This document shows positions 1 through 64,000 of a DNA stretch of 64,000 bases, piece by piece. Position numbers and translations under genes: made by a program. Location: positions 1,789 through 65,788 of the forward strand of contig JAVCCW010000006.1 in assembly GCA_030765235.1 (NCBI GenBank), given 5' to 3'. Positions within the stretch are counted from its first letter, which is position 1, and each line of letters starts with the position of its first letter. The DNA is from Candidatus Gorgyraea atricola. GTDB taxonomy: Bacteria; Omnitrophota; Gorgyraeia; Gorgyraeales; Gorgyraeaceae. Below the pieces are notes generated by a model. The model was not told the DNA's origin. It was given only the letters and a program-made list of their open reading frames with translations, and ran no database searches.

Positions 1-2779
1 AGACCTCTGGGTCCTGAAATGGTATAAGAAGGTTATTGAATTCCTCAAAGAATTCTTTATAAAGGCCTGCTCGCAGGATCTCTAAAAGATATTTGTACTC
101 CATGTGCAGCCATATAGATTCATTCTCAAGCCACCCAGGCGTAAATACACTGGAGCGGCCCACCTCCTTTGAAATACCCTCAAGGGATTCATTGATCTTA
201 TACATCTTGAGCTTCTTGTCGTATAGGCCTGTTTTTTTCAATGCACTATACAGCGCCTTTTTCTTCTTTATATCCTTTTCAATCCTCATGGCCCGCACGT
301 TTCCCTCTAAAAATAAAGGTATCTTGCTAGTCTTAAACGCTGTAGGCTCTACAAGAGGAAGTTCTGTTTTTGGATCTCGTTTATTCAGATTTTTGAATTT
401 AGACACCTCGTTTGCAAAGTAAGTTGCATAAACCTTTTTGGACGGGATATATGTCTTTTTAATAACAGAGTCTATTTTTGAAAGAAATATTTTCAATATC
501 CTTTCCAGCTCTGCAATGCTAAGTGTATTTTCAGTACCACTAAGACCAAGCTTGACCTTTTCCCTGTACTTTTCCTTTAATAAATTAGCCTTATTCCAAT
601 AATAAAAATCTTTTTTAGCCTTGGATGTCTTGATGAGCGATTCCAGCTTTGTTATAAAATCTTGTATTTCCCCTGCAAGCCTAATCTTCACTGCAGGGTT
701 TAGATTTAGCTCTTTAAGCGCTTCTAATATAAAAACAATCTGTCTCTTTAACTCAAAGACCTCAGGCGTAGATGTCCCGAATAATCCTGGCAGGCCATTC
801 ATTGAATCGCACCAGCCTGGCTTATCTGCCTCCATCTCAATACCCCTGCCGCAAGGCCCTATAGACGCTATCTTATTTGCTATAATGCATAACATCTTGA
901 TAAGGAGCGTGGTCTTATATATCTTTCCTGTTCCTCTGGATGAACGCATTACATACGCGTCATCATGTCGTTTTTTTATCAGATGTTTCTTCTTAGAATC
1001 ATGCCTCAAGGAATGATACTGCCTGACCTTACCCAATCCAACTAAAAGACATTTTTCAGAGACAGGCTTTACACAATGGCTATTATCGTAGAAGGTAAAC
1101 TCTTTTTTATCCAGCAGGATCTCTTTTAGCTTCTCTGGATATATTGATAAAAAGCTCTCTACTAAATCAAGATTGTACGTCCAATGGTCTATCCAGAAAC
1201 CCTCGCTGTGCGTGGCTTCGTATTTTGCATCGCAATTCCTTAAAAGTTCGCCCAGGAATTCATGCCATGGCCTCTTTAATTTAATGCCGGCCTTTTCAAT
1301 GGTCATGAAAAGCTCTCCAGGGGAAAAATCATTCTGCAGGATATACTCTATCTTTCTTATAGCGTTTAGATCTACTTTTCCTTTAAAGGCATCTCTTAAT
1401 AATACGTTATTCTTGACCCTGAATTTTACTCCGTGCAGGACTAAGGGGTTAAAGCCATCCAGTTGCTGCAGATTGTAAAAATTCAATATATTTGAATCAC
1501 CTACATCAGGATTAAAGAACACGTCATTTCTGCGATTCTGATTTATGTCTCTGAAATTACCATTGCCCTGCGAGAAATATGTGGGATCTACATAAAATCT
1601 ATTGTAATCCCTTTCCAGGTCGCCATGCTTTCTGGAATATACATAAAAGGTGGGCGATTGATCTCCGAAATTTACTGGATAGCCGCCGCGCATGACATTA
1701 TCAAGAAATGTCTGTTTACAGTAAAGATCATACTTTTTCTCAGCTGAAGATGTGAAGACATCGTCCTGAAGTTTTTGTACAATTGTCTTATTTTCTTCTC
1801 TCTTATCTATAAAAAATTTCCTGTCGGTTAATCGCGATATCATTGAATTCAGTTTTTCTTTTGAGCCCATGTGGCCCATCAAGGAATAAAGCGTTACACT
1901 CCCTCCTTTTTTAAGCTTGGATGATGCAAGAGACATAGCGCATGGAAGTTTATTCTGACTTCTCTGCGAATCAGGCACTTTGAACCCTGGCTCATTTACA
2001 AAATGTATGGGATGCGAAAAATCATTGATCTCTCCGAAAATCAATTTCGGATCAACAAAGACAGGCAGGCATTCTGCCTTTTTCCCGTATTTAGATAAGG
2101 AGCTCAGGTAAAAATTTCCCTCGCTTATAAAAGATGTCTCAGATATGTCACTAGGATCTACCTTTAACCTATAAAACGGCGCGCCCTTTGCTATATTTTC
2201 CACAAGCATCCATGCCTCAACAGTACGCCTCATCTTTTGAAGAAAGAAATTATTCACGCCATAAGGTATAAAAAGAGGCGCGCCGTCCAATATCTCCATT
2301 TTCAAATCTTTTTTTGATATATTCTTTAATGTAACTACCCTTGCAAGGCCGGCAAAAGACTCGCCTGGTATAGTAAAATAATCTACTTCTACTTCAATGC
2401 CGAGCTCGTGATTGACTTCCTTAAGCCTGAGCTCGTGAGAGCTAATGAACATCTTTTGAATCGCATTAGAGTTCACGCAAAATGGTTCATACAGGATAGT
2501 CCCTTTTTTAGCCTTTATTTTTATAAATGTGCGGAAGCCTTGCGAAGATACAAGCTGGTAGGCCCTATTCGCGGGCAGAAATTCCATGATAGGGCTGTCT
2601 TTACTCTTAATGCCAAAACTGCACATACACTGGGCCCTATTGACATAGAACGCCCACATAGGCTTTCCAAATAGTCCTGCTATGCCTGGTAAGAAACTAG
2701 AGAAATTCCCTGCCTGGTTATAGTTTTCTATGATAAATTCGTTATTGGCGTCTATATAGTACTTTACAGACTTTTTCAT
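1..2779 (-). CDS. Large conserved protein, 3'-partial (runs off window start); weak resemblance to six-hairpin glycoside hydrolase/phosphorylase families
   Basis: Uninterrupted minus-strand frame from ATG at 2779 (MKKSVKYYIDANNEF...) to position 1. Absent from the ORF track only because no stop lies in the window. Motifs PGWCDSMNG (cf. GH94 GDWND-MN) and SIWLHMEYKY. All listed plus-strand ORFs here are short. Confidence 0.45.
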   Translation of the reverse strand, partial: MKKSVKYYIDANNEFIIENYNQAGNFSSFLPGIAGLFGKPMWAFYVNRAQCMCSFGIKSKDSPIMEFLPANRAYQLVSSQGFRTFIKIKAKKGTILYEPFCVNSNAIQKMFISSHELRLKEVNHELGIEVEVDYFTIPGESFAGLARVVTLKNISKKDLKMEILDGAPLFIPYGVNNFFLQKMRRTVEAWMLVENIAKGAPFYRLKVDPSDISETSFISEGNFYLSSLSKYGKKAECLPVFVDPKLIFGEINDFSHPIHFVNEPGFKVPDSQRSQNKLPCAMSLASSKLKKGGSVTLYSLMGHMGSKEKLNSMISRLTDRKFFIDKREENKTIVQKLQDDVFTSSAEKKYDLYCKQTFLDNVMRGGYPVNFGDQSPTFYVYSRKHGDLERDYNRFYVDPTYFSQGNGNFRDINQNRRNDVFFNPDVGDSNILNFYNLQQLDGFNPLVLHGVKFRVKNNVLLRDAFKGKVDLNAIRKIEYILQNDFSPGELFMTIEKAGIKLKRPWHEFLGELLRNCDAKYEATHSEGFWIDHWTYNLDLVESFLSIYPEKLKEILLDKKEFTFYDNSHCVKPVSEKCLLVGLGKVRQYHSLRHDSKKKHLIKKRHDDAYVMRSSRGTGKIYKTTLLIKMLCIIANKIASIGPCGRGIEMEADKPGWCDSMNGLPGLFGTSTPEVFELKRQIVFILEALKELNLNPAVKIRLAGEIQDFITKLESLIKTSKAKKDFYYWNKANLLKEKYREKVKLGLSGTENTLSIAELERILKIFLSKIDSVIKKTYIPSKKVYATYFANEVSKFKNLNKRDPKTELPLVEPTAFKTSKIPLFLEGNVRAMRIEKDIKKKKALYSALKKTGLYDKKLKMYKINESLEGISKEVGRSSVFTPGWLENESIWLHMEYKYLLEILRAGLYKEFFEEFNNLLIPFQDPEV

Positions 2780-2823
2780 ATGGAGTAATTTTAACAGATA
2801 GGTCAAAACTTAGCAAGTAAATT

Positions 2824-2854
2824 AACCCGTTCCACCTCGTAGGTGGAACGGGTT
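2824..2854 (-). terminator. Hairpin (13-bp stem AACCCGTTCCACC/GGTGGAACGGGTT) downstream of ogg; putative terminator / palindromic element
   Basis: Perfect inverted repeat between the ogg stop (2963) and the next gene's start. Arms share CCCGTTCC with other palindromes in the window. Confidence 0.4.
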
Positions 2855-2962
2855 AAGCAGTTTTAGCTCATGCCCGGGAGCTAATACAGCAGCCCTCTTT
2901 GCAGTGAGCTACAGGTCTTAGCATATATCTAACTATAATATCCATACTATCCCTCCCTTGGT

Positions 2963-3574
2963 TTATTTGAATATAATCCCTGTCTCCGTAGACCAGAACA
3001 AAAGGTCTATTTCATCCAGTGGAATATTCAATTGTTGAAAAAACTCTCTCATCTTGTTTTCTATTTTTATGTATTCTTTTTTAGTCAATGACTCTGGTAT
3101 TTTCTTTATAATCCCGTATCTTTTCAGATTCTTAAGTATATGCCTGTCGAGTATAGCCAGGTCCTGGCCAAATCCTATGTTTCTTAAAAAATGACTTGCC
3201 TCTTTATAGCCAAGGCCTTTGATGTTTTTAACGAGCCAATCCCTGGCCCTGATAAGGTCTTTTGTGTCAATCATGGCCTTTAAATCTGAACATTTTCTTG
3301 CCTCGACTAAATACCGCGCCTTATTATTAGGAAAGCGCACACCTTTTAAACAGCGCCTCACGTCTCCCTGGGAGCCTTTAAAAAGTAAATCGTGTCTCTG
3401 TAGTCTCTTTATAGCCTGATCGCAAATAACTGCCTTTGCCTGTGGTGTCAATATACAGAAACAGAGCTCAGCGAATATATCCTTATCGCCTCTTTTATAG
3501 ACATGCTGAAACTCCTGCAACCTGTTTCGTATATCTATTTTTTTCTTTTTATAACTGTCCAAAAGACTTTTCAT
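2963..3574 (-). CDS. ogg: N-glycosylase/DNA lyase, Ogg2-type 8-oxoguanine DNA glycosylase (HhH-GPD)
   Basis: ~203 aa; helix-hairpin-helix KGLGYKEASHFLRNIGF followed by catalytic D; size typical of Ogg2. Confidence 0.7.
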   Translation of the reverse strand: MKSLLDSYKKKKIDIRNRLQEFQHVYKRGDKDIFAELCFCILTPQAKAVICDQAIKRLQRHDLLFKGSQGDVRRCLKGVRFPNNKARYLVEARKCSDLKAMIDTKDLIRARDWLVKNIKGLGYKEASHFLRNIGFGQDLAILDRHILKNLKRYGIIKKIPESLTKKEYIKIENKMREFFQQLNIPLDEIDLLFWSTETGIIFK

Positions 3575-3807
3575 ATATCGAGCGCCTTAGATATCGCTTC
3601 TTTATCAAAACCTACTATTATCTGGCCGTCAATATCAAGGACAGGCACGCCCACCTGTCCTGATTTATCCATCATCTTCTTACCTGCATCAGGATCAGCA
3701 CCTACATCTATATCCTCGAATGCTATATTCTTCTCTTTAAGAAAATCCTTTGCCCTGTGACAATAAGGGCAGGTGGATGTCGAATATACCTTTACGCTTT
3801 TACTCAT
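3571..3807 (-). CDS. grx: Glutaredoxin (CPYC active site)
   Basis: 78 aa, STCPYCHRAK motif, thioredoxin fold length. Confidence 0.85.
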   Translation of the reverse strand: MSKSVKVYSTSTCPYCHRAKDFLKEKNIAFEDIDVGADPDAGKKMMDKSGQVGVPVLDIDGQIIVGFDKEAISKALDI

Positions 3808-4279
3808 AAAGCCCCCTTAATTCTATCAATTTCCTGAGATGCGACTGTTCTTCTTCGAGGAGCTTTTCGATGATCTTTTGTTCGCCCTCTAAGGCAAACT
3901 TTTTCATCTCATGATAAAAAAGGATCGAGTCTTTTTCAAATCCAATGCCTGCATCCACTGCGTCCTTCTCGCTCTTAATGCCCTTGGCTATTTCAGCGCC
4001 TTTATTTGCCTTTGTAAATACATATCCTTCTGAGAGCGCCCTGAGATAAGCAAAATATTCACCTGGATATGCCTCAGATGGTTCGTATTTCTTGACCTGA
4101 GCAAGTAGATTTTCGAATCTCTTTATGTGCTTATCCTCTTCGCCTCCAAGAAATTCAAAGATCTCTTTTGCCTTTTGACTTTTTGATATTTTTACTACAC
4201 CATCGTAAAAGGCCTTGCCATTCTTTTCTATCTGTATTCCAATTTCTACAACTTCAGGACCTGAAAAAAGATTTGCCAT
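3800..4279 (-). CDS. Ferritin-like diiron-carboxylate protein (rubrerythrin/ferritin superfamily)
   Basis: Paired E..H helices (EEDKHIKRFE ... EEEQSHLRKL), 159 aa. Confidence 0.55.
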   Translation of the reverse strand: MANLFSGPEVVEIGIQIEKNGKAFYDGVVKISKSQKAKEIFEFLGGEEDKHIKRFENLLAQVKKYEPSEAYPGEYFAYLRALSEGYVFTKANKGAEIAKGIKSEKDAVDAGIGFEKDSILFYHEMKKFALEGEQKIIEKLLEEEQSHLRKLIELRGLYE

Positions 4280-4297
4280 CTCCTGCCCTCCTCATAT

Positions 4298-4861
4298 TTA
4301 AGAAACCATTTTTATGCCTAACTTGAATGCCTTTTCCAAACAGTCAGTGTGTTTCTGCATGTCACCTTTGTCGTCTATCTTTGAACAGAAAAGTTCTGCC
4401 TTGTAATCTATATTAATAATAGCGAATAAATTCCTGACTATTGACTTCGCATTGTCAAAAAAGTCTTTCCTGTCTGAGCCCTCAACAGAAATAAAGGCGC
4501 CCTTTATTCTTTTATATCCAATATCTTTTTTTAATACAAATTTTGCCTTCCATGCGCACTGGAAACGGTCTATCATCATCTTTGTCTGCGCGGTCAGGCT
4601 GCCAAAAAATATCGGCGAGGCAATGATCAGGACATCCGTGGTTCTGATATTATCATAAAGCCTCTGCATATCATCTTCAAGAACACAGCCGCCATCATCC
4701 TTGATCGTTTCGCATTCCTGGCACGGAGAAAATTTTAGTTCATTAAGAATGATCTTCTCTGTCAGGGCGCCCTTGCTCCTGGCACCTTCAAGAACCTTGT
4801 CTAAAAGGATATCTGTATTACCGCCTGTTCTGGGACTTCCGTTAACACCTAAAACTTTCAT
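4298..4861 (-). CDS. NADPH-dependent FMN reductase-like flavoprotein (iron-sulfur flavoprotein family)
   Basis: [17 protein letters not shown]-terminus typical of the flavodoxin-like FMN reductase fold. Start moved to the internal MKVL ATG (4859-4861), which overlaps the rbr stop as TGATG. Confidence 0.7.
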   Translation of the reverse strand: MKVLGVNGSPRTGGNTDILLDKVLEGARSKGALTEKIILNELKFSPCQECETIKDDGGCVLEDDMQRLYDNIRTTDVLIIASPIFFGSLTAQTKMMIDRFQCAWKAKFVLKKDIGYKRIKGAFISVEGSDRKDFFDNAKSIVRNLFAIINIDYKAELFCSKIDDKGDMQKHTDCLEKAFKLGIKMVS

Positions 4862-5433
4862 CAGTAATTCTCGCAGAGCAGTTCGTAATGCGCTTGTGGA
4901 TGAGCGCATGCAGGACATTCCTTAGGCGCCTCTTTGCCCTCATGCACATAGCCGCAATTTCGGCATTTCCATTTTACTATTCTTTCTTTCTTAAATACAG
5001 TCCCATCTTTTATATTTTTCAGTAGTTTTCTATATCTTTTCTCATGCTCTTCCTCGACCTCTGCTATCTCTTTGAACTGATCCGCTATCTCGTTAAAACC
5101 TTCTTCGCGCGCTGTCTTTTCCGCGTCCTTGTAGAGCTTTGTCCACTCCATATTTTCACCAGCCGCTGAGGCTTCGAGGTTCTGGCTAGTATCACCTATT
5201 ACTCCTGCTGGATATGATGCCTGGATCTCCACTTCTCCGCCCTGAAGCAGCTTAAAAAACCTCTTTGCATGTTCTTTCTCGTTTTCAGCTGTTTCTAAAA
5301 ATATTGATGCTATCTGTTCGTATCCTGCCTTTTTTGCAACACTCGCAAAATAGGTGTACCGATTTCTTGCCTGCGACTCCCCTGCGAACGATGCCAGGAG
5401 ATTTTTTTCTGTCTTTGATCCTTTTAACTTCAT
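4861..5433 (-). CDS. rbr: Rubrerythrin
   Basis: Diiron ferritin-like domain with EEHAKRF / EEEHEKRY motifs plus C-terminal rubredoxin-like CRNCG...CPAC. Confidence 0.9.
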
Positions 5434-6590
5434 AGTGCCTCCCTTATCTTTTGTTTTAATTCCTCTAATTCTTTATCATCTGGAATGTACTGTATCTTCA
5501 AACCCTTTAAAGGCTGCTCGAATTTACACGCCTCAAAAATCTTTTCTATCTCGCCAATGCTCTGACCTCCCCAGCCATATGAGCCAAAGGCAAAGCCAAC
5601 CCTATTTTTTGGCGCAAGGCCTTTCATATAAGTCAAAAAAGCTGAAACAGTAGGCATTATACCATTATTCAGAGTAGGTGAACCAACGCATATATACTTC
5701 GCCTCTAAGACCTCGGCCATTATATCAGAGATATGATCTGTAAGAAGGCTTTTCATTGTACAATTTATGCCTTTTTCTTTAAATGCATTTTCGATTGTAT
5801 GCGCCATTTTTTCAGTACTATGCCACATTGTATCATAGACAATGACTGCTTTTTTATCGCATGTATTAGTAGACCATTTTTTATAAAAATCTATGATATT
5901 CTTTAGTTTTTTGCGCCAGATCAATCCATGGCTCGGCGCTATCATATCTATATCGAGTGAACCAACAACCTCTAATGCCTTTTGTACCTGCTGGCCATAT
6001 GGAAGTACGATATTTGCATAATACTTTGCTGCTTCTTCTTTAATAATATCCCACTTAAGCTCGTCGACAAAACGCTCATCTGATGCAATATGCTGGCCAA
6101 ATGCATCATTAGACAAAAGCAGCTTCTCTTCAGAAACATAGGTCACCATTGAGTCAGGCCAATGCACCATTGGCACACATACGAATTTCAGATTTCTCTT
6201 ACCTATATTAATAGAATCGCCTGAATTAACTACCTTAAAATCCCAATCCTTCTTAAAGTGCCTTTTTAGCCCCTTTGCGCCATTAGGAGAGCACACAAGC
6301 GTTGCATTTTTTGCTATTTCCATCATCCTTGGTAATCCACCAGAGTGATCCATCTCAGTGTGATTTGAAATAATATAATCTATTTTTGCTGGATCAACTA
6401 TCTTCTTAATTCTCTCAAGCATCTCGTCAAAAAGATAGTGTTTAACAGTGTCCACGAGCACTATCTTTTCATCTATTATGAGATAGGCATTATAGGTAGA
6501 TCCACGCTGCGTGAGATAACCATGAAAATTCCTTAGATCCCAATCAATCGCCCCGACCCAATATATGCCTTTTTTAATCTCCAATCTCAT
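5430..6590 (-). CDS. fprA: Flavodiiron protein (FprA / rubredoxin:oxygen-NO oxidoreductase)
   Basis: Metallo-beta-lactamase-like HxExDH motif (HTEMDHSGG) followed by a flavodoxin domain; 386 aa. Confidence 0.9.
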
Positions 6591-7279
6591 CCTTCCTTTA
6601 CGAATTGGTCTTTGGTGGCGCCGCAGATTGGGCAGACCCAGTTATCTGGTAACTTTTCAAATGGCGTGCCTGGCTGGACTCCGTTATCTGGATCACCTGC
6701 TGCTGGATCATAGATATAATTACAGACTTCACATCGATATTTCTGCATCTTGATACCTCCTGTAGCCATGCCTTCTCCTTTAATAAAGGTAGGCGCTGTC
6801 TTTGGTGTTGTGCCGCGTTTTACCTGGTGATAATAAGCATATGTCATAGGAGTACCTGTTTTCAAAATCTCAGATTCTAACATCTCTCCTAAAAAAAGCG
6901 TATGCGTGCCACAATCAAGCTTATTTACTACTTTTGCATCAAAATAGCCAAGTGAATAATCCACAACTACTGGACATCCAGAAGAAAGCCTTTTAGACTT
7001 GATCCCCTTAAACTTATCTTCTTTCCTACCTGAGGCAAAACCAAACTTGCCTATGAAATTAAGCGGTGTATCTTCTGACAATATAGAGACGCTGAATCTG
7101 CTGCTTTTTTCTATAAATTCATGCGTCAGATTCTGCTTATTAATGCTTACTGCAACAGTTACAGGGTCACTTGTTATCTGAATGACAGCATTCGCGATCT
7201 GACCATTTAAAGAATCGCCTTTATTTGAAGCAACGATGTACATGCCATAGCCAATATTATGCAGAACATTTGGATCCAT
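6587..7279 (-). CDS. hrb: High-molecular-weight rubredoxin (flavin reductase-like domain fused to rubredoxin)
   Basis: N-terminal flavin-reductase-like domain plus C-terminal CEVCNYIYD...CPICG rubredoxin; adjacent to fprA as in the clostridial FprA/Hrb pair. Confidence 0.8.
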
Positions 7280-8570
7280 ATCTCTCTAATGCCTCCTTTA
7301 AATCTTTCTGGGGTTCGCCAATCAATTTTAGATCAAAATTTTTCTGAAGCACCTCAAATACATTCTTGGAAATAAAGGCAGGGGGTGTTGGCCCAATATA
7401 CATACCTTTTATACCAAGATACAATAAAGATAAAAGTATTGCAACTGCTTTTTGCTCAAACCAGGAAAGCACCAGCGTCAATGGCAAGCCATTTACATCA
7501 GTATTAAATGCCTTTGCTAATGCAGCTACTATCTGTACTGCAGAATAGGCATTATTACACTGACCTACGTCCAGGAGTCGTGGGATACCGTCTATGTCTC
7601 CAAAATCTAGTTTATTAAAACGATATTTTCCGCACGCCAGAGTAAGGATTACAGAATCCTTAGGTACTGATTCAGCAAATTCTGTGTAATAGTTGCGTCC
7701 TGGTTTTGCTCCATCGCATCCGCCGATTAAAAAGAAATGTTTTATCTTCCCAGATTTGACAGCTCCTACTATCTTTTCTGCCAGACCAAGCACTGCTGTG
7801 TGGTGAAAACCAGTCATGATCTTTTTACCAGGCGCCTCAGGTAGTGCGGGTAAAGACTTTGCTTTTTCTATTAACTTACTGAAGTCTTTTCTGTCTTTTA
7901 TATGATTAGCGCCAGTGACTCCAGTAATACCTATAGTAAAGAGCCTGTCCTGATAAGTATCTTTGGGCGGGATCAACACACAATTCGTAGTAGCCAGAAT
8001 CGCTCCTGGAAATTCCTTGAATTCTTTTTTCTGGTCCTGCCATGCGCTGCCAAAATTACCGACCAGGTGCGTGAATTTCTTTAATTCAGGGTAGCCATGT
8101 GCAGGAAGCATTTCGCTGTGAGTATAGACATTGATCCCGGTTCCTTGTGTTTGTTTTAAAAGCTCATAAAGATCCAAAAGGTCATGACCTGTAATAAGTA
8201 TACCGGGGCCCTTTTTTGTCCCTGTCTCAACCTCTGTAGGCACGGGATTTCCAAATCTATCTGTGTGCGCCTTATCGAGAAGTTCCATCACCTTAAGATT
8301 TATTTCTCCGCACTTCAGAACCATCTCAAGATACTGGTTCAAATCAAAGCTCACGTTCGTCACTGTCTTAAACAATGCCTCGTGCATGAATGCATCAACA
8401 GTCCCGTCTTTTGCGCCTAATTCCCTTGCGTGATACGCGTAAGCTGCTATGCCCTTGAGGCCAAAAAGCAATATATCCTGAAGACTCTGTATATCCTCAT
8501 TCTTTCCACACACGCCCATCTTTGTACATCCGCTTCCGCCTGCTGTTTGTTCACATTGATAGCAAAACAT
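7257..8570 (-). CDS. hcp: Hybrid cluster protein / hydroxylamine reductase (short class)
   Basis: Hallmark N-terminus MFCYQCEQT; 437 aa. Confidence 0.9.
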
Positions 8571-8571
8571 A

Positions 8572-8820
8572 TTAGCCCTCCTTTTGTTTTCGTTTTTTAT
8601 ATTTTTTATACTTCTCTGGGCCTATACAATCTTTTGCCATGCTGCACCAGTCAAGGCATGATTGCGGCATATCTCTTGAGACCTTTTTTTTGCAATGCGG
8701 ACAAGTAGTATCCGCTTCATCTGACCAGATCTCTACCTCTTTTCCGCACTTGCATTTTATATTCTCAGGAAAAGGCTCTTTGATTCTTTTAGAACCCGGG
8801 CATCCGTCAAAAAAACTCAC
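8572..8820 (-). CDS. Small cysteine-rich (zinc-ribbon-like) protein
   Basis: 82 aa, CKCGK...CPHCKK and C..WC.....C; immediately downstream of hcp; lysine-rich tail. Confidence 0.4.
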   Translation of the reverse strand: MSFFDGCPGSKRIKEPFPENIKCKCGKEVEIWSDEADTTCPHCKKKVSRDMPQSCLDWCSMAKDCIGPEKYKKYKKRKQKEG

Positions 8821-8821
8821 G

Positions 8822-9580
8822 CTATGCCTCCTTTATATCGCCTTTGATCCCCACAATCACTTTCTCTAAAGGAATCTTTTTGCCAGATAGTCGCAAGGCC
8901 TCTTTGACGATCTGAATCAAGCCAAAACAACACGGTACCTCCATGTGAAGAACCGTGATGCTTTTGATATTATTCAATTTAAAAAGTTCTGCCAGTTTTT
9001 CTTCATATATAGTAGCCGCATCAAGCTTCGGACAACCAATAAGAAGCACCTTGTCCCTCAGGAAATCCTGGTGAAAATCAGGATATGAAAACGCCACACA
9101 ATCCGCAGCTATAACCAGATCCGCTTCCTTTAAATAAGGCGCTTCCACAGGCACAAGCATGAGCTGTATAGGCCAATTTCCTAATTCAGGCTCGCTCTTG
9201 ACCCTCCCTTGTCTCTTGTCCCTTGCCTGCCCCGTACGAAATCTTTGATTTTCGTATGGGGTCCCTTGTCCCTTACTAAGCGTTTTCACTGCTGTTCCAG
9301 GACAACCACAGGGTAATTCTTTCTTCTCGCGCTTCTCAAGCTCCTCCAAATGCTTCTTTGTAGCCTTCTCATCAAAACCAGCTGACTCTCTTTCCTCTAT
9401 AGTTATAGCATCTTCAGGACAATGCCCAAGACACGCGCCCAGACCATCGCAGTAGATCTCTTTCACGAGCTTTGCCTTTCCATCTATTATCTGAAGCGCG
9501 CCTTCTGCGCAATTAGGGATACAAAGTCCGCAGCCCGTGCATTTTTCTTCGTCTATTTTTACGATTTTCCTTTTTGCCAT
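8822..9580 (-). CDS. 4Fe-4S ferredoxin-domain protein (hcp-associated) carrying an in-frame palindromic-element insertion
   Basis: CTGCGLCIPNC ... CLGHCP ferredoxin motifs; C-terminal Cys-rich domain. The segment GQGTPYENQRFRTGQARDKRQG is encoded by the 61-nt repeat. Confidence 0.7.
   Translation of the reverse strand: MAKRKIVKIDEEKCTGCGLCIPNCAEGALQIIDGKAKLVKEIYCDGLGACLGHCPEDAITIEERESAGFDEKATKKHLEELEKREKKELPCGCPGTAVKTLSKGQGTPYENQRFRTGQARDKRQGRVKSEPELGNWPIQLMLVPVEAPYLKEADLVIAADCVAFSYPDFHQDFLRDKVLLIGCPKLDAATIYEEKLAELFKLNNIKSITVLHMEVPCCFGLIQIVKEALRLSGKKIPLEKVIVGIKGDIKEA
9214..9274. repeat. RPE-like small palindromic element, copy A (inside ferredoxin-like CDS)
   Basis: 61 nt, 60/61 identical to 19997-20057. 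Core palindrome CCCCGTACGAAATC-TTT-GATTTTCGTATGGGG flanked by CTTGTCCC repeats. Confidence 0.85.
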
Positions 9581-9584
9581 GATC

Positions 9585-9989
9585 TTACTCCTTTAATAGA
9601 GATGCTATTGTAATCTTTTCTAATTCTTGCTTTACTAAGAGACAAATGCCTTTTAATTTTTTTCTAAGGACGCACTTCTTTACATTCGGACAGATCTTGC
9701 CTTTTAAAAGGCAGTTCGTAAAATCCAGTTTTCCTTGAAAGATTTCAATCAAATCTATCAGTCGTATTTTACTTGGGGATTTTTGAAAAGAAAATCCGCC
9801 TCTTTTCCCCTTGTGAGAGCGAAGCACCTTTTTCCTTGCCAGCTCCTGAAGTATTCTCCTTAAAAATCTCTCAGGCAGACGCTCCTCTTTGACAATCTCA
9901 TCCACTGTTATAATGTCACTCTTAGATGAGCGTGCCATGAACACTAGGGCCCGTATCGCATAATCTGTATCTCTTGCAATGAAATTCAT
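9585..9989 (-). CDS. Rrf2-family transcriptional regulator (NsrR/IscR-like)
   Basis: N-terminal wHTH typical of Rrf2 (DYAIRALVFMA); 134 aa; next to the hcp cluster. Confidence 0.85.
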   Translation of the reverse strand: MNFIARDTDYAIRALVFMARSSKSDIITVDEIVKEERLPERFLRRILQELARKKVLRSHKGKRGGFSFQKSPSKIRLIDLIEIFQGKLDFTNCLLKGKICPNVKKCVLRKKLKGICLLVKQELEKITIASLLKE

Positions 9990-10023
9990 AATGATACTAA
10001 TATAGTATTATTATCTAATTTTG

Positions 10024-10725
10024 TCAAGCCTTTTTTGAAGAAATCTTTGAAAGGAAGATGCTCAGCTCATAAAGCACTATTAAAGGTATAGCCATAAGGC
10101 ATTGCGTGATTACATCAGGTGGGGTAAGAATTGCGCCTATTATAAAGATTATCAAGATAGCATACTTCCTGTTCTTTGCCAGGGTCTGTGGTTTTACAAT
10201 ACCTGTCTTTGTAAGTAACAGTATTATTAAAGGAAGCTGAAAGACCAGGCCAAATACCAGCGTAAGCATGCATACAAAAGACACATACTTGCCTACGCTT
10301 ATCATAGGGATAACATTTACTGTGCCAAAACTCATAAGAAACTTTATCCCTATGGGCACAATCAAAAAATACCCGAAGTAGCTGCCTATTACAAAAAATA
10401 TAAATGAAAAAAATACATATAAAGAGGCGTATCTTCTTTCCCTCTTTTTTAAGCCTGCTGATATAAAATCCCAGACCTGATAGAGTATAAATGGCGAGGA
10501 AAAATACAGCCCTCCAAAAAGCGCGATCTTTATATTGGTAATAAACGCCTCCTGTGGCGCAATAAATACAAGCGTACCGTCCAGGGGCCTGACTAAATGC
10601 GAGAAAATCTTATCTGTAAAGGTATAGACAAATATAGACGCGACAATCATAAAAATAACTGATTTCATGATCGTACGTCTCAATTCTTCCAGGTGGCCGA
10701 TAAAATTAAGTCTCTTGCCTGGCAT
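10024..10725 (-). CDS. tatC: Twin-arginine translocase subunit TatC
   Basis: N-terminal HLEELRRTI motif; 6 TM segments; 233 aa. Confidence 0.85.
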   Translation of the reverse strand: MPGKRLNFIGHLEELRRTIMKSVIFMIVASIFVYTFTDKIFSHLVRPLDGTLVFIAPQEAFITNIKIALFGGLYFSSPFILYQVWDFISAGLKKRERRYASLYVFFSFIFFVIGSYFGYFLIVPIGIKFLMSFGTVNVIPMISVGKYVSFVCMLTLVFGLVFQLPLIILLLTKTGIVKPQTLAKNRKYAILIIFIIGAILTPPDVITQCLMAIPLIVLYELSIFLSKISSKKA

Positions 10726-10751
10726 ATAAAAACCTTAAACCCTTCTTGTTT

Positions 10752-11429
10752 CTAAAATTTTAAAAGATAACTCCATATATAATAACAACCTACAGCTATA
10801 AATATCGACCCTGTCGCCTTCCTCGCATATAACTCGAGCTTTGAAAAACGCTCGAACCATCGCAAGAACGATTTGACCCCTAATGCGATGATCACGGCGA
10901 AAAAAACAACCGGTAAGCCTGTGCCAATGCCGTATAGAAAAGGAAGGATAATCCCATATTTATGACTCAGTGATAGCGGGATCAAACTGCCAAAAAATAA
11001 CGCCGCGGAGAGCGGACAAAATGACAGCGCGAAAATAACACCAAGTAAAAACGCGCCTCTCATACCCGACTGCGCCAGATATTTCTGTTTTTCCTGAGAA
11101 ATAGAAATATTAGGCACGCTAAACCTGATGACATCCAGCAAAAACAGCCCTACGAGGATCAAGAGAGGGCCCAATATTTTATTCATATATCTCTGCAGGA
11201 AATTGGCAAGAGAAGGGATATTAACCAGGGATGTGATGATAATGCTTCCTAAAACAAAATAAGCGAACATGCGGCCAAATGTATACGCGAGTCCTGCCCG
11301 CAATACAAACTTTGGATCTGATGCCTGTTTGGATAAAAACGACACAGCGGCAATATTGGTCGCTAATGGACAGGGGCTTATTGAGGTAAGGATGCCGAAC
11401 CAGAATGCTGAAAACAATACTATGATCAT
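10752..11429 (-). CDS. DsbD_2/CcdA-family thiol:disulfide transmembrane electron-transfer protein
   Basis: Two membrane-embedded Cys motifs (ISPCPL, SFCPLS); polytopic. Confidence 0.7.
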   Translation of the reverse strand: MIIVLFSAFWFGILTSISPCPLATNIAAVSFLSKQASDPKFVLRAGLAYTFGRMFAYFVLGSIIITSLVNIPSLANFLQRYMNKILGPLLILVGLFLLDVIRFSVPNISISQEKQKYLAQSGMRGAFLLGVIFALSFCPLSAALFFGSLIPLSLSHKYGIILPFLYGIGTGLPVVFFAVIIALGVKSFLRWFERFSKLELYARKATGSIFIAVGCYYIWSYLLKF

Positions 11430-11440
11430 TTTTATCTAAA

Positions 11441-11881
11441 CTACAGCTCGCTTAAAAAACCATTTACTTCTTTTTTGATATATTTATAAAATTTATCTTT
11501 ATTGTCCAGATATTCCCAGACCTTTGGAAGGTTTTTATACTCCAGTTCCTTGCCGTCTCTTATGAAAGAAAGTACCACTGATTTTGTGTAAAGCCCGTAA
11601 TCCTCGATAAAATGGGAGTTTTCTTTTTCATCAACATTTATAATTTTATACACCAGTTCTCCTGAGTCAAACTCTTTCACAAAATACTTATCAAGGGATT
11701 CTTTGGTGTATTTTTCTATCTTGTGGCAGTTAGAGCAGCGAAAACTACTATGGAAATAATAGGCTATTATGTGATCTCCGGGAGAAGAATCAGGCTCTTC
11801 TGCAGCCATAACGCTGAATGATGCTATAAAAAGAAAAAGCGCTATTGTAAAAACAGGTATAACGCGTTTTAAGAAATCCAT
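11441..11881 (-). CDS. Exported thioredoxin-fold protein with CxxC (partner of the DsbD_2 protein)
   Basis: Signal peptide; FRCSNCHK motif; gene order trx-lipoprotein-DsbD_2. Confidence 0.45.
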   Translation of the reverse strand: MDFLKRVIPVFTIALFLFIASFSVMAAEEPDSSPGDHIIAYYFHSSFRCSNCHKIEKYTKESLDKYFVKEFDSGELVYKIINVDEKENSHFIEDYGLYTKSVVLSFIRDGKELEYKNLPKVWEYLDNKDKFYKYIKKEVNGFLSEL

Positions 11882-12099
11882 TTAATTATCTCCTCAGGGG
11901 AGGATATCTTCCCTGATGCCTTTACCTTGCCGTCGATGACTATCGCGGGAGTCATCATAACGCCATAGTCGGTTATTTTATCCATGTCCTCTACTTTGAT
12001 TATCTCGATTTCAACGCCTTTTCTTTTAGCGGCCTCTTGCGCATTGTTATAAAGCATATTACATCTCTGGCAACCCATTCCTAATATCTCTATTTTCAT
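11869..12099 (-). CDS. Thioredoxin-family small redox-active disulfide protein (GCxxC)
   Basis: MKIEILGMGCQRCN...; start moved to the internal MKIEIL codon; 76 aa. Confidence 0.65.
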   Translation of the reverse strand: MKIEILGMGCQRCNMLYNNAQEAAKRKGVEIEIIKVEDMDKITDYGVMMTPAIVIDGKVKASGKISSPEEIIKWIS

Positions 12100-12263
12100 A
12101 ATAATACAGGCGCAAGGCACAACAAGACATGTTCCCTGGCGTACCATTTTACAAGGGCCAAAGACTCAAAAAGCGGGCCCCTGAAAGGAAGACTCTCTAC
12201 TGGAAAGTAGTAACTTATCAGGAAGCCCGCTATTATCAAAAAGAGCGTGTTTCTTCTATTCAC

Positions 12264-12728
12264 TTATTTCTTGCCCATCATGCCAGTCTTGCCCATCTTG
12301 CCTTTGCTGCAAAGAGACTTCATTTTCTTCTTCTGATCTGCAGTAAGGGTGCTTTTAAGCACTGCGCATGCTGCTACCAGGGCTTTTGCTTTTTCTTTCT
12401 TAATCTCGTATTTCTTGTCGATAAGAACGTTTACTGCGTTCAGATCGATCGTATCCTCCCACATGCTTGCCTTTATATCAAGCGCAAGTATGTCGATCTC
12501 AGCCTTTTTCCTGATCAAATCCTTCTTGGTGCTGATCTTCAGGTCTTTTATCTTTTCTACCTGCTCATCTGTAAGACCTAACTCCTCCTGGTTCTTGATA
12601 ATCATCATGGCCTTTTTATAGAATTTCCCACTAAGGTCACCATGACAGCCTTTCATCTTCCCATGCTCTGCATACACACTCGGCACCAAAAGACTGAGAC
12701 ACACTAAAACTAACAATACCTTCCTCAT
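12264..12728 (-). CDS. Periplasmic Spy/CpxP/ZraP-like LTXXQ-motif protein
   Basis: Signal peptide MRKVLLVLV..., two LTxxQ motifs (LTDEQ, LTADQ), His/Met-rich ends. Confidence 0.55.
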   Translation of the reverse strand: MRKVLLVLVCLSLLVPSVYAEHGKMKGCHGDLSGKFYKKAMMIIKNQEELGLTDEQVEKIKDLKISTKKDLIRKKAEIDILALDIKASMWEDTIDLNAVNVLIDKKYEIKKEKAKALVAACAVLKSTLTADQKKKMKSLCSKGKMGKTGMMGKK

Positions 12729-12811
12729 AATTCCCCCTTTCTTTTCTTTATTATACACCTAAAAACAAAGAATCCCAAGCAAAATCCTACTTGGGATGTA
12801 ATATTCCCGCG

Positions 12812-12854
12812 GAAGAGGAAGTAGGCCAGGTTTAAACCTGGCCTACTTCCTCTT
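12812..12854. repeat. REP-like palindrome, core GTAGGCCAGGTTTAAACCTGGCCTAC with extended 19-bp stem
   Basis: Perfect inverted repeat GAAGAGGAAGTAGGCCAGG-TTTAAA-CCTGGCCTACTTCCTCTT. The same 26-nt core recurs at 40242 and 45352, each just 3' of a minus-strand gene. Confidence 0.8.
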
Positions 12855-12866
12855 GTATTGTTGTCT

Positions 12867-13676
12867 TCAGTTAATCGACACTGGTTGAAGCGAATCTTTG
12901 CTTATGCCGACTATTCTTTCTTTGGCTAACTGGGCTACCTTCTTCCCTGAAACCAACATGCCGCCGAAGGTTGGGCCCATGCGCGGGATCCCGTATACAG
13001 CTGAGACAGCCATTCCAGTTACAAGCAGCCCTGGATAGATCTCGCCTGTTTTTTCAACGACCAAATCCTCAGAAGTATTCGCATCCATTGGCCCGCATTC
13101 CTTTATCTTAAGAATACCCCGCTTCTCCAGGCTTCTGCACACCCATGCATCATGACCAGTAGCATCGATCACAATCTTAGATTCCAGAGAAATAGGGTCA
13201 ACACAGGTAATTTGTTTTGGAAGAGATGATATTGCTGTCCAGTTTATGACAACACCTTCCATCTTGTTATTTCGTATCACTGCATCATCAAATTTTGTCA
13301 TGTTCAGGATCTTTGCACCTGCATCACATGCAGCTGAGATAAGCTTTGCGCATGCATTCGGGCCATCAGCTACAACCAATCCCTTTTCAACCTCTTTATA
13401 AGGTATCTTCAGCTCATCCAGAATCTCATCTGATGGGCTACGAAAAGTCACTGTATTCATAAGATATCCGCCGAGCCAAAAACCGCCACCTAGATAATTG
13501 TTTGCCTCGATAACTAAAGTCTTAATACCATCTTTTGCCAAATCCATTGCTGCTGTAAGTCCACTTGGCCCGCCACCTACGATAATTACATCTGAAATAA
13601 TATAATCCTCGAGCCATTTGCTAAATTCCCTTACGATAGCTTTACTAATCTTCGCTTCAGTCACAGGATGAAACAT
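12867..13676 (-). CDS. thi4: Thiazole synthase, Thi4 family (archaeal/eukaryote-type)
   Basis: GGGPSGLTAA dinucleotide motif; Thi4-like length; upstream of thiE-thiM. Confidence 0.85.
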   Translation of the reverse strand: MFHPVTEAKISKAIVREFSKWLEDYIISDVIIVGGGPSGLTAAMDLAKDGIKTLVIEANNYLGGGFWLGGYLMNTVTFRSPSDEILDELKIPYKEVEKGLVVADGPNACAKLISAACDAGAKILNMTKFDDAVIRNNKMEGVVINWTAISSLPKQITCVDPISLESKIVIDATGHDAWVCRSLEKRGILKIKECGPMDANTSEDLVVEKTGEIYPGLLVTGMAVSAVYGIPRMGPTFGGMLVSGKKVAQLAKERIVGISKDSLQPVSIN

Positions 13677-13689
13677 GCTTTCCCCCTTC

Positions 13690-14298
13690 CTAGTTAAATA
13701 GAGCCTGGAATTTCTCTATTTCCTTCTTTACATCATCCTTTGTCAGGACTGCTGAAATCGCGCATACTGCGTCTGCTCCAGCATCCACGACCTCTTTTAC
13801 ATTGTCGAGGGTAATGCCACCTATTGCTGTAACAGGTACAGTGCAGTTCTTTTTTATCTCCTTTATGAGCTCAATACCGCAAGGCGCGCCTGCATCATGT
13901 TTTGTCGTGGTTGAAAATATCGGACTTACGCCTAAATAGTCAGCGCCTTTTTTCTCTGCCAGCACTGCCTCTTTTAGATCATGCACTGTTACGCCTATTG
14001 TCTTTGTCTTGCCCAAGAGCTTACGAGCAGTCTCGTATGGCATATCGCCCTGGCCTACATGCACACCATCTGCATCCACTGATAGAGCAGCACCCACTAT
14101 GTCATTTATAATAAATAATGCCTTTCCCTCGCATATGTTCTTAAGCGTCTTTATTTCCTCAAGCAAAAACTCCATCTTGCTCGTTTTGCTTCTATATTGA
14201 ACAACACTCACTCCAGCCTCAATAGCGCTTTTCACATCACTCCGGTTACCATTCTTACTAAGACCAGCATCTGTTACAAAATAATAACCTTTTATCAT
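13690..14298 (-). CDS. thiE: Thiamine-phosphate synthase
   Basis: YFVTD...GADGVHVGQGD...IGVSV...AIGGI motifs. Confidence 0.9.
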   Translation of the reverse strand: MIKGYYFVTDAGLSKNGNRSDVKSAIEAGVSVVQYRSKTSKMEFLLEEIKTLKNICEGKALFIINDIVGAALSVDADGVHVGQGDMPYETARKLLGKTKTIGVTVHDLKEAVLAEKKGADYLGVSPIFSTTTKHDAGAPCGIELIKEIKKNCTVPVTAIGGITLDNVKEVVDAGADAVCAISAVLTKDDVKKEIEKFQALFN

Positions 14299-15080
14299 TC
14301 TACCCTCTTTAGTTTTTCTATTTTTTCTTTGTCCAGATTATAAATATGATCGAATAGCTTTACCTTAAATGTGCCTGGGCCGGCGCTATCCTTGTATGCA
14401 AGCTCTGCTGCGATCTCATAACACGCAAGGCCTGCTGCGCTCGCTTTAGCCAGATCTTTTTCAACAGCACTAAACGCGCCTATGACTGACGCTGCCATGC
14501 ATCCTGTACCTACCACATGCGCCATCATATCGCAGCCATTTTTTACAATAATGTGCTTATCTTTAGTAGCTACTATATCTTCTTTTCCTGTTATAACCAC
14601 TGTGGCATTTCTTTTTGCTGCAAGATGTTTTGCCAGCTCTATTAGATCTTTCTCAACTTCACTCGAATCTACACCCTTTGTCTGGACCTCTTCGCCTGCG
14701 ATCCTGGCAACCTCTGAGGCATTGCCTTTTATAATATCAATCCTTGCACAATCCAGAAGCTCAAAACACTTTTCATCCCTTAATTTCGTAGCGCCTGCGC
14801 CGCATACATCCAGTGTAACGGGTATACCTTTTTTATTCGCTGATTTCGCGGCCTTTTTCATTGATTCAATAAATTCAGGTGTCAATGTACCTATATTAAG
14901 CACAAGCGCTGACGCCAGAGACGCCATATCCTCGACCTCTTCCGCAGCATGAGCCATTACAGGCGCAGCGCCAAACACCTTCACGATGTTAGCACAATCA
15001 TAAATCGTGACCCAATTCGTAAGATGATGCACCAAAGGCTTCTCCGTCCTAACTTTCTGCAAAATACTATAGATGTCCAT
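14295..15080 (-). CDS. thiM: Hydroxyethylthiazole kinase
   Basis: VHHLTNWVT...NIGTL...VVGTGCM motifs; ATG at 15080 preceded by AGGAGG. Confidence 0.9.
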   Translation of the reverse strand: MDIYSILQKVRTEKPLVHHLTNWVTIYDCANIVKVFGAAPVMAHAAEEVEDMASLASALVLNIGTLTPEFIESMKKAAKSANKKGIPVTLDVCGAGATKLRDEKCFELLDCARIDIIKGNASEVARIAGEEVQTKGVDSSEVEKDLIELAKHLAAKRNATVVITGKEDIVATKDKHIIVKNGCDMMAHVVGTGCMAASVIGAFSAVEKDLAKASAAGLACYEIAAELAYKDSAGPGTFKVKLFDHIYNLDKEKIEKLKRVE

Positions 15081-15099
15081 CAATTCCTCCTAATAAATA

Positions 15100-15335
15100 A
15101 AAAACCCTATGCTAATACATAGGGTTTTTACAAATCTTTTTCCCTACGCTGGCATTATCCAGTTCAGGTTCATCGGGTAATCCGCCTTGCCCCGTTCCAA
15201 ATTCTTCAATATCATCAAATAATCTACAAGAATTGCCCGCAATTAGTTACAAACAATCAATAGATTATCGATTAGAATTTGGAATGGGGTCTAGCAGAAC
15301 TCTCAGGCCGCTCACGACCTCCCCGTTGTTAACTA
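15100..15335 (-). promoter_or_regulatory. TPP riboswitch (THI element) with intrinsic-terminator expression platform upstream of thiM
   Basis: On the minus strand: GGGGAGGUCGUGAGCGGCCUGAGA ... ACCCGAUGAACCUGAACUGGAUAAUGCCAGCGUAGGGAA matches the TPP aptamer consensus. It is followed by hairpin AAAAACCCUAUG-UAUUAG-CAUAGGGUUUUU plus a U-run, then AGGAGG and the thiM ATG. The P3 stem is unusually long (15190-15289). Confidence 0.85.
15190..15289. repeat. Long palindromic insertion forming riboswitch P3 (15-bp arms CCCCGTTCCAAATTC / GAATTTGGAATGGGG, ~70-nt interior)
   Basis: Arms match the intergenic palindromes at 32826-32856 and 32724-32747 and resemble the RPE-like core. Confidence 0.6.
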
Positions 15336-15367
15336 AATTAAAACATAGATACTACTTACTGTCAATA

Positions 15368-15733
15368 TTAAAAACAGCAAGCGCTCATGCCGGCTTTTTT
15401 GCATACTTCTAAAACATTGATGTCAACGCCGCATTCAGGGCATTTGATCATGCATTCTTTCTTGATGTTTGCCATGTATTTTTCTGGGTCGCTGTTGAAA
15501 GTCTCTATGCAGCCAGGGCAGCAGAATCCTATTGTCTTTCCATTGTATTCTGTTTTATACTGCGTGTCTTTGCTGACTTCACCTTCCATAACAGGGCAAA
15601 GAGTATTGATCGCTTCTCCTGTTTCGCCGGATTTTGCAGATCCTGCGCCACACGCGCCACAACCTGCAAACGCAAGGCTAGATGATACAAAGAACACAAA
15701 CACTACCACTAATAACGTTATGAGTTTTTTCAT
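15368..15733 (-). CDS. Exported YHS-domain metal-binding protein (putative copper chaperone of the cus operon)
   Basis: Signal peptide; CPVMEGEV...YNGKTIGFCCPGC...F..DPEKY YHS motif; extra Cys-rich tail. Confidence 0.6.
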   Translation of the reverse strand: MKKLITLLVVVFVFFVSSSLAFAGCGACGAGSAKSGETGEAINTLCPVMEGEVSKDTQYKTEYNGKTIGFCCPGCIETFNSDPEKYMANIKKECMIKCPECGVDINVLEVCKKAGMSACCF

Positions 15734-18700
15734 ATGTTATCTCCTTTCTTAGTTTTCCTAAGCTGGGCTTCCTTAATCCAGCAGTATAAGACTGGCACAA
15801 GAATCAGATTAGAAAGTGTTGCTGTAACCAGGCCCCCGACTGTCGGGGATGCCATTGGTTTCATGATCTCAGAACCTGTACCTGTTGAAAGCATTACAGG
15901 GATCAGAGCGATGATCGTAGTCGTAGCAGTCATCATTGCCGGCCTTACCCTTAAGAGCCCGCCTTCAATAACAGTTTTTCGGATATCTTCTATGGTCTTT
16001 GGAACCTTTTTTTTAAACAAATCATCCAGGGTTGAAAGCAGTACCACAGCATTATCAGTTGCTACACCAAATAGCGCAATGAATCCAACCCACACAGCAG
16101 TAGAAAATTTAAATCCCAGGATGAATAATAAAATAATACCGCCCATGAGAGAAACAGGTATGCCTGTGGAGAGTATCAGTAAACTGCTAAAATTCTTAAA
16201 CGCCACGTAAAGCAACATCAGTATAACGGCCAGAGCGATGATAAGCGATGGTATGAGCTTCTTTCTCGACTCCATCTCTGACTCGAACTGGCCTGACCAG
16301 GAAATAAAATATCCCTGAGGCAGTTTCAAATCTCCGTTATCTATTCTTTCTTTTACTGCCGCTTGAGCCTCATTTACAAAATCTATCAACCCGATTTTGT
16401 CCTGATTGACATTTACAAAGACCCTTGCGTAAGTCTGAGTGTCCTCTGAATTGATAACTGCCGGGCCAGGCACCCTTTTTAAAGTCGCAACCTGTGTCAA
16501 AGGTATGTGCTCGCCAGCCGGCGTGGGGATAAAAATCCTTTCCAGCGCTTCCGGCGAATCTCTTAATTCCCTCAGGTATCTTATCCTTACCGGATACCTC
16601 TCTCTTCCTTCGACCGTGGTAGTCAGATTCATGCCGCCTATTGCTGTCATTATTATATGCTGTATATCTCCTATTTTTACGCCAAAACGAGCGGCCTTTT
16701 CTCTGTCTATGTCTATCTCAAAATACGGCCTATTTGATGTGCGTTCGGCATACGGACTCACTGCGCCTTCTACCCCACTTACTATATCTTCTATCTTAAC
16801 TGCGATCTCAACTATCTTTCCCAGATCAGTTCCAAAGACTTTGATACCCACTGGTGTCTGTATACCTGTGGCCAGCATATCTATTCTATTGCGTATTGGC
16901 TGTGTCATTATAGGGCTTACCCCAGGCATCCTGGTCTTTTCCTGGATCTCCTGAATGAGTTTCTCTCTGGTCATGCCTTTACGCCAGAATTTCTTGTCCT
17001 TAAGATGGATGATACTTTCGATCATGCTTACAGGCGCGGGATCTGTTGCAGTTTCTGCGCGGCCTAACTTACCTACTACCCACTTGACCTCTGGAAATTC
17101 ATTTTTTATAATAATATCCTGTTTTTTCATAACCTCCATTACCTGCGTCAGAGACGCGCCAGGTAAAAATACAGGCATGAATAGAAGATCCCCCTCGTTC
17201 AAAGGAGGCATAAATTCCTGACCCATCATAGAGCCGCATAATAAACCTATCAGTATAACTGCAATAGAAATGAGAATTACTATTCCTTTATGCTTAAGGG
17301 ACCAACGGATGATCGGGTTATATCCTTTATACAAGGCCCGGGCTGTCCTGTTTTCTTCAACAGGCCGCAATCTGCCCCTTAAAAAATAATAGCAAAGTGT
17401 TGGTAAAAGCATCAGGGCGATCACAGCAGCAGCTCCCATGGCAAATGTCTTTGTAAATGCGAGCGGCGTAAAGAGCTTGCCTGCCTGTCCTGTCAAAACA
17501 AAAACAGGGATAAACCCTACGATAGTCGTGAGAAGGGCAAACAGCACTGGCTTTCCAACTTCTTGCGCTCCGGATATGCAGACGTTCAGCCTTTCATCAG
17601 GCGCAAGCCGCTCCACGCCCAATTCTTTGAGCCTCGTAGCCAATCTTCTATAAATATTTTCTACCAGCACACAGCCAGAATCCACCATCACGCCTATGGC
17701 TATTGCAATACCGCCCAAAGACATGATATTCGCATCCACGCCATACTGGCGCATTAATATAAAGGAAAGAAGCACGCCTATCGGCAATACCATGGATATA
17801 ACAGCGCTTCCCCCAAAATGCAGCAAGAATACAAGAATTACAAAAACTGTGATTATCATCTCCTGCATCAGGGCACTTTTTAATGTATTGATAGCCCGCA
17901 TGATAAGGCCTGTTCTATCATAAAAGGGGACTATCTTTACTCCTTTAGGAAGGCCTACTGAGAGTTCATCTATTTTTTTCTTAATATTCTCTATCACTTT
18001 AAGGGGGTTTTCCCCATACCTCATTAAAATAACGCCGCCTGTAACTTCTTTTCCTTCTTTATCCAAAGCACCTCTACGGAATTCAGGACCTATTGTCACA
18101 TTCGCGATATTCTTTATATATATCGGGGTACCTTCTTTAACATCTACGACAATGTTCTCTATATCAGAGACATTTTTTATAAAACCAACACCGCGGACAA
18201 TGAACTCTATGCCCCCTTCTTCAAATACCTTTGCCCCTACATCTATATTGGACTTCTGGACAGAGGTTATGACTTCGTGGATTTTTATATCATGCGCTAA
18301 AAGTTTATTCGGGTCTATATCGATCTGATACTGCTTTACATATCCGCCAACTGATGCGACTTCTGATACGCCTTCAACCGCGGTCAACTGATAACGCACG
18401 TACCAATCCTGAATCGAACGAAGCTCTGCCAGATCATAGCCATCGCCCTCGACTGTATACCAAAAGATCTGCCCTAATGCAGTTGCGTCCGGGCCCAAGG
18501 TAATTTTTGCGTCACCAGGAATATCTCTTTTTGCAAAATCCAGCCTTTCCAGGACCCTGGTCCTTGCCCAATAATAATCTGTCCCCTCTTTGAAGATCAT
18601 ATTCACAAGGCCAAATCCGAACGCAGATGTCGAACGCACCACCTTTACTTTCGGCGTGCCCATCAGTCCTGTTGTCAACGGATATATGACCTGGTCTTCT

Positions 18701-18882
18701 ACATCTCTGGGGCTTCTCCCCGGCCAATCAGCATAGACAATAACCTGAAGTTCGCCTATATCAGGTATTGCATCTATAGGGATCTCCTTCATTGAAGAAA
18801 ATCCCCAGAAAATCAAAAGCGCAAACGTCGCTATGACCAGGAATCTATTTTTAAGACAAATTTCGATAATTTTATTTATCAT
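15730..18882 (-). CDS. cusA: CusA/CzcA-family heavy-metal efflux RND transporter
   Basis: 1050 aa; N-terminus collinear with CusA (NRFLV...IPIDAIPDIG...QVIYPLTTGLMG...YYWARTRVLERL). Confidence 0.9.
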   Translation of the reverse strand: MINKIIEICLKNRFLVIATFALLIFWGFSSMKEIPIDAIPDIGELQVIVYADWPGRSPRDVEDQVIYPLTTGLMGTPKVKVVRSTSAFGFGLVNMIFKEGTDYYWARTRVLERLDFAKRDIPGDAKITLGPDATALGQIFWYTVEGDGYDLAELRSIQDWYVRYQLTAVEGVSEVASVGGYVKQYQIDIDPNKLLAHDIKIHEVITSVQKSNIDVGAKVFEEGGIEFIVRGVGFIKNVSDIENIVVDVKEGTPIYIKNIANVTIGPEFRRGALDKEGKEVTGGVILMRYGENPLKVIENIKKKIDELSVGLPKGVKIVPFYDRTGLIMRAINTLKSALMQEMIITVFVILVFLLHFGGSAVISMVLPIGVLLSFILMRQYGVDANIMSLGGIAIAIGVMVDSGCVLVENIYRRLATRLKELGVERLAPDERLNVCISGAQEVGKPVLFALLTTIVGFIPVFVLTGQAGKLFTPLAFTKTFAMGAAAVIALMLLPTLCYYFLRGRLRPVEENRTARALYKGYNPIIRWSLKHKGIVILISIAVILIGLLCGSMMGQEFMPPLNEGDLLFMPVFLPGASLTQVMEVMKKQDIIIKNEFPEVKWVVGKLGRAETATDPAPVSMIESIIHLKDKKFWRKGMTREKLIQEIQEKTRMPGVSPIMTQPIRNRIDMLATGIQTPVGIKVFGTDLGKIVEIAVKIEDIVSGVEGAVSPYAERTSNRPYFEIDIDREKAARFGVKIGDIQHIIMTAIGGMNLTTTVEGRERYPVRIRYLRELRDSPEALERIFIPTPAGEHIPLTQVATLKRVPGPAVINSEDTQTYARVFVNVNQDKIGLIDFVNEAQAAVKERIDNGDLKLPQGYFISWSGQFESEMESRKKLIPSLIIALAVILMLLYVAFKNFSSLLILSTGIPVSLMGGIILLFILGFKFSTAVWVGFIALFGVATDNAVVLLSTLDDLFKKKVPKTIEDIRKTVIEGGLLRVRPAMMTATTTIIALIPVMLSTGTGSEIMKPMASPTVGGLVTATLSNLILVPVLYCWIKEAQLRKTKKGDNI

Positions 18883-18951
18883 GATATACCTTTTGGCACA
18901 CTAAAGTGTGCCCTACAGCTGCTATAAGCTGCTATTGTGTGACCTACTTAA

Positions 18952-20283
18952 TTAATGCTGGTGCCCTGCTGGATTCTTTTTCTCCTCGACACCCACTGCC
19001 CCGCCATACGCTACTGCTGCCACGCCTGAAAGCTGGCTCTGGGAATCAATAAGAAAATTTGCCTTTGTTACAACCATCTCGCCTTCTTTCAGGCCGCTCA
19101 AGACAGGATAGAATTTAGATTCTACTCCATCAATAGCAGAAGTGGATTCTGGCCCTATCTTGATAATCCTTCCTTCATATGCATCATTACCCTGATTAAT
19201 CCAGACAATTTTACGCACGCCTGTATCCAGCACCGCATCCTTTGGTATTGCCAGGACTTCGTACTCTCCATCAGGCCCCATATACATGCTCATGATCACG
19301 ACATCCACGTACATCTCTGGCTTAAGATGCAGGCCTGGATTCTCCACTTCAGCCCTAAATCTTAAAGAGCGCGTCTTTGGATCAAGCACAGGATTTATAG
19401 AGGCTATAACTCCATGAAATTCCTCGCCGGGTAGACTGGACGTAGTGACCTTTACTTCTCCATCTACCTTTGCCCAACCCAGCTCATATTCGTAGACATC
19501 GCCATAAATCCACATCTTCTCTTCTGGTAAAATTAGACTGGTCTCGACCTCTCTTTTTTCTTCTAATTCATTAATCTGGTCTTCGCTCAAGCCCAATAGT
19601 CTCAATTTTCTCTTTGAAGACTCAACCAGATTCAATGCCCTCTCATTTATCTCCTCAATATTCCCTTGCTGTATCTTATCAGAGACCTTTAGGGCCGCGA
19701 TAAATTCCTCCTGGGCAATCGCGAGTCCCGGGTCATAGGCAACTCTGCCTACTGTGCGGATCTCTTTATAGAGATGGAGTTTCTTTGCCGGTTCAGTTCT
19801 AACACCGGCCAGCTGTATTTGCTCGCCTTTTATTTTAACCTTACTAACAACGCCTTTTAACTCTTCTGCCTCTTCTTTTGATAATTCAATCAGATCCATC
19901 CCGCATATGGGACAAGTAGACATACCCTCTATGTCCTTCATAAGAAACACGTGCTCTGCCCCTTCCATGCCACAACCATAATACGCATCCGCCTCGTCTT
20001 GTCCCTTGCCTGCCCCGTATGAAATCTTTGATTTTCGTATGGGGTCCCTTGTCCCTTGTCCCTGATCTTTATACACAGGCGTCAAATACATATTACATAT
20101 AGGACATGATTTGTTACCTTTGTTATATTCCTCCACAGAAACTTTAACGCTAGGGTGCATGCCGCAGGTGTAATGTAATATCCCGTCGCTCGCATCTTGC
20201 TTATCGCTTGTTTTGCCCTGGCTGCAGCCTGTAATCGCAAAAATCGCAATAAATAATATTATAAAAATACTTTTACCTTTCAT
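18952..20283 (-). CDS. cusB: RND efflux periplasmic adaptor (CusB-like) with N-terminal metal-binding motifs and an in-frame palindromic-element insertion
   Basis: Lipoprotein signal (ITGC); two CusB-type metal motifs (HYTCGMHPSV; CPICGMDL); membrane-fusion beta-barrel domain. The segment QGQGTRDPIRKSKISYGAGKGQD is encoded by the 61-nt repeat. Confidence 0.85.
   Translation of the reverse strand: MKGKSIFIILFIAIFAITGCSQGKTSDKQDASDGILHYTCGMHPSVKVSVEEYNKGNKSCPICNMYLTPVYKDQGQGTRDPIRKSKISYGAGKGQDEADAYYGCGMEGAEHVFLMKDIEGMSTCPICGMDLIELSKEEAEELKGVVSKVKIKGEQIQLAGVRTEPAKKLHLYKEIRTVGRVAYDPGLAIAQEEFIAALKVSDKIQQGNIEEINERALNLVESSKRKLRLLGLSEDQINELEEKREVETSLILPEEKMWIYGDVYEYELGWAKVDGEVKVTTSSLPGEEFHGVIASINPVLDPKTRSLRFRAEVENPGLHLKPEMYVDVVIMSMYMGPDGEYEVLAIPKDAVLDTGVRKIVWINQGNDAYEGRIIKIGPESTSAIDGVESKFYPVLSGLKEGEMVVTKANFLIDSQSQLSGVAAVAYGGAVGVEEKKNPAGHQH
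19997..20057. repeat. RPE-like small palindromic element, copy B (inside cusB CDS)
   Basis: 60/61 nt identical to 9214-9274; translated in a different frame from copy A. Confidence 0.85.
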
Positions 20284-21536
20284 TATAAACTCCTCCCAAC
20301 AACTCGTTCAAGATATGCAATTGACTTCTGATAATCGACTATTGTCTTGTAATGCGCCAATTTTGTCTGTAAAAGTACCCTCTCGGCATCGAGCCAGTTC
20401 AAAAAATCTACTTTACCTGTTTCATAGCTGGTCCTTGCCGCATCATAAGCCTGCTCTGCCTGCGGCACCAGGGCAGTTTTATAAAGAGAGACTATATCTT
20501 TATAGGTGGTGATCTTAAAATATAAATCCTCGACCTCATAATCCACGACATTTTCCACATCTTCGTGATTTTTCTTGCTTGATTCTAAAAGTGCTTTCTT
20601 CTCTTTAACCTGGGCGTTTAATTTGCCAAACCAGATCGGGACACTTATTGCCACTTTGCCCATCCACGCATCGTCTCCGTCGTTTGGCTGTGTGGTGCTG
20701 CCGCTTCCTACTTCGATATAGTCAACACCAAATGTAAAATCAGGGAGGTAATCCAATCTTGCCAGAGACCTTTCGTATTTGGCCCTTTCTATATCTAACT
20801 TCGCAGCGAGTAGCTGCTGACTGGACTCCTCTGATATCCGGTGTAGTTCGTCAAGTTCATAGGTAAATTCCATTGATTCAACATCACCTGTCTTGCCTAA
20901 TTCTTCGCCCCTTGGCCTATTAAGGAGTCTGTTCGCCTTTGCCTCCAGGCTCTTTCTATTCTGCCTCAAAAGGAATAACTTATCGATCAATTTTGAAAGC
21001 TCCACCTGCGCCTTGATAACATCCTGCTGGGGCGTAAGATTTGATTCATACTTGCGCTGCGCCACCTTTTCCAGGCCCTCTATTATTGCCTTTTCCTCTT
21101 CTGTTATTTTAATCGCCTTATCCACCCAGAAAATATCATAATACAAAAATTTTACATCCTTTATGATCTCACGCTTCGCAGCTTCGTATTTTTCTTCCAA
21201 TATGCTGGCAAGCTTGGCCTGGGCCTTTCCCTTAAGGCCTAATTTTCCAGGAAACGGGATCTTCTGGGAAACACCGTACTTATGCTCCTGCGGGCCGACC
21301 CTTGTCTCAACGCTCTCGCCAAAATATCCATAGCTAGCTGTAGGATCAGGAAGCCCCCTTACATATCTTGACTTATACTCAGCTGCCTTCCACTCGCTAT
21401 GCACTGCCTGGATCTTTGGATTATTATTCAGCGCTTCATCAATGAGTGAATCAAGCGTTACTATCTCTTCTGAATAGGCATGCCCTGCGGTAATCATCAA
21501 TACAAAAATTATAAAAATAAAGTATCGCATATTCAT
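20283..21536 (-). CDS. cusC: TolC-family outer-membrane efflux protein (CusC-like)
   Basis: Signal peptide; two OEP repeats; 417 aa; start overlaps the cusB stop. Confidence 0.85.
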   Translation of the reverse strand: MNMRYFIFIIFVLMITAGHAYSEEIVTLDSLIDEALNNNPKIQAVHSEWKAAEYKSRYVRGLPDPTASYGYFGESVETRVGPQEHKYGVSQKIPFPGKLGLKGKAQAKLASILEEKYEAAKREIIKDVKFLYYDIFWVDKAIKITEEEKAIIEGLEKVAQRKYESNLTPQQDVIKAQVELSKLIDKLFLLRQNRKSLEAKANRLLNRPRGEELGKTGDVESMEFTYELDELHRISEESSQQLLAAKLDIERAKYERSLARLDYLPDFTFGVDYIEVGSGSTTQPNDGDDAWMGKVAISVPIWFGKLNAQVKEKKALLESSKKNHEDVENVVDYEVEDLYFKITTYKDIVSLYKTALVPQAEQAYDAARTSYETGKVDFLNWLDAERVLLQTKLAHYKTIVDYQKSIAYLERVVGRSL

Positions 21537-21590
21537 CCTTCGACTCCTTTCAGTCGTCCTTCGACGCGCTTCGCTTGCTCAGGACGACCC

Positions 21591-21711
21591 TGAGTCCCTC
21601 GACTTTGCTCGGGATGATTCACGAGAGATGGTGAGCCCCTCGACTCCGCTCGGGACGGTTCAAGGAGTGGTGAGCCTGTCGAACCGCTTGTCGAACCACT
21701 TGTCGAATGGG
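21591..21711. repeat. GC-rich degenerate tandem repeat, 3 x ~41 nt, between csoR and cusC
   Basis: U1 TGAGTCCCTCGACTTTGCTCGGGATGATTCACGAGAGATGG; U2 TGAGCCCCTCGACTCCGCTCGGGACGGTTCAAGGAGTGG; U3 TGAGCCTGTCGAACCGCTTGTCGAACCACTTGTCGAATGGG. Preceded by inverted repeat GTCGTCC...GGACGAC (21553-21588). About 60% GC in a ~38% GC window. A 63-aa ORF (21533-21724) reads through it. Confidence 0.8.
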
Positions 21712-21716
21712 TCATA

Positions 21717-22001
21717 TCAAGCACTCCTTCTGAACCTCTGTATTAAATTAACAATCTCATCTACCTTTTTTTCCTTTTCAGATTTAGATTTCCCTTTTAA
21801 TGCATGCACAACGCATCCATCTATGTGCTTCCTGAAGATATTATTCTCTACTCTATAGAGCGCTCCTATAATAGAGTGTATTTGAGTGATGATATCCACG
21901 CAATATCTTTTTTCGTCAATCATCCTCTGGATTCCCTTGACCTGACCCTCGATCCTCTTTAAAGGTACTAGCTGTTCCGGGTGTACGGTTTTCTGTTTCA
22001 T
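21717..22001 (-). CDS. csoR: CsoR/RcnR-family metal-sensing transcriptional repressor
   Basis: DUF156 signature (C...H...C spacing: RYCVDIITQIHSIIGAL...HIDGCVVHA). Start placed at the ATG preceded by GGAGGA. Confidence 0.8.
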   Translation of the reverse strand: MKQKTVHPEQLVPLKRIEGQVKGIQRMIDEKRYCVDIITQIHSIIGALYRVENNIFRKHIDGCVVHALKGKSKSEKEKKVDEIVNLIQRFRRSA

Positions 22002-22023
22002 GGCAATCTCTCCTCCCACTACA

Positions 22024-22053
22024 AGTATACCCTACCCCCCTACCCTATGTCAA
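22024..22053 (-). promoter_or_regulatory. Predicted sigma70 promoter of csoR-cus operon (TTGACA-17-TATACT) with G-tract spacer, candidate CsoR operator
   Basis: Minus-strand TTGACAtagggtagggggtagggTATACT, 20 nt upstream of the RBS. TACCC/GGGTA-rich spacer as in CsoR boxes. Confidence 0.45.
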
Positions 22054-22063
22054 GGGGAAAATA

Positions 22064-22095
22064 AAAATACCCTCCTTGAGAAAAAGAGGGTATTT
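22064..22095 (-). terminator. Rho-independent terminator after the response-regulator gene
   Basis: AAUACCCUC-loop-GAGGGUAUU hairpin followed by UUUUUAUUUU on the minus strand. Confidence 0.6.
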
Positions 22096-22111
22096 TAGTA
22101 AATAAAAACTA

Positions 22112-22480
22112 TTAGCCCGCTATCGCCTCTTCTACGATCTTCATTACCTCTTCCCTGTTAATGGGTTTCATGCAGAATACAGTATTGGCCACTGCCTGGT
22201 CATGCTGCTCCAATAGATTTCCGAGTTTTGACAAGAAACCCGATATGACACATATCTTAGTATCTTTATCTATGACCCTAAAATCCTTTAATAGCTCCTG
22301 GCCATCCTTGTCAGGCAATGCCAGGTCTAAAAATACGAGATTATATTTTTTCGGCTTGAATAAATCCATGCCTTCTTTGGCTGTTTTTGCAAAATCGAGA
22401 TTATGGTCAAATTTTTCCAGAACAGATTTAAAGGCATCTCTTATTAATTTATCATCATCAATAATAAGTATACGAGCCAT
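22112..22480 (-). CDS. Stand-alone response-regulator receiver (CheY-like)
   Basis: ILIIDDD ... FLDLALPDKDG phosphoacceptor region; 122 aa, no output domain. Confidence 0.85.
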   Translation of the reverse strand: MARILIIDDDKLIRDAFKSVLEKFDHNLDFAKTAKEGMDLFKPKKYNLVFLDLALPDKDGQELLKDFRVIDKDTKICVISGFLSKLGNLLEQHDQAVANTVFCMKPINREEVMKIVEEAIAG

Positions 22481-22489
22481 ATTCCCCTC

Positions 22490-24466
22490 CTAACAAGGTA
22501 AGGACAATACTGCCTCTGTGCCCTTTTTCTCCTCAGAATAGATCTCTATCTTTCCTCTATGCTGGTCCATAATATTCTTTACTATGGACATGCCCATGCC
22601 CAGGCCTCTTCCAATAGGCTTGGTTGTGAAAAACGGATCAAAAATCTTTTTAAGGTGCTCTTTTTTAATGCCCTGGCCTTTGTCCTTGATCTTTACCTTT
22701 ACCATGTCATTTTCTAAGTAACTTTCTATGCTGATCTTTTTAGACTTCAAATCTAAAACAGCATCCTTAGCATTTAACAATAGATTCAATATCACCTGCT
22801 GCAGCGCATTAACTGAAACATCAACGCCTGGCAGGTCCTTTCCATAATTCTTTACTAATTCGATCTTGTTTATTTTAAACTCGTGAAAGACAAATGGTAT
22901 TGCTGATTCAATTACATCGTTTATATCTTCTTTTTTCAAGACCAATTCTTCTTTACGCGAAAACACAAGGAGCTTGGAAACCACCCCTGAAATCCTTTTA
23001 AGTCCGCCTTCTATCTGCGATAAGGCCTTGTACTCCTTACTCTTTTTCTTTTTCTCTGAGGCAAGATCCCCTGCGAGCAGCATAACACCCATTAAAGGAT
23101 TGTTTATCTCGTGCGCCATGCCTGCTGAAAGAGTACCCATGGCAGCCATTTTTTCTGCCTGGATAAGCTGATCCTGTGTTTCCTTAAGTCTCTCGTACGC
23201 CTTGTTTAAATCTGACTCTGCCTTTTTTCGCTCAGCTATTTCTCTATTGAGATCATATATTGAAGTAGTCGTCCTTTTTAGGTTTTCTGTCATGCTGTTA
23301 AATGCAATTGCTAAAGCCGCTATCTCATCCTTTGATTTAATCTCTACCTTAGTATCTAAATTACCCTTGCCTATATTAATCGTCGCGTGCATCAGTTTTC
23401 TCAAGGGCTTTAGAATAGATCTGGAAATCAAAGCGCCTATCAAGACAGCAAGTATGGTCAGGATAAACGATGTAGCTAACATAGCATTTCTCAATCTAAT
23501 AACAGAAGCGAATATCTCTCCTGTCTCATGTTCTACTATTAAAATCCAACCTAGACCCTTAAAATCTCTGTACCCTCTTGAATGGGCATAGGCAAATAAC
23601 CGTTTTCCTTCGCTATGTTCACTTTCTATGAAAAACCCTTTATCTCCTTTCATTCCTTTGAAGAACTCCTGATTAGATATATCCTTAAAAAAGCTAATAT
23701 TCTTTTTCTCTCCTGTAAAGTGAACCAGTCTGCCATTTTTATTTACTAACTTAAAATATCTGCTTCTATATTGTTCACTTGGTGCAACAGACTTTATTAT
23801 ATTAATTGCCTCTTCTATATTCAAAACAACCTTTATAACGCCAATAAAATCTCCATTACTATCTTCAACCCTTACTGCAATATCAGTAGAATAAAGATCT
23901 GCGCTTTCATCATATTTGACATCTCTTATAAACAGACCTTTATCCTTTGCCTGGAGCCACCACGCCTCATCATCCTGTCTATAGTCAGAGGTCTTTCCTG
24001 TTAGCGCGACATTAACACCGTATTGATTTGTTACAAATACCTCGCCAAAAACCCTGTATCCATATTTCTCTTCATAGAAGTTTATTTTTTCTCTTAACTC
24101 ACCTGATAATCTATTGTCAATCAGTTCCTGCATGAAAGGAGTTATTGTCTCTTTTGGCGCAGAAACCCATTCCTCGTCTTTAGTGGTAATATAGGTCTGT
24201 ATATCATCCAGGTCTTTGAACGCTTGATTTGATTCTAAAAGCATCTGCTGCAGCAGTAAATGCTTTGAATATTCTTCGAATGTCTCTATCTTACTATAGA
24301 TATCCCTGTCTATCTTATCAATGATCTCGCTGGCCAATGACACAGAGTTCTCTCCAATATGCTTTTGTAATGCATCCTGACTTACATCAATAGAGAGGTA
24401 TCCTATCAGCGCGACCAATGCTGCGACTGCTAAGAATCCTAAGATCAGTTTTTGGCTTATTTTCAT
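22490..24466 (-). CDS. Sensor histidine kinase with periplasmic Cache-like domain, HAMP, HisKA and HATPase
   Basis: Two TM segments flanking a ~290-aa extracytoplasmic domain; H-box MAHEINNPL; N/G-boxes (LLLNAKDA, GRGLGMGMS). Confidence 0.9.
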   Translation of the reverse strand: MKISQKLILGFLAVAALVALIGYLSIDVSQDALQKHIGENSVSLASEIIDKIDRDIYSKIETFEEYSKHLLLQQMLLESNQAFKDLDDIQTYITTKDEEWVSAPKETITPFMQELIDNRLSGELREKINFYEEKYGYRVFGEVFVTNQYGVNVALTGKTSDYRQDDEAWWLQAKDKGLFIRDVKYDESADLYSTDIAVRVEDSNGDFIGVIKVVLNIEEAINIIKSVAPSEQYRSRYFKLVNKNGRLVHFTGEKKNISFFKDISNQEFFKGMKGDKGFFIESEHSEGKRLFAYAHSRGYRDFKGLGWILIVEHETGEIFASVIRLRNAMLATSFILTILAVLIGALISRSILKPLRKLMHATINIGKGNLDTKVEIKSKDEIAALAIAFNSMTENLKRTTTSIYDLNREIAERKKAESDLNKAYERLKETQDQLIQAEKMAAMGTLSAGMAHEINNPLMGVMLLAGDLASEKKKKSKEYKALSQIEGGLKRISGVVSKLLVFSRKEELVLKKEDINDVIESAIPFVFHEFKINKIELVKNYGKDLPGVDVSVNALQQVILNLLLNAKDAVLDLKSKKISIESYLENDMVKVKIKDKGQGIKKEHLKKIFDPFFTTKPIGRGLGMGMSIVKNIMDQHRGKIEIYSEEKKGTEAVLSLPC

Positions 24467-24553
24467 TATTTAGATTTGACTTTTTTAGACTTTTTTTTAC
24501 CAAAAAACCATTTTTTTAACCGAAATTGTATCTTATACCTTCCCCTGCAAAGT

Positions 24554-25171
24554 CTATTGCTTATTAACTTCATTCGTAGCCCCCTCGCTGCGCTTTTTGC
24601 CAAAGTTGAATATTTTTCTTACAAATCTGAACATCATCTTCAGGAACCATATAGAAAACGCGATAAAAAGTATAACAAGCACGCCGGTTATTATAGGGTG
24701 ATTCACGATCATCCATAAGACACCCACTACAAGCGCATCCTCTGAGACACTCGCAATAGAGTTTGTGACTGGTTCAGGTGAGGTGTTTATTGCAGCTCGC
24801 GTGGTTGCCTTTGTAAGGTGTGAGTCCATAGCAACTGTGCCGCTTAAGAGCGCCGCGGGTATCTGCGCAACCGGCCCTATATCAGCCATTGCCATATATG
24901 AAAGCGCTGCGCCACCCAGAGGTCTTATAAAAGTATGCACTGAATCCCATGCTGAATCCACAAGTGGAATTTTATCAGCAAAAAACTCCACTGCATACAT
25001 CAGTATTGCTATTGCAATGACAAAAGGATTAGAGATCGCATCAAGATTCCCAGGAAGGCTTAAAATCCCAAGTTTATCCATAATCCCGAGCCCGGCAATA
25101 GTAAGATAAAGATTTACACCCGAAGCCCACGAACCACCTAACATAACTCCTAAATTAGCTAATACATCCAT
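24554..25171 (-). CDS. DUF4126-family membrane protein
   Basis: Polytopic; no catalytic motifs. Confidence 0.5.
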   Translation of the reverse strand: MDVLANLGVMLGGSWASGVNLYLTIAGLGIMDKLGILSLPGNLDAISNPFVIAIAILMYAVEFFADKIPLVDSAWDSVHTFIRPLGGAALSYMAMADIGPVAQIPAALLSGTVAMDSHLTKATTRAAINTSPEPVTNSIASVSEDALVVGVLWMIVNHPIITGVLVILFIAFSIWFLKMMFRFVRKIFNFGKKRSEGATNEVNKQ

Positions 25172-25231
25172 AACACCCTCCTCTTAAGAACAGTATAGTA
25201 TACAAAACTCCCCTGTCAAGAGACTAGGAGA

Positions 25232-25927
25232 CTATTCTATTGCCTTTAGGAAGGTTTGTTTGCTGATTTGTTCGATTAACAAAGCTAGGCGTTGGCGAGG
25301 TTTGGCGTTTTGTTTGTAGAAGGTTACTACTTTTTTGATCAATGGCAAAATCTCATCTTCTGTTAAAATCTTATCCAGCTTAAACCCGACTCGCGGAGTC
25401 TTTCCTCCACAGCCACCCAGATATACTGCATAGCCTGCTCCTTTTTCAGGATCGACTGCGCCGTGTAGACCTATTTCAGAACTCTGGGCCCGAGTACAGG
25501 TATTTGGGCAGCCAGATATGACTATCTTAAACTTGTGCGGGAGATCTATGCCGCATAGAATGCCAGCTTTTTCTATTTTCTCAAAAAGAGCAAATGTATT
25601 AACAAGGCCACGTTTACACCAATTATTTCCAGGGCACGCAGTGGTTGCCCTTAAGCGCGAACCAGAAGTACCTGTTTGTATACCTGCGTCCTTTATTTCT
25701 TTTTCAACGCGTTCTATATCCTCAAATCTTATGAACGGCACTTCTATACCCTGGCGAACTGTAAGATGCGTAAATCCCTTGCCATATTTTTTAGAGATCT
25801 CTGAAATCTTTTCTAGATGAGCCCCTTTATAATTTCCAGAAGACATCCTGGTCCGCAGGGTAAAATATCCATCTTGTTTGGCGCGCAAAAATCCGCGTTT
25901 TTTTAAAACATCATAATCTATGCTCAT
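25232..25927 (-). CDS. Small nitrite/sulfite-reductase-like protein (ferredoxin-like half domain + siroheme/4Fe-4S binding Cys motifs)
   Basis: CPGNNWC and CPNTC motifs characteristic of the NiR/SiR siroheme-[4Fe-4S] site; 231 aa; embedded in a siroheme biosynthesis operon. Confidence 0.65.
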   Translation of the reverse strand: MSIDYDVLKKRGFLRAKQDGYFTLRTRMSSGNYKGAHLEKISEISKKYGKGFTHLTVRQGIEVPFIRFEDIERVEKEIKDAGIQTGTSGSRLRATTACPGNNWCKRGLVNTFALFEKIEKAGILCGIDLPHKFKIVISGCPNTCTRAQSSEIGLHGAVDPEKGAGYAVYLGGCGGKTPRVGFKLDKILTEDEILPLIKKVVTFYKQNAKPRQRLALLIEQISKQTFLKAIE

Positions 25928-27072
25928 AATCTCTCAAAAGCCTCCCTTATTGTATCAATAGTCTCGTCGATGTCCTTCTTTGTATGACTGAATGAAAGAA
26001 AATTCGCCTCATTCTCTGAAGGCGCGAAATAAATACCTTTTCCAAGAAGCCTTTTATAAAAAGTCTGGAACTGTTTCCTTTTCTTGAATCTTATACTGAA
26101 TATGGTTTTGTAAGCTACTACCTGTAGATCAATTCTATGTTTTGCTGCTTCTTTCCTGATGTGGCTCGTCAATTTCTCTGTCAGATCTTCTAGGAATTCA
26201 TATCTCTTTAAAAACAGTGCCTTAAGGGCTGCTATGCCTGAACTCATCACTATTGGGTTTCCTGCAAATGTTGAACCTTGATGCACTGTACCCAAAGGCG
26301 CGAGTTTGTTCATAATCTCATTTCGGCCTCCATATGCACCTATAGGCAACCCACCTCCAATGATCTTTCCCAAGCAAATTAAATCAGGCTTAATGCCCAG
26401 TATGCTAGCGATAGAACCAAATCTGAATCTAAATCCCGCGATAACCTCGTCGAAAATTAGAAGCGACCCATATTTTTTAGTTAGCGCTCTCAGGCGCTTT
26501 AGAAAATCCCTATCAGGAAGCACCACGCCATGATTCCCACCTACAGGTTCTACGATAACGCCTGCTATATTTCGGCCGTGTTTTTTGAAAATCCCTTCTA
26601 CTGACTCTTTGCTTACTTCGTCTAAAAGATACTCAGCATGGCCATGGTATGCATTTTTTAATTTCAAGATCCTATTTCTTCCTGTATAACCTCTTGCCAG
26701 GTGAGTCGCGCCTAAAACTGCTTCACTGCCTGAATTTACAAAACGCAATTTATCAATAAAAGGGATTGCCTTTTTAATAAGTCGCGCAAGTTCTATCTCT
26801 TTTAAATTAGTAGCGCCAAAGCTGAAACCATTCCCAAGAGCTGATTTTACGTCTTTTACTACGGAAGGGTGCGCGTGACCTAAAATCAAAGCGCCATACG
26901 AAAGCACATAATCAATATAGGAATTGCCATCATAGTCATAGACCCTGGCGGCTTTTCCTTTTTTTATTAAAATAGGCTCTCTCTCTACATATTTGAACGA
27001 ACGGATAGGACTATTTACTCCGCCGACCAAGTGTTTTTTTGCTTCTTTAAGGATCATGACTAATTCACCCAC
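25924..27072 (-). CDS. hemL: Glutamate-1-semialdehyde 2,1-aminomutase (short form)
   Basis: Class-III aminotransferase; GGVNSPIRSF N-terminal motif; PLP lysine region. Confidence 0.9.
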   Translation of the reverse strand: MGELVMILKEAKKHLVGGVNSPIRSFKYVEREPILIKKGKAARVYDYDGNSYIDYVLSYGALILGHAHPSVVKDVKSALGNGFSFGATNLKEIELARLIKKAIPFIDKLRFVNSGSEAVLGATHLARGYTGRNRILKLKNAYHGHAEYLLDEVSKESVEGIFKKHGRNIAGVIVEPVGGNHGVVLPDRDFLKRLRALTKKYGSLLIFDEVIAGFRFRFGSIASILGIKPDLICLGKIIGGGLPIGAYGGRNEIMNKLAPLGTVHQGSTFAGNPIVMSSGIAALKALFLKRYEFLEDLTEKLTSHIRKEAAKHRIDLQVVAYKTIFSIRFKKRKQFQTFYKRLLGKGIYFAPSENEANFLSFSHTKKDIDETIDTIREAFERL

Positions 27073-27974
27073 CTTGCAATATCTTTCGCATGATACGTAA
27101 TGATAAAATCCGCTCCTGCGCGTTTTATCGAAGAAATAATTTCCAAAACCAGATCTTTTTCTTGCCTGGTGCTATTTTTCACCATAGCATACTCTCCGCT
27201 GACATTATAAACAGCTAGAGGATGATCAAATCTATCCCTTGCCTCTTTAACAACATCCAGATACCCCAGTGCTGGCTTTACCATTACAATGTCTGCGCCT
27301 TCTTTTATGTCAGCCTCGATTTCTTTTAAGGCATCTTCCCTCTTGGTAAAATCCAGCTGATATGTCCTTTTGCCGAACCTGGGAGCTGAATCTACTATAT
27401 CCCTGAAAGGCCCATAAAAATTTGAAGCGAACTTTGCTGAATAGCCAAGTATCTTTGTTTTCTTAAAACCTTTTTTATCCAGAGTCTTTCTTATTGCCTT
27501 TACCTGATCCTTTGCCATTGCTGAAGGCGCTACATAGTCAGCGCCTGCCTGCGCATGAGACAGAGCAATCTTTGCCAAAATCTTTAAAGTCTTGTTATTA
27601 TCTATAATACACCCTTGTCCCTTGTCTCTTGTCTCTTGTTTCTTTATAACACCACAGTGGCCGTGTGAGGTATAGGCACATAAACACACATCAGTGATAA
27701 CAGTTATTTCAGGGAAAGATCTCTTTAGTAACTTCAGAGATTCAGAAACTATATTCTTTTTTCCATAAGCGCTTTTACCATACCAGTCTTTTCTGTCAGG
27801 AATACCAAAAAGTAATATCTTTTTAATGCCCAATCTCTGCAAGGAAAGCGCCTCATCCAGCAACATATCAGGAGAAAATCTATACACCCCTGGCATAGAA
27901 GGGATCTTCTCGCGCAAATACTTTCCCTTTTTTACAAATAGAGGGTAGATCAGATTATCGAGCTTTATGTCCAT
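27060..27974 (-). CDS. hemB: Porphobilinogen synthase
   Basis: Zn site DVCLCAYTSHGHCG; active-site lysines. Contains an extra KKQETRDKGQ segment encoded by a CCCTTGTC-type repeat (27612-27642). Confidence 0.9.
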   Translation of the reverse strand: MDIKLDNLIYPLFVKKGKYLREKIPSMPGVYRFSPDMLLDEALSLQRLGIKKILLFGIPDRKDWYGKSAYGKKNIVSESLKLLKRSFPEITVITDVCLCAYTSHGHCGVIKKQETRDKGQGCIIDNNKTLKILAKIALSHAQAGADYVAPSAMAKDQVKAIRKTLDKKGFKKTKILGYSAKFASNFYGPFRDIVDSAPRFGKRTYQLDFTKREDALKEIEADIKEGADIVMVKPALGYLDVVKEARDRFDHPLAVYNVSGEYAMVKNSTRQEKDLVLEIISSIKRAGADFIITYHAKDIARWVN

Positions 27975-28680
27975 TTTTCACCGCCTCTCCTACTATAAGA
28001 ACTGCCGGGGGTTTAACTTTAAATCTCTTCACCTGATTTTCTATTGTGCCAATAGTACCACGGATAATCCGCGAATCTTTTCTGGTTGCCTTTTCTATAA
28101 AGGCGCATGGTGTGGCCTTTCTCTTCCCACTTTTAAGAACAGCCTTTACGATATTTCTGATATTGGCCACTCCCATTAAGTATATAAGCGTGGCGCAGTC
28201 TGGCGCGTCGATCTCAGCGTCTTTGTCTTTTTTACGGCCTGTAAGTATCGCGACTGATGAGACCCTGTTCTTTATAGTCAAAGGGGTGTTAAAGCTTTCA
28301 GGCCCGGCAATGGCTGAGGTTATGCCTGGGATCACCTCAAATCTTATGCCTCTCTGAGAAAGATATTTCGCCTCTTCATATCCGCGGCTAAATATAAAAG
28401 GGTCTCCACCTTTCAGGCGCACAACGTTTTTGTGTACCAACGACTTCCTATATAAAAGATTATTTATCTCGCTTTGTTCCTTTAAATGCAATCCATCTTT
28501 TTTGCCCACGCATATTTTCTCAGCAGAGCGCTTGGCATATCTCAAAAGTTCTGGACTGGACAGAAAATCATACAGAACACAGTCTGACTTTTTAAGCGCG
28601 TTAAAGCCCTTTACGCTAATAAGCTCGGGATCACCTGGCCCAGCTCCCACAATATATACCTTGCCTGGTTTCCGCTTCAT
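27955..28680 (-). CDS. cobA: Uroporphyrinogen-III C-methyltransferase (SUMT)
   Basis: VYIVGAGPGDPELI motif; 241 aa. Confidence 0.9.
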   Translation of the reverse strand: MKRKPGKVYIVGAGPGDPELISVKGFNALKKSDCVLYDFLSSPELLRYAKRSAEKICVGKKDGLHLKEQSEINNLLYRKSLVHKNVVRLKGGDPFIFSRGYEEAKYLSQRGIRFEVIPGITSAIAGPESFNTPLTIKNRVSSVAILTGRKKDKDAEIDAPDCATLIYLMGVANIRNIVKAVLKSGKRKATPCAFIEKATRKDSRIIRGTIGTIENQVKRFKVKPPAVLIVGEAVKNGHKAR

Positions 28681-29329
28681 CTATACTCCTAAAGATCTCG
28701 ATAAGATCTTTTCTGTCTTTTCGAACCTGTACCGCGAGCCTTCCCTGTAAGGGGTGAGGCTGGATAATATTAAAAGGTATGATCTGACTAATTTTTTCCT
28801 CACAACCTAATCTAATTAATGCTGCATGGGCGATAATGATCGCGTCAAAATAACCTTTATCTAGCTGAGTCAACCTTTCATCTATATTGCCGCGTATGTC
28901 TAGTGTAGCTAAGTCCTTGCGGTAGTTTGATACTCCGAGTTTACGATTCTTGCTGCTTGCGCCTACTATTGAACCAGCTGGAAGTGTATCAAGAGTAAAA
29001 TTTTGCGTTGTTACAAGAGAGTCATATCCACTGATCGACTTTGTCATTGCAGCGATAACGAGATCTGAAGCAGGGTTCTCTTCCAGATCCTTTGCGCTGT
29101 GAATAGCTGCATCTATCTCTCTATTTAATAGACTCTCTTCTATTTCATAAGTGAAAAAATCTGTGTTTTCACGTAAACTAAGAGAGGTGACTTTATCCTT
29201 GTCCCCCTTTGTCTTAATGAGTGTGGAGTCAAATTTAATGCCAGGCAAAAGACGCTGGATTTCTTCAACCTGTTTTAACGCCAACAGGCTCGGCCGCGCC
29301 CCTATTTTGATACGAATAGACATCGTCAT
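28631..29329 (-). CDS. hemC: Hydroxymethylbilane synthase (domains 1-2; C-terminal domain shortened)
   Basis: IRIGARPSLLALKQ, AIHSAKDL, LPAGSIVGASS, IRGNIDERL...DAIIIAHAALIRLG are collinear with HemC; only 232 aa. Confidence 0.8.
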   Translation of the reverse strand: MTMSIRIKIGARPSLLALKQVEEIQRLLPGIKFDSTLIKTKGDKDKVTSLSLRENTDFFTYEIEESLLNREIDAAIHSAKDLEENPASDLVIAAMTKSISGYDSLVTTQNFTLDTLPAGSIVGASSKNRKLGVSNYRKDLATLDIRGNIDERLTQLDKGYFDAIIIAHAALIRLGCEEKISQIIPFNIIQPHPLQGRLAVQVRKDRKDLIEIFRSIDEAETRQGIYCGSWAR

Positions 29330-30260
29330 TCTCCTTATAATGATCCTGCACTAATAACTCTGCCTTTTTAATGTAACTATTCAAACTCCTCTTATGTTGC
29401 TCAAAGACAATATTTAAATCGTCCAGATTCTGCAAGAAAATACCCGGGATATTCCCTACATCAGGCTCAATGTCCCTTGGCGCAGCCAGATCATATAGAT
29501 AAATGGGTTTATTGCGTTTCTTTACAATATTCAAAAAATGTTCTTTTTTCAATACATAATGCGGGCTTGAAGTAGCGCTTATTAGCACATCCGCGCTCAA
29601 GAGTAACTGCTCCAAATCATCTAATAAAATAGCCCGCCCTCCAGATTGATTTGCAAGTTGTCTTGCTTGTTTATGTTTTTTGCGCGCGACAAAATTTAAA
29701 TTGATTCCATCTGGTTTATTCTTTGAGAAGACCCGAGCGATTTTTCCTGTGCCTACTATAACTATCTCTTTCGGTTTGTCTAAATCCTTAAAAATAATTG
29801 TGGCAATATTAGCTTTGACTTCTTTCAGTCCTGATTTGATCCTTATAGTCTCTACTTTCCCTAAAATATCATTCCAGATTCTTCTCAATGCCAATGGGAA
29901 TGAAGCCTGCCTGATCCATGAGTTTAACTGCTCCAGTATCTCTTCTTCACCTATAACCTGCGACTCCAGGCCACATGCCAGACGCAATGCATGCTCAACC
30001 ACCTCTCTATCTCCAAACTTCACATAAGATCTTTCAGAGATCCATGGAAATCTTATCTGAAATGACTCTATTGTCTTTGCTGCAGAAAATATATCTAGAG
30101 ATGCGCCATATAGCTCTACCCTGTTACAGGTAAAAAGCGCAGCGCTGCTTCTTCCTGGCTTCTGCCAGAACTCTATTATCTCTTTGCGGGCCCTGTAGAT
30201 AGATTCCCGTAATGATAAAGGCGCCTCTTTATAACTTATTCCTATAAGATACAAAATCAT
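29265..30260 (-). CDS. hemA: Glutamyl-tRNA reductase (short form)
   Basis: LFTCNRVELY active-site motif; NADPH Rossmann fold VIVGTGKIA; 331 aa. Confidence 0.85.
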   Translation of the reverse strand: MILYLIGISYKEAPLSLRESIYRARKEIIEFWQKPGRSSAALFTCNRVELYGASLDIFSAAKTIESFQIRFPWISERSYVKFGDREVVEHALRLACGLESQVIGEEEILEQLNSWIRQASFPLALRRIWNDILGKVETIRIKSGLKEVKANIATIIFKDLDKPKEIVIVGTGKIARVFSKNKPDGINLNFVARKKHKQARQLANQSGGRAILLDDLEQLLLSADVLISATSSPHYVLKKEHFLNIVKKRNKPIYLYDLAAPRDIEPDVGNIPGIFLQNLDDLNIVFEQHKRSLNSYIKKAELLVQDHYKENDDVYSYQNRGAAEPVGVKTG

Positions 30261-30702
30261 CCCAATGCTCCTTTAAGAAATTCTTTAAATCCCTGGATAA
30301 GACTGGATCCTTACCATCTGTGTAGACTGCTATGATGGCTTTTTTAAATCTTAGGAGCGCAGGCGATATAAAATCGCTAATGTTTGAATCATCAACAACA
30401 TTAACCAATATCTGAAACTCCCGGCCCCACCGGCTTACCCTTTTATTCAAATCCCTATTATTTGTCGCGCTGACAACAAGTGCTGCATTTCTAATATCGC
30501 AGCGCTGCACAGGACGAGGAATCCATTTTATGTCTCTATTTTTTGCTAAACGCCTGATCGCTGGAGTTGCCTTTGGAGATATGACACGGACATCTCCACC
30601 TGCTTCCAGAAGCACCAATATCTTACGCTCTGCAACCTTGCCGCCTCCTATTACAACCACGCGGCGATCTTTAAGTTTTACTGCTATAGGTAAATAGTTC
30701 AT
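30229..30702 (-). CDS. sirC: Precorrin-2 dehydrogenase / sirohydrochlorin ferrochelatase (SirC / CysG N-domain-like)
   Basis: VVVIGGGKVAERK Rossmann motif; 158 aa from the internal MNYLPI start. Confidence 0.8.
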   Translation of the reverse strand: MNYLPIAVKLKDRRVVVIGGGKVAERKILVLLEAGGDVRVISPKATPAIRRLAKNRDIKWIPRPVQRCDIRNAALVVSATNNRDLNKRVSRWGREFQILVNVVDDSNISDFISPALLRFKKAIIAVYTDGKDPVLSRDLKNFLKEHWDDFVSYRNKL

Positions 30703-31409
30703 GTATTTGCCTTTAGGGGTCTGGTGTGTATGCCGCATTCTCCGCCGCATTTACTTGTGCCTATCCAGCGGCCTGCGCGTTCATTGTCATCATTTGTGAT
30801 CCTTGTACATGGTGCGCATCCAAGAGATCTGTAGCCCTCACCATATAAAAGATTCACGCCTACGCCATAAAGGGCCAAATATTGCCAGACCTCACGTTCT
30901 TTCCATATAAGAATGGGGTTCAATTTTATTAATCCCTTATCGCGCTCTTCAACTTCTTTGAATTCAGTTCGCGTACGACCCTCTGTACAACGAAGTCCAG
31001 TTACCCAGCAGGTAACACCCATATCTTCAACTGCCCGCTTAACCGGTTCTACCTTTAATATATCGCAACATTTGTCTGGTTCTGTCTCATATAGCTTATT
31101 AGGAATCTCTGAATCATTCTTATACACCTTGAGTTCAGGGTATTTCTTCACTTCTTCCTTCATAAAATCAACTGTCTCTTTTGGCTTAAATCTAGTAGTT
31201 ACTATAAATCCTCTGATCTTCGGACTTACGCGTTTTGCAAGATGCCACACTGCAACAGAATCTTTGCCAAGACTATTCGCTAACACTAGACCATCGCCGT
31301 ATTTTTTATAAGCTTCATCTATAAGCTCTAGCGACCGGTCTACCTTTTGTTTAAAATTCAATGTCTCTACTAACACCTTCAAATCTTCGCGAGTTTCCAA
31401 TAAACTCAT
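30699..31409 (-). CDS. cysH: Phosphoadenosine-phosphosulfate / adenylylsulfate reductase (CysH family)
   Basis: PP-loop SLGKDS; C-terminal ECGIH redox motif. Confidence 0.85.
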   Translation of the reverse strand: MSLLETREDLKVLVETLNFKQKVDRSLELIDEAYKKYGDGLVLANSLGKDSVAVWHLAKRVSPKIRGFIVTTRFKPKETVDFMKEEVKKYPELKVYKNDSEIPNKLYETEPDKCCDILKVEPVKRAVEDMGVTCWVTGLRCTEGRTRTEFKEVEERDKGLIKLNPILIWKEREVWQYLALYGVGVNLLYGEGYRSLGCAPCTRITNDDNERAGRWIGTSKCGGECGIHTRPLKANT

Positions 31410-31426
31410 AACTCCCCCCCCTTTGG

Positions 31427-31648
31427 TTAAATCTGATACTCGGGTGATTCCAACCTCCCGAATTTTACCCTGTTCCAGATTCGCTCATGTGCGTAATACA
31501 AAAAGATCTTTATAAGGTTTGCGCTTATCCCAACAACAAGAGACTCCTTTATATCCTTACTGTAGATATAAATAGCGATTACAGTTACTAAAAAAGCTAT
31601 TACGCGCCAGGTTATTGCCTTTGCAATAGATCTTTTTGGATGTTCCAT
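31427..31648 (-). CDS. DUF2061-family small membrane protein
   Basis: 73 aa, two TM helices; this family commonly neighbours sulfate-assimilation genes. Confidence 0.5.
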   Translation of the reverse strand: MEHPKRSIAKAITWRVIAFLVTVIAIYIYSKDIKESLVVGISANLIKIFLYYAHERIWNRVKFGRLESPEYQI

Positions 31649-31676
31649 TCTGTCTCCTCATATACTACTATTATAA

Positions 31677-31738
31677 TCAAGTTAGTCGGGATTAGATTAA
31701 AAAAATAAGGGTGGAAACTACCTTGTCAAACCCTAATC
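31677..31738 (-). promoter_or_regulatory. Structured 5' leader hairpin of DUF2061-cysH operon
   Basis: Nested inverted repeats GGGATTAG...CTAATCCC and AGGGT...ACCCT, 30-90 nt upstream of the DUF2061 ATG. Confidence 0.35.
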
Positions 31739-31772
31739 CCTACTAACCTAATCATATTTGTAATAATTACAA

Positions 31773-31812
31773 GTATACCATATAATCCAATGGTGTCAAG
31801 GGAAAAATTAAG
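31773..31812 (-). promoter_or_regulatory. Predicted promoter TTGACA-16-TGGTATACT (extended -10) for the sulfur/siroheme operon
   Basis: Minus-strand cccTTGACAccattggattataTGGTATACT. The same TGGTATACT -10 type recurs at csoR, the TA operon and the 1026-aa gene. Confidence 0.4.
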
Positions 31813-31882
31813 AAAAGTTATAGCACTAGGGGCACCACGCCCCACTTATCTATCGAAGATTAAATTTTAACGACTAGGCAAT

Positions 31883-31908
31883 GTAGGGGACACTTAAGTG
31901 TCCCCTAC
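31883..31908. repeat. Perfect 26-nt palindrome GTAGGGGACACTTAAGTGTCCCCTAC
   Basis: Same GTAGG...CCTAC architecture as the GTTTAAAC-centred REP family. A related half-site GGCACACTAAAGTGTGCCCTAC lies at 18895-18916. Confidence 0.7.
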
Positions 31909-31957
31909 TGCTACTGCTCTCAAAGTAGAAAACAATAGCGTGAAACAATATTGGCGT

Positions 31958-31995
31958 GGTAAATAAACGACCGTTTATTTATTTTAGGATTTTGG
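31958..31995. repeat. Imperfect direct repeat (left copy) flanking small-ORF cassette
   Basis: AAATAAACGACCGTTTATTTATTTTAGG...GTAGGGTT versus 32553-32590 AAATAAACGAACGATTGTTTATTGTAGGGTT. Confidence 0.5.
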
Positions 31996-32018
31996 GTAGG
32001 GTTGCTTAAATGGTTTCT

Positions 32019-32243
32019 TTACTGATTCTTTATTAATATAAGAATAAAAACTATTAACAAAACAACCACGAGGTAAAAAAGTTCTATTTGCAGGGGAGGT
32101 CTTTTAACCCATTTATGATAGGTAGGTCCCATACCTCGGTTAAGATATAATTTGCTACCACAAGATGGACAATTGATAGTTTTAGAATTACCTCCAAAAT
32201 TTGTCAAATCAGCCCCACAATGGCATAAGTTTTTCATTATCAT
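32019..32243 (-). CDS. Small zinc-ribbon protein with C-terminal transmembrane helix
   Basis: CHCG...CPSCG ribbon; hydrophobic tail LFYLVVVLLIVFILILI; GGAGGG RBS 8 nt upstream. Confidence 0.4.
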   Translation of the reverse strand: MIMKNLCHCGADLTNFGGNSKTINCPSCGSKLYLNRGMGPTYHKWVKRPPLQIELFYLVVVLLIVFILILIKNQ

Positions 32244-32271
32244 CTTTTAAATCCCTCCGCAAATAAAGGTT

Positions 32272-32451
32272 TCATTTCTTAAACCATTTTTTCCAAACAA
32301 CATAACAAAACAAAACAAGAAGCACTCTTCCAAATAGTTCTTTGTAAAAATAATAAAAATTCTCATCTGGAGCTACTTTCGCTGACAATGCCCAGCCAAT
32401 TATTATTAATACTCCTGCCGTTAAAACAATTATCAATTCTTTTTTACTCAA
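32272..32451 (-). CDS. Putative small membrane protein (59 aa, TTG start), tentative
   Basis: Frame LSKKELIIVLTAGVLIIIGWAL...LLVLFCYVVW with two hydrophobic segments. It is preceded by a 12-codon ORF (MEKKRSIGVTVE, ATG 32482) with AAGGAG RBS and a TTGACC-16-TATACT promoter (32504-32531). Confidence 0.25.
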   Translation of the reverse strand: MSKKELIIVLTAGVLIIIGWALSAKVAPDENFYYFYKELFGRVLLVLFCYVVWKKWFKK

Positions 32452-32552
32452 CCGTCACCCCAATTGACCTCTTCTTCTCCATAACATCTCCTTGCTTCTA
32501 CAAAGTATACACTATGCACTTCAAAGGTCAAATAGGATAAAATAATCCACTA

Positions 32553-32590
32553 AATAAACGAACGATTGTTTATTGTAGGGTTTTTATACT
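32553..32590. repeat. Imperfect direct repeat (right copy) flanking small-ORF cassette
   Basis: See 31958-31995. Confidence 0.5.
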
Positions 32591-32723
32591 GGCTATATAC
32601 AAGAAGAATAAGGGGAGGATTGTTTACTGTAGCTAAGGATTCTTAGTTCACTCTATTGCTGTGTAAATCATACGGGTAATCTGGTCAAATCTAACCAGGT
32701 TAGAAACGGCTAAGAAACGGCTA

Positions 32724-32747
32724 CCAAATCAAAGATTTGGAACGGGG
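32724..32747. repeat. Small palindromic element CCAAATC-AAA-GATTTGG + AACGGGG
   Basis: 7-bp perfect stem; same AAATC-NNN-GATTT core as the in-frame RPE-like element. Confidence 0.6.
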
Positions 32748-32825
32748 CTCGCTGTAAACCGTAGCGGACCGCTAAAATCTCTCCAGTGCCGAAGGCCCCA
32801 GCCTGCCAGAAGAATTGAGATTGCT

Positions 32826-32856
32826 TCCCATTCCAAATCTCCGATTTGGAACGGGA
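32826..32856. repeat. Small palindromic element TCCCATTCCAAATC-TCC-GATTTGGAACGGGA
   Basis: 14-bp stem (one mismatch); arms nearly identical to the riboswitch P3 arms. Confidence 0.65.
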
Positions 32857-32918
32857 CACGGTCGCTTCGCTCGCAATGACAAGTAGGTTCTCGACTCGCT
32901 TTGCTCGCTCGAACAGTA

Positions 32919-34628
32919 TTAGAGAATGATGTTGAGTAGGGTGCCTACGAGGAGGGCTACGGATAGCATGATTGTGGCGGATTTTAGCATGTCTTTTATG
33001 CCTAGTTCTTTGACAAGCATAACAAAGGTGGCGATGCAGGGAAAGTAGATTGCTAGCACTGTGGATCCGATTACAAGTTGCTTGGTCGTGAGGTTAAGTG
33101 GGCCGAGCATGCCTACTGCAACGTCTTTTCTTAAAAAGCCTACAATCAATGCAGAGATCGCTTCTTTTGGAAGGCCCCACAGGCCTGTAAGAATTGGCGC
33201 AAATAATCTGGAAACAAAATCTATTACATGAAGCGCGTACAGGATATTGACAAACAAGATCCCTAAGAGCACGTATGGTATTGCCTCTTTTAAAAAACCA
33301 GATACCCTCATCCAGAGTTTCTTAACTACAGCTATAGCCTGAGGTATTCTATATGGTGGGATTTCAACTAATATCTCAGGACTCGCGCCCTTTAACACCT
33401 TATTCATGATAAGGCCCTTTACAATCAAAAGTATAAAAAGTGTGCCAAAGACAATGCCCAGATACTGGCCGCCTCTTTCTCCTACTAGTCCTATGATCAT
33501 GGCGATCTGCGCCATGCATGGGATAGACACAGCCATGAGCGTTGCTGCAATGAATTTTTCACGCCTTCCTTCTAAGAGCCTGAGCGCCAATGCACCTGGC
33601 ACATTGCAGCCCATACCCAGCATCATCGGTACTATTGCAAATCCGTGAAGCCCGATATGATGCATGAGATTGTCGACCATAACTGCCAGACGAGGCAGAT
33701 ATCCAAAATCCTCAAGTATCCCCAAGATCAGATAGAAGCTGATTATATATGGCAACACCATTGCGATTGGCACAAATAGACCTGTAGTCAATACGCCAAA
33801 CGACATCTTAAAATCAATTGCGCCATCAATAAGATTCCCGACTAATACATTGTGTAAAAACGTATCCTGGCCCAGCAAACTGCCAAACTTAAGCATCAAT
33901 GGTGCCCATAGTTTTTCAAATAAAGGCTCGCACACAAAGGTTATAAGGCTCTCGCCAATAAAACGTATGGCCCAGAACGCGCCATAGATAATAGCCATAG
34001 CTATTGGAATACCTGATAGCGGTTTTATGCTAAGCTCTTCTAATCTCTGAAGGACTGTGTGATGATGATGTGTTATTTTCTGAACATCCTCGACAATCTC
34101 TCCTATCCTTTCCCATTTCTCAGAATCAGACAATGGCTTGAGCTTTAAAGGATATGCGTCTTTTAAACGTATAACCAGCTCCTTTATGCCCTCGCCAGTC
34201 AAACCGCATGTTGGAACAACAGGAACGCCCAGATGCTCCTCTAATCTTTTAACATCAATATCAATGCCCTGGTGTTTTGTTTCATCCCACATATTCAGCG
34301 CAATGACAGTGGGGATATTTTTTTCTAATATTTGGAGGGTTAGATACAGATTCCTCTCAAGATTTGTCGCATTTACTACATTTATTACTACATCACCCTG
34401 TTTCAGCATCTGACAGGCTACATCCTCTGCCTTACAGGTAGGCTCTAATGTATAGGTACCAGGCACATCTATAACAGAAGGGCGCTCGCTTCCTATCTTC
34501 ATCTGGCCCTGTGTAAATTCTACAGTAGTGCCCGGATAATTAGACACAGCGATCCTGGCTCCAGTAAGCCTGGAGAATATAGCACTCTTACCAACATTGG
34601 GATTGCCCATCAACAATACTTTTTTCAC
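32919..34628 (-). CDS. feoB: Ferrous iron transporter FeoB (short form)
   Basis: G1 GNPNVGKS and G-protein domain followed by a polytopic permease; 569 aa. Confidence 0.9.
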   Translation of the reverse strand: MKKVLLMGNPNVGKSAIFSRLTGARIAVSNYPGTTVEFTQGQMKIGSERPSVIDVPGTYTLEPTCKAEDVACQMLKQGDVVINVVNATNLERNLYLTLQILEKNIPTVIALNMWDETKHQGIDIDVKRLEEHLGVPVVPTCGLTGEGIKELVIRLKDAYPLKLKPLSDSEKWERIGEIVEDVQKITHHHHTVLQRLEELSIKPLSGIPIAMAIIYGAFWAIRFIGESLITFVCEPLFEKLWAPLMLKFGSLLGQDTFLHNVLVGNLIDGAIDFKMSFGVLTTGLFVPIAMVLPYIISFYLILGILEDFGYLPRLAVMVDNLMHHIGLHGFAIVPMMLGMGCNVPGALALRLLEGRREKFIAATLMAVSIPCMAQIAMIIGLVGERGGQYLGIVFGTLFILLIVKGLIMNKVLKGASPEILVEIPPYRIPQAIAVVKKLWMRVSGFLKEAIPYVLLGILFVNILYALHVIDFVSRLFAPILTGLWGLPKEAISALIVGFLRKDVAVGMLGPLNLTTKQLVIGSTVLAIYFPCIATFVMLVKELGIKDMLKSATIMLSVALLVGTLLNIIL

Positions 34629-34861
34629 GATCTCTCAACCTCTACAAAAATCTTTTTTGCCATACCCCATCCAATGGCAACACGAACCTTATCTACTTCG
34701 ACAGTCTGCGGTCCGCGCCAGAAATGGGAACTGATCTTTTTTATTTTTTTGCCCTGCCTTATACCTATATTCTGGACCCTTTGAGAAAAATCAGAGCCCC
34801 CACGTAGTTCTTTTATGATGCCGCTCTCTCCGTTCTTCACCTGTGTCAAATCTATGATCAT
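34625..34861 (-). CDS. feoA: FeoA
   Basis: 78-aa SH3-like FeoA domain immediately upstream of feoB. Confidence 0.8.
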   Translation of the reverse strand: MIIDLTQVKNGESGIIKELRGGSDFSQRVQNIGIRQGKKIKKISSHFWRGPQTVEVDKVRVAIGWGMAKKIFVEVERS

Positions 34862-34863
34862 TC

Positions 34864-35757
34864 TTATGTTGCCTCCTTATATAACCTGCCCTGAAATGTA
34901 TCCTTTTGCTCTATGCCTCTAAGGACTTTTGATTTATCCAATATCCATAGAGGCGCGACCAATAGATCTCTTGGACAATCTGCGCTTATCCTCTGGATAA
35001 CTGTGCCTGGCCAAAGATGCTCCAGGAATTTTACTGCCAGATCAATGTATTCCTCTAACTCTAATACCTGGAATCTGCCGGCTTTATAAAGCTCTTCTAA
35101 CTTAGTGCTTTTAATTATATGTAACGGGTGGATCTTTATTCCATCTAATTTAAAGCTTGCGACTGAGCGCGCAGTCTCTATTATCATTCCTTCATCTTCA
35201 AATGGCAGTCCTATTATAACATGAGCGCATATCTTTATGTCTTTTTTCTTTCTTGTTAGATCTACTGCTTTAAGAAAATCTTCATATAAGTGTCCGCGAT
35301 TGATCAATCCCAGGGTTTTTTTATGGATAGTCTGAAGGCCATACTCTATCCATACCTCATAATCTTTTGTGTATGAATCTATCAAGTCTATTACATCTCT
35401 ATTAACACAGTCAGGCCTTGTGGCAATGGATATTCCGACGACATCTTCGAATTTTCTCGCGCTGTCATAAATTTGCTTCAGCTTATCCAGTGGCGCATAA
35501 GTATTTGTGTATGCCTGAAAATATACGATGAATTTTTTTGCATTAGCTCGCTTTATACCTTTAGCGATCTGCTCTTCGATCGATCCAAAGGATTTTCTTG
35601 TATTGGGACTAAAGCCTTCGTTATTACAATAGATACAGCCATTATCTGAAATTTTTCCGTCTCTATTCGGGCAGGAAAATCCAGCATCCACAGTGATCTT
35701 CTGTACTCTTTCTTTAAAGCCTTTATTTTTAAAATAGGTTGAAAATTTATAGTACAT
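34864..35757 (-). CDS. Radical SAM protein, TIGR01212 (YhcC) family
   Basis: CPNRDGKISDNGCIYC cluster motif and family-typical length (297 aa). Confidence 0.75.
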   Translation of the reverse strand: MYYKFSTYFKNKGFKERVQKITVDAGFSCPNRDGKISDNGCIYCNNEGFSPNTRKSFGSIEEQIAKGIKRANAKKFIVYFQAYTNTYAPLDKLKQIYDSARKFEDVVGISIATRPDCVNRDVIDLIDSYTKDYEVWIEYGLQTIHKKTLGLINRGHLYEDFLKAVDLTRKKKDIKICAHVIIGLPFEDEGMIIETARSVASFKLDGIKIHPLHIIKSTKLEELYKAGRFQVLELEEYIDLAVKFLEHLWPGTVIQRISADCPRDLLVAPLWILDKSKVLRGIEQKDTFQGRLYKEAT

Positions 35758-36631
35758 TGCCTAAATGTATATTACGAAGGCCGGTAGCCTTGCCGATCTC
35801 TTCTGCCTTCTTCAGTGTTGCAATAGGTGTTGGTTCTGACTCGAGATAATTAAAATCCGGATGAAATCTCGATATATGCCAAGGGATGTTTGGATCTACG
35901 CCTGCGATAAACTCTGCTATATCTTTAAATTCGTCATCAGAATCGTTCTCGCCAGGGACAACAAGTGTTGTAATCTCGACCCAAATACCTGATCTTTTCA
36001 TTGTCTTTATAGAATTTAACACTGGCTCGAGATGTGCCCTGCATTTATCGCGATAAAAATCCTCCCTGAATGACTTAAGGTCTACATTGGCCGCGTCCAA
36101 ATAAGGCTTGATTGTCTCCAGGGCCTCTTCTGTCATGTAGCCGTTTGTTACAAAGATATTGGAAAGCCCTGCTTCTTTAGCAAGTCTTGCAGTATCATAC
36201 GCATATTCAAAGAATATAGTTGGCTCTGTGTATGTATAAGAGATGCTTTTGCATCCAGTCCTCTTTGTCTCCTTTACAACTTGTCCTGGTTCCAGCTCAT
36301 ACCCAGACATATCTCTTGCTTGCGATATCTGCCAGTTCTGGCAAAAAGGACATTTAAAATTACATCCTACTGTCGCTATTGAATAAGAAAACGTGCCTGG
36401 CAAAAAATGATAGATAGGCTTTTTCTCAATTGGATCAACATGCGAAGCAATAACATCTGCATAAACAAGTGTATATAACTTACCATCCTGGTTCTGTCTC
36501 ACGCCACAGATACCAAAATTACCATCTGTAATCGTACATCTGTGGCTACACAAACTGCAGCGCACCTTTCCCTCTCCCAACCTTTCATACAACATCGCTT
36601 CTCTTATCATATTTTCTTTGCAGAAGGACAA
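35747..36631 (-). CDS. AmmeMemoRadiSam-system radical SAM enzyme (AmrS-like)
   Basis: N-terminal CSLCSHRC plus CNFKCPFCQN cluster; PFL-activase-like fold. Confidence 0.7.
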   Translation of the reverse strand: MSFCKENMIREAMLYERLGEGKVRCSLCSHRCTITDGNFGICGVRQNQDGKLYTLVYADVIASHVDPIEKKPIYHFLPGTFSYSIATVGCNFKCPFCQNWQISQARDMSGYELEPGQVVKETKRTGCKSISYTYTEPTIFFEYAYDTARLAKEAGLSNIFVTNGYMTEEALETIKPYLDAANVDLKSFREDFYRDKCRAHLEPVLNSIKTMKRSGIWVEITTLVVPGENDSDDEFKDIAEFIAGVDPNIPWHISRFHPDFNYLESEPTPIATLKKAEEIGKATGLRNIHLGNVL

Positions 36632-37245
36632 AGTTTAGCCAATGGACACTCTGCACACAAAGGCCTCCTGGCATTACATATGGCCCTGCCATGGTCAACC
36701 ATCATATAATTAAAATCAAGCCAGTCTTTTTTTTGCACGATTTTTAAAAGATCTTGTTCTGTCTTGTTTGGATCAGTTGCCTTGCTCAATCCCAATCTCC
36801 CAGAAAGTCTCTTTACATGCGTATCAACAGCTATGCCCTCTGCCTTTTTAAAGCCGCTCGATAATACTATATTTGCTGTTTTACGCGCTACACCTGCTAA
36901 AGAAATAAGCCCGTCCATGCTATCCGGGACCATTCCATTGAAATCTTTAACTATTCTTTTCGAGGCAGCAATAATATTCTTTGCCTTATTCCTGTAAAAA
37001 CCTGTTGAGCGGATCTCTTTCTCTAAGGTAGACCTTTTTGCCTTTGCAAAACCCTGTACTGTCTTATATTTTTTGAAAAGCCCTGGCGTTATCTTATTGA
37101 CTCTTTCGTCAGTACACTGGGCAGAAAGGATTGTGGCTATTAAGATCTGAAAGGGTGTCTTGTGGTGTAGTGCAGTGTGGCTTCGAGGATAACTCTTATG
37201 CAATATCTTTATGATGTCTACTACTCTATCCTCGCTGGACTTCAT
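36607..37245 (-). CDS. nth: Endonuclease III
   Basis: HhH LAGVARKTANIVL, catalytic K, C-terminal CX6CX2CX5C [4Fe-4S] loop. Confidence 0.9.
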   Translation of the reverse strand: MKSSEDRVVDIIKILHKSYPRSHTALHHKTPFQILIATILSAQCTDERVNKITPGLFKKYKTVQGFAKAKRSTLEKEIRSTGFYRNKAKNIIAASKRIVKDFNGMVPDSMDGLISLAGVARKTANIVLSSGFKKAEGIAVDTHVKRLSGRLGLSKATDPNKTEQDLLKIVQKKDWLDFNYMMVDHGRAICNARRPLCAECPLAKLCPSAKKI

Positions 37246-37252
37246 CCTACCT

Positions 37253-37984
37253 TTATGTCTTCTTTCTCAGTAACGCACCTAAAAAATTAACTCCCAGTAA
37301 GGCATAGAGCTCTGCCTCTAATAAAACTCCAAACTGATAGAACGCAAAGATAAATGTAGCAACACCTATACCGAATAGTATCTGTGAACTGCTCCTTACA
37401 GGTGTTGTCCTTGGCTCGATCATCATGACAAATATAAAGAAATAATTAAGATATGCTACTATATCTAGAAGAGACACGTTGTGAAGAAATGCCTGTGGGG
37501 CATGCAAGAAAAGCGAGGTAATAAAGAAACTCATGATTATGCTAAGCCTTTTTATCCTTGAGGCAAAATAGATACCTATCGGAACAAGGATATACCATGA
37601 GTACGCTGTCTTCCACTCTGTATACGCCCCAAAAAACAGCACCACTGTAAAGATCCCTAAGGCAGCAGGATTAAATATATGTACCTTGCGAAATCTAATA
37701 ACATGTTTAGAGACTATTGCAAATATGCTGGCCAGTGCTATAATCAGCCAGCTCCCTTGACTCGATAGAACATACCCGATGATCAAACCGGTCACGATCG
37801 AGCTTTCAGTTACTGTAATTTTTTTATTCTTCAGGTAGTTGATCAATGTATCCGTAGCCGCTGAAAATAAAACTGCTATAAAAATGGCAAAGAGAAATAG
37901 AAAATCTTTTTCTATAAAGGCAATGTATGCGGCAAATAATCCTAAAAAAAGGCTGAGCTGAACTTTTATCGATGTTAGTTTCAT
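37253..37984 (-). CDS. Polytopic membrane protein (uncharacterised)
   Basis: 7-8 TM helices, FNPAALG motif; no assignable family. Confidence 0.45.
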   Translation of the reverse strand: MKLTSIKVQLSLFLGLFAAYIAFIEKDFLFLFAIFIAVLFSAATDTLINYLKNKKITVTESSIVTGLIIGYVLSSQGSWLIIALASIFAIVSKHVIRFRKVHIFNPAALGIFTVVLFFGAYTEWKTAYSWYILVPIGIYFASRIKRLSIIMSFFITSLFLHAPQAFLHNVSLLDIVAYLNYFFIFVMMIEPRTTPVRSSSQILFGIGVATFIFAFYQFGVLLEAELYALLGVNFLGALLRKKT

Positions 37985-38002
37985 AATAAATGATTCTCCT
38001 TT

Positions 38003-38893
38003 CTACTTAAGCCTGGCCAAATATCTAAACACGCCAAGCAAGGCCTTTGCCCCTTCCCCTGCGGCAATTATAATCTGCTTCTCAGGAACATCAGTAACAT
38101 CTCCTGCGGCAAATACGCCTGGGACATTAGTACGATTATAGCTATCGACTTTTATCTCTCCCTGCTTATTTTTTTCTATTGCCTCTACAAATGAAGAATT
38201 CGGTACAAGGCCTATCTCTACAAATATCCCCTGTACAGGAATTGTCTCTTTCCCTATCTTAACACCTGTCACCATTTTGTCACCTAAAACAGCGCTGACC
38301 TGGCTATTATTTAAAATAGTGACTTTATCGCTATTCTTTAATTTTTCCTGCATTATAGGATCGCCTGTCAGGCTATCCGTGATATTTATCATGTGCACGT
38401 GTTTTGCTATATTCACTAATTGCAATGCTGCATCAAGCGCTGAGTTCCCACCGCCTATAACCGCAACGTCTTTGCCTGAAAACAAAGGGCCATCGCATGT
38501 TGCGCAATACGTAAGGCCTTTATTCTTAAACTCTTTTTCACCTGGCACACCTAATTCTCTTGAGCGTTTGCCTGAGGCAATTATAGCTGTTTTTGTCTCA
38601 TATTTAGCCTTGTTCGTCTTGACATGGATTAAATTGTCTCTTTTTGTAAGCTCAACAACCTCTTCATTTTCCTTTAAAGGGATATTGTATCGCTTCATAT
38701 GTTCTTCAAACTTAGACGCAAGGTCAGGACCTGTTACGAATTGATAGCCAGTATAATTTTCTATATCTCCACTCCAGGCAGTCTGCCCTCCAATATCTTT
38801 TGAGATGACAATAAAATTCATTTTTTTTCGCGCAGCATAGACAACTGCAGTTATTCCTGCTGGTCCTGCGCCGACAATGATCAGATCAAGCAT
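38003..38893 (-). CDS. Thioredoxin-reductase-like FAD/NAD(P) oxidoreductase (CATC)
   Basis: IIVGAGPAG FAD motif, redox CATCDG, second Rossmann fold VIGGGNSA; 296 aa. Confidence 0.8.
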   Translation of the reverse strand: MLDLIIVGAGPAGITAVVYAARKKMNFIVISKDIGGQTAWSGDIENYTGYQFVTGPDLASKFEEHMKRYNIPLKENEEVVELTKRDNLIHVKTNKAKYETKTAIIASGKRSRELGVPGEKEFKNKGLTYCATCDGPLFSGKDVAVIGGGNSALDAALQLVNIAKHVHMINITDSLTGDPIMQEKLKNSDKVTILNNSQVSAVLGDKMVTGVKIGKETIPVQGIFVEIGLVPNSSFVEAIEKNKQGEIKVDSYNRTNVPGVFAAGDVTDVPEKQIIIAAGEGAKALLGVFRYLARLK

Positions 38894-39367
38894 CTATTTA
38901 TCTCCATGTCTTATATGATGTGGCGTCAGATCGACTATTTCTCCTACTTCCACAGCTATCAAATATTCTGGCTTGGGCAAAAGTGCCTCTGGATGGCGAG
39001 GGTGGCCTTTCTGCCCCTGGATATTTTTGAGAAGCCTAAGGGATATTCTCTTTGTAATCTTTTCTTCCCATTTTTTTACAGTATCAGAGTGTATGTCTTT
39101 TTCCTTGACCATCTTTGCCACACCCTTTAAGCAATACCCTATAAACTTATGCTCATCAACAGCTGTTATGCTAATATGCGGGTTTTGCTTTAGGTTTTCG
39201 TAGGTCCTTTCTTTATAGACATCGAGTAGATACACCTTTCCTTCTTCTTCTATATCCACTATGCCTTTACAGGAATTGTGCGGACAGCCTTTCTCATCTA
39301 TGGTTGTAACAATAGTGTAAGGCTGTTTATGAAAAAAACTTATTATGCCCTGATTTAATTTTTTCAT
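38894..39367 (-). CDS. PNPOx-like FMN-binding split-barrel protein
   Basis: 157 aa; pattern typical of the pyridoxamine-5'-phosphate-oxidase-like fold. Confidence 0.5.
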   Translation of the reverse strand: MKKLNQGIISFFHKQPYTIVTTIDEKGCPHNSCKGIVDIEEEGKVYLLDVYKERTYENLKQNPHISITAVDEHKFIGYCLKGVAKMVKEKDIHSDTVKKWEEKITKRISLRLLKNIQGQKGHPRHPEALLPKPEYLIAVEVGEIVDLTPHHIRHGDK

Positions 39368-39741
39368 GCAATTTCCTTAGAGCCCTGCCATAAGCCATGT
39401 ATATTACAGTAAGAAGAGGCCAGAATAGTCCCTGGTTTTCCTGTTTTAAGCTTTAAGATTACTTCAGGATCAGTGTAGACTGTGCTTGTATCTGGTCCCT
39501 GGCCTGATTCTCCGTGGGATGAGAATTCAAACCTCCCGACTTCATAAGGAGATTTCTCACCCTTAGGAAGAAAATACACCTCTATCCAACGTATATGATG
39601 GGCGGTAGTATTGGGATGCGCGATCTCTTTACCCACAGTCACTGTAATAGAAAGTGGCTTATCCTTGGTTATCTCGATTACTGGTACATGCTTTTCCTTT
39701 TTCCAATCAGCAGCCTGGAATAGATCCTTAAGTTCAGACAT
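39364..39741 (-). CDS. sor: Superoxide reductase (1Fe-SOR / neelaredoxin type)
   Basis: EKHVPVI motif and His/Cys iron ligands (H..H...C..H); 125 aa. Confidence 0.85.
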   Translation of the reverse strand: MSELKDLFQAADWKKEKHVPVIEITKDKPLSITVTVGKEIAHPNTTAHHIRWIEVYFLPKGEKSPYEVGRFEFSSHGESGQGPDTSTVYTDPEVILKLKTGKPGTILASSYCNIHGLWQGSKEIA

Positions 39742-39749
39742 AAAACCTC

Positions 39750-40175
39750 CTATTTTTTTATAAAATCTACGTATATTGCCAATGCCAGAGCCAGCGCAGA
39801 TGAAACAAATATAAAAAAGTAATTTATCTTGTCCTTCTTTGAGCTTAATTTACAAATTATAGTACCCAATACATCAAGGTCGTGTTCTGAAAGTTCTTTC
39901 TTATTGAGCAATTTATCTTTTAACCCTGTATTATCCAATTCCCTGTGTAAAACTTGATCGTACCTGAACTTGTAGACAAAAAATATAAAAAACCCAACTA
40001 CACCTATATACCACAGTGCCTTGGCAAAGACTGGATTAACATCTAAAACCAGATTCACTGCCCTCAAAGATATTACAGCAATAAGCGCAATAAAGAAAAG
40101 CACCCACGATACTGCAGACTCCTTACACGTCTTCAGCTTAAAACAATCATAACATACAAATTTGTTGTCTTTCAT
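39750..40175 (-). CDS. Hypothetical membrane protein
   Basis: N-terminal CxxC, three TM helices. Confidence 0.4.
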   Translation of the reverse strand: MKDNKFVCYDCFKLKTCKESAVSWVLFFIALIAVISLRAVNLVLDVNPVFAKALWYIGVVGFFIFFVYKFRYDQVLHRELDNTGLKDKLLNKKELSEHDLDVLGTIICKLSSKKDKINYFFIFVSSALALALAIYVDFIKK

Positions 40176-40241
40176 GGTGTATATATGATACTACTGTGGG
40201 CTTATTGAGTCAAGGTAAGGAAGGGATTTTAACTCGTAGTA

Positions 40242-40267
40242 GTAGGCCAGGTTTAAACCTGGCCTAC
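40242..40267. repeat. REP-like palindrome GTAGGCCAGGTTTAAACCTGGCCTAC (copy 2)
   Basis: Identical core to 12821-12846 and 45352-45377, preceded by TAGTAG as in copy 3. Confidence 0.8.
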
Positions 40268-40303
40268 AAAAAAAGTGAGGGCAAGATAAAGCGTAAGGCA
40301 CGT

Positions 40304-40600
40304 TTAAACTAAAAACCGCCTTATCTGGTCGTGGCTACCTGCTAATGTCGCTATGCACCTATTGCCTTCCTTATTAATTATAACACGAATATTCTTTTCA
40401 ACACCAGCTTCGTAATAAGAGTCTCTTAATTTCTTATAGAAAAAATTAGAAGCTTTTCTTTGAGCTTCCAATAAATTGCACCCTGTAGAATAATAAACAT
40501 CCAAGGCCTCTAAGATTAATCCGACTACCTTTTTTTGCTCTGAACCTAAGCGTTTGGTGCTTCTATTAAAAGATGGTCTATAATAAAGCTCGTATGGCAC
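40304..40600 (-). CDS. Type II toxin, RelE/ParE-fold
   Basis: 98 aa; N-terminal Y.L.Y...F.K..KRL pattern and C-terminal IRVIINKEGN...GSHDQI resemble RelE/ParE; abuts the antitoxin gene. Confidence 0.5.
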   Translation of the reverse strand: MPYELYYRPSFNRSTKRLGSEQKKVVGLILEALDVYYSTGCNLLEAQRKASNFFYKKLRDSYYEAGVEKNIRVIINKEGNRCIATLAGSHDQIRRFLV

Positions 40601-40855
40601 TTATTTTCCTCTTTTAAGGCTGTCTATCTGCTTCTTTGTAATTCTTTTTTCTTTGCCTTTTTCTTTCTTTGAAAGAGCTTCCAGCTTTTCATAAACATCA
40701 TCAGAGAATTCAACCCTTCTTACCTCGAGTGGAACGAGCTCAATCTTATCATCAGCGACCTCCACCTCAAACATAGCCCCTTTTTTAAGCTTGAGCACGT
40801 CTGTTATCTTCTTAGGTATTGTTATTTGATTTTTCGCTGTCATAGTAACTGTCAT
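40601..40855 (-). CDS. AbrB/MazE/SpoVT-family antitoxin
   Basis: MTAKNQITIPKKI swapped-hairpin motif; strong RBS GGAGGTGA before the ATG at 40855. Confidence 0.7.
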   Translation of the reverse strand: MTVTMTAKNQITIPKKITDVLKLKKGAMFEVEVADDKIELVPLEVRRVEFSDDVYEKLEALSKKEKGKEKRITKKQIDSLKRGK

Positions 40856-40876
40856 TTTCCTCACCTCCCAATATAA

Positions 40877-40923
40877 GTATACCATAAAGTAAGGAATTCG
40901 TCAATATAGAAAGTAAGGAATTA
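40877..40923 (-). promoter_or_regulatory. TA operon promoter (TTGACG-17-TGGTATACT) flanked by direct repeats AAGTAAGGAATT (candidate operator)
   Basis: The -35 hexamer is bracketed by two copies of AAGTAAGGAATT (40888-40899, 40912-40923). Confidence 0.4.
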
Positions 40924-41112
40924 AGGAAAACTAAATCTGTGCCCTCTCTTATATAAGACACATCAGAAGGCGATTTTCTTTCAATTATTTTAGGAAATTT
41001 AAAAATCGGGAGGGATTTTAAGTGATAGGGTGTACCCAAATAGGACGTCTACTATTTCGTCCAAATAGGACGTCGCCGCTTGTCACGCTTGTGTGCTTGT
41101 CACTTGTATTTG

Positions 41113-44100
41113 CTATATTTCCTCTTTCAAGTTTTTCCTTCCACGCATAGTCTTTTCTATCTTCTTTATACCGATTGTCAAAAAATTGACACTATCTAGT
41201 TTCTTTTTGGCTATCTCTCCAATCTCACCATATTCTGCTCCAGTAAGACGCTTTAGTGCCTCTAGCGCTGAAGATGTCCCCATAGAGACAAGCGCATCTG
41301 GAATATTGCTTCTGATTCCTACGCCAATCTCTCCATCCGAGACTATTTTTTCAATAAAATCAACAGCGCCGTCAGTCCCTAAGGTTTTTAGAACGTCAAT
41401 AAAACCAATCAATAAAAAGTACCTACGTCCAAAGCCTCCATCTTCTTCTTTTTTCAATCCTTTAATCCAGTCGTATAATTTATATAATTCAGGCAATGCT
41501 ACATCTTCTCCTAAGTAACCTATTAAAGAAATGGCTTTTTGCCCAGAACCAGCATCCTGTTTCTTGATAATCTTTACCAAAATCTTTAAAACATTTTGTT
41601 TTTGTGGAATCTCTTTTGTCAAATAATAGGCTCTATTTTTAAGCGCCTCAATCCTTATACCTTTAGGAGCTTTTTCGTCGAGAAAGATATTTAAGTATAC
41701 ATCCTCTGCAATCTCTTTGCTGATATTTCCTATGGAATCGAGTGCGGTCTGAGCTATAGATTTATGTTGGGTTTTACCACATGCAACATTAACCAATGCA
41801 TCTATTGCCCCTGGATCTTTTAGTTTCTCAAGGGCTTTTATCGCGCGCAATTTAACTGTCCATTTAGCATCAGGATCGGTCAGGGCCTCGACTAATGTAC
41901 TAAAATATTTTTCGGGAGATTTCTCTATCTGCCAAAATGGTACTCTTTTGTATATAAGAGGATGCCTAACCTTTTTTATAAATAAATCTGAAGAATCCAA
42001 AAGCTCCTCAGGCCCTGAAATGATTTCAAAGCCGCCTCCATCACCCTTAAAAAGCCTGCCGGCATCCTCAAAAAGCTTAATCAACTCTATTCTAACAGTG
42101 TAGCCAATATGATATAACTGAACACAGTCTAACTTCGCAACTCTATACAATTCACTCGCAACCCTGTCCGCGTTAATATAGTGCCATATTTCAAAATTTC
42201 TGAAATCACGACCTGCTTCCTCTCCTAGTTCTATTACAAAATCTAACACGCTAATGCCTATGATATAATCGAACGTCTCATCACTAAAAGGCAGCTGTGT
42301 AATACTTCCCCTGCGAATAGGCACTCCATAATCTTGTTTTGCCACTCTTAGCGCGCGCCAATTTATATCACATGCTGTTAGATCAGCATCATATTTTGTT
42401 CGCAGGTGGTGACAGAAAAACGACTCCCACCCAGGTGCCAATTCAAGCCCTTTTCTTTTTCTATTGAAAAAATTTCTCAAAAATTCGTCAACCGCTTTAT
42501 CTCCATTTGAATCTATGCCGTTTATACGACAAAATTCTTGTATGGTACTAAAAGAGAGAGGACTTATCCTCTTCCCTATTAGTTGACCATCTGCATTATA
42601 TGTACGATACCACTTATCATATTCATCCACAGGCATTAATTTAAATTCTTCCTGAAGCCATAACTCTATTTCCTGCTGCGACCCGCTTAGCAAAACATCA
42701 GGACATGATTCATACTCCAATAACCTGAACGATATCCATTCATAAAAATTCATCCTGTCTGTATAGTTGTCGACTTCTATCTTGCCAATTTTTTTCTTAA
42801 CGTTATTAGGTAGAGAATCTCCGACCGACTTTATCGCAGTTAATATTACTGGTACTCTTTGATCTAACTCAGGATGAATATCAAAAAACTCGATAAAATC
42901 AGGATATAACCTCTTTATGAAAAAACCTCGCCAGTTCTTTTTAATGGTCGGTATTATTTTCTCCGAGAAGATTCTCTTGTCTTCAACGAGAGCGGAAACG
43001 CCTTGCTCAAACAGATAAAACCGGGGATGTTTTTCTAGCGGGTGTTGCGTGGGAGTAAAGTGCAGATTTCCGGAAGACTCAATCCAGCCTCGACGCTCTA
43101 AAAACCTTAAAAAACTTTTAGGATCATCAGGATCGCGTTTACGTCCTTTATCTATATAGACCTCTGCGCCAATTACATTTCTGATAATCTTGTCTAAGCT
43201 AAAAGACTCGCCGATTTCAAAGTCCCTCCTAATATACTTGAATAGCTCATAAAAATCTATGAACCGTTCAACAAGATAAGGGGTTTGAACAAATAGCTTT
43301 ATCATCTCCTGTAGTAAATCAGGGTCCCGGGCAGGCAAATTGAGTTTTATAGTGGTAAGGCCTCTTGCTTTTATTAAATCAACTGTCTCTTTTTCGCGAG
43401 ATATTTTCCCGAATTCTGACATGCGGTACTCAAGAAACTTGCGTGCCGTACCGTAGTTATTTCTTCCATCTAACTCGTAAGTAACTAAATCTCTCAAGAA
43501 AAGGGAGGCCTCGGGCTTTATTCTGTAAATCCTAGCCTTTACAGGCTTATTTTTTGCAAAGCATAAAAATGCTCGGTGCGTACCTTGAAAAATAAAATAC
43601 TTCCCATTACCTAAATCTAAAACATCTATGCAATGGTCTTCTGTATCAGTAAAGACTTCTATAGTTTGACCAGTTTCATCTAGCATCCTTAACATATCTA
43701 TTAACTGCAATATGGCAGGAGGATGCATAAATATAGCTTTATTACGCGATATGTGTTTATATTCGTCTGTAATCTCCCATAATTTTTCTTCATCAGGCAT
43801 CTCTTTTGCTTTAGCAGTGTAGCCAGCCATACCTTCTTTTAATGGCTCTTTTCCCTGAAATTTATATTGACGGCTCAATAGATGCCCCTCTGTGGTACTG
43901 GAGAAACTCCCGCATTCTCCAAAAACATGCATCGGCAAATACAGCTTCCAGTCAAGCAGTAGCCTTTTATTGCCTAACCTGAATCCGACACCGTCATCCG
44001 TAGCCTCGTATTTAACTGCAGAGATATTGGATGATATTTTATCTTTTAGGGCTTCTAGTCTACTCTTCTCTTCTCCTATACCTGCGGACAGAGGCTTCCT

Positions 44101-44193
44101 GAGACTAGTACCTGTTGCTGTATTAGCCAACAACAACAGGCCTATCGCAATCACCAAGACCCTTAAATTACACCCTTTTCTAATCATTCTCAT
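41113..44193 (-). CDS. Large exported protein with SAM-methyltransferase-like motif and C-terminal HEAT/PBS-lyase repeats
   Basis: Signal peptide; class I MTase motif II (RGSITQLPFSDETFDYII); HEAT_2-like TVKLRAIKALEKLKDPGAIDALV; 1026 aa. Confidence 0.5.
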   Translation of the reverse strand: MRMIRKGCNLRVLVIAIGLLLLANTATGTSLRKPLSAGIGEEKSRLEALKDKISSNISAVKYEATDDGVGFRLGNKRLLLDWKLYLPMHVFGECGSFSSTTEGHLLSRQYKFQGKEPLKEGMAGYTAKAKEMPDEEKLWEITDEYKHISRNKAIFMHPPAILQLIDMLRMLDETGQTIEVFTDTEDHCIDVLDLGNGKYFIFQGTHRAFLCFAKNKPVKARIYRIKPEASLFLRDLVTYELDGRNNYGTARKFLEYRMSEFGKISREKETVDLIKARGLTTIKLNLPARDPDLLQEMIKLFVQTPYLVERFIDFYELFKYIRRDFEIGESFSLDKIIRNVIGAEVYIDKGRKRDPDDPKSFLRFLERRGWIESSGNLHFTPTQHPLEKHPRFYLFEQGVSALVEDKRIFSEKIIPTIKKNWRGFFIKRLYPDFIEFFDIHPELDQRVPVILTAIKSVGDSLPNNVKKKIGKIEVDNYTDRMNFYEWISFRLLEYESCPDVLLSGSQQEIELWLQEEFKLMPVDEYDKWYRTYNADGQLIGKRISPLSFSTIQEFCRINGIDSNGDKAVDEFLRNFFNRKRKGLELAPGWESFFCHHLRTKYDADLTACDINWRALRVAKQDYGVPIRRGSITQLPFSDETFDYIIGISVLDFVIELGEEAGRDFRNFEIWHYINADRVASELYRVAKLDCVQLYHIGYTVRIELIKLFEDAGRLFKGDGGGFEIISGPEELLDSSDLFIKKVRHPLIYKRVPFWQIEKSPEKYFSTLVEALTDPDAKWTVKLRAIKALEKLKDPGAIDALVNVACGKTQHKSIAQTALDSIGNISKEIAEDVYLNIFLDEKAPKGIRIEALKNRAYYLTKEIPQKQNVLKILVKIIKKQDAGSGQKAISLIGYLGEDVALPELYKLYDWIKGLKKEEDGGFGRRYFLLIGFIDVLKTLGTDGAVDFIEKIVSDGEIGVGIRSNIPDALVSMGTSSALEALKRLTGAEYGEIGEIAKKKLDSVNFLTIGIKKIEKTMRGRKNLKEEI

Positions 44194-44319
44194 AATCTAC
44201 CCAAAAAAATAGCCTCTGCCTGTCTCATAAGGCTATATTGCTCCTATGTTTATTGTAATGTAATTATACCATATAAATAGGCCTTTGGGAAGAGCTTTTT
44301 TAGGCAATTTTTAGGTAAT

Positions 44320-45312
44320 TTAAAATATTGCATTTGCCAACATTCCGAGGGCTATTACTTGGGGTACTGTGATTATTGGGAGCCATATTGCTACGCGCTT
44401 GCCTACATTGACCCATAAAAGGCCTATTTCTGTATAATCTGTTACTACGCCTGCCATCAGGAATACGAATGCGTTTCCAAACGCGCCTGTTTGTCTGTAT
44501 ATCTCGAATGCTAATGGAGCTGTGCCTTCTGAGCATACCTCCATAATCGTCGCCACTATAAGAGTCACGATCAAGCCCATAAACGTAGGCCCCATATAAT
44601 TCTGAAAGATATTATGCGGCATATACGCGCCTACTAAGCTCGCGAGACCGATACCTGCTAATATCCACCACAGAATCATATTGGCAAGTGATAGCGCGCC
44701 TTTATATATGCCTTTTATATCATTCATTGAGAACTTATATGATGAAGATCTATTTTTTATATCATGCGCAACAGAAAATCCCACTTTTGTCTCTACGCTA
44801 TTTTTATTTGTCTCTATGAGGCCTTTTGCTTGCAGCACCTGAAAGATGAGTCCCGTAGTTATTGCAATAATAATCGCGCACAAAACTATATAAAGCGCCT
44901 TTATACCAAAAAATGCCATGAGCATTATTGTAAGTGGCAGATTTGCCCAAGGGCTTGCTAAAAGAAACGCCACGACCGCGGGATTCGACGCGCCTTTTTT
45001 GTGTAACTGAATGGATAGCGCAAGTATGCCGTGACTGCAGGCGCTCATAAAGAATCCAAGTATTACTGAATAGAGTATCGTCCTTTTCTTGGGGCTAGCC
45101 AGTATATGCGAGATATATTTTCTAGGGATAAAATGATCTATCACGCCGCCTAAAAACAGGCCTAAAAGAATCGCCCACCAGATCCTGTGTACATACATAA
45201 AAAAGGCGTCTCTAAAAGGTTCTAGGATGCATAAAATTCCTAAAATAGCTGCGATAATGACTATTTTATTCTTATACCATTTAGTTTTTTGGCAATGCTC
45301 ACAACTATCCAT
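44320..45312 (-). CDS. DUF318/ArsP-like permease
   Basis: Polytopic; conserved SACSHG and MEVCSEGTAP motifs of the permease family. Confidence 0.55.
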   Translation of the reverse strand: MDSCEHCQKTKWYKNKIVIIAAILGILCILEPFRDAFFMYVHRIWWAILLGLFLGGVIDHFIPRKYISHILASPKKRTILYSVILGFFMSACSHGILALSIQLHKKGASNPAVVAFLLASPWANLPLTIMLMAFFGIKALYIVLCAIIIAITTGLIFQVLQAKGLIETNKNSVETKVGFSVAHDIKNRSSSYKFSMNDIKGIYKGALSLANMILWWILAGIGLASLVGAYMPHNIFQNYMGPTFMGLIVTLIVATIMEVCSEGTAPLAFEIYRQTGAFGNAFVFLMAGVVTDYTEIGLLWVNVGKRVAIWLPIITVPQVIALGMLANAIF

Positions 45313-45351
45313 CTCTACTCCGTGCTAACTTTGCTCTGTCCCTCTGTAGTA

Positions 45352-45377
45352 GTAGGCCAGGTTTAAACCTGGCCTAC
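45352..45377. repeat. REP-like palindrome GTAGGCCAGGTTTAAACCTGGCCTAC (copy 3)
   Basis: Extended stem CCCTCTG...CAGAGGG with TAGTAG bulge. Confidence 0.8.
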
Positions 45378-45390
45378 AGAGGGGCGTAAG

Positions 45391-46308
45391 TTAGTTATAT
45401 GCTATGCCTTTTAGTTCTTCCACGTAGTGCTGGGCTGAGAATGCTGCTGTGGCGCCGTCTCCGCATGCAGTGATTACCTGGCGCAGGAGTTTTTTGCGGC
45501 AATCGCCACAGGCAAAGATCCCATTCTTAGAAGTCTTCATGTCATCATCTGCCAAGATGTAGCCAGGTTTATCTAATTTAACCAGGCCTTTAACAAAATC
45601 TGTATTTGGTATATAACCGACAAAGATAAAAACACCTTCGCATGAAATTTCAGAGCCTTTATCAGTCCTAACGCCCCGGACCCTATCGTCCCCTAAAATC
45701 TCAACAACATTTGATTCCCAGATAAATTCGATTTTTTTATTAGACAGCGCCCGCTCCTGGAGGATCTTTGTTGCCCTTAAACGATCGCGGCGATGCACCA
45801 CTTTAACCTTTTTAACGAATTTAGTAAGAAATATCGCCTCCTCTATAGAAGTATCCCCTCCGCCCACAAGCACTACTTCTTTATCCTTATAAAGCGCGCC
45901 GTCGCATGTAGCGCAATAAGAAACACCTTTTCCCTGAAATTTCTCCTCGCCAGCTACGCCTAACTTCTTTGGCCTTGCGCCAGACGCGACAATAACTGAA
46001 AAAGATGAAATTGGTTTACCTTCGACCTCAACCCTCCAACCCTTAGAATCCTTTTCTATTCTTTTCACGTTGCCAGTCCTAAGTTCTGTCCCAAATTTCT
46101 GAGCCTGTTTTTTAAATTTCTCTACCAGCTCAAACCCATTGACCCCATCTATAAAACCAGGATAATTTTCTATAGAGTCTGTAATTATTGCCTGGCCAGG
46201 CACTGAGAAGCTTTCTATTAATAATGTCTTCAGCCTCGCCCTGGAAGTATATAAAGCTGCGGTAAGACCAGCTGGCCCGCCGCCTATAATCACTATATCA
46301 TAATCCAT
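45391..46308 (-). CDS. trxB: Thioredoxin-disulfide reductase
   Basis: GGGPAG, CATCDG, GGGDTS motifs. Start placed at MDYDIVIIGGG, preceded by GGAGAAAGGTGA. Confidence 0.85.
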   Translation of the reverse strand: MDYDIVIIGGGPAGLTAALYTSRARLKTLLIESFSVPGQAIITDSIENYPGFIDGVNGFELVEKFKKQAQKFGTELRTGNVKRIEKDSKGWRVEVEGKPISSFSVIVASGARPKKLGVAGEEKFQGKGVSYCATCDGALYKDKEVVLVGGGDTSIEEAIFLTKFVKKVKVVHRRDRLRATKILQERALSNKKIEFIWESNVVEILGDDRVRGVRTDKGSEISCEGVFIFVGYIPNTDFVKGLVKLDKPGYILADDDMKTSKNGIFACGDCRKKLLRQVITACGDGATAAFSAQHYVEELKGIAYN

Positions 46309-46312
46309 AATA

Positions 46313-46942
46313 TCACCTTTCTCCAAAAATTTTTGTCCCCACTCTGACAATATTCGCGCCTTCTTCAATAGCTATTTTATAAGAATTGCTCATACCCATT
46401 GAAAGATACTTCAAAGTCTTTATTTTCTCGAATATCTTTTTTGTCTCAATAAAATACGGCCTTGCGTCTTCAGGGTCTCCAGATAAAGGCCCCATTGTCA
46501 TAAGGCCTACTACTTTTATATTCTTTAATTGCGAGACATTTTTTATTAACTCCTCTACATTTTCTGGAAAAACGCCGAATTTCTGTTTTTCCCTGCCGCT
46601 ATTTACTTCTATCAAAACAGGCATTATCTTTTTTTCCCTGGAACACGCCTTATCTAACTCCTCTGCAAGCTCCAGAGAATCAACTGTCTCTATCATATCA
46701 AAGATCCTTACAGCCTTTTTAATCTTATTTTTCTGTAGATGCCCGATAAAATGCCACTTTGCTTTATTGCCTATGACCTGGAATGCTGCTTCAGCCTCCT
46801 GCACATAATTCTCGCCTATGATCTTTACATCAGCATTAATTGCCTCAAGGATCTCTTCAGGCGTCCTTGTCTTGCACGCAGCCTCTAATTCCACGCCCTC
46901 TGGCAACTCCTGCAATATCTTTTCTACGTTTTCCTTAATCAT
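46313..46942 (-). CDS. yggS: YggS-family PLP-binding homeostasis protein
   Basis: TIM-barrel alanine-racemase-N fold; TKTRTPEEILE / KWHFIGHLQKNK motifs. Confidence 0.85.
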   Translation of the reverse strand: MIKENVEKILQELPEGVELEAACKTRTPEEILEAINADVKIIGENYVQEAEAAFQVIGNKAKWHFIGHLQKNKIKKAVRIFDMIETVDSLELAEELDKACSREKKIMPVLIEVNSGREKQKFGVFPENVEELIKNVSQLKNIKVVGLMTMGPLSGDPEDARPYFIETKKIFEKIKTLKYLSMGMSNSYKIAIEEGANIVRVGTKIFGER

Positions 46943-47648
46943 AAACTGAAACGACACTCATCCCATTGAAATGTAATTTTATGGCGTCTATCTCTTTTTT
47001 GGATAACGGCTTTATATCGCACGGCCTTAGGGGGGTATTTATCTGCACCTCGTCAGGATCTATATCCTTTGCTAATCTTGCAATCTCTTCAGCAAGGCCT
47101 TTATTTGCTTCTATAAACATGATCTGTAGGGCCAATTTACCTTTATATTTAGACTTGAATTCTTTTATGCCTTTTAATACTTTATTTAATTCTACCCCTT
47201 TTAGCGGCTGATTTATCTTAAGAAATAACTCCTTAGAAGGACTGTCCAGCTTTAACATTACAAAATCCGCAAGAGCCAAATCGTCCTGCACATCTTTTTT
47301 ATCAATTAATGAGGCGTTTGTTATAACTGCTGTCTTTTCATCTCTGATCTTTCTTATTTCTCTGATAACTTCTCCTAAATTCTTGGCAAGTGTGGGTTCG
47401 CCTCTTCCTGAAAAAGTAATATAATCTATTTCCAGAGGCGGAAAAGACTTTATCTCCCCTACAATCTCTTCTGTGGGAACAAAAATCTCCCTTTTATCGC
47501 TAAAAGTAGCTATCTTCCCGACCTGGCAATACACGCAATCAAATGTGCAGATTTTATCATCCCCGGAAATAAGATCCACCCCCAGTGATCTACCCAATCT
47601 CCATGAATCTACAGGCCCATAGATATATTTATATTTTTTATCTGTCAT
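46935..47648 (-). CDS. Radical SAM protein (uncharacterised family)
   Basis: CTFDCVYCQ CX3CX2C motif after GPVDSWRLGRSLGVDL. Confidence 0.65.
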   Translation of the reverse strand: MTDKKYKYIYGPVDSWRLGRSLGVDLISGDDKICTFDCVYCQVGKIATFSDKREIFVPTEEIVGEIKSFPPLEIDYITFSGRGEPTLAKNLGEVIREIRKIRDEKTAVITNASLIDKKDVQDDLALADFVMLKLDSPSKELFLKINQPLKGVELNKVLKGIKEFKSKYKGKLALQIMFIEANKGLAEEIARLAKDIDPDEVQINTPLRPCDIKPLSKKEIDAIKLHFNGMSVVSVYD

Positions 47649-47678
47649 ATTAGTTTAGATATTGCGCAATGGAGGGAG

Positions 47679-48272
47679 CTATCTCTCTATCCTTACCTCG
47701 TCATTCTTCTTAAATTCTACACCATGCCAATCAGACAGAATAGATGCCGTCGCGCTCGTCTCTTTTATCCTTGAGGCCTCTGCCTTGCCTATGAACTTAC
47801 CATCCCGATAGACCGATAAGATATCTCCTTTTTTAATATCATCGGCCGTCCCCAGATCTATCCTAAAACTATTCTTCCTAAGCGTTCTTGAGATCTTTCC
47901 ATTTTTCTTAACAATGATTTTATCCAGGTCTACACTATTTTTTTCTTTTATAGCCGCTGCGAGGCGCGTTTCTGCGTCATTTCTCAAGTTTTTTTCCTGC
48001 TGTAATTCTCCTGAGATGATCTCTATCTGCTGCTTTTTATTATCTAAGTCTATCTCTAATTTCCTTCTGACATCATTCGCATCAAATAATCTGCTTTGTA
48101 AAATATATGTCTCTTCAAGCGTAGTAATCAGTTTATCCTGCGTAAATATCCTTAACTTTCTCTCCTGCTCTTTAAATATATAAGAAGAGGCGCTCGTAAA
48201 GAGTAAAAAGATAAAAATGCCTGTCCATACTAATCTTGCCTTGACTGCGAATTTTAGATTTTCTCTTTTCAT
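47679..48272 (-). CDS. Hypothetical membrane-anchored coiled-coil protein
   Basis: N-terminal TM, central coiled coil. Confidence 0.4.
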   Translation of the reverse strand: MKRENLKFAVKARLVWTGIFIFLLFTSASSYIFKEQERKLRIFTQDKLITTLEETYILQSRLFDANDVRRKLEIDLDNKKQQIEIISGELQQEKNLRNDAETRLAAAIKEKNSVDLDKIIVKKNGKISRTLRKNSFRIDLGTADDIKKGDILSVYRDGKFIGKAEASRIKETSATASILSDWHGVEFKKNDEVRIER

Positions 48273-48287
48273 ATCAGCATCTCCTTT

Positions 48288-48836
48288 TTAAAATCTAGAG
48301 ACTATGACAAAAAACATGATTATGGCTATTATCACCTTGACCACTATTGAACCAACCCTGCCTACTACGCCTCCAAACCCGGCCTTAAGAGACTTCACGA
48401 GGTCCTTTTGTATGATCAGCTCTACCAGAAATGCGCCGAGAAAGATCCCGAGGAATGTGCCCAGCAAAAGCCCTATGCCTAACAATGGAGCGCCTACAAC
48501 TGCGCCCACTATACCTCCGACAATAGCGCCAATAACAGCAGCATTTGAAGCGCCAAATTTCTTGCTGCCAATTATTATAAAGAGATATTCCGATACCTCG
48601 CCGCATAGATAGAGCGTCAGAAGTATTATAAGTGCTCTTATATCCAGGATTAAAAAATCAGTAAGGAAGGAATAAAGAATGGCGCCCATAAGTATTATGA
48701 GCGTTCCGAATGTGGTGAAAAAAATGGCTGCAAAACCGATCAAGCCAGATATGACTAAAATTGCAATAGCCAGGATCTCCATAATCGCCCTTCTTTCTAT
48801 TAGGGATATGATACTACTCCAGGGCCATGAAGACAA
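48288..48836 (-). CDS. DUF456-family membrane protein
   Basis: Gly-rich TM helices; likely start at internal MEILAIA. Confidence 0.45.
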   Translation of the reverse strand: MSSWPWSSIISLIERRAIMEILAIAILVISGLIGFAAIFFTTFGTLIILMGAILYSFLTDFLILDIRALIILLTLYLCGEVSEYLFIIIGSKKFGASNAAVIGAIVGGIVGAVVGAPLLGIGLLLGTFLGIFLGAFLVELIIQKDLVKSLKAGFGGVVGRVGSIVVKVIIAIIMFFVIVSRF

Positions 48837-48855
48837 CCTTAAAGATTCTTCTCTT

Positions 48856-49833
48856 TTAACTTACCTTATCCTTCTCATCGTAGATCTCGCCAAAGAGTTC
48901 TTCCAATACATCTTCCATGGAGACAATGCCGATGTTGAGCTTCTCCTTATCCTGCACAATAAAAAGATGTTGGTGATAAGCCTGGAACTTTGTCAAGAGA
49001 TCATCTGCCTTCTCATTTTCATTTACAAAAATGGGGCGCGACATAAAATCTTTTATCCGCGCTTCGTAATTATCTTTTGCGATCTCTCTTAAGAGCACCC
49101 TCTGCTGGCATATGCCTATTATATTCGATACATCTTTGTTATATACAGCGATCCTGCTATATTGAGAATTAAGTATGGAATCCTTTGCCTCTATAAGTTT
49201 TTCCTCGCCAGGCAATGCATAGATCTGGTCTATTGGCTTCATTATGTGTGCTGCCCTCATATCATTGAGCTTAAACACCTTATTGCAAAGCTTTTCCTCA
49301 TCCACCTCTACTGTGCCAGCGTCCCTGCCAAGCCGAAGCATTGCCTTTATCTCTTCCTCAGTTACCTTAGGCACTGTTGATTTTTTTCTGGCCATACCTG
49401 TTGCCACTATCAATGTCTGTATGAGTGGGCTCAAGACCCAGATAGTACCTCTTAGAATCTTTGCGGTTGAAAGAGAGACCCTGACTTTATAATATTCGCC
49501 TATGGTCTTGGGTATGACTTCTGATATGACAATAATCAAAAATGTAAGAACTGCCGAGATTACAGCAAGCCACTCATTGCCAAAGATCTTTAATGCCCCA
49601 CGGCCCACGAATATCGCGCCCACGATGTTCACTGAATTATTCAATACAACAATGGTCGCGATCGCAATATGGATATTCTCTTTTATAAAAAGAAGGTCTT
49701 TCGAGCCCTTGCGTTTTTTATCAAATAAGATCCTGGCCTTTACAAGCGGCAGGCTCAAGATCGCTGCCTCTACCATAGAGCAAAGACCTGATGCAAAAAG
49801 TATGCCTATAATTAAAATGATGAGTTTCAACAT
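48856..49833 (-). CDS. CNNM/DUF21 + CBS-pair membrane protein (hemolysin/CorC family)
   Basis: 4-TM DUF21 domain followed by two CBS motifs. Confidence 0.75.
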   Translation of the reverse strand: MLKLIILIIGILFASGLCSMVEAAILSLPLVKARILFDKKRKGSKDLLFIKENIHIAIATIVVLNNSVNIVGAIFVGRGALKIFGNEWLAVISAVLTFLIIVISEVIPKTIGEYYKVRVSLSTAKILRGTIWVLSPLIQTLIVATGMARKKSTVPKVTEEEIKAMLRLGRDAGTVEVDEEKLCNKVFKLNDMRAAHIMKPIDQIYALPGEEKLIEAKDSILNSQYSRIAVYNKDVSNIIGICQQRVLLREIAKDNYEARIKDFMSRPIFVNENEKADDLLTKFQAYHQHLFIVQDKEKLNIGIVSMEDVLEELFGEIYDEKDKVS

Positions 49834-50399
49834 ATTGCCTTTAGAATATCAGCGCCTATTTTTTCAAACAACTCTTTCAACTTTGCCATTGGCAGGCCCA
49901 GGACATTAAAATATGATCCTTTAATGTCGTCAAATATAAATGAGCCTACGCCCTCTATTGAAAAACCTCCTGCCTTGTCATATGGTCCGAGTAATTTGAA
50001 AAATCTTGAGATCTCAGCTGGCCGAATCTTTTTCACTGTTACCTTTGATCTTTCATAACCAGAGATCATCTTTTTTCTTTTAGAATCAATAACGCAAAGC
50101 CCAGTGTATACGGAAATAGTCTTGCCTGACATTGCCTTTAGCATGCTTTTTGCATGAGCGGCATTGTGCGGCTTACCTATGATCTTCTTGCCCAGTAGTA
50201 CAACTGTATCCGCGCCTATTATATAACCTGATTTTTTTATGCTTTGCGCTTTTAGGCAGGCATTTTTTATTGCAATAGCACTCGGGAGCTTCCCTTTCAT
50301 ACTTTCCCTGGCTGAGCTCACAATAACCCTGTGCCTTATCCTACATGAGGAAAGTATTGCTGACCGCCTTTTAGATTTCGACGCTAAGATAATATCCAT
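49827..50399 (-). CDS. maf: Maf-family nucleoside-triphosphate pyrophosphatase
   Basis: ILASKSKRR N-terminus and family length. Confidence 0.85.
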   Translation of the reverse strand: MDIILASKSKRRSAILSSCRIRHRVIVSSARESMKGKLPSAIAIKNACLKAQSIKKSGYIIGADTVVLLGKKIIGKPHNAAHAKSMLKAMSGKTISVYTGLCVIDSKRKKMISGYERSKVTVKKIRPAEISRFFKLLGPYDKAGGFSIEGVGSFIFDDIKGSYFNVLGLPMAKLKELFEKIGADILKAIC

Positions 50400-50403
50400 A
50401 TAA

Positions 50404-51159
50404 TTAGAAAATATAGCCGATAAGTTTATATATAAGCTTGGCTGCTGTGAAGTCTGGGGCTATCATGTCTTTTATTGGAGAAAGTTCGACTACATCAATG
50501 CCTACTATATTTTTATCTTTTACAATACTGCGGATGTCCTTTAGGAATTCATGCCAGAGCATGCCGCCTGGTTCTGGATTGCCTACAGATGGCATGATCG
50601 ATGGATCCAGCACATCAAGGTCTATGCTTATATAGACATTATTGGAAAGGCTGCCTTTTAATTTAAAATCATGCTCCTCTTTACTTAAGCTTCTCACGCC
50701 TTTCTCGACAACTGGCGCTATCTCTGTAAGCCGCCTTGCAACACAGGCATGGCTATACTTATTGCCCTCGTAAGAATCTCTTAAATCAGCATGCGCATCA
50801 AAATATAAGACTGATAGATCGCTATATTTTTTCTTTGCTGCTCTTACTGCGCCTATAGTAACTGTATGCTCCCCGCCTATTACAACAGGGAATTTATTCT
50901 GTGTAAAGAGCTCTGAAACCTTTTTCTCTACTTCATTGATCATTGCCTCTGGCTTCAGGCCTTCTACTTTAAGCGGATCCATGGCACTAATGCCAATGGT
51001 ATGCGTTTCTTTATCTAATTCATCATCAAAAAGTTCCAGATTATCTAATGCGCTAAGTATGGCAGCTGGCCCCTTTTCTGTTCCTTTTCTGTAACTTACA
51101 GTCTTGCCATACGGAACAGGTAAAAGCGCGACCTTTGATTTTTCAAATGATGACAGCAT
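50404..51159 (-). CDS. speB: Agmatinase (arginase family)
   Basis: Mn ligands in GGEHT, FDAHADL, SIDLDVLDP motifs. Confidence 0.85.
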   Translation of the reverse strand: MLSSFEKSKVALLPVPYGKTVSYRKGTEKGPAAILSALDNLELFDDELDKETHTIGISAMDPLKVEGLKPEAMINEVEKKVSELFTQNKFPVVIGGEHTVTIGAVRAAKKKYSDLSVLYFDAHADLRDSYEGNKYSHACVARRLTEIAPVVEKGVRSLSKEEHDFKLKGSLSNNVYISIDLDVLDPSIMPSVGNPEPGGMLWHEFLKDIRSIVKDKNIVGIDVVELSPIKDMIAPDFTAAKLIYKLIGYIF

Positions 51160-51161
51160 CT

Positions 51162-52130
51162 CTATTTACTCTCCAACACATACTGAAATATAAGCGGCGC
51201 AACAATACTCGCGTCTGACTCTATCACAAACTTGGGTGTATCAATGCCTAATTTTTCCCAGGTAATCTTTTCATTCGGCACTGCGCCGCTGTATGAGCCG
51301 TACGACGTAGTACTGTCGCTGATCTGGCAAAAATATCCCCAGATCTTGCACTCTGTCCCAAGGTCCTGCCTTATTAGGGGCACTACACATATTGAAAAAT
51401 CTCCTGCAATGCCTCCGCCTATCTGGAAAAATCCAATTGAATGGTTTCTTGTATTTTCCAAATACCAATCAATCAAAAAATTCATCTGCTCCAGGCCGCT
51501 TTTTATAAAATCTAGATTCTTAAACCTGCCAGCCTTGTATTCCGCGACTACGCCATTTGCCAGAGTAGAATCCTCCCACCCAGGAGTAAAAATAGGTATA
51601 TCTTTTTCGCACGCGGCAACCACCCAGCTATCTTTTGGATCGATCTCATAAAATTCTTCCAACTCTCCGCTGCGTATAAGCTCATAAAAATACTCGAATG
51701 GAAATAGCCGCGCGCCCTGCTTATGCGCCTCCTCCCATATAGGATAGAGCTTACTGGCTAATCTGCGTATTGCCTCTTCTTCTGGAATACAAGTATCAGT
51801 GACTCTATTAAGGTGTTTGTTCCTGAGTTCCAGTTCCTCTTGCGGTGTGAGTTCTCTATAATTAGGTATTCTTTTGTAATGGGAATGTGCGACCAGGTTA
51901 AAAAGATCCTCTTCAAGATTCGCTGCAGTGCAGGATATACCATGGATCTTATCCTGCCTTATCATCTCAGCCAGAGTTATGCCTATCTCGCCTGTACTCA
52001 AGGCTCCTGCCATGGCAAGAAACATCTTATTGCCGTTTTTGACATAGTCTACCCAGCCCTGAGCAGCATCCACTATAACAGCTGCATTAAAATGCCTAAA
52101 ATTCTTCTCAATAAATTCTTTAATACTCAT
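51162..52130 (-). CDS. Deoxyhypusine-synthase-like protein (homospermidine-synthase-like)
   Basis: DHS-family motifs (GGIAGDF...VVP) and length of 322 aa. Confidence 0.75.
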   Translation of the reverse strand: MSIKEFIEKNFRHFNAAVIVDAAQGWVDYVKNGNKMFLAMAGALSTGEIGITLAEMIRQDKIHGISCTAANLEEDLFNLVAHSHYKRIPNYRELTPQEELELRNKHLNRVTDTCIPEEEAIRRLASKLYPIWEEAHKQGARLFPFEYFYELIRSGELEEFYEIDPKDSWVVAACEKDIPIFTPGWEDSTLANGVVAEYKAGRFKNLDFIKSGLEQMNFLIDWYLENTRNHSIGFFQIGGGIAGDFSICVVPLIRQDLGTECKIWGYFCQISDSTTSYGSYSGAVPNEKITWEKLGIDTPKFVIESDASIVAPLIFQYVLESK

Positions 52131-52137
52131 ATCGATC

Positions 52138-53784
52138 TTAGTATAACACCCTGTTTTTGGATAAACAAGGTAAAAAAAGTATAGTGCCTACATCATATAA
52201 TGGGCCATTGTATAGCTCTATGATGCCTTTTCCTGATTTTCTTATAAAATCACGGATCGACTTATTCTCGAGCTTGCCTACAAAAAATACTACCTTATCA
52301 GTCACGCCAGATGAACCGCCTATAAAACCTGTTTTATAACCTGGTAATTTTACATGGCCAGATTTTACGAATAAGGAGTTTTTCCAAAGCTCTTTAATGC
52401 CTTTGTCTGAGGTAATAATGCGATCTTTATCAACTGGTACAATCGAACACTTTGCGTAACCCTGGTTTACTAAGACATGCTTGGCTTTTAAGCTTTTAAT
52501 ATTCTTCTCGATCTTTCCTTTATAATGGATTATATGGTAATTTATGCTACAGGCATTGTAGATTATGTCTTTTGGATATTTTGAAAACGTAATCGGCTCG
52601 CCTTTTATGCAGTTATAGCCATTTTGCCTTAAGAGTCCTGCAATCTTTTCCAAACTCGGCTCGTAAATGATCTTATTGCCATGTTTAAAAAGCATCATAT
52701 CCACATGGCCAGCTACTGGCTTTGCAAGTTTTTTATGCAAAGGGACTTCAGCGACATGGAAATTTAATCTTTTTAACTTATCTTTAGCTTTTCTAGGCAT
52801 TTTCGGATCTATAATGGCTATATTTCTCCTTGCATCCCTTATCTTCCCCCATCCTCCCTTATCTTCCCTTATCACAATCTTCACACTAAAATACTTCTCT
52901 AAAAATTTCTTCTCCGTTCCTTTATGCCCTGAGACAAGACTAAACATATTTTCTGGAACATGGATCTCTATACAAGACCGATTCGCAACGAATCTATCCT
53001 TAACTGCTCGAATTATCCTATTCCGCATCTGTCTTGCCCTTACCATCTCGCCAAATGCTGGATGATATGGTCCTGCGAGCATGGTCTTTTTTGAGCCAAG
53101 ATCTTTTGAAGGATGTAGACCTATGCGTATGACCTTTACGCCTCCAGATTCAAATATATCAGCGACTTTAGCTGCCTGGTCAATTGCCTTCTCCAATGTA
53201 AGAGGCTTGTACTTCATTTTAGCGAGCTCTGTGCCCTTTATAACAAGTGTGGGATAGATGCGCGCGGTTTCAGGTTTTAACTTAGTAAGTTTCTTAGCAG
53301 TTTCTATGGATTTTTCAAGCGTATCCCCTGGCAAACCCAGCATTACCTGCACGCCTAACTTAAGTCCTGCCTTCTTAATGCATTTGACTGCGTTTCGAAC
53401 ATCGCCCTCTCGTTTTATCTTTTTTAAAACGCCTTTATCCAGCGACTGTATTCCTAATTCAACTATTCTCCCGCCTTTTTTCTTAAACATCTTCATTGCC
53501 TTTAAACTAATTGATGCAGGATGCGTGGACATACGAAGAGTATGAGGCTTAGCAGCGTCGAGGTAGCGTTCTTGAACCCTCTCAGGCAAAAACGTAAACG
53601 TGCCACCAAAAAATGCCACCTCTACATCTTCTTCTTTAGGAATAGTCTTGAGATTCCGCTTGATTATAGATTTGACTTCTTCAGCGGTAGGCATCCTAAC
53701 AACCCCAGAAATCCTATGCTGGTCACAATATACGCACTTATACGGACACCCTGCGTGAGGAATAAAGATAGGAATGATTTTCAT
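52138..53784 (-). CDS. Radical SAM protein (ELP3/TIGR01211-like N-terminal domain) with uncharacterised C-terminal domain
   Basis: FIPHAGCPYKCVYCDQ cluster motif; ~250-aa C-terminal extension. Contains a low-complexity REDKGGWGKIRD insert encoded by the CCCTTATCTTCCC direct repeat (52836-52873). Confidence 0.6.
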   Translation of the reverse strand: MKIIPIFIPHAGCPYKCVYCDQHRISGVVRMPTAEEVKSIIKRNLKTIPKEEDVEVAFFGGTFTFLPERVQERYLDAAKPHTLRMSTHPASISLKAMKMFKKKGGRIVELGIQSLDKGVLKKIKREGDVRNAVKCIKKAGLKLGVQVMLGLPGDTLEKSIETAKKLTKLKPETARIYPTLVIKGTELAKMKYKPLTLEKAIDQAAKVADIFESGGVKVIRIGLHPSKDLGSKKTMLAGPYHPAFGEMVRARQMRNRIIRAVKDRFVANRSCIEIHVPENMFSLVSGHKGTEKKFLEKYFSVKIVIREDKGGWGKIRDARRNIAIIDPKMPRKAKDKLKRLNFHVAEVPLHKKLAKPVAGHVDMMLFKHGNKIIYEPSLEKIAGLLRQNGYNCIKGEPITFSKYPKDIIYNACSINYHIIHYKGKIEKNIKSLKAKHVLVNQGYAKCSIVPVDKDRIITSDKGIKELWKNSLFVKSGHVKLPGYKTGFIGGSSGVTDKVVFFVGKLENKSIRDFIRKSGKGIIELYNGPLYDVGTILFLPCLSKNRVLY

Positions 53785-53789
53785 CGAGG

Positions 53790-54047
53790 CTATTTTTTAT
53801 TATGGAATAAAATGGTAACTAGAAGTACTATGCTGAACATGGAAAGATTAGCTATGGCAAATACTTTCCAGACTAAAAAATCACTCTTTAGTCCGGATGG
53901 AAACATTGCTAAAAGGCATGCCCATATTCCTATGGCCCAGGCGATGCTAATGTCTTTTGAGGAGCGCCGTTTTATTATGCGCATAATAAGCGGGATGTTC
54001 CAGAGAGGCATAACTATTGAGGCGATTAAGGCAATTTTATCTATCAT
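53790..54047 (-). CDS. Small membrane protein
   Basis: 85 aa, three hydrophobic segments. Confidence 0.35.
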   Translation of the reverse strand: MIDKIALIASIVMPLWNIPLIMRIIKRRSSKDISIAWAIGIWACLLAMFPSGLKSDFLVWKVFAIANLSMFSIVLLVTILFHNKK

Positions 54048-55021
54048 TATGCCTTTCCAGCACTGCCTAGTACGTGTTCGTTTTTGTGCTTGTACATCTT
54101 TACTAATTCTGTGCGCGCGGGACCGAGGTATTTGCGCGGGTCGAATTCCTTTGGAGAATTAACAAAGACTTCCCGTATCTTTGCTGTTACTACAAGACGG
54201 CCGTCAGTGTCTATGTTAATCTTGCACACTGCTGACTGTGTAGCCTTTCTAAGCTGATCTTCAGGCACGCCTGCAGTTTGTTCGAGTTTTCCACCATATT
54301 TATTTATAAGGTCTACGTACTCCTTAGGTACAGAGCTTGAACCATGCAGGACTATAGAAAATCCCGGTATTATTTTTTCGATTTCTTCTAATATGTCAAA
54401 TCTTAAAGGCGGGACACTTTCGCCAGGCTTAAGCTTGAATTTATACGCACCGTGCGAAGTGCCTATGGAAATAGCAAGAGAGTCCACGCCTGTTTTTTTA
54501 ACAAATTCCTGCACCTCTTCCGGGTGCGTGTAGTGCGATTTTTCATGGCTCACTTCATCTTCTATGCCAGCCAAGACCCCAAGCTCGCCCTCGACTGTAA
54601 CATCATGCTTGTGAGCATAATCTACCACTTTCTTGGTAAGGGCTGCGTTTTCCTCAAAGGGCTTACTTGAACCATCTATCATGACTGATGAAAAACCTGA
54701 CTCTATACACGAAACGCATAGCTCATACGTATCGCCATGATCCAAATGAAGCGCAACAGGTATATTAGAGCCAGCGTCCTTTATTATCTCCATGGCCCCC
54801 ATTGCCATATGCCGCAATAGGATCTGATTCGCGTATTTTCTCGCGCCTGAGGAAACCTGCAAAATCACAGGAGACTTTGATTCGATGCACGCAGTAATTA
54901 TGGCCTGAAGCTGCTCCATATTGTTGAAATTATACGCTGGAATAGCATACTTCCCAGCCATTGCCTTCTTAAACATCTCTCTTGTATTAACTAGTCCTAA
55001 TTCCTTATACGAAGTCGCCAT
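54047..55021 (-). CDS. fba: Class II fructose-1,6-bisphosphate aldolase
   Basis: Zn ligands LHLDHG / SIGTSHGAYK / VLHGSS. Confidence 0.9.
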   Translation of the reverse strand: MATSYKELGLVNTREMFKKAMAGKYAIPAYNFNNMEQLQAIITACIESKSPVILQVSSGARKYANQILLRHMAMGAMEIIKDAGSNIPVALHLDHGDTYELCVSCIESGFSSVMIDGSSKPFEENAALTKKVVDYAHKHDVTVEGELGVLAGIEDEVSHEKSHYTHPEEVQEFVKKTGVDSLAISIGTSHGAYKFKLKPGESVPPLRFDILEEIEKIIPGFSIVLHGSSSVPKEYVDLINKYGGKLEQTAGVPEDQLRKATQSAVCKINIDTDGRLVVTAKIREVFVNSPKEFDPRKYLGPARTELVKMYKHKNEHVLGSAGKA

Positions 55022-55066
55022 TTCGTTCCCCCTTTTATTCGAAAACGTATTATAACATCTAATCTA

Positions 55067-56083
55067 TTATTGTAAACTCTTTTCAGTAAATTTGATGATG
55101 TCATTCATCATCCTTACTGATTCCACAGGATGCCTGCCCACGGCTGTCTCAGCCGAGAGCATGACAAAATCCGTGCCGTCCATTATCGCATTTGCCACAT
55201 CAGCCACCTCTGCCCTTGTAGGCCGCAGATGCTCGGTCATGCTCTCCAGCATCTGAGTAGCAGTTATGACGAATTTTTTCTTTTTATTGCATTTTTTAAT
55301 AATCTTCTTCTGAATTACAGGAACTTCATATATCGGCACTGAAACCCCCATATCGCCCCGCGCTATCATTATGCCGTCTGAGACATCAATGATCTCGTCG
55401 ACGTTCCTGATCCCTTCGCGGTTCTCGATCTTTGCAATAATCTTACATGAAGGCAATGCGTGCCTGACTCTCTTTTTAACCTCCAGAATATCTTTTTTAG
55501 TCCTTACAAAAGACTGCGCAATATAATCAACGCCCGATTCTATTCCAAAATCAATATCTTTTTTGTCCTTTTCGCTTATCTTTGGAAAAGCCAGTCTGGC
55601 TCCTGGCATGTTTATACCTTTATGCTCCTTTAATATGCCTCCGATAACAACCTCTGTCTTGATCCTTCTGCCCTCAACAGCCTTTATCTTAAGGATAATT
55701 GTACCATCATCAATATATATAGACTCGGCTCCTTTAATGCCATTTAACGGGCCGCTATAATCAAGCGGGATCACATTATCATGTTCATGAACGTCTTTTT
55801 GGGAAAACCATATGATCTGTCTCTTTTTAATGATCACCGGCCTATGGGCCTTTAATCTCCCAATCCTTATTCTTGGCCCTTCAAGATCTTGCAATATCTT
55901 AACGTGACGCCTGTATTTTTTATTTACCCTTCTAACGAGATTAACGCAGATCAAATGACTCTGCGAATTACCATGTGAAAAATTAAGACGCACCACATCC
56001 ATACCACCAAGCATCATTTTCCTCATCACAGTCTCGCTCGAACTGGAAGGCCCGAGAGTACAGATTATTTTTGTCTTTACCAT
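55067..56083 (-). CDS. pyk: Pyruvate kinase lacking the C-terminal domain
   Basis: [37 protein letters not shown] motifs; only 338 aa. Confidence 0.85.
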
Positions 56084-56129
56084 TATTTCCTTTATTTTCT
56101 TCTTTGTCTATGTTATTATATATTATACT

Positions 56130-57173
56130 ATGAAAACAGAAAAGTCCAAAACAAAAGGAAAGTCATATTATAGGAAACTCAAGGAAAGGTTCATTCTGGA
56201 AAAACAGCTCTTCCAGAATCTTCTAGATAACCTCCCTGATGCTATCTATTTTAAGGACACTGAAAATAAGCTGGTAAGGGTAAACCGTTTTTATGCAAAC
56301 GGCTTTAAGATGGCTCCTGAGGAGATAATAGGCAAGACCGACTTTGACTTCTTCCCAAAGGACCAGGCCCAAAAGATGTTTGACGATGATATGCACGTCT
56401 TAAAAACCGGCAATCCCATAATAGGTAAGATCGAAAGAACACTTCTCCCAAATGGAACATATAACTGCGTAACAACCACCAAAATACCTATCCGAAATAA
56501 AAAAAATGAGATCATCGGGACAATGGGCATAACCCGCGACATAACTGAATATGATCAGACAGAAAAAAGCAGGCTTGATATGGTGATGAGCTCCTTAAAA
56601 GTCCTGGATAGGGTTTTAGAGGCAAAAGACCCTTATACCTTTGGACACACTCGCCGCGTATCAATGATAGCAGAAAAGATTGCCCAGACACTGGGATGGG
56701 ATGAAAATAGGGTATTGGAACTAAGATTATCTGCTGAGCTGCATGATATAGGAAAGATCCTGATCCCTCTAGAGATATTAAATAAACCCGGCAAACTTTC
56801 TAGCCTGGAACTCAAGATGATCCAAGAGCATGTTGAAAAGTGCTATTTTATGCTTAAGGCCCACACATTCCCTTTCCCCTTACCAGAGGCCATATATCAG
56901 CATCATGAAAGGCTTGATGGAGGAGGGTATCCGCGCGGATTATCAGGAGAAAAGATCATCCCCGAGGCAAGGATCCTGGCCATCGCTGACGTGCTTGAGG
57001 CCATGACATTCCACAGGCCATATAGGGCTGCGTTGGGAATAAAAAAGGCGATGAAAGAATTAAAAGATAACTCCGGCTCTAAATATGATGCCGATATAGT
57101 AAATACCGCGATGAAGATCTTGGAAGAAAATAACTACGAGCCCTTCTGGCTAAGCCAAGAAACTGCATATTAA
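56130..57173 (+). CDS. PAS-domain HD-GYP phosphodiesterase
   Basis: PAS fold in the N-terminal half; HD (HTRRV...LHDIGK) and HHERLDGGGYP motifs. Confidence 0.85.
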   Translation: MKTEKSKTKGKSYYRKLKERFILEKQLFQNLLDNLPDAIYFKDTENKLVRVNRFYANGFKMAPEEIIGKTDFDFFPKDQAQKMFDDDMHVLKTGNPIIGKIERTLLPNGTYNCVTTTKIPIRNKKNEIIGTMGITRDITEYDQTEKSRLDMVMSSLKVLDRVLEAKDPYTFGHTRRVSMIAEKIAQTLGWDENRVLELRLSAELHDIGKILIPLEILNKPGKLSSLELKMIQEHVEKCYFMLKAHTFPFPLPEAIYQHHERLDGGGYPRGLSGEKIIPEARILAIADVLEAMTFHRPYRAALGIKKAMKELKDNSGSKYDADIVNTAMKILEENNYEPFWLSQETAY

Positions 57174-57186
57174 TCCTACCTTAAAA

Positions 57187-58227
57187 ATGAAAAGCGATGT
57201 CTATTTTGTAAGAACAGATAATACAAAAAATAGAGCCTCTTCCCTATTAAAGCTCCTCCAAGCAATAGACCCTTTCTCGTCATACAAAAAGGATGAATTT
57301 ATCCCGGTCAAACTTACAATAGGCGATACTAAATGCGTCTATCATGCGAGCCCCGTATTGGTAAAAACCTTAATAAACCAGATAAAGAACAAAAAGGCAA
57401 AACCATTTTTATTTGATACAAATGTGATCTATCAGGGTTCCAGACTCAATGCAGTTGATCATCTTACTTTGGCGCAAAACAAAGGATTCTCCCATTCCAG
57501 GGTAGGCGCGCCATTTGTAATAGCAGATGGTGTGTTTGGCCAGGATGGGAATGAGTATGACATTGACTCAAAGCATATAAAAAAGATAAAGGTCCCTTCT
57601 TTTATCGGCATGCTGGATAATCTCGTGGTGCTATCGCATGTTACATGTCATATATTAGCAGGATATGCAGGCGCTTTAAAAAATGTCGCCATGGGTATGG
57701 CATGTAAGCCCACAAAACAGGTGCAGCACTCTTCTCTTAAGCCACATATAGTAGAAAAAAAATGTACCTCATGTGGATGCTGCATAGAGATATGCCCTGC
57801 AAAGGCTATCTCTAATAAAAAAAGCCGAGGTCCAGCCTCGGCTTTTTTTATAGATCAGGCGAAGTGCATTGGATGCGGGGAGTGCCTTTGCGTATGTAAA
57901 TTTGATGCCATATTTATAAACTGGGATGAAGATGAAGGTATATTTGCAAAAAGAATGGCTGAGGTAGCTGTATTTATATTATCCAAGTTCAAAAATAGTT
58001 TCTTCATAAACCTTGCCTTTGATATAACAAAGGAATGCGATTGCATATCCACGAAGAACGAAAAGATCATATGTAAAGACATAGGTATTCTTGCCTCAAA
58101 AGACATAATAGCGCTTGAGAAGGCAACTATAGACCTCGTTAATAATAAGAATTCACACAATATAACCCTTGAATACGCGCATAAAAAAGGCCTGGGTAAC
58201 TTAGAATATAATCTCATAAGCTTATGA
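57187..58227 (+). CDS. DUF362-domain protein with inserted 2x[4Fe-4S] ferredoxin domain
   Basis: CTSCGCCIEICP and CIGCGECLCVCK motifs inside a DUF362 scaffold. Confidence 0.65.
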   Translation: MKSDVYFVRTDNTKNRASSLLKLLQAIDPFSSYKKDEFIPVKLTIGDTKCVYHASPVLVKTLINQIKNKKAKPFLFDTNVIYQGSRLNAVDHLTLAQNKGFSHSRVGAPFVIADGVFGQDGNEYDIDSKHIKKIKVPSFIGMLDNLVVLSHVTCHILAGYAGALKNVAMGMACKPTKQVQHSSLKPHIVEKKCTSCGCCIEICPAKAISNKKSRGPASAFFIDQAKCIGCGECLCVCKFDAIFINWDEDEGIFAKRMAEVAVFILSKFKNSFFINLAFDITKECDCISTKNEKIICKDIGILASKDIIALEKATIDLVNNKNSHNITLEYAHKKGLGNLEYNLISL

Positions 58228-58925
58228 GCGTCTTTCAAATATTATTCGGAATAAAAGATTCAGATGTAAGGAATACATGTATATTTCTGCCACTTGTGCA
58301 AAAAAATGTCCTGGAGTGGCTAGATGTAAAGGATATATCAAAAGGTAAGCTCTATAACTCTGGAAACAGCAAAGACTTTACAGTAATACATACTGGCATG
58401 GGCCCTGCACTCTCAGGAGACGCGGTTTTGTATCTTGAGAAAACCAAATGCCAGAACATAATAGTATTTGGCTCCTGCGGCCTGATAAAAGAAGAAAAAG
58501 ATCTGAATATAGGAAGCCTTGTCACACCTGATAAATGTTACTCTATGGAAAGTTTTACTGACATGCTCGCAGGTGAGAAAAAAGAATATGACCTCTCCTA
58601 TCCAGACAAAATACTCCTTGAAAAACTCCCAGAGGTAAAAAAAGTAACCTGTGCCACGCTCGGCTCTTTAAAACTCGAAGAAGGATATAGAGACTCGTTT
58701 GAAGCAAAAGAGATTCAGGTAGTTGATATGGAGGCCAGCGCTGTATTCTCTGCAGCAAGCCACATTGGGAAAAAAGCTGTAGCGCTATTTTATATAACCG
58801 ACATCATAAACAAAAAACCTTTTTATAAAGGCCTAAGCGCTACGGATAGATTAGAGCTTTTCTCCTCGATAAAATCCGCGTCTAACATCCTATGCAATCT
58901 TATAAAAAAGAATCTGCGAGACTAA
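58224..58925 (+). CDS. Nucleoside phosphorylase/nucleosidase family-1 protein (MTA/futalosine-nucleosidase-like)
   Basis: PNP_UDP_1-type motifs VIHTGMGPALSG...FGSCG...VDMEASAV; 233 aa. Confidence 0.55.
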   Translation: MSVFQILFGIKDSDVRNTCIFLPLVQKNVLEWLDVKDISKGKLYNSGNSKDFTVIHTGMGPALSGDAVLYLEKTKCQNIIVFGSCGLIKEEKDLNIGSLVTPDKCYSMESFTDMLAGEKKEYDLSYPDKILLEKLPEVKKVTCATLGSLKLEEGYRDSFEAKEIQVVDMEASAVFSAASHIGKKAVALFYITDIINKKPFYKGLSATDRLELFSSIKSASNILCNLIKKNLRD

Positions 58926-60214
58926 AAAAATCTCAAAACCTCGCTACTGACCTTAAAACAAACAAAAAACAGGAAATAACAAGGCTTCTCTATGAGATAT
59001 CAAAAAGAGAAGATATAGAACCTGATAAGATAGTAAAGAAAATAGCCCCTAAAGACTTTGATCGCGCAAAAAAGGCTCTATTAAAAAGAAGATTTCCTCG
59101 CGCGTATCCGTCCCCATTTAAGGCGCATCTTCCGAAGATAAAACTAGATAATAGCTCGATACAAAATACTGAAAAATTTAAATTCTATCCAAAAAACATA
59201 TTCATAGAAAAATCTGCTAAGGCCTCTACCCTTGCGCATAGATTTAAGAAATCCTTTCCCAAGGCCAAGTCTATAGAGATCAGATCCTTAAAAGATCATC
59301 TTAAAGAAAATAGGGGTCTTACGATCTCTGATTATAATAAGAGAAAAGATAATGTTTTTGTCACTCATGAAAACTATGACTTCTTTAAAAAATGTCCGTG
59401 CACAAAAAAGGCGATCGAATGCGGTTATCATATATTTAACCTGAGCTTCGGGTGCATGTTTGACTGCACTTACTGCTATCTTCAGGAATATACAAATAGC
59501 CCAGGCCTAATATTCCCCGCAAACATTGATAAGTTTTTCAAAAACTTCTCTTCCTATAAAAAATCTGGCATGCGCATAGGTACAGGCGAGTTCTCAGACT
59601 CCCTGATGCTCGACCACATAACAGAATATTCTCTTCCTATAATTGAATTTTTTAAAAACCATAAAGACGTAAGATTTGAGTTTAAGACAAAAAGTGTAAA
59701 TATAGATAATCTTTTAAAGGCAAAACACGCTGGTAATATAGTAGTTGCCTGGTCACTAAACCCGCAGAAAATAATTGACGAGAATGAATTTTTTACGCCT
59801 TCTCTTACAGAACGCCTAAAGGCAGTTAAAAAATGCGTTAAAGCAGGCTACAAGGCGTCTTGTCATTTTGATCCAGTGGTCTATTTTAAAGGCTGGGAAA
59901 AAGAATATAAAAAAGTAATAGATATGCTATTTGATACTATAAAACCAAAGGACATAGCCTGGATAAGCATCGGTACATTAAGATTTAATCCGAATGTAAA
60001 ACCAATAATCGAAGCGCGCTTCCCTGAAAACAAGATTCTCGACGAAGAATTAGTGCTGGGGTTTGATAATAAACTAAGATATCCTTATAGCTTAAGACAA
60101 GAAATCTACGAATCTATGCTGCGCATGCTGCACAAGCATTCCAAAAAACTCCCCATCTATCTCTGCATGGAAAACAGTTCTATGGTGAGACCTTTATTGC
60201 ACGCTCAGGTCTAG
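58892..60214 (+). CDS. Spore-photoproduct-lyase-family radical SAM enzyme with ~100-aa basic N-terminal extension
   Basis: FGCMFDCTYCYLQ and the following region are collinear with B. subtilis SplB (ATGCMGHCHYCYLQ...KAGYPLG...GW). Overlaps the upstream gene by 34 nt. Confidence 0.6.
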   Translation: MQSYKKESARLKKSQNLATDLKTNKKQEITRLLYEISKREDIEPDKIVKKIAPKDFDRAKKALLKRRFPRAYPSPFKAHLPKIKLDNSSIQNTEKFKFYPKNIFIEKSAKASTLAHRFKKSFPKAKSIEIRSLKDHLKENRGLTISDYNKRKDNVFVTHENYDFFKKCPCTKKAIECGYHIFNLSFGCMFDCTYCYLQEYTNSPGLIFPANIDKFFKNFSSYKKSGMRIGTGEFSDSLMLDHITEYSLPIIEFFKNHKDVRFEFKTKSVNIDNLLKAKHAGNIVVAWSLNPQKIIDENEFFTPSLTERLKAVKKCVKAGYKASCHFDPVVYFKGWEKEYKKVIDMLFDTIKPKDIAWISIGTLRFNPNVKPIIEARFPENKILDEELVLGFDNKLRYPYSLRQEIYESMLRMLHKHSKKLPIYLCMENSSMVRPLLHAQV

Positions 60215-61595
60215 CAGGGCATTTGTTCTGGCAAATACCGCAGCCTATACATAAATCTGGATCAACATAGGGTTTTAATACTACGCCTGCTATTATCTTA
60301 ATGGCTTTATTAGGTACGGGGCAGTGTTCTTCGCATACAATGCACTGTGTATCCTTAGACCAGGCAAGGCATTTTGAGCGGTCTACCTTTGCTATGCCAA
60401 GTCTTGTTCTTTTTTTCTCTTCAACGCTTAACTTTGGTATAGCGCCTGTTGGACAGACTCCTCCACAGAGAGTACAGGTGTATTCACAATAGCCGATCTC
60501 TGGCACAAGATGTGGGGTCCACATACCCTGCAGGCCTGATTCAAAAATAGCTGGCTGGAGACCATTAGTCACACAGACCTTCATGCAATTGCCACAGCGT
60601 ATACAGCGATCCAGGAACTCTCCTTCTTTTAATGCAGCAGGCGGCCTGATTACTTTTTGTGCTACTGAGCGCATTTTATTTCTGAATCCCAGAGACAAAA
60701 AAGAGCCAAGCATCAGGAAAATAAATTCTTTCCTGGAGATGCCTTCTTTATTTTTATTAAACTCTGGCGAGTACCATGTAAACCTGGTTCCATGCGTAGG
60801 ACAGTCGTATATACAGTCCATGCAGAGTATGCATTCGCCCTTTACATAGCTTAAATCCTTGTTTATAGCTCCCATCCTGCAGTCTTCTTTGCACCTAAGG
60901 CAATTCGTGCATTTTTCAACCACACGACTCAATGGAGAAAATCTGGCCACTAAAGAATATATTGCGCCCAGAGGACAGATCGCGCGACACCAAAACCTTT
61001 TTGCTATTAACACCGACAAGCATATTAAAACGAAAAATATCAAGATCATGCCTGAATGAGAAAAATAATAGGCGTTGATTCCAAGGATTGAAGATTTTAG
61101 TAAACGATAAAAATCATAGAGAGGTGTATAATAATCTGTCTTTATTATAAAAAATCTAAATATCCTATCAAGGCCGAAACTGACGCCTGGAATGAGATTC
61201 AGGGAGACAAACCTCGCTGTAATCACTATTGGATCAAAGATCCAGGCGATCTGGATCCCAAGAAAGGAAGATACAGTAATTGCCCCTAATATGTAGAATT
61301 TTATAGACCGCGCAGCCTTTTTTTGCAATGCCTTTATTCCGCACAAGTCAATAATCGTACCTAAGGGACAGATCCATCCACAGAAAAACCTGCCAAATAC
61401 CAGAGTCAGCGCCAGCATAATAACCGCAAATATAACGCCTGGCAGAATTATCCGCTCGCTTATAGAAGTAAATATCATTATCAATGGATTTATCTTAAAG
61501 AATGCATCCAGATGTGTCGCGGACCAAAGGATGTATATGAATAATGCGAGAAATAAAAATTGAGAAGATCTTCTAAGAATGACTAATTTTTTCAT
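60180..61595 (-). CDS. Membrane polyferredoxin of the NapH/MauN/NosR-C family
   Basis: Two membrane CX3CP motifs (FCGWICPLG, WCRAICPLG) plus four ferredoxin-type Cys clusters; 471 aa. Confidence 0.75.
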   Translation of the reverse strand: MKKLVILRRSSQFLFLALFIYILWSATHLDAFFKINPLIMIFTSISERIILPGVIFAVIMLALTLVFGRFFCGWICPLGTIIDLCGIKALQKKAARSIKFYILGAITVSSFLGIQIAWIFDPIVITARFVSLNLIPGVSFGLDRIFRFFIIKTDYYTPLYDFYRLLKSSILGINAYYFSHSGMILIFFVLICLSVLIAKRFWCRAICPLGAIYSLVARFSPLSRVVEKCTNCLRCKEDCRMGAINKDLSYVKGECILCMDCIYDCPTHGTRFTWYSPEFNKNKEGISRKEFIFLMLGSFLSLGFRNKMRSVAQKVIRPPAALKEGEFLDRCIRCGNCMKVCVTNGLQPAIFESGLQGMWTPHLVPEIGYCEYTCTLCGGVCPTGAIPKLSVEEKKRTRLGIAKVDRSKCLAWSKDTQCIVCEEHCPVPNKAIKIIAGVVLKPYVDPDLCIGCGICQNKCPARPERAIKVSP

Positions 61596-62551
61596 GTTTC
61601 TAATTTTAATATGTCTGCCTTGCTGGTATCGAATTTTCCGAAACCGCGATTTTTTGCTTCTTTGATATAATTAACTGATAGCGGGTCACGGCCCACCAGC
61701 TCTGCCGCGTAAGTATCAGCCAGGGTCGGATCTGTACCAACTATTAATGTCTTATAATCTTCCACGTCTTTAAGATTTCCGCCCCTTGGCCCATTCCTGA
61801 TGAGCACCCTATAGGCATCTATTACTGTTAAATCTGGCTTTATAAAATCAGTAAGATCCACGAGCTTAACCCCTATGTTATTATGCATCACAGCCCTATC
61901 TCCACCGCATACGCCCATGAGATTTTTCATTGAAAGAGTCAGGCCTGTAAGGGCATGGTCTTTTAGAATAGGCACATTTATAAAAGTATCGCACTCCAGC
62001 GCATCTCTATAAATCGGCCACGCTTCCATAGGGCTTTTATAAGAAAAATGCGCCTTTATGTAATTCCACTCGTCAATAAAATAGACATTTGCGCCTTTAT
62101 CTCTTGCTGCAGCAGCTATGCCGCTATTCTCATAGCAGAGCTTTGACTCATTGCATGATCTCTCAAATACATTGACCCTTTTCGCGCCTGCTTTAAAAGA
62201 GAGTTCCGTGAGCGCAGCAACCACCATTGGATTCGTGTTGCCTGCATACTCAGGGCTCCTATCCCATGCCATATTTGGCTTGATAACAACCTTATCTCCC
62301 CTTTTAACAAACCTCTCCATTCCGCCAATGGCCTCAACAGCCTTAACAGTCATTAAATAAGGGTCTTCTCCCTTTGCAACAACAAGATCATGATCAGTCA
62401 CGATCTTTTTTCCTATCCTGGCATTTTCACCCCTGGCCATTTTTGGAAAAATACCGCTGAACAGGACAGTGCCCATTCCAGCCAAGCACAGTTTCATAAA
62501 TTGCTTGCGGGATATCTTCTTTTTAATTAAAGACATAAATAGCTTTTCCAT
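61592..62551 (-). CDS. Exported DUF362-domain protein
   Basis: Tat-like/Sec signal (SRKQFMKLCLAGMGTVLF); DUF362 core; translationally coupled to the polyferredoxin gene. Confidence 0.65.
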   Translation of the reverse strand: MEKLFMSLIKKKISRKQFMKLCLAGMGTVLFSGIFPKMARGENARIGKKIVTDHDLVVAKGEDPYLMTVKAVEAIGGMERFVKRGDKVVIKPNMAWDRSPEYAGNTNPMVVAALTELSFKAGAKRVNVFERSCNESKLCYENSGIAAAARDKGANVYFIDEWNYIKAHFSYKSPMEAWPIYRDALECDTFINVPILKDHALTGLTLSMKNLMGVCGGDRAVMHNNIGVKLVDLTDFIKPDLTVIDAYRVLIRNGPRGGNLKDVEDYKTLIVGTDPTLADTYAAELVGRDPLSVNYIKEAKNRGFGKFDTSKADILKLET

Positions 62552-62552
62552 G

Positions 62553-63266
62553 TTATTTCCTCTTTTGTAATATCAATTTATTGTTCAGTGTGTCTATCTG
62601 AAAATTAAATTTATTCAAAAAAGACATGCCAAGTAATCCATCCTCTATGTCTCCCTCGGCATCCAGCAAAACCACTGCTCCTACATCCTTGACCTCGGAA
62701 TCCTCGACGCGCACGCTGTCCAGAACTACATGCCGCGCTTCTATCTTGCGGCCATCAGCAAGCTGTACATCAACCTTATCTTTCTCAGCCACATTATCCC
62801 TAATTCCTAGCTCTCTTGCTATTCGATCTGACAATACAACAGTAGTCGCGCCGGTATCCAATAAAAGCGATGCCCTGGTCTCATTATTTATAAGCGTATC
62901 TACAATTATACGCTGGCTATCTTTAGAAAAACTTACCTCTTTTGGCTCAAGCTCTTCTCTGCGCCGCGTTTCTTCTAATTCTCGTTCTCTCTCTAATCTC
63001 TTCGTTTCCTCTACCTCTTTTTGCTTCTTCCATCCATTATGTATAGAATTGACTTCTTCAGGAGTTGAGCGGTCTATTCTATCTATCTCTGTCTTTCTAA
63101 ATTTTACAGTCCCAAATCCAACATCCAGTTCAACTGAACTTTCAGTCTCTTTTTTTACCAACCCTTCTATGCTGCGGCCATTTTTAAGGTATATGGTGTC
63201 AGCAAGAGACTCTGAAACAAGGCCAAAAAGTAAAAAGGAAATAGATATTAAGATCTTAGGATTCAT
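62553..63266 (-). CDS. Retropepsin-like (clan AA) aspartic protease, exported
   Basis: Signal peptide; LLDTGAT catalytic motif; Glu/Arg-rich linker. Confidence 0.75.
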   Translation of the reverse strand: MNPKILISISFLLFGLVSESLADTIYLKNGRSIEGLVKKETESSVELDVGFGTVKFRKTEIDRIDRSTPEEVNSIHNGWKKQKEVEETKRLERERELEETRRREELEPKEVSFSKDSQRIIVDTLINNETRASLLLDTGATTVVLSDRIARELGIRDNVAEKDKVDVQLADGRKIEARHVVLDSVRVEDSEVKDVGAVVLLDAEGDIEDGLLGMSFLNKFNFQIDTLNNKLILQKRK

Positions 63267-63363
63267 ATGTCTATAAATAGAATATCACGAAGCATTGAAT
63301 TAGCAAGTTGATTTTCATTTCCCAGCATGATAACATAGTAGATATGAAAAATGGAGGTCTATA

Positions 63364-63858
63364 ATGGAATTCTTTGAAGTAATAAAACAAAGAAAAAGCA
63401 TAAGGGAGTTTTCTGAAAAAGTTGTTGAGAAAGAGCTACTCGAGAAGATAATCGATGCAGGTCGAGTCGCAGCCACAGCAAGGAATGAACAGCCATGGGA
63501 ATTCGTGATCAGTTCTGATAAAAATATACTCGATAAAATCTGCAGCATGTGTCCGAATGGCCCTTTTATTAAGGACGCACCGCATCTAATAGCAATATTC
63601 TCGAAAGAGACAAAATACTATCTTGAAGACTGTTCCGCTGCCACGCAAAATATGCTCCTGGCAATAGAAGCGCTTGGCCTTGGTGGATGCTGGGTCGCAG
63701 GAGATAAAAAAGATTATATAGAAGAAATAAGAAAAATCTTTAATATGCCTGAGGGCTATAAGCTGGTAAGTATGATATCCGTCGGATATCCAAAAACCCC
63801 TAAGGGCCCAAAAGCAAAAAGAAGCACAAAAGAAGTTTTGCATTGGGAGAAATGGTAA
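63364..63858 (+). CDS. Nitroreductase-family protein
   Basis: RKSIREF N-terminal motif; 164 aa. Confidence 0.8.
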   Translation: MEFFEVIKQRKSIREFSEKVVEKELLEKIIDAGRVAATARNEQPWEFVISSDKNILDKICSMCPNGPFIKDAPHLIAIFSKETKYYLEDCSAATQNMLLAIEALGLGGCWVAGDKKDYIEEIRKIFNMPEGYKLVSMISVGYPKTPKGPKAKRSTKEVLHWEKW

Positions 63859-63869
63859 GATGACGGATA

Positions 63870-64000
63870 ATCCATTGTGGAAATTCTTGGATGATACAGG
63901 TACGTTTGTTGCGAAAAATCCGCACAAGGTAAGCAGGCTTTATTTTCCGCTTGCCAATGAAAAAGGCCTGCTCTCTTCTATTACGCCTACGCTTCATGGC
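63870..64000 (+). CDS. Hypothetical protein, 5'-partial fragment running off window end
   Basis: ATG at 63870 (MTDNPLWKFLDDTG...LYFPLANEKGLLSSITPTLHG); no stop before the window end. Confidence 0.3.

Follow-up and report, generated by a model that had tools for sequence, protein, structure and literature searches.

Eight copies of a 36-nt (12-codon) hairpin module were found in at least three Omnitrophota genomes, seven of them within unrelated genes and all seven keeping the frame of their host, and the module is probably selfish dispersed DNA whose distribution has been filtered by selection. Two of the copies lie in the window, i.e., the 64,000-nt stretch analyzed here, which belongs to a contig of the Omnitrophota MAG 'Candidatus Gorgyraea atricola'. 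The initial annotation of this stretch had reported that the same 61 nt, with one mismatch, occur at positions 9214-9274 and 19997-20057, and this near-identical pair was recovered, the mismatch being a C at 9237 and a T at 20020. The 61-nt match is real, but the conserved unit is the 36 nt by which the window differs from a syntenic relative (L014). This unit is composed of an imperfect 32-nt hairpin plus CAGGC (on the other strand, GCCTG followed by the hairpin), and, in the copies with heptamer flanks, it is placed between complete tandem heptamer units, which in the window are (AAGGGAC)n on the coding strand. The flanking repeats first described as CTTGTCCC-type are present, but they are really these tandem heptamers; likewise, the core described as a 32-nt palindrome does form a 32-nt hairpin, but an imperfect one, with one A.C/G.T position and a 1-nt bulge. 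In copy 1, the core (9225..9260, minus strand; CCCATACGAAAATCAAAGATTTCGTACGGGG plus CAGGC on the coding strand) is exactly the 36 nt absent from L014. Its hairpin covers positions 9230-9261 on the plus strand, the last base being common with the neighbouring heptamer, and the minus-strand heptamers are AAGGGAC twice upstream (9261..9274) and AAGGGAC, AAGAGAC and AAGGGAG downstream (9204..9224). The core of copy 2 (20008..20043, minus strand), which carries the T at 20020, has CAGGGAC, AAGGGAC and AAGGGAC upstream (20044..20064) and AAGGGAC and AAGAC downstream (19996..20007) on the same strand. With its heptamers the element measures 61-75 nt. A 37-nt core, with which the frame would be regained only if the number of heptamers changed as well, was ruled out by the alignment with L014, where the insert is 36 nt and frame-neutral.

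The first host gene (8822..9580, minus strand) codes for a 252-aa 4Fe-4S protein (Fer4 plus AF_0155-type) of an Rrf2-Fer4-hcp cluster and adjoins the Prismane/hcp gene; the insert falls in a hypervariable linker, between CGCPGTAVK and SELGNWP. The second (18952..20283, minus strand) codes for a 443-aa CusB-like periplasmic adaptor with HlyD_D23 and HMBD domains, and here the insert occupies the linker separating two CxxC heavy-metal-binding modules, in agreement with its earlier placement between two metal-binding motifs. The CusB-like gene is adjoined by a 1050-aa ORF (15730..18882), called CusA-like from its position and size alone, and by an ORF (20283..21536) whose L018 orthologue has an outer-membrane efflux (OEP) domain. 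The remaining statements of the initial annotation on the hosts also held: both copies are on the coding (minus) strand, inside long minus-strand ORFs, and are read in different frames (position 9274 is codon position 1 and position 20057 codon position 2); neither ORF is disrupted, both being intact in the NCBI annotation (MDP8229698.1 and MDP8229710.1); and the peptides read from the element are GQGTPYENQRFRTGQARDKRQG in the Fer4 protein and QGQGTRDPIRKSKISYGAGKGQD in the CusB-like protein.

The same core was located at six further sites. Three are in the same metagenome sample as the window, in the genes for a SPOR protein (L004), Tgt (L005) and LigA (L010); one is in a RluD-like gene of another Omnitrophota MAG (L001), one in the CysS gene of an Omnitrophota MAG distinct from the latter (L002), and one is intergenic, in an rpmF-plsX spacer (L020). 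L004, L005 and L010 are the three contigs of the L009 sample, other than L009 itself, on which copies are present, and five chance matches of the metagenome pattern scan that had no CCCC/GGGG stem (L003, L006, L007, L008 and L011) were discarded. As far as it is assembled, the population of the window holds five copies, a low number, and no inverted doublets (REPINs) were seen among the copies found. That the pair is an assembly chimera, a possibility raised by the initial annotation, or that the linkers are alike by chance, has a negligible probability. The JGI contig L009, which was assembled separately, matches the window at 100% over 2106 nt that include the Fer4 copy, which argues against an assembly artefact, and the element was also seen in other MAGs and in assemblies made separately; the 32-nt core has two matches in the window and none in 100 dinucleotide-preserving shuffles. 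Nothing was found in favour of either of these explanations, the CusB copy itself being covered by the NCBI contig only. At the protein level, a concatenated query of five element-encoded peptides against 5.8 billion proteins, made with a word index unsuited to such a short composite query, gave three candidates and one match (P0241), which was rejected as a genuine protein match because its ORF is spurious and overlies a copy between genes. When the 33-aa insert region of CusB was searched exhaustively with HMMER against 1.84 billion representative proteins, a set that covers cluster representatives only, no match was obtained, and BLAST searches of phages and plasmids gave none either.

Comparison of filled and empty sites then showed what had been added. 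L014, which is syntenic with the window at ~85-86% nucleotide identity, shares with it the five heptamers of the Fer4 site but is short of exactly the 36 nt, and L012 has at this site a pure five-unit heptamer array with no hairpin. At the CusB site, L019 has no insert and L018 has a different palindrome. Orthologues without the insert show gaps at the insert positions, also in alignments to solved structures, and no target duplication was visible when filled and empty sites were compared (L014 and the CysRS alignment), the 36-nt difference being clean. Near-identical copies in unrelated genes, together with empty sites in close relatives, point to a selfish module that has been copied. The hairpin may instead have been lost in the relatives rather than gained in the window, which is conceivable because most Fer4 orthologues carry heptamers in this linker. 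A hairpin-free array of five heptamers is also present in the window itself (27610..27644, minus strand; AAGAAAC, AAGAGAC, AAGAGAC, AAGGGAC and AAGGGTG), housed in frame in the HemB/ALAD gene (27060..27974), where it encodes KKQETRDKGQG in the loop after HGHCG. The initial annotation had expected orthologues of the Fer4 protein and CusB to lack the segment; the hairpin segment is indeed absent from them, but at the Fer4 site the heptamers are kept without it (L012 and L014), so that, with the HemB array, the expectation was borne out for the hairpin and not for the heptamers.

The positions that received the inserts are disordered linkers or loops, in line with the surface loops that the initial annotation had expected. 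When the CysS protein of L002 is aligned to a solved CysRS structure, exactly 12 aa fall opposite a gap, in LigA there is a 14-aa gap in the HhH-BRCT linker, and in RluD about 35 extra residues are found ahead of the HRLD motif. In the AlphaFold models both inserts of the window have a pLDDT below 50 and no secondary structure, although the overall confidence in these models is low (the mean pLDDT being 51.6 and 65.5), and they give weak support, for disorder only. Since every intragenic copy keeps the frame, these copies are predicted from the sequence to be translated as a 12-aa hydrophilic stretch, whose residues would be set by the codon phase of insertion. The sense-frame peptides are hydrophilic (-1.2 to -2.1), whereas the antisense-frame peptides are hydrophobic (+0.5 to +0.9). 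The earlier suggestion that translation is tolerated in several frames was supported in that two of the three sense frames are used, but the fact that all three are open is not statistically unusual (P about 0.11-0.14). Alternatively, selection could act at the protein level, with the peptide as an adaptive module of linkers, as its hydrophilic nature and its location in linkers might suggest; however, two unrelated peptides, PYENQRFRTGQA and PIRKSKISYGAG, are read from one and the same DNA depending on the host, and therefore it is the DNA, not the peptide, that is the conserved object. One copy is, moreover, intergenic, and we regard an adaptive peptide as very improbable. Ribosomal bypassing (hopping), of which T4 gene 60 and the byp elements are examples, and -1 frameshifting on the heptamers were both rejected, given that the intragenic copies are 3n in length, stop-free and in frame, and that AAGGGAC is not slippery. 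Phase variation by heptamer number is unlikely, because the hosts include essential genes and two assemblies are identical.

We also analyzed the folding of the 32-nt hairpin. On the plus (antisense) strand 13 pairs can be formed, G.U pairs included, with free energies of -21 and -19.2 kcal/mol for the two copies (z = -6.6 and -6.4 relative to shuffled sequences), whereas the mRNA strand folds more weakly (-15 and -9.2 kcal/mol; z = -3.4 and -1.7). The diverged copies keep the pairing of the stem (C-G to G-C in L002 and C-G to T-A in L016). This stability and these compensatory changes, together with a single orientation relative to transcription in all copies, could be accounted for by a cis-acting element recruited and kept by the host and acting at the level of sense mRNA, antisense transcript or ssDNA (for example in translational pausing, in mRNA stability or as a protein-binding site). 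Such a role is nevertheless improbable: the host genes are unrelated in function (redox, efflux, tRNA modification, ligase and tRNA synthetase), close relatives manage without the hairpin, and the mRNA-strand hairpin is the weaker one. The Rfam search gave no match, terminator and promoter scans found nothing, and the hairpin was not called terminator-like on either strand. Furthermore, the orientation bias (8 of 8 copies oriented with the local genes) is confounded with gene and replication direction; between 2963 and 56083 nearly all genes are minus-strand, and the plus strand has a GC skew of -0.13 to -0.21 there.

The reading that we prefer is thus that of non-autonomous selfish DNA, in which a frame-neutral hairpin module would have reached several places in the genomes of Gorgyraea-like Omnitrophota by recent copying. 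Copies would survive only where they are harmless, i.e., where a length of 3n, the lack of stops, a hydrophilic peptide and a flexible linker coincide, and such a filter would also yield the uniform sense orientation. Two routes of copying can be proposed, and each is put forward tentatively. In the first, the folded single strand would be used, as with REPs and the HUH transposases of the IS200/IS605 type; GCCTG would then be the equivalent of a REP tag, and the module would land preferentially in heptamer arrays. As regards the IS200/IS605 type, the core is preceded by ..GAC in the seven heptamer-flanked copies (by GCGG in L002), no duplication is seen, and the orientation is the same in 8 of 8 copies, with the confounding noted above. 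No match to a transposase or other mobilising gene was obtained among the 20 small ORFs of the window. Against simple transposition, it would leave the heptamer arrays unexplained, and the same heptamer flanks all of the copies of one genome, with other heptamers elsewhere. In the second route, template switching or gene conversion would proceed from array to array, with the heptamers as homology. Taken to its limit, there would be no transposase at all, and the hairpin would spread solely in this homology-assisted way between arrays that are themselves dispersed and homogenised within the genome, which is a possible, but not the favoured, explanation. It agrees with the AAGRGAC units in the same register on both sides of all copies of the window population, the 3'-adjacent unit being AAGGGAC in 5 of 5, and with the hairpin-free arrays in HemB, L012 and L014; the lack of target duplication and the sharing of one heptamer type by the loci of a genome, with different types across genomes, would also be expected. 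However, the CysS copy (L002) has no heptamer array, the identical 36 nt of L001 lie between units of a different heptamer (GAACGAC), so that an extra step is needed, and the homology arms are short (14-21 nt).

A more specific proposal starts from the hairpins, of which there would be at least three types: A (CCCCATACG..), B (TCCCTCGRCTTCGCTCGGGA) and C (TCCGCC..GGCGGA). GCCTG-tagged hairpins of these types would specifically occupy heptamer arrays in linker-coding DNA, and an active templated process would keep the arrays uniform within a genome, so that the whole would represent a modular class of intragenic mobile DNA in Omnitrophota, new to the literature, and a dedicated system of continual linker remodelling with its own enzyme. 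We consider this rather unlikely. A generic test for GCCTG enrichment beside hairpins was too permissive to be informative, and a stricter hairpin list showed the tag at type A copies only, so that it is the type B and C hairpins of the Fer4 site that sustain the idea of a tag.

Several known systems resemble the module in part. MITEs have terminal inverted repeats of 15-30 bp, generate a target duplication and measure 70-300 bp, and elements of the IS200/IS605 type insert 3' of a short motif without target duplication and have two subterminal hairpins. The module would share with them a non-autonomous, secondary-structure-dependent nature, but it has no terminal inverted repeats, no target duplication and a single hairpin, and it is far below 70-300 bp. 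The STRR and small dispersed repeats of cyanobacteria are reportedly dispersed tandem 7-nt repeats that can sit in functional genes at tolerated positions, and very small (<40 nt) hairpin-forming repeats are said to be associated with their arrays. The heptamer arrays that host the module may be comparable with these; the phylum and the sequences differ, and in-frame residence in linkers is the rule here.

Palindromic repeats located in frame within genes are already established (PMC3733652, PMC10969869), and those REPs that are found inside genes are RAYT-associated palindromes tagged with GTAG/CGTC (PMC3733652, PMC3116915), the tetranucleotide being at one end (PMC3733652). The module has in common with them that the palindrome is imperfect and falls within 20-40 nt, that one end bears a short conserved tag, that the stem contains G.T positions and that the target is not duplicated, and some REPs are in frame in known genes, including those for replication, repair and pseudouridine synthases. 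However, the tag here is GCCTG rather than GTAG or CGTC; 7 of 8 copies are intragenic, whereas REPs are mostly extragenic; five copies without doublets were found in the population assembly, whereas REPs occur in tens to hundreds, often as inverted doublets; and no RAYT was found among the 20 small ORFs of the window. True GTAG-type palindromes are also present in the window (12821, 40241 and 45351), as a separate, intergenic family. The initial annotation had likened the element to Rickettsia palindromic elements (RPEs; Ogata et al. 2000, as summarised in PMC10969869 and PMC3733652), which are ~150 bp (about 100-150 bp) in length, are found in Rickettsia and encode one conserved peptide per family (PMC10969869). 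The likeness is genuine in that a palindromic mini-element with no coding capacity of its own is dispersed in frame, and in more than one frame, in unrelated and apparently functional genes, adding a peptide where the fold tolerates it; but the features of the RPE families are not found, since a unit of only 36 nt, accompanied by tandem heptamers, yields two peptides from two frames and belongs to Omnitrophota. This distinction is drawn from the published descriptions of RPEs.

These results indicated that the element behaves as an RPE or an intragenic REP without the defining features of either family, and that it is a new family, much smaller than the RPEs, in a new phylum. Rickettsia and scattered intragenic REPs had supplied most of the known in-frame 'protein-coding palindromes', and the phenomenon is now extended to an uncultured phylum of ultra-small cells, with a unit of exactly 12 codons that is tied to tandem heptamers. 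This provides a concrete case in which to ask how very small repeats move and why linkers receive them, and the study material at hand comprises a candidate tag, sites both with and without the insert, and an orthologous site at which several types of hairpin are found. The inserts also inflate the 'hypervariability' of linkers in alignments, and they can mislead the homology-based annotation and structure prediction of Omnitrophota proteins.

The Fer4 (4Fe-4S) gene and the CusB-like adaptor gene carry the same 61 nt, at 9214-9274 (copy 1) and 19997-20057 (copy 2), with C at 9237 versus T at 20020 as the single difference; the 32-nt core was matched twice in the window and in none of 100 dinucleotide-preserving shuffles. 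Each copy lies within a long minus-strand ORF and the reading frame differs between the two. The initial annotation was right both about a 61-nt repeat with one mismatch and about its two peptides in different frames. The first host (8822..9580, minus strand, 252 aa, 4Fe-4S domains) has a Rrf2 regulator on one side and a small zinc-ribbon ORF followed by the Prismane/hcp gene on the other. The product of the second (18952..20283, minus strand) is a CusB-type adaptor of 443 aa, in which HlyD_D23 and HMBD domains were identified; the gene is located between a 1050-aa ORF (15730..18882), CusA-like from position and size, and an ORF (20283..21536) whose orthologue in locus L018 has an outer-membrane efflux (OEP) domain. 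Both host proteins are intact in the NCBI annotation, and the JGI contig L009, which was assembled separately, matches the 2106 nt spanning the Fer4 copy with 100% identity. Hence, the repeat is real.

On the coding strand the order is (AAGGGAC) x2-3, CCCATACGAAAATC-AAA-GATTTCGTACGGGG, CAGGC and (AAGGGAC) x1-3; the flanks are direct tandem heptamers. Locus L014, from a relative with ~85-86% nucleotide identity and full synteny with window positions 3..15730, also has five heptamers at the Fer4 site, and the window has exactly 36 nt more between units 2 and 3, with a one-base ambiguity at the insert boundary, while the same site in L012, from a related MAG, is a pure five-unit array. It follows that the dispersed element measures 36 nt (12 codons), and there is no target duplication. 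In a further MAG (L001) the identical 36 nt stand between complete GAACGAC units. The CusB site of L019 is a short 8-aa linker, and that of L018 holds a different palindrome; in many CusB orthologues the linker is short, some have an additional HMBD domain and still others contain repeat-like peptides. A palindrome encoding AEGEISPPASP(A)KRGEQSGGK was observed in the HMBD linker of protein P0121 (DNA read in L018, 6001-7338) and near the C-terminus of P0123 and P0127; it represents a second family of in-frame elements, whose place differs among members of one protein family (CusB).

A pattern scan for the core in one genome per species detected it in two more Omnitrophota MAGs, in frame in a RluD-like pseudouridine synthase (L001, peptide TTPYENQRFRTGQA), where the flanking heptamer is GAACGAC and a second, nested palindrome follows the core, and in frame in CysS (L002, peptide RPVRKSKISYGPR), without heptamers. 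In a separate metagenome scan the core was found on four contigs of a single sample (Ga0075122), the population from which the window itself comes. One of them, L009, is the Fer4 locus itself and not an extra site; in the other three the copy is in the linker of a SPOR-domain membrane protein (L004), within Tgt (L005) and in the HhH-BRCT linker of LigA (L010), with AAGRGAC units on the flanks and the peptide PIRKSKISYGAG. Five more metagenome matches lacked the stem and were discarded as chance. A further copy (L020) occupies the spacer between rpmF and plsX, and came to light through a "protein" whose ORF overlaps rpmF and is spurious. At ~299-420 of this locus, 11 nt past the sense heptamers, there is an inverted array (CTTGTCC CTTGTTG CTTGTCA CTTGTCC), which indicates that heptamer arrays can occur in either orientation outside genes; the two arrays could pair into a long hairpin. 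In total, seven of the eight sites with the core are intragenic and in frame, using two sense frames, and each of the eight copies is oriented like the genes around it.

When the host proteins were compared with solved structures, the alignment gap was exactly 12 residues in CysS and 14 in LigA, and in RluD ~35 extra residues directly precede the catalytic HRLD motif. AlphaFold gave pLDDT < 50 and no secondary structure at Fer4 residues 84-139 and CusB residues 73-99, in models that were poor overall. HemB carries an in-frame five-unit array of the same heptamer family without a hairpin (27610-27644), in a loop only ~5 residues longer than that of a solved homologue. The heptamer sequence is common to unrelated loci within a genome and different from genome to genome. 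The heptamer surroundings of the element may resemble the cyanobacterial STRR/SDR repeats.

The DNA of eight orthologues was read at the Fer4 linker. L012 and L014 have heptamer arrays only; the window has heptamers, the element's own hairpin (type A) and CAGGC, and L016 a diverged version of this with a compensatory C-G to T-A change. In L023 the heptamers are accompanied by another hairpin (type B, TCCCTCGGCTTCGCTCGGGA) and CAGGC, an arrangement shared by L022, which has in addition a 24-nt nested insert, and in L024 and L025 by GCCTG and a third (type C, TCCGCC..GGCGGA) in the opposite orientation. Different hairpins thus occupy one array-bearing linker, and all three types adjoin one pentanucleotide, GCCTG/CAGGC, a candidate tag that resembles the GTAG/CGTC tag of REPs.

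Other palindromes were also observed. The type B palindrome TCCCTCGACTYYGCTCGGGA is contained in the repeat units (41-nt unit x2.2, 12-nt unit x2.6) of the intergenic region 21540-21710, between the outer-membrane-factor-like gene (20283..21536) and an ORF (21717..22019) whose L018 orthologue has a metal-sensitive repressor domain; it also forms an indel near 6791 of L014, and is present in frame in L001 RluD and in the Fer4 linker of L023 and L022. The 21-nt palindrome CCTGCCTGCCGGCAGGCATGG, which contains GCCTG/CAGGC, is in frame (LPAGRHG) in the L014 flavodiiron gene (~10639) and absent at window ~6255; GCCTGCCGGCAGG, as in this palindrome, recurs in L001 at 2750-2779. Hairpins built on the outer stem CCCGTTCCA..TGGAACGGG, with inner parts that vary, lie between genes (window 2822-2856, 32726-32748 and 32826-32856; L014 ~14083); they resemble the type A core (CCCCGTACGAAATC-TTT-..) in outer stem and loop, and may be an extragenic family related to it. 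The perfect palindrome GTAGGCCAGGTTTAAACCTGGCCTAC is found at 12821-12847, 40241-40267 and 45351-45377, always intergenic and directly 3′ of a minus-strand gene, and a second GTAG-headed palindrome, GTAGGGGACACTTAAGTGTCCCCTAC, at 31883-31908; both resemble REPs of the classic GTAG type, or terminators, and form a family separate from the in-frame element. CRISPR-like repeats (GTTTCAATCCACGCGCCCCTGCGGGGCGCGAC) are located upstream of the Rrf2-Fer4-hcp cluster in L012 (457-724).

The conserved object is the DNA and not the peptide. The stem is imperfect, with one non-Watson-Crick position and a 1-nt bulge; this position and the copy 2 SNP are G.U/G.T on the + strand but A.C on the mRNA strand, so that the + strand is much better folded (-21 and -19.2 kcal/mol, z = -6.6 and -6.4) than the mRNA strand (-15 and -9.2 kcal/mol, z = -3.4 and -1.7). 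The core is open in all three sense and two of three antisense frames, encoding strongly hydrophilic and hydrophobic peptides, respectively; 11-14% of composition-matched sequences or hairpins are expected to be open in all three sense frames, so this openness proves nothing by itself. Given the unrelated host genes, the absence of the module in close relatives and its exactly frame-neutral size, the best reading is that the element is a small piece of selfish, non-autonomous DNA, tolerated only at places where 12 additional hydrophilic residues are harmless. Copying might proceed by hairpin-guided single-strand transposition of the REP or IS200-IS605 kind, which would fit the tag, the location after ..GAC and the lack of target duplication; alternatively, the module might pass from one heptamer array to another by template switching or gene conversion. 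Examination of 20 small ORFs in the window revealed no transposase. Selection on the peptide can account for the shared orientation of the copies, which is also confounded with replication direction. The minus strand carries essentially all genes between 2963 and 56083, where the + strand GC skew is -0.13 to -0.21 and the coding density ~92%; this agrees with a single replichore arm in which the genes are co-oriented.

The initial annotation had proposed an element like the Rickettsia palindromic elements (RPEs); this interpretation is partly supported, in that the mechanism class holds but neither the family nor the 61-nt unit does. The behavior matches that of RPEs and intragenic REPs (PMC10969869, PMC3733652), but the element belongs to neither: RPEs occur in Rickettsia, measure ~150 bp and encode a conserved peptide (PMC10969869), and REPs bear a GTAG or CGTC tetranucleotide (PMC3733652), are present in large numbers and lie mostly outside genes, none of which applies here. 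It also differs from MITEs in terminal inverted repeats, target duplication and size. The more interesting question is the coupling of hairpin modules, the GCCTG tag and genome-specific heptamer arrays.

Follow-up and report, generated by a model that had tools for sequence, protein, structure and literature searches.

On the minus strand of the 64,000-nucleotide stretch of DNA analysed here (the window), thiM, thiE and thi4 form an operon whose leader occupies positions 15335–15081 (Table 1). An exact look-up of the window ThiM returned no record; its closest homologues, which are named hydroxyethylthiazole kinase, come from Candidatus Omnitrophota assemblies (85–93% identity). The leader contains an aptamer of the TPP (THI-box) type, an intrinsic terminator and, after the terminator, the ribosome-binding site. 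Upstream of it, a TTGACA hexamer is conserved in every orthologous leader by direct reading; it has no clear −10 partner, and a consensus promoter scan made no call at this position.

Table 1. Features of the thi operon, its leader and related repeats in the window, and the P3a hairpins of empty sites in related leaders
Feature	Position	Strand	Sequence, basis or remark
thi4 (Thi4-type thiazole synthase)	12867-13676	-	Pfam Thi4, 5.4e-71; after thiE
thiE (thiamine-phosphate synthase)	13690-14298	-	Pfam TMP-TENI, 1e-58; downstream of thiM
thiM (hydroxyethylthiazole kinase)	14295..15080	-	Pfam HK, 2.7e-78; first gene of the operon
Intrinsic terminator	15094..15129	-	AAAAACCCUAUG-UAUUAG-CAUAGGGUUUUUU; terminator scan; 15129-15100 plus U tract
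TPP (THI-box) aptamer	15141..15324	-	Direct reading, MFE fold, partial RF00059 match
Conserved TPP block	15170-15140	-	AACCUGAACUGGAUAAUGCCAGCGUAGGGAA; direct reading, leader alignment
P5	15162-15159 / 15152-15149	-	CUGG / CCAG; aptamer helix
P4	15168-15165 / 15146-15143	-	CCUG / UAGG; aptamer helix
P2	15324-15321 / 15178-15175	-	GGGG / ACCC; aptamer helix
P3a base helix	15298-15294 / 15185-15181	-	UCUGC / GCGGA; optional hairpin, between CUGAGA and ACCC
Right junction	15186..15189	-	CAAG; same in the L042 copy
Inserted element	15190..15289	-	100 nt, assigned as miniature inverted-repeat element with the majority 'type A' interior; lies within the aptamer's P3a loop
Left junction	15293-15290	-	UAGA; nearly the same (GAGA) in the L042 copy
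J3/2	15306-15301	-	CUGAGA; conserved TPP block
P3	15319-15306	-	GGUCG-UGAG-CGGCC; short 5-bp hairpin directly after GGGG
-35-like hexamer	15360..15365	-	TTGACA; upstream of the leader, weak evidence
Shortened hairpin	32724..32747		CCAAATC-AAA-GATTTGGAACGGGG; same arm type, arm match
Arms-only hairpin, 31 nt	32826..32856		TCCCATTCCAAATC-TCC-GATTTGGAACGGGA; short relative of the element
Empty P3a, L045/L046/L047			UCUGC-UAAA-GCAGA; ThiM 90-93% to window
Empty P3a, L001			UCCGU-GAAUGA-ACGGA; ThiM 87% to window
Empty P3a, L002			UUCGU-GAUAA-GCGGA; ThiM 87% to window
Empty P3a, L049/L050			UCCAC-GAUA-GUGGA; ThiM 87% to window
Empty P3a, L051			UUCGC-GGGCGA-GCGAA; ThiM 80% to window
Empty P3a, L056			UCCGC-UAUA-GCGGA; ThiM 76% to window

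Direct reading and alignment recovered all conserved TPP blocks in the window leader, as the preliminary description had claimed for the thiM aptamer. The spacing between CUGAGA and ACCC is ~120 nt, and the segment 15289–15190 lies at its centre. The whole leader has a minimum free energy (MFE) of −87.4 kcal/mol (z = −7.3 versus shuffles), and the MFE fold of this minus-strand RNA holds P2, P3, a helix of 6 bp from which the insert extends, the long arm described before, P4/P5 and the terminator.

The covariance-model search, to which the preliminary description had looked for the aptamer boundaries, succeeded only in part. At the Rfam gathering threshold no TPP match was found in the whole window; a permissive local scan returned RF00059 with a score of 43.1 bits (E = 3.8e-7; threshold 54.3), in which the 3′ half is perfectly aligned and the 5′ half forced onto sequence within the insert. 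Insert-free orthologous leaders score 54.3–62.1 bits, at or above the threshold, in all five that were scanned (L001, L002, L045/L046/L047, L049/L050 and L051). Among them, the leader of L045, which hardly differs from that of the window apart from the insert with its junctions, reaches 58.3 bits. A column-by-column comparison with six orthologous leaders showed that each conserved nucleotide of the window aptamer is that of the orthologues passing Rfam. The window score thus probably falls below the threshold because the model penalises the insertion and misaligns the 5′ half, and since the insert-free orthologues pass and L045 is near-identical, the Rfam failure is most likely an effect of the insert and not evidence against the aptamer. 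As judged from its core blocks, helices, position ahead of thiamine genes and expression platform, the window leader is assigned to the TPP riboswitches.

The preliminary description assigned the long stem to P3. P3 is, however, a separate 5-bp hairpin, and the insert follows CUGAGA; the stem that carries it is the optional P3a, and the insert lies in the P3a loop. Rfam's own alignment of the orthologues likewise shows a P3a helix after CUGAGA. In eukaryotes P3 is the variable stem, whereas in bacteria the optional stem is P3a, which is present in 552 of 907 TPP riboswitches (Barrick and Breaker, PMC2258182). This hairpin varies naturally in length and is predicted to stack on P2, reaching into space left free in crystal structures (PMC2258182). 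The earlier argument that the insertion fell into a length-tolerant stem consequently holds for P3a but not for P3.

Comparison with relatives, whose thiM loci were fetched and whose orthologous leaders were aligned with the window leader, identified six distinct related leaders with the same riboswitch, a short P3a loop of 4–8 nt and no element (Table 1), so that the comparison of thiM leaders suggested in the preliminary description separates filled from empty sites. From strand to strand, P3a spans ~120 nt with the element in the window versus 14–18 nt in the orthologues. Its base helix consists of five standard pairs out of five in all eight leaders compared, and four of these pairs show compensatory changes, which argues that this helix is real and selected. 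One of the empty leaders, L050, comes from the MAG that is richest in copies of the element, yet its riboswitch is empty.

The inserted element is bounded by terminal inverted repeats (CCCCAUUCCAAAUUCU / AGAAUUUGGAACGGGG). Pairing of the arms, described before as 15 bp, was confirmed, although over 16 positions and with one A·C mismatch. The minus-strand RNA reads CCCCAUUCCAAAUUC...GAAUUUGGAACGGGG from 15289 to 15190, and the element by itself folds at −38.4 kcal/mol. Against 24 copies from elsewhere the element can be aligned gap-free, with a mean column identity of 86%, and it is 88–90% identical to the copies in L009, L019 and L042. A profile search of the window identified 15190..15289 as the sole full-length copy. 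No target-site duplication is present at this copy, which is flanked by UAGA and CAAG; CAAG also forms the 3′ flank of several further copies without a duplication (L003, L033 and L039).

The distribution of the element was determined by scanning 185,579 species, one genome each, for CCCCRTTCCAAAT and ATTTGGAAYGGG separated by 59–89 nt. This arm-pattern scan returned 41 loci against ~0.1 chance matches by our estimate. Nearly all of them are in Omnitrophota MAGs, and at least 19 are in the single MAG KR13_S3.mb.80. The full-length interior is common to 27 of the 41 loci (28 copies with that of the window), in either orientation and with identities of up to 88–90%; the remaining copies resemble the window copy in their arms only. 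Such ends-only similarity is usual among elements mobilised in trans. The 16-bp terminal inverted repeats (CCCCGTTCCAAATTCT) are invariant over 25 aligned copies, an invariance that is partly imposed by the search pattern. Exact 4-bp flanking duplications accompany 22 of the 41 copies (~0.16 expected), and all conform to YNNR (CGTG, CAAG, CTTG, CCCG, TACA, TTTA, TAAA and others). Several copies without a duplication pair flanks that are found separately at other copies, and these mixed flanks point to recombination between copies or to assembly joins. The consensus fold of the family shares the arm stem alone, with no covariation in the interior, and an interior hairpin seen in the window copy was accordingly rejected as a family feature. 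One 30-bp palindromic repeat hosts at least five of the copies, each exactly at its centre, and many others lie outside palindromes.

A search of the window and the 56 loci (388 kb) for an autonomous partner, meaning a transposase gene bounded by these ends, found none, and a scan of viral contigs for the element gave 0 matches. Two candidates were discarded: in L039, two ends 1.5 kb apart belong to two separate copies that flank a reading frame not encoding a transposase, and a solitary arm-like sequence at L042:619 lies within a gene and matches by chance. That the insert is a mobile element is well supported; its assignment to the non-autonomous MITEs is based on the length of ~100 bp, the inverted ends, the duplications, the number of copies and the empty sites. 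CC-starting ends with a 4-bp duplication recall IS1380/IS5-like families. The proposal that the long stem derives from a family of palindromic elements thus finds support in the 41 loci, the empty sites and the duplications, with the correction that the stem concerned is P3a. This apparently undescribed MITE family spans Omnitrophota; among its members are mini forms made of the arms alone and copies inserted at the ends of tRNA genes.

Within the window, the arm sequence of the element recurs at 32734–32746, 32827–32839 and 32843–32855, and a near variant is present at 9231/9248 and 20014/20031. The arm pattern given in the preliminary description matches nine times versus 1.1 expected, a count reached in 0 of 100 shuffles, so the recurrence reported at 32.7–32.8 kb stands. 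The hairpin at 32726–32748 also matches the repeat at 9229–9251 in 21 of 23 positions. A 38-nt arms-only form with its own CGTG duplication, found in L021 (5500–5538), ties the window hairpins at 32.7–32.8 kb to the 100-nt family, and a kinship of the element with the CCCCGTACGAAATC repeats is plausible by sequence likeness. The proposed relationship with the hairpin at 2824–2854 gained no support: it has the 9-mer CCCGTTCCA alone in common with the element arms, and such a 9-mer is expected ~0.5 times per 128 kb. The window holds another palindromic repeat inside two open reading frames.

Sites associated with RNA genes or structures in the 56 loci comprise one riboswitch site, filled in two lineages, and tRNA gene ends. 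According to ARAGORN and Rfam, the 5′ end of a tRNA-Pro gene lies five bases inside the end of the element, whose terminal CGGGG rebuilds the acceptor stem. The tRNA-Pro is complete by both programs, and the element was rejected as an intron-like interruption of tRNA genes. The suggested spread into RNA stems therefore applies to the riboswitch site, whereas the insertions at tRNA ends leave the tRNA uninterrupted.

The second filled lineage is represented by L042 (MAG Modern_marine.mb.11), in which the element occupies the same place in the same orientation as in the window. Four assemblies of this lineage are filled (the L042 MAG and L053–L055, L055 by pattern and profile matches), and one JGI contig identical to the window also shows the filled allele, which indicates that this allele is not an assembly artefact. 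A metagenome scan for riboswitch-plus-element junctions recovered the window's own sequence only (L044) and no further filled lineage. The window and L042 junctions are the same or nearly so (left, AGA/CCCCA; right, GGGG/CAAGGCGGAUU; the slash marks the junction), and both copies have a rare A in the left arm and lack a duplication. The two riboswitch copies of the element are 90% identical. The corresponding ThiM proteins are 78% identical, and four-fold degenerate sites 34%, versus ~26% at saturation. Both filled lineages have a closer relative whose site is empty, namely L045 in the case of the window and L056 in that of L042.

A single ancient insertion followed by vertical descent is judged unlikely, as it needs about five losses and also demands 90% identity of the element beside four-fold sites that are 34% identical. 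The near-saturated synonymous sites and the empty sisters indicate that the element arrived after the lineages split, either as one allele that moved by recombination within the conserved core of the aptamer or through site-directed insertion that happened repeatedly. In a check for a recombination tract, the flanking differences between the window and L045 were all L045-specific derived states. Copies at unrelated loci in other species are 88–89% identical to the window copy, nearly as similar as the copy in L042, so that high similarity is a property of the whole family. Tentatively, and with the odds rather against it, we consider a directed origin of the shared site, in which the element would enter hairpin loops guided by structure or site, or the filled P3a would be transferred between species by homologous recombination through the ultra-conserved aptamer core. 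Either route would explain together the identical junction and orientation at 78% ThiM identity, the empty sisters and the 90% identical copies. If true, mobile DNA would use the conserved cores of riboswitches as landing pads or recombination arms and would target genes for structured RNAs systematically, with the tRNA-Pro 5′ end as a second example.

The riboswitches of the L042 lineage differ in further respects. They contain a second insert of ~75 nt between P4 and P5, of which no other copies were found in the fetched loci, and their J2/4 is changed from GAACCUGA to AAACCUGA or GGACCUGA; together these changes could signal relaxed constraint in that lineage. Between the window and L042-lineage copies of the element there are six transitions, five of which affect paired positions; read on the RNA strand, all six are A↔G. 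They turn A-U pairs into G·U or back, and six to seven of the eight changed pairs remain paired in the RNA. This pattern hints at selection at the RNA level, within a sample of only about ten (9–10) substitutions.

Downstream of the aptamer, the 5′ half of the terminator, CCCUAUGU (15124–15117), can pair over 8 bp with GCGUAGGG (15149–15142), which includes the 3′ strand of P4, to form a predicted antiterminator (duplex energy −10.7 kcal/mol in the window and −13.9 kcal/mol in L042). The terminator stem of L042 is altered to CCCUGCGC/GCGCAGGG and still matches GCGUAGGG, which supports a termination/antitermination mechanism. The leader would act as a TPP-dependent OFF switch of transcription: bound TPP would fix P4/P5 and free CCCUAUGU, allowing the terminator to form, and when TPP is absent, pairing of GCGUAGGG with CCCUAUGU would permit read-through. 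The paired inverted repeats are predicted to lengthen P3a outward, away from the ligand pocket; the ligand-contacting and junction nucleotides, P1–P5, the terminator and the antiterminator are unchanged. Our main reading, to which we assign a probability of about 80%, is that a MITE landed in the terminal loop of P3a in the TPP riboswitch of the thiM–thiE–thi4 operon and was tolerated, with the switch probably still working. We infer that the riboswitch with its insert remains functional and that the insert is selectively near-neutral; its ~45-bp imperfect RNA duplex could nevertheless attract RNase III or slow folding and the closing of P2, in which case the insert may be non-neutral.

This reading was weighed against alternatives concerning both the nature of the insert and its effect. 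Natural variability in P3a length among TPP riboswitches would fit a P3a (or P3) that expanded natively in this lineage and resembles the local hairpins by chance. We give this next to no credence, as dozens of copies, found at unrelated loci in either orientation and with target duplications, are alike to the insert over its full length and without gaps, and the closest relatives (ThiM 90–93%) have a 4-nt loop at this position. It is also very improbable that the element is a REP/REPIN moved by a RAYT of the IS200/IS605 type and not a MITE of a cut-and-paste (DDE) transposon. Its palindromic nature, the existence of short hairpin forms, the central position of several copies in another palindromic repeat and the missing duplication at the riboswitch copy are all compatible with a REPIN. 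Single-strand Y1 transposition as in IS200/IS605 is not, however, known to yield exact 4-bp duplications, and these are present at 22 of the 41 copies.

As regards the effect of the insertion, it may have disabled or degraded the riboswitch, leaving the leader as a decaying relic and the thi operon constitutive or otherwise controlled. The window aptamer does score below the Rfam threshold, the L042 lineage has gained an insert at the P4/P5 junction together with J2/4 substitutions, and the ~100 nt added between the P2 strands could disturb co-transcriptional folding. We nonetheless regard loss of function as unlikely: the low score is accounted for by the insertion penalty and the misalignment, the conserved aptamer nucleotides equal those of orthologues that pass Rfam, the MFE fold retains all native helices, and the terminator and antiterminator are intact and covary even in L042. 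Less probable again is co-option, in which the long P3a arm would serve as a site for RNase III or another protein or as a kinetic delay, and the filled allele would have been kept or spread as useful. Such a role would agree with the shared junctions in two lineages near synonymous saturation whose element copies are 90% identical, and with transitions that are all A↔G on the RNA strand and leave most changed pairs paired. Against it, copies at unrelated loci in other species are 88–89% similar, the family consensus fold lacks conserved interior structure or covariation, most relatives thrive without the insert, and the sample of 9–10 substitutions is tiny. A tolerated MITE in a riboswitch that probably still works remains the preferred interpretation.

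If this interpretation is correct, a natural aptamer can host a 100-nt transposon in a peripheral loop. A transposon within a riboswitch is apparently unreported, although mechanistically ordinary; in the literature searched we found neither a MITE described within a riboswitch aptamer nor MITEs described from Omnitrophota. Because the insert lies in P3a, standard covariance-model annotation misses the riboswitch, with no Rfam match at threshold, and insert-bearing aptamers of this kind will be under-counted when uncultured phyla rich in repeats are surveyed for riboswitches. Filled and empty alleles, which otherwise differ little, provide a natural experiment on P3a length, folding kinetics and the response to TPP.

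Several known systems share features with the riboswitch and its insert. The window leader resembles TPP riboswitches of the RF00059 family with a P3a in its core, its helices, the placement of the optional hairpin after CUGAGA and before ACCC, its location upstream of thiamine genes and its terminator-type expression platform; it departs from the norm of that family in that the P3a extension is, by our assignment, a transposable element, which probably pushes the score below threshold. IS1397 and ISKpn1 are full insertion sequences with a transposase that insert into the loops of REP palindromes, prefer hairpin centres and generate 3–4 bp duplications. Some copies of the window family are likewise central in a palindrome, and the riboswitch copy lies in a hairpin loop, whereas many other copies lie outside palindromes. 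Bacterial MITEs such as Correia/NEMIS, RUP, BOX and ERIC elements (reviewed in PMC10969869 and PMC3184786) are, like the window family, ~100 bp long and non-coding, with terminal inverted repeats, a short target duplication and many dispersed copies, and they form stable RNA hairpins once transcribed, often in 5′ leaders. Unlike them, the window family is a new sequence family that is confined, as far as seen, to Omnitrophota MAGs. The formation of riboswitch-like structures from MITEs appears in reviews as speculation only (PMC10969869). The nearest precedent in an RNA gene comes from Rickettsia bellii, whose tmRNA gene contains an inserted Rickettsia palindromic element (RPE; PMC1458961). 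That system belongs to another phylum, and the host of the window copy is a cis-regulatory aptamer and not a stable RNA; RPE is a functional analogue only, and the likeness is that of a palindromic mobile element tolerated in functional genes, including a gene for a structural RNA.

Among the loci fetched from other assemblies, mostly Omnitrophota MAGs, at least five insertions of the inverted-repeat element lie at the exact centre of a separate, repeated palindrome of ~30 bp, TTGACAAATCCGACACGTTCATTTTGTCAA, where the target-site duplication reads CGTG or CACG. The position of these insertions suggests that the element strongly prefers certain targets, which may be the centres of hairpins.

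Positions of element copies, riboswitch variants and other palindromic repeats
Feature	Locus and positions	Remarks
Element insertions in ~30-bp palindrome	L007, L015, L017, L030; L021 5485-5555	Half-sites also in L004, L031, L037
Element at 5' end of tRNA-Pro(GGG)	L014 7256-7425; L028 5209-5584	
Element copies near tRNA-Tyr or tRNA-like fragments	L010 1371-1556; L041 5462-5559; L023 2673-2776	
Two element copies	L039 3254-3353 and 4691-4790	
Second riboswitch insert, ~75 nt	L042 2693-2767; L053 1342-1416; also L054, L055	Lineage also carries the P3a element
thi4-thiM-thiE with empty TPP riboswitch before thi4	L056 380-670	
Gene upstream of riboswitch	Window 15368-15733 and upstream	Cysteine-rich YHS-domain protein
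61-nt repeat, two copies	Window 9214-9274 and 19997-20057	98% identical
Perfect palindrome family GTAGGCCAGGTTTAAACCTGGCCTAC	Window 12813-12854, 40236-40268, 45346-45378	Distinct family
Hairpin AACCCGTTCCACC-TCGTA-GGTGGAACGGGTT	Window 2824-2854	

Element copies are also found at tRNA genes. ARAGORN and Rfam place the start of tRNA-Pro(GGG) 5 nt within the element in both L014 and L028, so that the acceptor strand, CGGGGCG, is composed of the element-terminal CGGGG and the CGTG duplication. A decayed former 5' end of the tRNA was found upstream, and the L028 site carries three element copies in tandem, each followed by CGTG. Of the three loci with copies near tRNA-Tyr or tRNA-like sequences, one has its copy immediately 3' of the tRNA-Tyr end, with CCCA as the duplication; the copies in the other two adjoin fragments resembling tRNA 5' halves, with a complete tRNA at a distance of 125-300 nt. 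The paired copies in L039 are separated by a 377-aa reading frame that does not encode a transposase, and the two copies share the same 15-20 nt of flanking sequence on either side; the repeated unit in this locus is longer than the 100-nt element.

The TPP riboswitch of the L042 lineage contains a second insert, a pair of hairpins that separates P5 (CUGGAUAAUGCCAG) from the P4 5' strand (AACCUGAU); J2/4 of this lineage carries substitutions as well. No further copies of this insert were present in the fetched loci. In L056, a relative with an empty P3a, the riboswitch precedes thi4 in the order thi4-thiM-thiE; a rearrangement of the operon has thus occurred within the group. The YHS-domain gene upstream of the riboswitch adjoins an RND efflux pump, with which it likely forms a metal-resistance cluster; this neighbourhood is kept in L001, L049 and L056.

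Other palindromic repeats occur in the window. The 61-nt repeat has a palindromic core, CCCCGTAYGAAATC-TTT-GATTTTCGTATGGGG, with flanks of the CCCTTGTCCCTT type, and falls within two long minus-strand reading frames, at aa 101-126 of a 252-aa 4Fe-4S protein and at aa 72-98 of a 443-aa HlyD-like protein. The frame in which the repeat is translated differs between the two, and in both it lies outside the Pfam domains. Kinship between the 2824-2854 hairpin and the element is not demonstrable, because only CCCGTTCCA is common to the hairpin and the element's ends. Finally, one copy of the GTAGGCCAGGTTTAAACCTGGCCTAC palindrome closely follows the stop codon of thi4, where it may serve as the terminator of the operon or as a REP-like element.

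Follow-up and report, generated by a model that had tools for sequence, protein, structure and literature searches.

Several described systems share one feature or another with the locus analyzed here. Phage morons, a concept reportedly due to Hendrix and colleagues, occur in phages or prophages, each with a promoter of its own and a factor-independent terminator. In integron cassettes, the attC sites are imperfect palindromes of 57 to 141 nt with the cores R'' (RYYYAAC) and R' (GTTRRRY). Two Pfam families concern small proteins linked to FeoB, namely, PF09012, which we take to be FeoC, and PF12669, presumably the FeoB-associated Cys-rich membrane protein. Palindromic repeats form a further class, among them the GTAG-tagged REPs, in which GTAG is an unpaired tag (PMC3733652).

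Our window, by which we mean the whole 64-kb stretch of DNA that was analyzed, comes from one strain of an uncultured member of the Omnitrophota, and these 64 kb are the part of its genome that the analysis covers. The window is gene-dense, as a preliminary description of this DNA had it, with only two gaps of more than 1 kb. One of these is the 1,270 nt separating feoB from DUF2061, where the neighboring genes, judged from Pfam profiles of the window's open reading frames (ORFs), are housekeeping genes. The preliminary description regarded all of this 1.27 kb as lacking an annotated function, which is true of most of it but not of the 168 nt adjoining DUF2061, which constitute a conserved promoter and leader. 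The features of the region are as follows.

31649-31816, minus strand: conserved promoter and ~120-nt leader of the DUF2061-cysH-sirC-hemA operon, outside the insertion
31817-32918, no strand: lineage-specific insertion of 1,102 nt that separates the conserved promoter from the feoB stop codon (32919-32921)
31829-31843, no strand: GC hairpin GGGGCACCACGCCCC at the left insertion edge, just upstream of the conserved promoter
31883-31908, no strand: perfect 26-nt palindrome GTAGGGGACACTT/AAGTGTCCCCTAC (-25.4 kcal/mol, z -5.4)
31958-31995, no strand: direct repeat copy 1, an AT-rich hairpin AAATAAAC-GACC-GTTTATTT with a T-rich tail on the plus strand
32019-32243, minus strand: orf74 (74 aa), with an ATG start, CxC-x15-CPxC knuckles, and a C-terminal transmembrane (TM) helix
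32272-32451, minus strand: orf59 (59 aa), with a TTG start, a single clear N-terminal TM segment, and a basic C-terminus
32444-32482, minus strand: 12-codon leader ORF MEKKRSIGVTVE, ATG at 32482 and TAA ending at 32444, read from the sequence
32504-32531, minus strand: promoter-like site TTGACC-16-TATACT (10/12 matches)
32551-32590, no strand: direct repeat copy 2, a hairpin AAATAAAC-GAACGATT-GTTTATT followed by GTAGGGTTTTT
32607-32632, no strand: partial third copy of the repeat, 81% identical, without the left hairpin arm
32640-32918, no strand: GC-rich block (~48% GC) of REP/MITE-like modules

In five syntenic Omnitrophota relatives, the gap between feoB and DUF2061 measures just 132 to 465 nt, and the conserved promoter and leader either adjoins the feoB stop codon or sits within tens of bases of it; positions 31817 to 32918 are therefore an insertion in this lineage. 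The retained promoter (TTGACA-16-TATACT, 31799-31772, 11/12 matches) belongs to a segment, 31649-31816, that is 92% identical to positions 2568-2733 of the relative L002 and 76 to 80% identical to its counterparts in L006, L007, L009, L010, and L011. A combination of blastn and direct reading of the sequences places window position 31816 at 2568 of L002 and window position 32919 at 2530, such that the homologous flanks are 37 nt apart in L002 (and 3 nt apart in L006 and L007). The inserted DNA thus exceeds in size the cassette that was flagged beforehand. What fills the site differs among relatives: a terminator hairpin in L002 and L011, the aforementioned 3 nt in L006 and L007, and, at the same position in L005, another palindromic element, whose perfect inverted repeats are 22 nt long.

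Comparing this interval among related genomes had been proposed as a check, and the insert is missing from all five syntenic relatives, with no trace of its AT-rich unit in any of them. Both flanks are syntenic with those of the relatives, the closest of which has only 86 to 91% nucleotide identity there. A metagenome scan based on CysH recovered the cassette in 0 of 80 further loci (the best being 89% identical), and a metagenome scan with the leader pattern returned no match. Over 31804-32359 and 32191-32821, the window is matched at 100% identity by contigs of two other ENA assemblies, the right junction at 32918/32919 being beyond them; since these independent contigs are identical and the flanks syntenic, the middle unit and the left junction are probably not an assembly artifact. 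Exact-protein look-ups yielded only short, 100%-identical contigs of the same strain, none of them a population variant with or without the insert. The sequence, including both small ORFs, is known from this strain alone.

The insertion is a mosaic of three parts, with GC contents of 0.43, 0.32, and 0.475 in its left, middle, and right portions, respectively: an AT-rich middle (32% GC) holding repeats and ORFs, and, to either side, GC-rich, REP-like palindromic modules of a sort common in the intergenic DNA of Omnitrophota. No terminal inverted repeats are present at the ends of the 1.1 kb. On the left, the perfect palindrome occurs as a single copy in this window, and GTAGGG..CCCTAC palindromes number 21 across 11 unrelated Omnitrophota loci, with compensatory changes in the stems; the 26-nt palindrome is, by sequence, a probable member of this REP-like family of the phylum. 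The GC-rich block on the right contains two CCAAATC-N3-GATTTGGAACGGG palindromes (32724-32746 and 32833-32855), a GATTGCTTC...CGCAATGAC module at 32813-32879, and a half-palindrome adjoining the feoB stop codon. Short matches of 21 to 40 nt to this block are found in L002, L012, and L063, and its module family has 22 occurrences in 7 loci. We rejected the block as a structured RNA on the basis of a fold z-score of only -1.7, and homology searches with a 49-aa ORF running across it gave identical sequences of the same strain or nothing.

Within the middle portion, the best direct repeat pairs 31960-31993 with 32551-32584 (34 nt, 85% identical, spaced by 591). The pair is nonrandom: its score of 21.5 surpasses all 200 dinucleotide shuffles of region 31649-32918 (11.3 +/- 1.2, maximum 16), which bears out the imperfect direct repeats initially described. 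Each of these two copies is a small AT-rich palindrome, and between them the stems are conserved and the loops differ, with hairpins of 19 to 23 nt. Copy 1 follows the orf74 stop codon by ~25 nt, and copy 2 begins 20 nt upstream of the -35 hexamer. The motif AAATAAAC-N4-8-GTTTATT has these two sites only in the 64-kb window (0 expected) and none in 160 unrelated loci, and further copies of the hairpin motif were absent from the window, from ~1.7 Mb of related loci, and from IMG/VR. The repeats resemble each other in inverted orientation as well (74 to 83%), but only because each is itself palindromic.

These repeats had been proposed as insertion footprints, a proposal that does not survive comparison with relatives. 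The insertion boundaries, at 31816/31817 and 32918/32919, lie beyond the repeats by ~140 nt and ~330 nt, and the repeats are not flanked by a target-site duplication (the sequences next to them, ..GGCGTGG and CTATATAC.., have nothing in common); both copies are weak AT hairpins within the insertion and not target-site duplications at its edges. On the minus strand the hairpins fold at -5.5 kcal/mol (copy 1) and -7.9 kcal/mol (copy 2), and 61-nt plus-strand segments fold at -9 to -11 kcal/mol, in no case better than shuffled sequences (z -0.9 to -1.6). The strand that carries their T-rich tails is the plus strand, antisense to the ORFs, which makes a terminator role for the unit doubtful, and the coding strand has no canonical terminator 3' of orf74. 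When direct repeats were surveyed in 1.7 Mb of loci, no systematic class of repeat-flanked cassettes turned up. One apparent parallel, two small genes with 142-nt direct repeats in L063, was discarded as ordinary REP clusters after successive genes.

Between the repeats, the minus strand reads as a compact unit. The promoter-like site is at the position given in the preliminary description and matches in 10 of 12 bases, but because the region contains 9 such sites against 5.4 +/- 1.9 expected, it is weak evidence by itself and not significant alone in AT-rich DNA. The 12-codon ORF is likewise present as first described, preceded by AAGGAG (32493-32488) at a distance of 5 nt, and its end overlaps the TTG of orf59 by 8 nt. 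For orf59, described as a TTG-initiated two-helix membrane protein, the position and start hold, but there is one clear TM segment, the second hydrophobic stretch amounting to only ~11 residues; an in-frame ATG is absent, and the Shine-Dalgarno sequence before the TTG is weak. Its coding score of +0.033 bit/nt is above those of 81 of 81 shadow ORFs.

The second ORF, orf74, follows at a tight spacing of 28 nt and has GGAGGG (32258-32253) 9 nt before its ATG. Its initial designation as a zinc-ribbon protein is retained in part: the ORF, the ribosome-binding site, and the C-terminal helix stand, but the zinc ribbon comes down to a CxC...CPxC pattern and subthreshold hits, with all zinc-ribbon profiles under their cutoffs (E = 0.02 to 0.5). 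An AF2 model gives a helix at residues 51 to 72 (pLDDT 88 to 98) and a beta-hairpin at residues 22 to 33 of low pLDDT (53 to 66), from which a tail-anchored topology is predicted. Neither Foldseek on this model (best E = 3.4) nor a PDB sequence search produced a significant match. The coding score of orf74, -0.023 bit/nt, is ambiguous and within the range of shadow ORFs. When this AT-rich DNA is shuffled, 9% of the shuffles contain a single ORF of 74 codons or more, and only 0.15% of 2,000 contain two ORFs in tandem on one strand, with at least 74 codons in one and at least 59 in the other, so that by this count orf59 and orf74 are probably genes.

Searches with the two proteins, which had been suggested in the form of HMM searches, detected no significant profile in Pfam, PHROGs, PADLOC, or NCBIfam for either one; PADLOC gave 0 matches at E values up to 1, and the best PHROG match (E = 0.016) was to a family of unknown function. 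Pfam was equally silent on ten further small ORFs of the insertion. There is no homologue of orf74 or orf59 among 5.8 billion protein clusters (only identical same-strain sequences or nothing) or in an exhaustive phmmer search of 1.84 billion representatives. One phmmer hit, P0003 (E = 2e-25), was dismissed as an artifact, in which weak matches of a 20-residue stretch are summed over a repeat protein of 6,209 aa. Scans of IMG/VR for both proteins found nothing, and blastn and tblastn detected no match in phages or plasmids. The absence of protein homologues and of phage or plasmid DNA matches suggests that the unit is probably of foreign or orphan origin.

The surroundings add few clues. Rfam yielded no match in 31000-33500 (E-value scan) or across the whole window (gathering threshold), and ARAGORN found no tRNA or tmRNA as a possible integration site. 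We saw no phage or defense-island context around the unit and no immunity, transport, or processing genes beside it (Pfam, window ORFs). Transposase and integrase families are missing from the strongest Pfam matches listed for the window, and no recombinase family is among the 75 best Pfam families listed for its ORFs. An identity of orf74 with FeoC or the FeoB-associated protein was set aside, given no Pfam (E up to 1) or NCBIfam match to either family and the absence of the gene after feoB in the five relatives.

We consider 31817-32918 to be, probably, a lineage-specific 1.1-kb mosaic insertion at an intergenic hot spot for insertions, with a self-contained unit of orphan genes that makes it a moron-like islet. 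This hot spot would be the stretch that separates the end of feoB from the DUF2061-cysH promoter, a reading drawn from the different palindromic element that L005 holds at the same site, and the insertion would have taken the place of the short terminator hairpin present in relatives. Its AT-rich (32% GC) minus-strand middle would form the self-contained unit, probably acquired horizontally, and would run from the promoter-like site through the 12-codon leader ORF and orf59 to orf74. In this arrangement, orf59 would encode a peptide with one TM segment, possibly translated in coupling with the leader ORF, and the product of orf74 would be a tail-anchored protein bearing a putative cytoplasmic Cys4 knuckle domain. 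The direct repeats, one just 5' of the -35 and the other just 3' of the last stop codon, bracket the unit exactly and in our reading are its own boundary hairpins, maybe weakly insulating or terminator-like, or else relics of the recombination that delivered it. Our best guess is that orf59 and orf74 are small membrane proteins, accessory and dispensable, and that their unit resembles a phage moron in its construction.

The most serious challenge to this interpretation is that the AT-rich segment is a noncoding relic, decaying foreign or spacer DNA in which the ORFs, promoter, and Shine-Dalgarno sequences are due to chance and the repeats are leftover hairpins with no current role. The lack of a homologue in any database searched fits such a relic, as do the 9% of shuffles with a single ORF as long as orf74, the shadow-like coding score of the latter, the missing ATG of orf59, and the unenriched promoter-like matches; we would add that hydrophobic ORFs presumably arise easily from T-rich strands. 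It is difficult to reconcile with the rarity of the tandem pair among shuffles (0.15%), with an orf59 coding score above all 81 shadow ORFs, and with a good, correctly spaced Shine-Dalgarno sequence before an orf74 only 28 nt from its neighbor, and we regard it as unlikely though far from negligible. At the other extreme, the segment could be ancestral, with the relatives having lost it, or could be the product of a chimeric assembly. There are only five syntenic relatives, the closest at 86 to 91% flank identity, and the right junction falls outside the independent contigs; nevertheless, the different short fillers (terminator hairpin, 3 nt, palindromic element) mean that deletion needs several independent precise losses, the AT-rich unit has left no trace in any relative, and a chimera is opposed by syntenic flanks and by independent assemblies that reproduce 31804-32821 exactly. 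We view either possibility as very improbable.

Two further explanations assign the unit a more specific nature. The repeats might be the recombination ends of a hairpin-ended, nonautonomous mobile cassette, mobilized in trans, that carried the ORFs into the REP cluster, a model patterned on the subterminal hairpins of IS200/IS605-derived PATEs or on integron attC sites. Such a model would lead one to expect a pair of similar, directly oriented hairpins, which here are ~590 nt apart and share their stems but not their loops, along with the lack of target duplication or of terminal inverted repeats beyond the palindromes and a base composition unlike both flanks. It is rendered improbable by the confinement of the motif to this one site (in the window, 1.7 Mb of related loci, and IMG/VR), the want of a transposase or integrase among the strongest Pfam matches listed for the window, hairpins far shorter than attC with a 5/7 fit to the R''/R' consensus, and insertion boundaries that, as set by relatives, fall outside the repeats. 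The preliminary description leaned toward a toxin-like, bacteriocin-like, or phage-exclusion module, a label for which we find no positive evidence, considering the housekeeping neighbors and the empty profile, phage, plasmid, and viral searches. In its most concrete form (a type I toxin-antitoxin, holin-, or bacteriocin-like system), orf59 would be a membrane-damaging toxin gated by the leader ORF as mok gates hok: it is small, with a TM segment, a basic C-terminus, and a poor start overlapped by a well-initiated 12-codon ORF; the unit is strain-specific, as are many accessory toxin loci; and the hairpin T-tails on the antisense strand accompany a weak plus-strand promoter-like site at 32173-32200. 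That antisense promoter matches in only 9 of 12 bases, however, no PADLOC, PHROGs, Pfam, or NCBIfam match emerged, genes for immunity, transport, or processing are lacking, as is any phage or defense-island context, and orf59 is indistinguishable from any other small membrane protein, for which reasons we give the toxin explanation little credence. Long shots, finally, are that this is an undescribed nonautonomous small-gene cassette with hairpin recombination ends, akin to those of IS200/IS605 or to integron attC sites, that inserts orphan membrane-protein genes into Omnitrophota REP clusters or, alternatively, that orf74 and orf59 are new FeoB accessory factors.

A strain-specific insert with orphan genes is a real but fairly ordinary genomic novelty, and the value of the present case is modest: it provides a base-by-base record of a streamlined genome from an uncultured phylum gaining orphan small-protein genes, at an intergenic site that also gathers REP-like palindromes and that has received another element in a relative. 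If expressed, orf59 and orf74 would be membrane microproteins without detectable relatives among ~15 billion predicted proteins. The promoter of the sulfur-assimilation/heme operon has its -35 just 17 nt downstream of the insertion edge, and, with the terminator after feoB displaced, altered read-through from feoAB into this operon is possible.

Set against described systems, the locus shows partial correspondences. In common with FeoC or the FeoB-associated protein, orf74 has ~75 aa, cysteines, one TM helix, and a position downstream of feoB on the same strand, but ~680 nt of repeats lie between it and feoB, and it has a promoter-like site to itself. The hok/mok system likewise has a small hydrophobic peptide whose weak initiation is overlapped by an upstream frame with a strong Shine-Dalgarno sequence (the overlap here being read from the sequence); it differs in that there is no sequence similarity, no fold-back mRNA elements, and a larger second ORF in our unit. 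As in an integron cassette, small orphan ORFs share one orientation within ~0.6 kb and have imperfectly palindromic direct repeats at either end, but here the hairpins are 19 to 23 nt, AATAAAC and GTTTATT fit the attC cores at 5/7 and are 4 to 8 nt apart, the unit has its own promoter-like site, no array is seen in the window, and no integrase is among the strongest Pfam families listed for it. Similar hairpins at both ends in direct orientation, without terminal inverted repeats or target-site duplication, recall the IS200/IS605-derived PATEs, a likeness that is weak evidence alone, and no Y1 (HUH) transposase or sister copies were seen within 64 kb.

With REP/BIME and MITE-like elements the resemblance lies in the flanks of the insertion, which are GC-rich palindromes of 20 to 40 nt located 3' of a gene, from families that recur in Omnitrophota and with compensatory stem changes, and in the relative that bears another palindromic element at the site. 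The AT-rich repeats, unlike REPs, are outside these families and not multicopy; the GTAG of the GTAGGG...CCCTAC palindromes takes part in pairing, in contrast to the unpaired tag of GTAG-tagged REPs (PMC3733652); and, unlike in a MITE or insertion sequence, the repeats show no terminal inverted repeats beyond their own palindromes and no target-site duplication, with no further copies in the 64-kb window, ~1.7 Mb of related loci, or IMG/VR. Phage morons differ from this unit in their setting, which here is a housekeeping chromosomal region, and in that the downstream hairpin has no U-tail on the coding strand. As in a moron, there is extra DNA of deviant base composition between genes that are adjacent in relatives, and, as in morons and strain-specific orphan islets alike, it comes with its own promoter-like site, bracketing hairpins, and small proteins of unknown function.

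The window derives from an Omnitrophota genome whose CysH-like PAPS-reductase shares 80 to 92% identity with proteins from numerous Omnitrophota MAGs, and its minus strand carries, in order, a radical-SAM gene, feoA, feoB, a 1,270-nt gap, DUF2061, cysH, sirC, and hemA. This gap, put at 1.27 kb in the preliminary description, is indeed one of only two longer than 1 kb in an otherwise gene-dense window. Neighborhood functions are housekeeping (heme, iron, sulfur, and oxidative stress), with no mobile-element families among the strongest Pfam matches listed for it. The second large gap (1479-2962; 1,484 nt) has neither a tRNA nor an Rfam match, and its ORFs all stay below 90 aa, the longest (2408-2674, plus strand) being 88 aa. 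The interval from cysH to feoB is laid out as follows.

30699-31409, minus strand: cysH
31427-31648, minus strand: DUF2061
31649-31816, minus strand: conserved promoter and leader
31817-31957: left part of the insertion, 43% GC, with a GC hairpin and a perfect 26-nt palindrome
31958-32600: middle part, 32% GC, the unit of the preliminary description
32019-32243, minus strand: orf74, 74 aa, preceded by GGAGGG
32272-32451, minus strand: orf59, 59 aa, TTG start
32482-32444, minus strand: 12-codon ORF preceded by AAGGAG
32531-32504, minus strand: promoter-like site TTGACC-16-TATACT, by sequence match
about 32601-32918: right part, 47.5% GC, with further recurrent modules
32919-34628, minus strand: feoB

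Five related loci keep the feoB-DUF2061-cysH synteny (L002, L005, L006, L007, and L011), with a feoB-to-DUF2061 gap of 132 to 465 nt versus 1,270 nt in the window. Beyond the conserved block at 31649-31816, which is 92% identical to L002 and 76 to 80% identical to the others, homology does not return until the feoB stop codon. Positions 31816 and 32919 of the window align with L002 positions 2568 and 2530, and since L002 has only a 37-nt terminator hairpin between these homologous flanks, and L006 and L007 have 3 nt, positions 31817-32918 (1,102 nt) are, by sequence alignment, an insertion that none of the available relatives shares. The cassette is absent from all five syntenic loci, the comparison proposed in the preliminary description, and no trace of it occurs in 80 further metagenomic loci, in which CysH identity reaches 89%. 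Between the feoB stop and the promoter, L005 holds a different palindromic element with 22-nt perfect inverted repeats at the identical spot, and the site is thus a recurrent insertion point, or hot spot. This L005 element (9349-9629; ~280 nt), whose perfect inverted repeats are terminal and accompanied by nested ones, follows a GTCATTCCTGCGAAAGCAGGAATCC-type repeat and looks MITE-like.

The conserved block, which lies upstream of DUF2061-cysH-sirC-hemA, contains a promoter, TTGACA-16-TATACT (11/12 matches), and a ~120-nt leader, in which an invariant block, ACAAATATGATTAGnTTAGTAGnGATT, is able to pair with AATCnCGACTAAnTTGATTAT, a block toward the 3' end, enclosing a variable hairpin that is followed by a T7 run. 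A terminator-like hairpin persists in more distant relatives, together with the motif ACTAAGTTGATAA..TAGTA ahead of the Shine-Dalgarno sequence. The leader is a candidate that could act as attenuator, riboswitch, or operator for the sulfur and heme genes. It has no Rfam match, and RNAalifold recovers its hairpin, which covariation does not back (1 of 26 pairs is compensatory). Three independent short same-strain contigs (L164, L163, and L001; JGI 3300005915 and ENA ERZ27315536) stop within this leader at 31744-31804, at most 60 nt apart and just inside the insertion's left edge, a pattern that could stem from low coverage at the junction or from strain heterogeneity there.

By base composition, the insertion has three parts. 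The left-part palindrome, GTAGGGGACACTT/AAGTGTCCCCTAC (31883-31908; 26 nt, perfect, -25 kcal/mol, z -5.4), belongs to a family, GTAGGG-N-TTTAAA-N-CCCTAC, that occurs 21 times across 11 unrelated Omnitrophota loci (L012, L043, L058, L063, L067, L107, L132, L137, L142, L157, and L159) and shows compensatory stem changes. Across many Omnitrophota genomes, this family forms perfect 26- to 30-nt palindromes, as many as 5 of them in 12.7 kb, with the stem variants GGCAGG/CCTGCC, GGGAGG/CCTCCC, and GGGACG/CGTCCC. The right part holds a GATTGCTTC...CGCAATGAC element with a 49-nt internal hairpin (22 copies of this family in 7 loci), two CCAAATC-N3-GATTTGGAACGGG palindromes, and short stretches 92 to 100% identical to intergenic DNA of L002, L012, and L063. 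In the copy at 32813-32879, the internal segment is unusually long (49 nt versus 8 to 38 nt in relatives) and contains the palindrome CCCATTCCAAATC-TCC-GATTTGGAACGGG, a sister copy of which lies 109 nt away (32724-32746). At 8627-9485 in locus L063, a pair of small genes that includes DUF2283 lies between direct repeats of 142 nt, which are 94% identical and separated by 717 nt, and the same GATTGCTTC..CGCAATGAC modules stand further along the locus at 16021-18862; we rejected this arrangement as a cassette system, since the modules reappear after successive genes, a REP-cluster pattern.

Every element of the described unit, from promoter-like site to orf74, is present, and orf74 and orf59 are probably real genes, on moderate statistical evidence. 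When this AT-rich DNA is shuffled, 9% of the shuffles yield a single ORF of at least 74 codons, and only 0.15% yield two tandem same-strand, nonoverlapping ORFs (at least 74 and 59 codons). Under a three-periodic Markov model trained on 46 long ORFs of the window, orf59 scores +0.033 bit/nt, above all 81 shadow ORFs and close to the real DUF2061 gene, and orf74 an ambiguous -0.023 bit/nt. A noncoding relic, to which the latter score and the lack of homologues could point, is rather unlikely. Neither protein has homologues in 5.8 billion protein clusters, nor does orf74 among 1.84 billion representatives searched exhaustively with phmmer; its lone match there, a giant 6,209-aa protein with dozens of N-[FY]-G-L-G-A-T-R-H-S-W-[IV] copies, was rejected as a repeat artefact (E = 2e-25 from summed weak matches), a caution for small-protein searches. 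The ORFs are otherwise found only on 100%-identical short same-strain contigs in two ENA assemblies; a 100%-identical JGI metagenome contig spans DUF2061-cysH only and lacks them. With that recurrence on one side and absence from relatives on the other, an ancestral segment or assembly artefact is highly improbable.

The direct repeats (31960-31993 and 32551-32584; 34 nt, 85% identity, spacing 591 nt, with a partial third copy at 32607-32632) are real: the gap's top-scoring repeat reaches 21.5, exceeding all 200 dinucleotide shuffles (11.3 ± 1.2, maximum 16). Their core motif, AAATAAAC-N4-8-GTTTATT, has no further site in the 64-kb window and occurs in 0/160 unrelated loci. The copies are small AT-rich palindromes with conserved stems, different loops, and T-rich tails on the plus strand, and the hairpins enclose exactly the promoter-to-stop unit. 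A hairpin-ended mobile cassette is an improbable reading. The hairpins are weak (minus strand alone, -5.5 kcal/mol for the left copy and -7.9 kcal/mol for the right; 61-nt plus-strand segments, -9 to -11 kcal/mol), and none is more stable than shuffles. Nor are the repeats footprints of the insertion, as had been proposed, since they lie inside it, about 140 and 330 nt from its edges; no target-site duplication adjoins them in the window. Most simply, they are boundary structures belonging to the unit itself or remnants of its acquisition, with no evidence of a new mechanism.

Of the proposed two-helix membrane protein, orf59 (which has no in-frame ATG) retains one clear transmembrane segment but not the second helix; for orf74, the C-terminal helix is confidently predicted (pLDDT 88-98), and the zinc ribbon comes down to a CxC...CPxC motif and sub-threshold profile matches. 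Such small membrane proteins had suggested a toxin, bacteriocin, or phage-exclusion role, which found no support: the HMM searches proposed for both gave no PADLOC match and nothing significant in PHROG, Pfam, or NCBIfam, phage, plasmid, and IMG/VR collections have no match to the unit, and structure and PDB searches were nonsignificant. A toxin-type module is accordingly a long shot. Comparison with Pfam, NCBIfam, and syntenic relatives also led us to reject orf74 as FeoC or a FeoB-associated Cys-rich membrane protein.

We favor a moron-like, lineage-specific orphan gene unit within a REP-rich intergenic hot spot, where the insertion would take the place of the feoB terminator found in relatives; strain-specific orphan islets are already common. 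The overlap between the poor TTG start of orf59 and the 12-codon ORF, which is well initiated, recalls mok/hok-type coupling, as a resemblance only. The GTAGGG palindromes are similar to the GTAG-type REPs described previously (PMC3733652) and are REP-like, yet their GTAG is paired.
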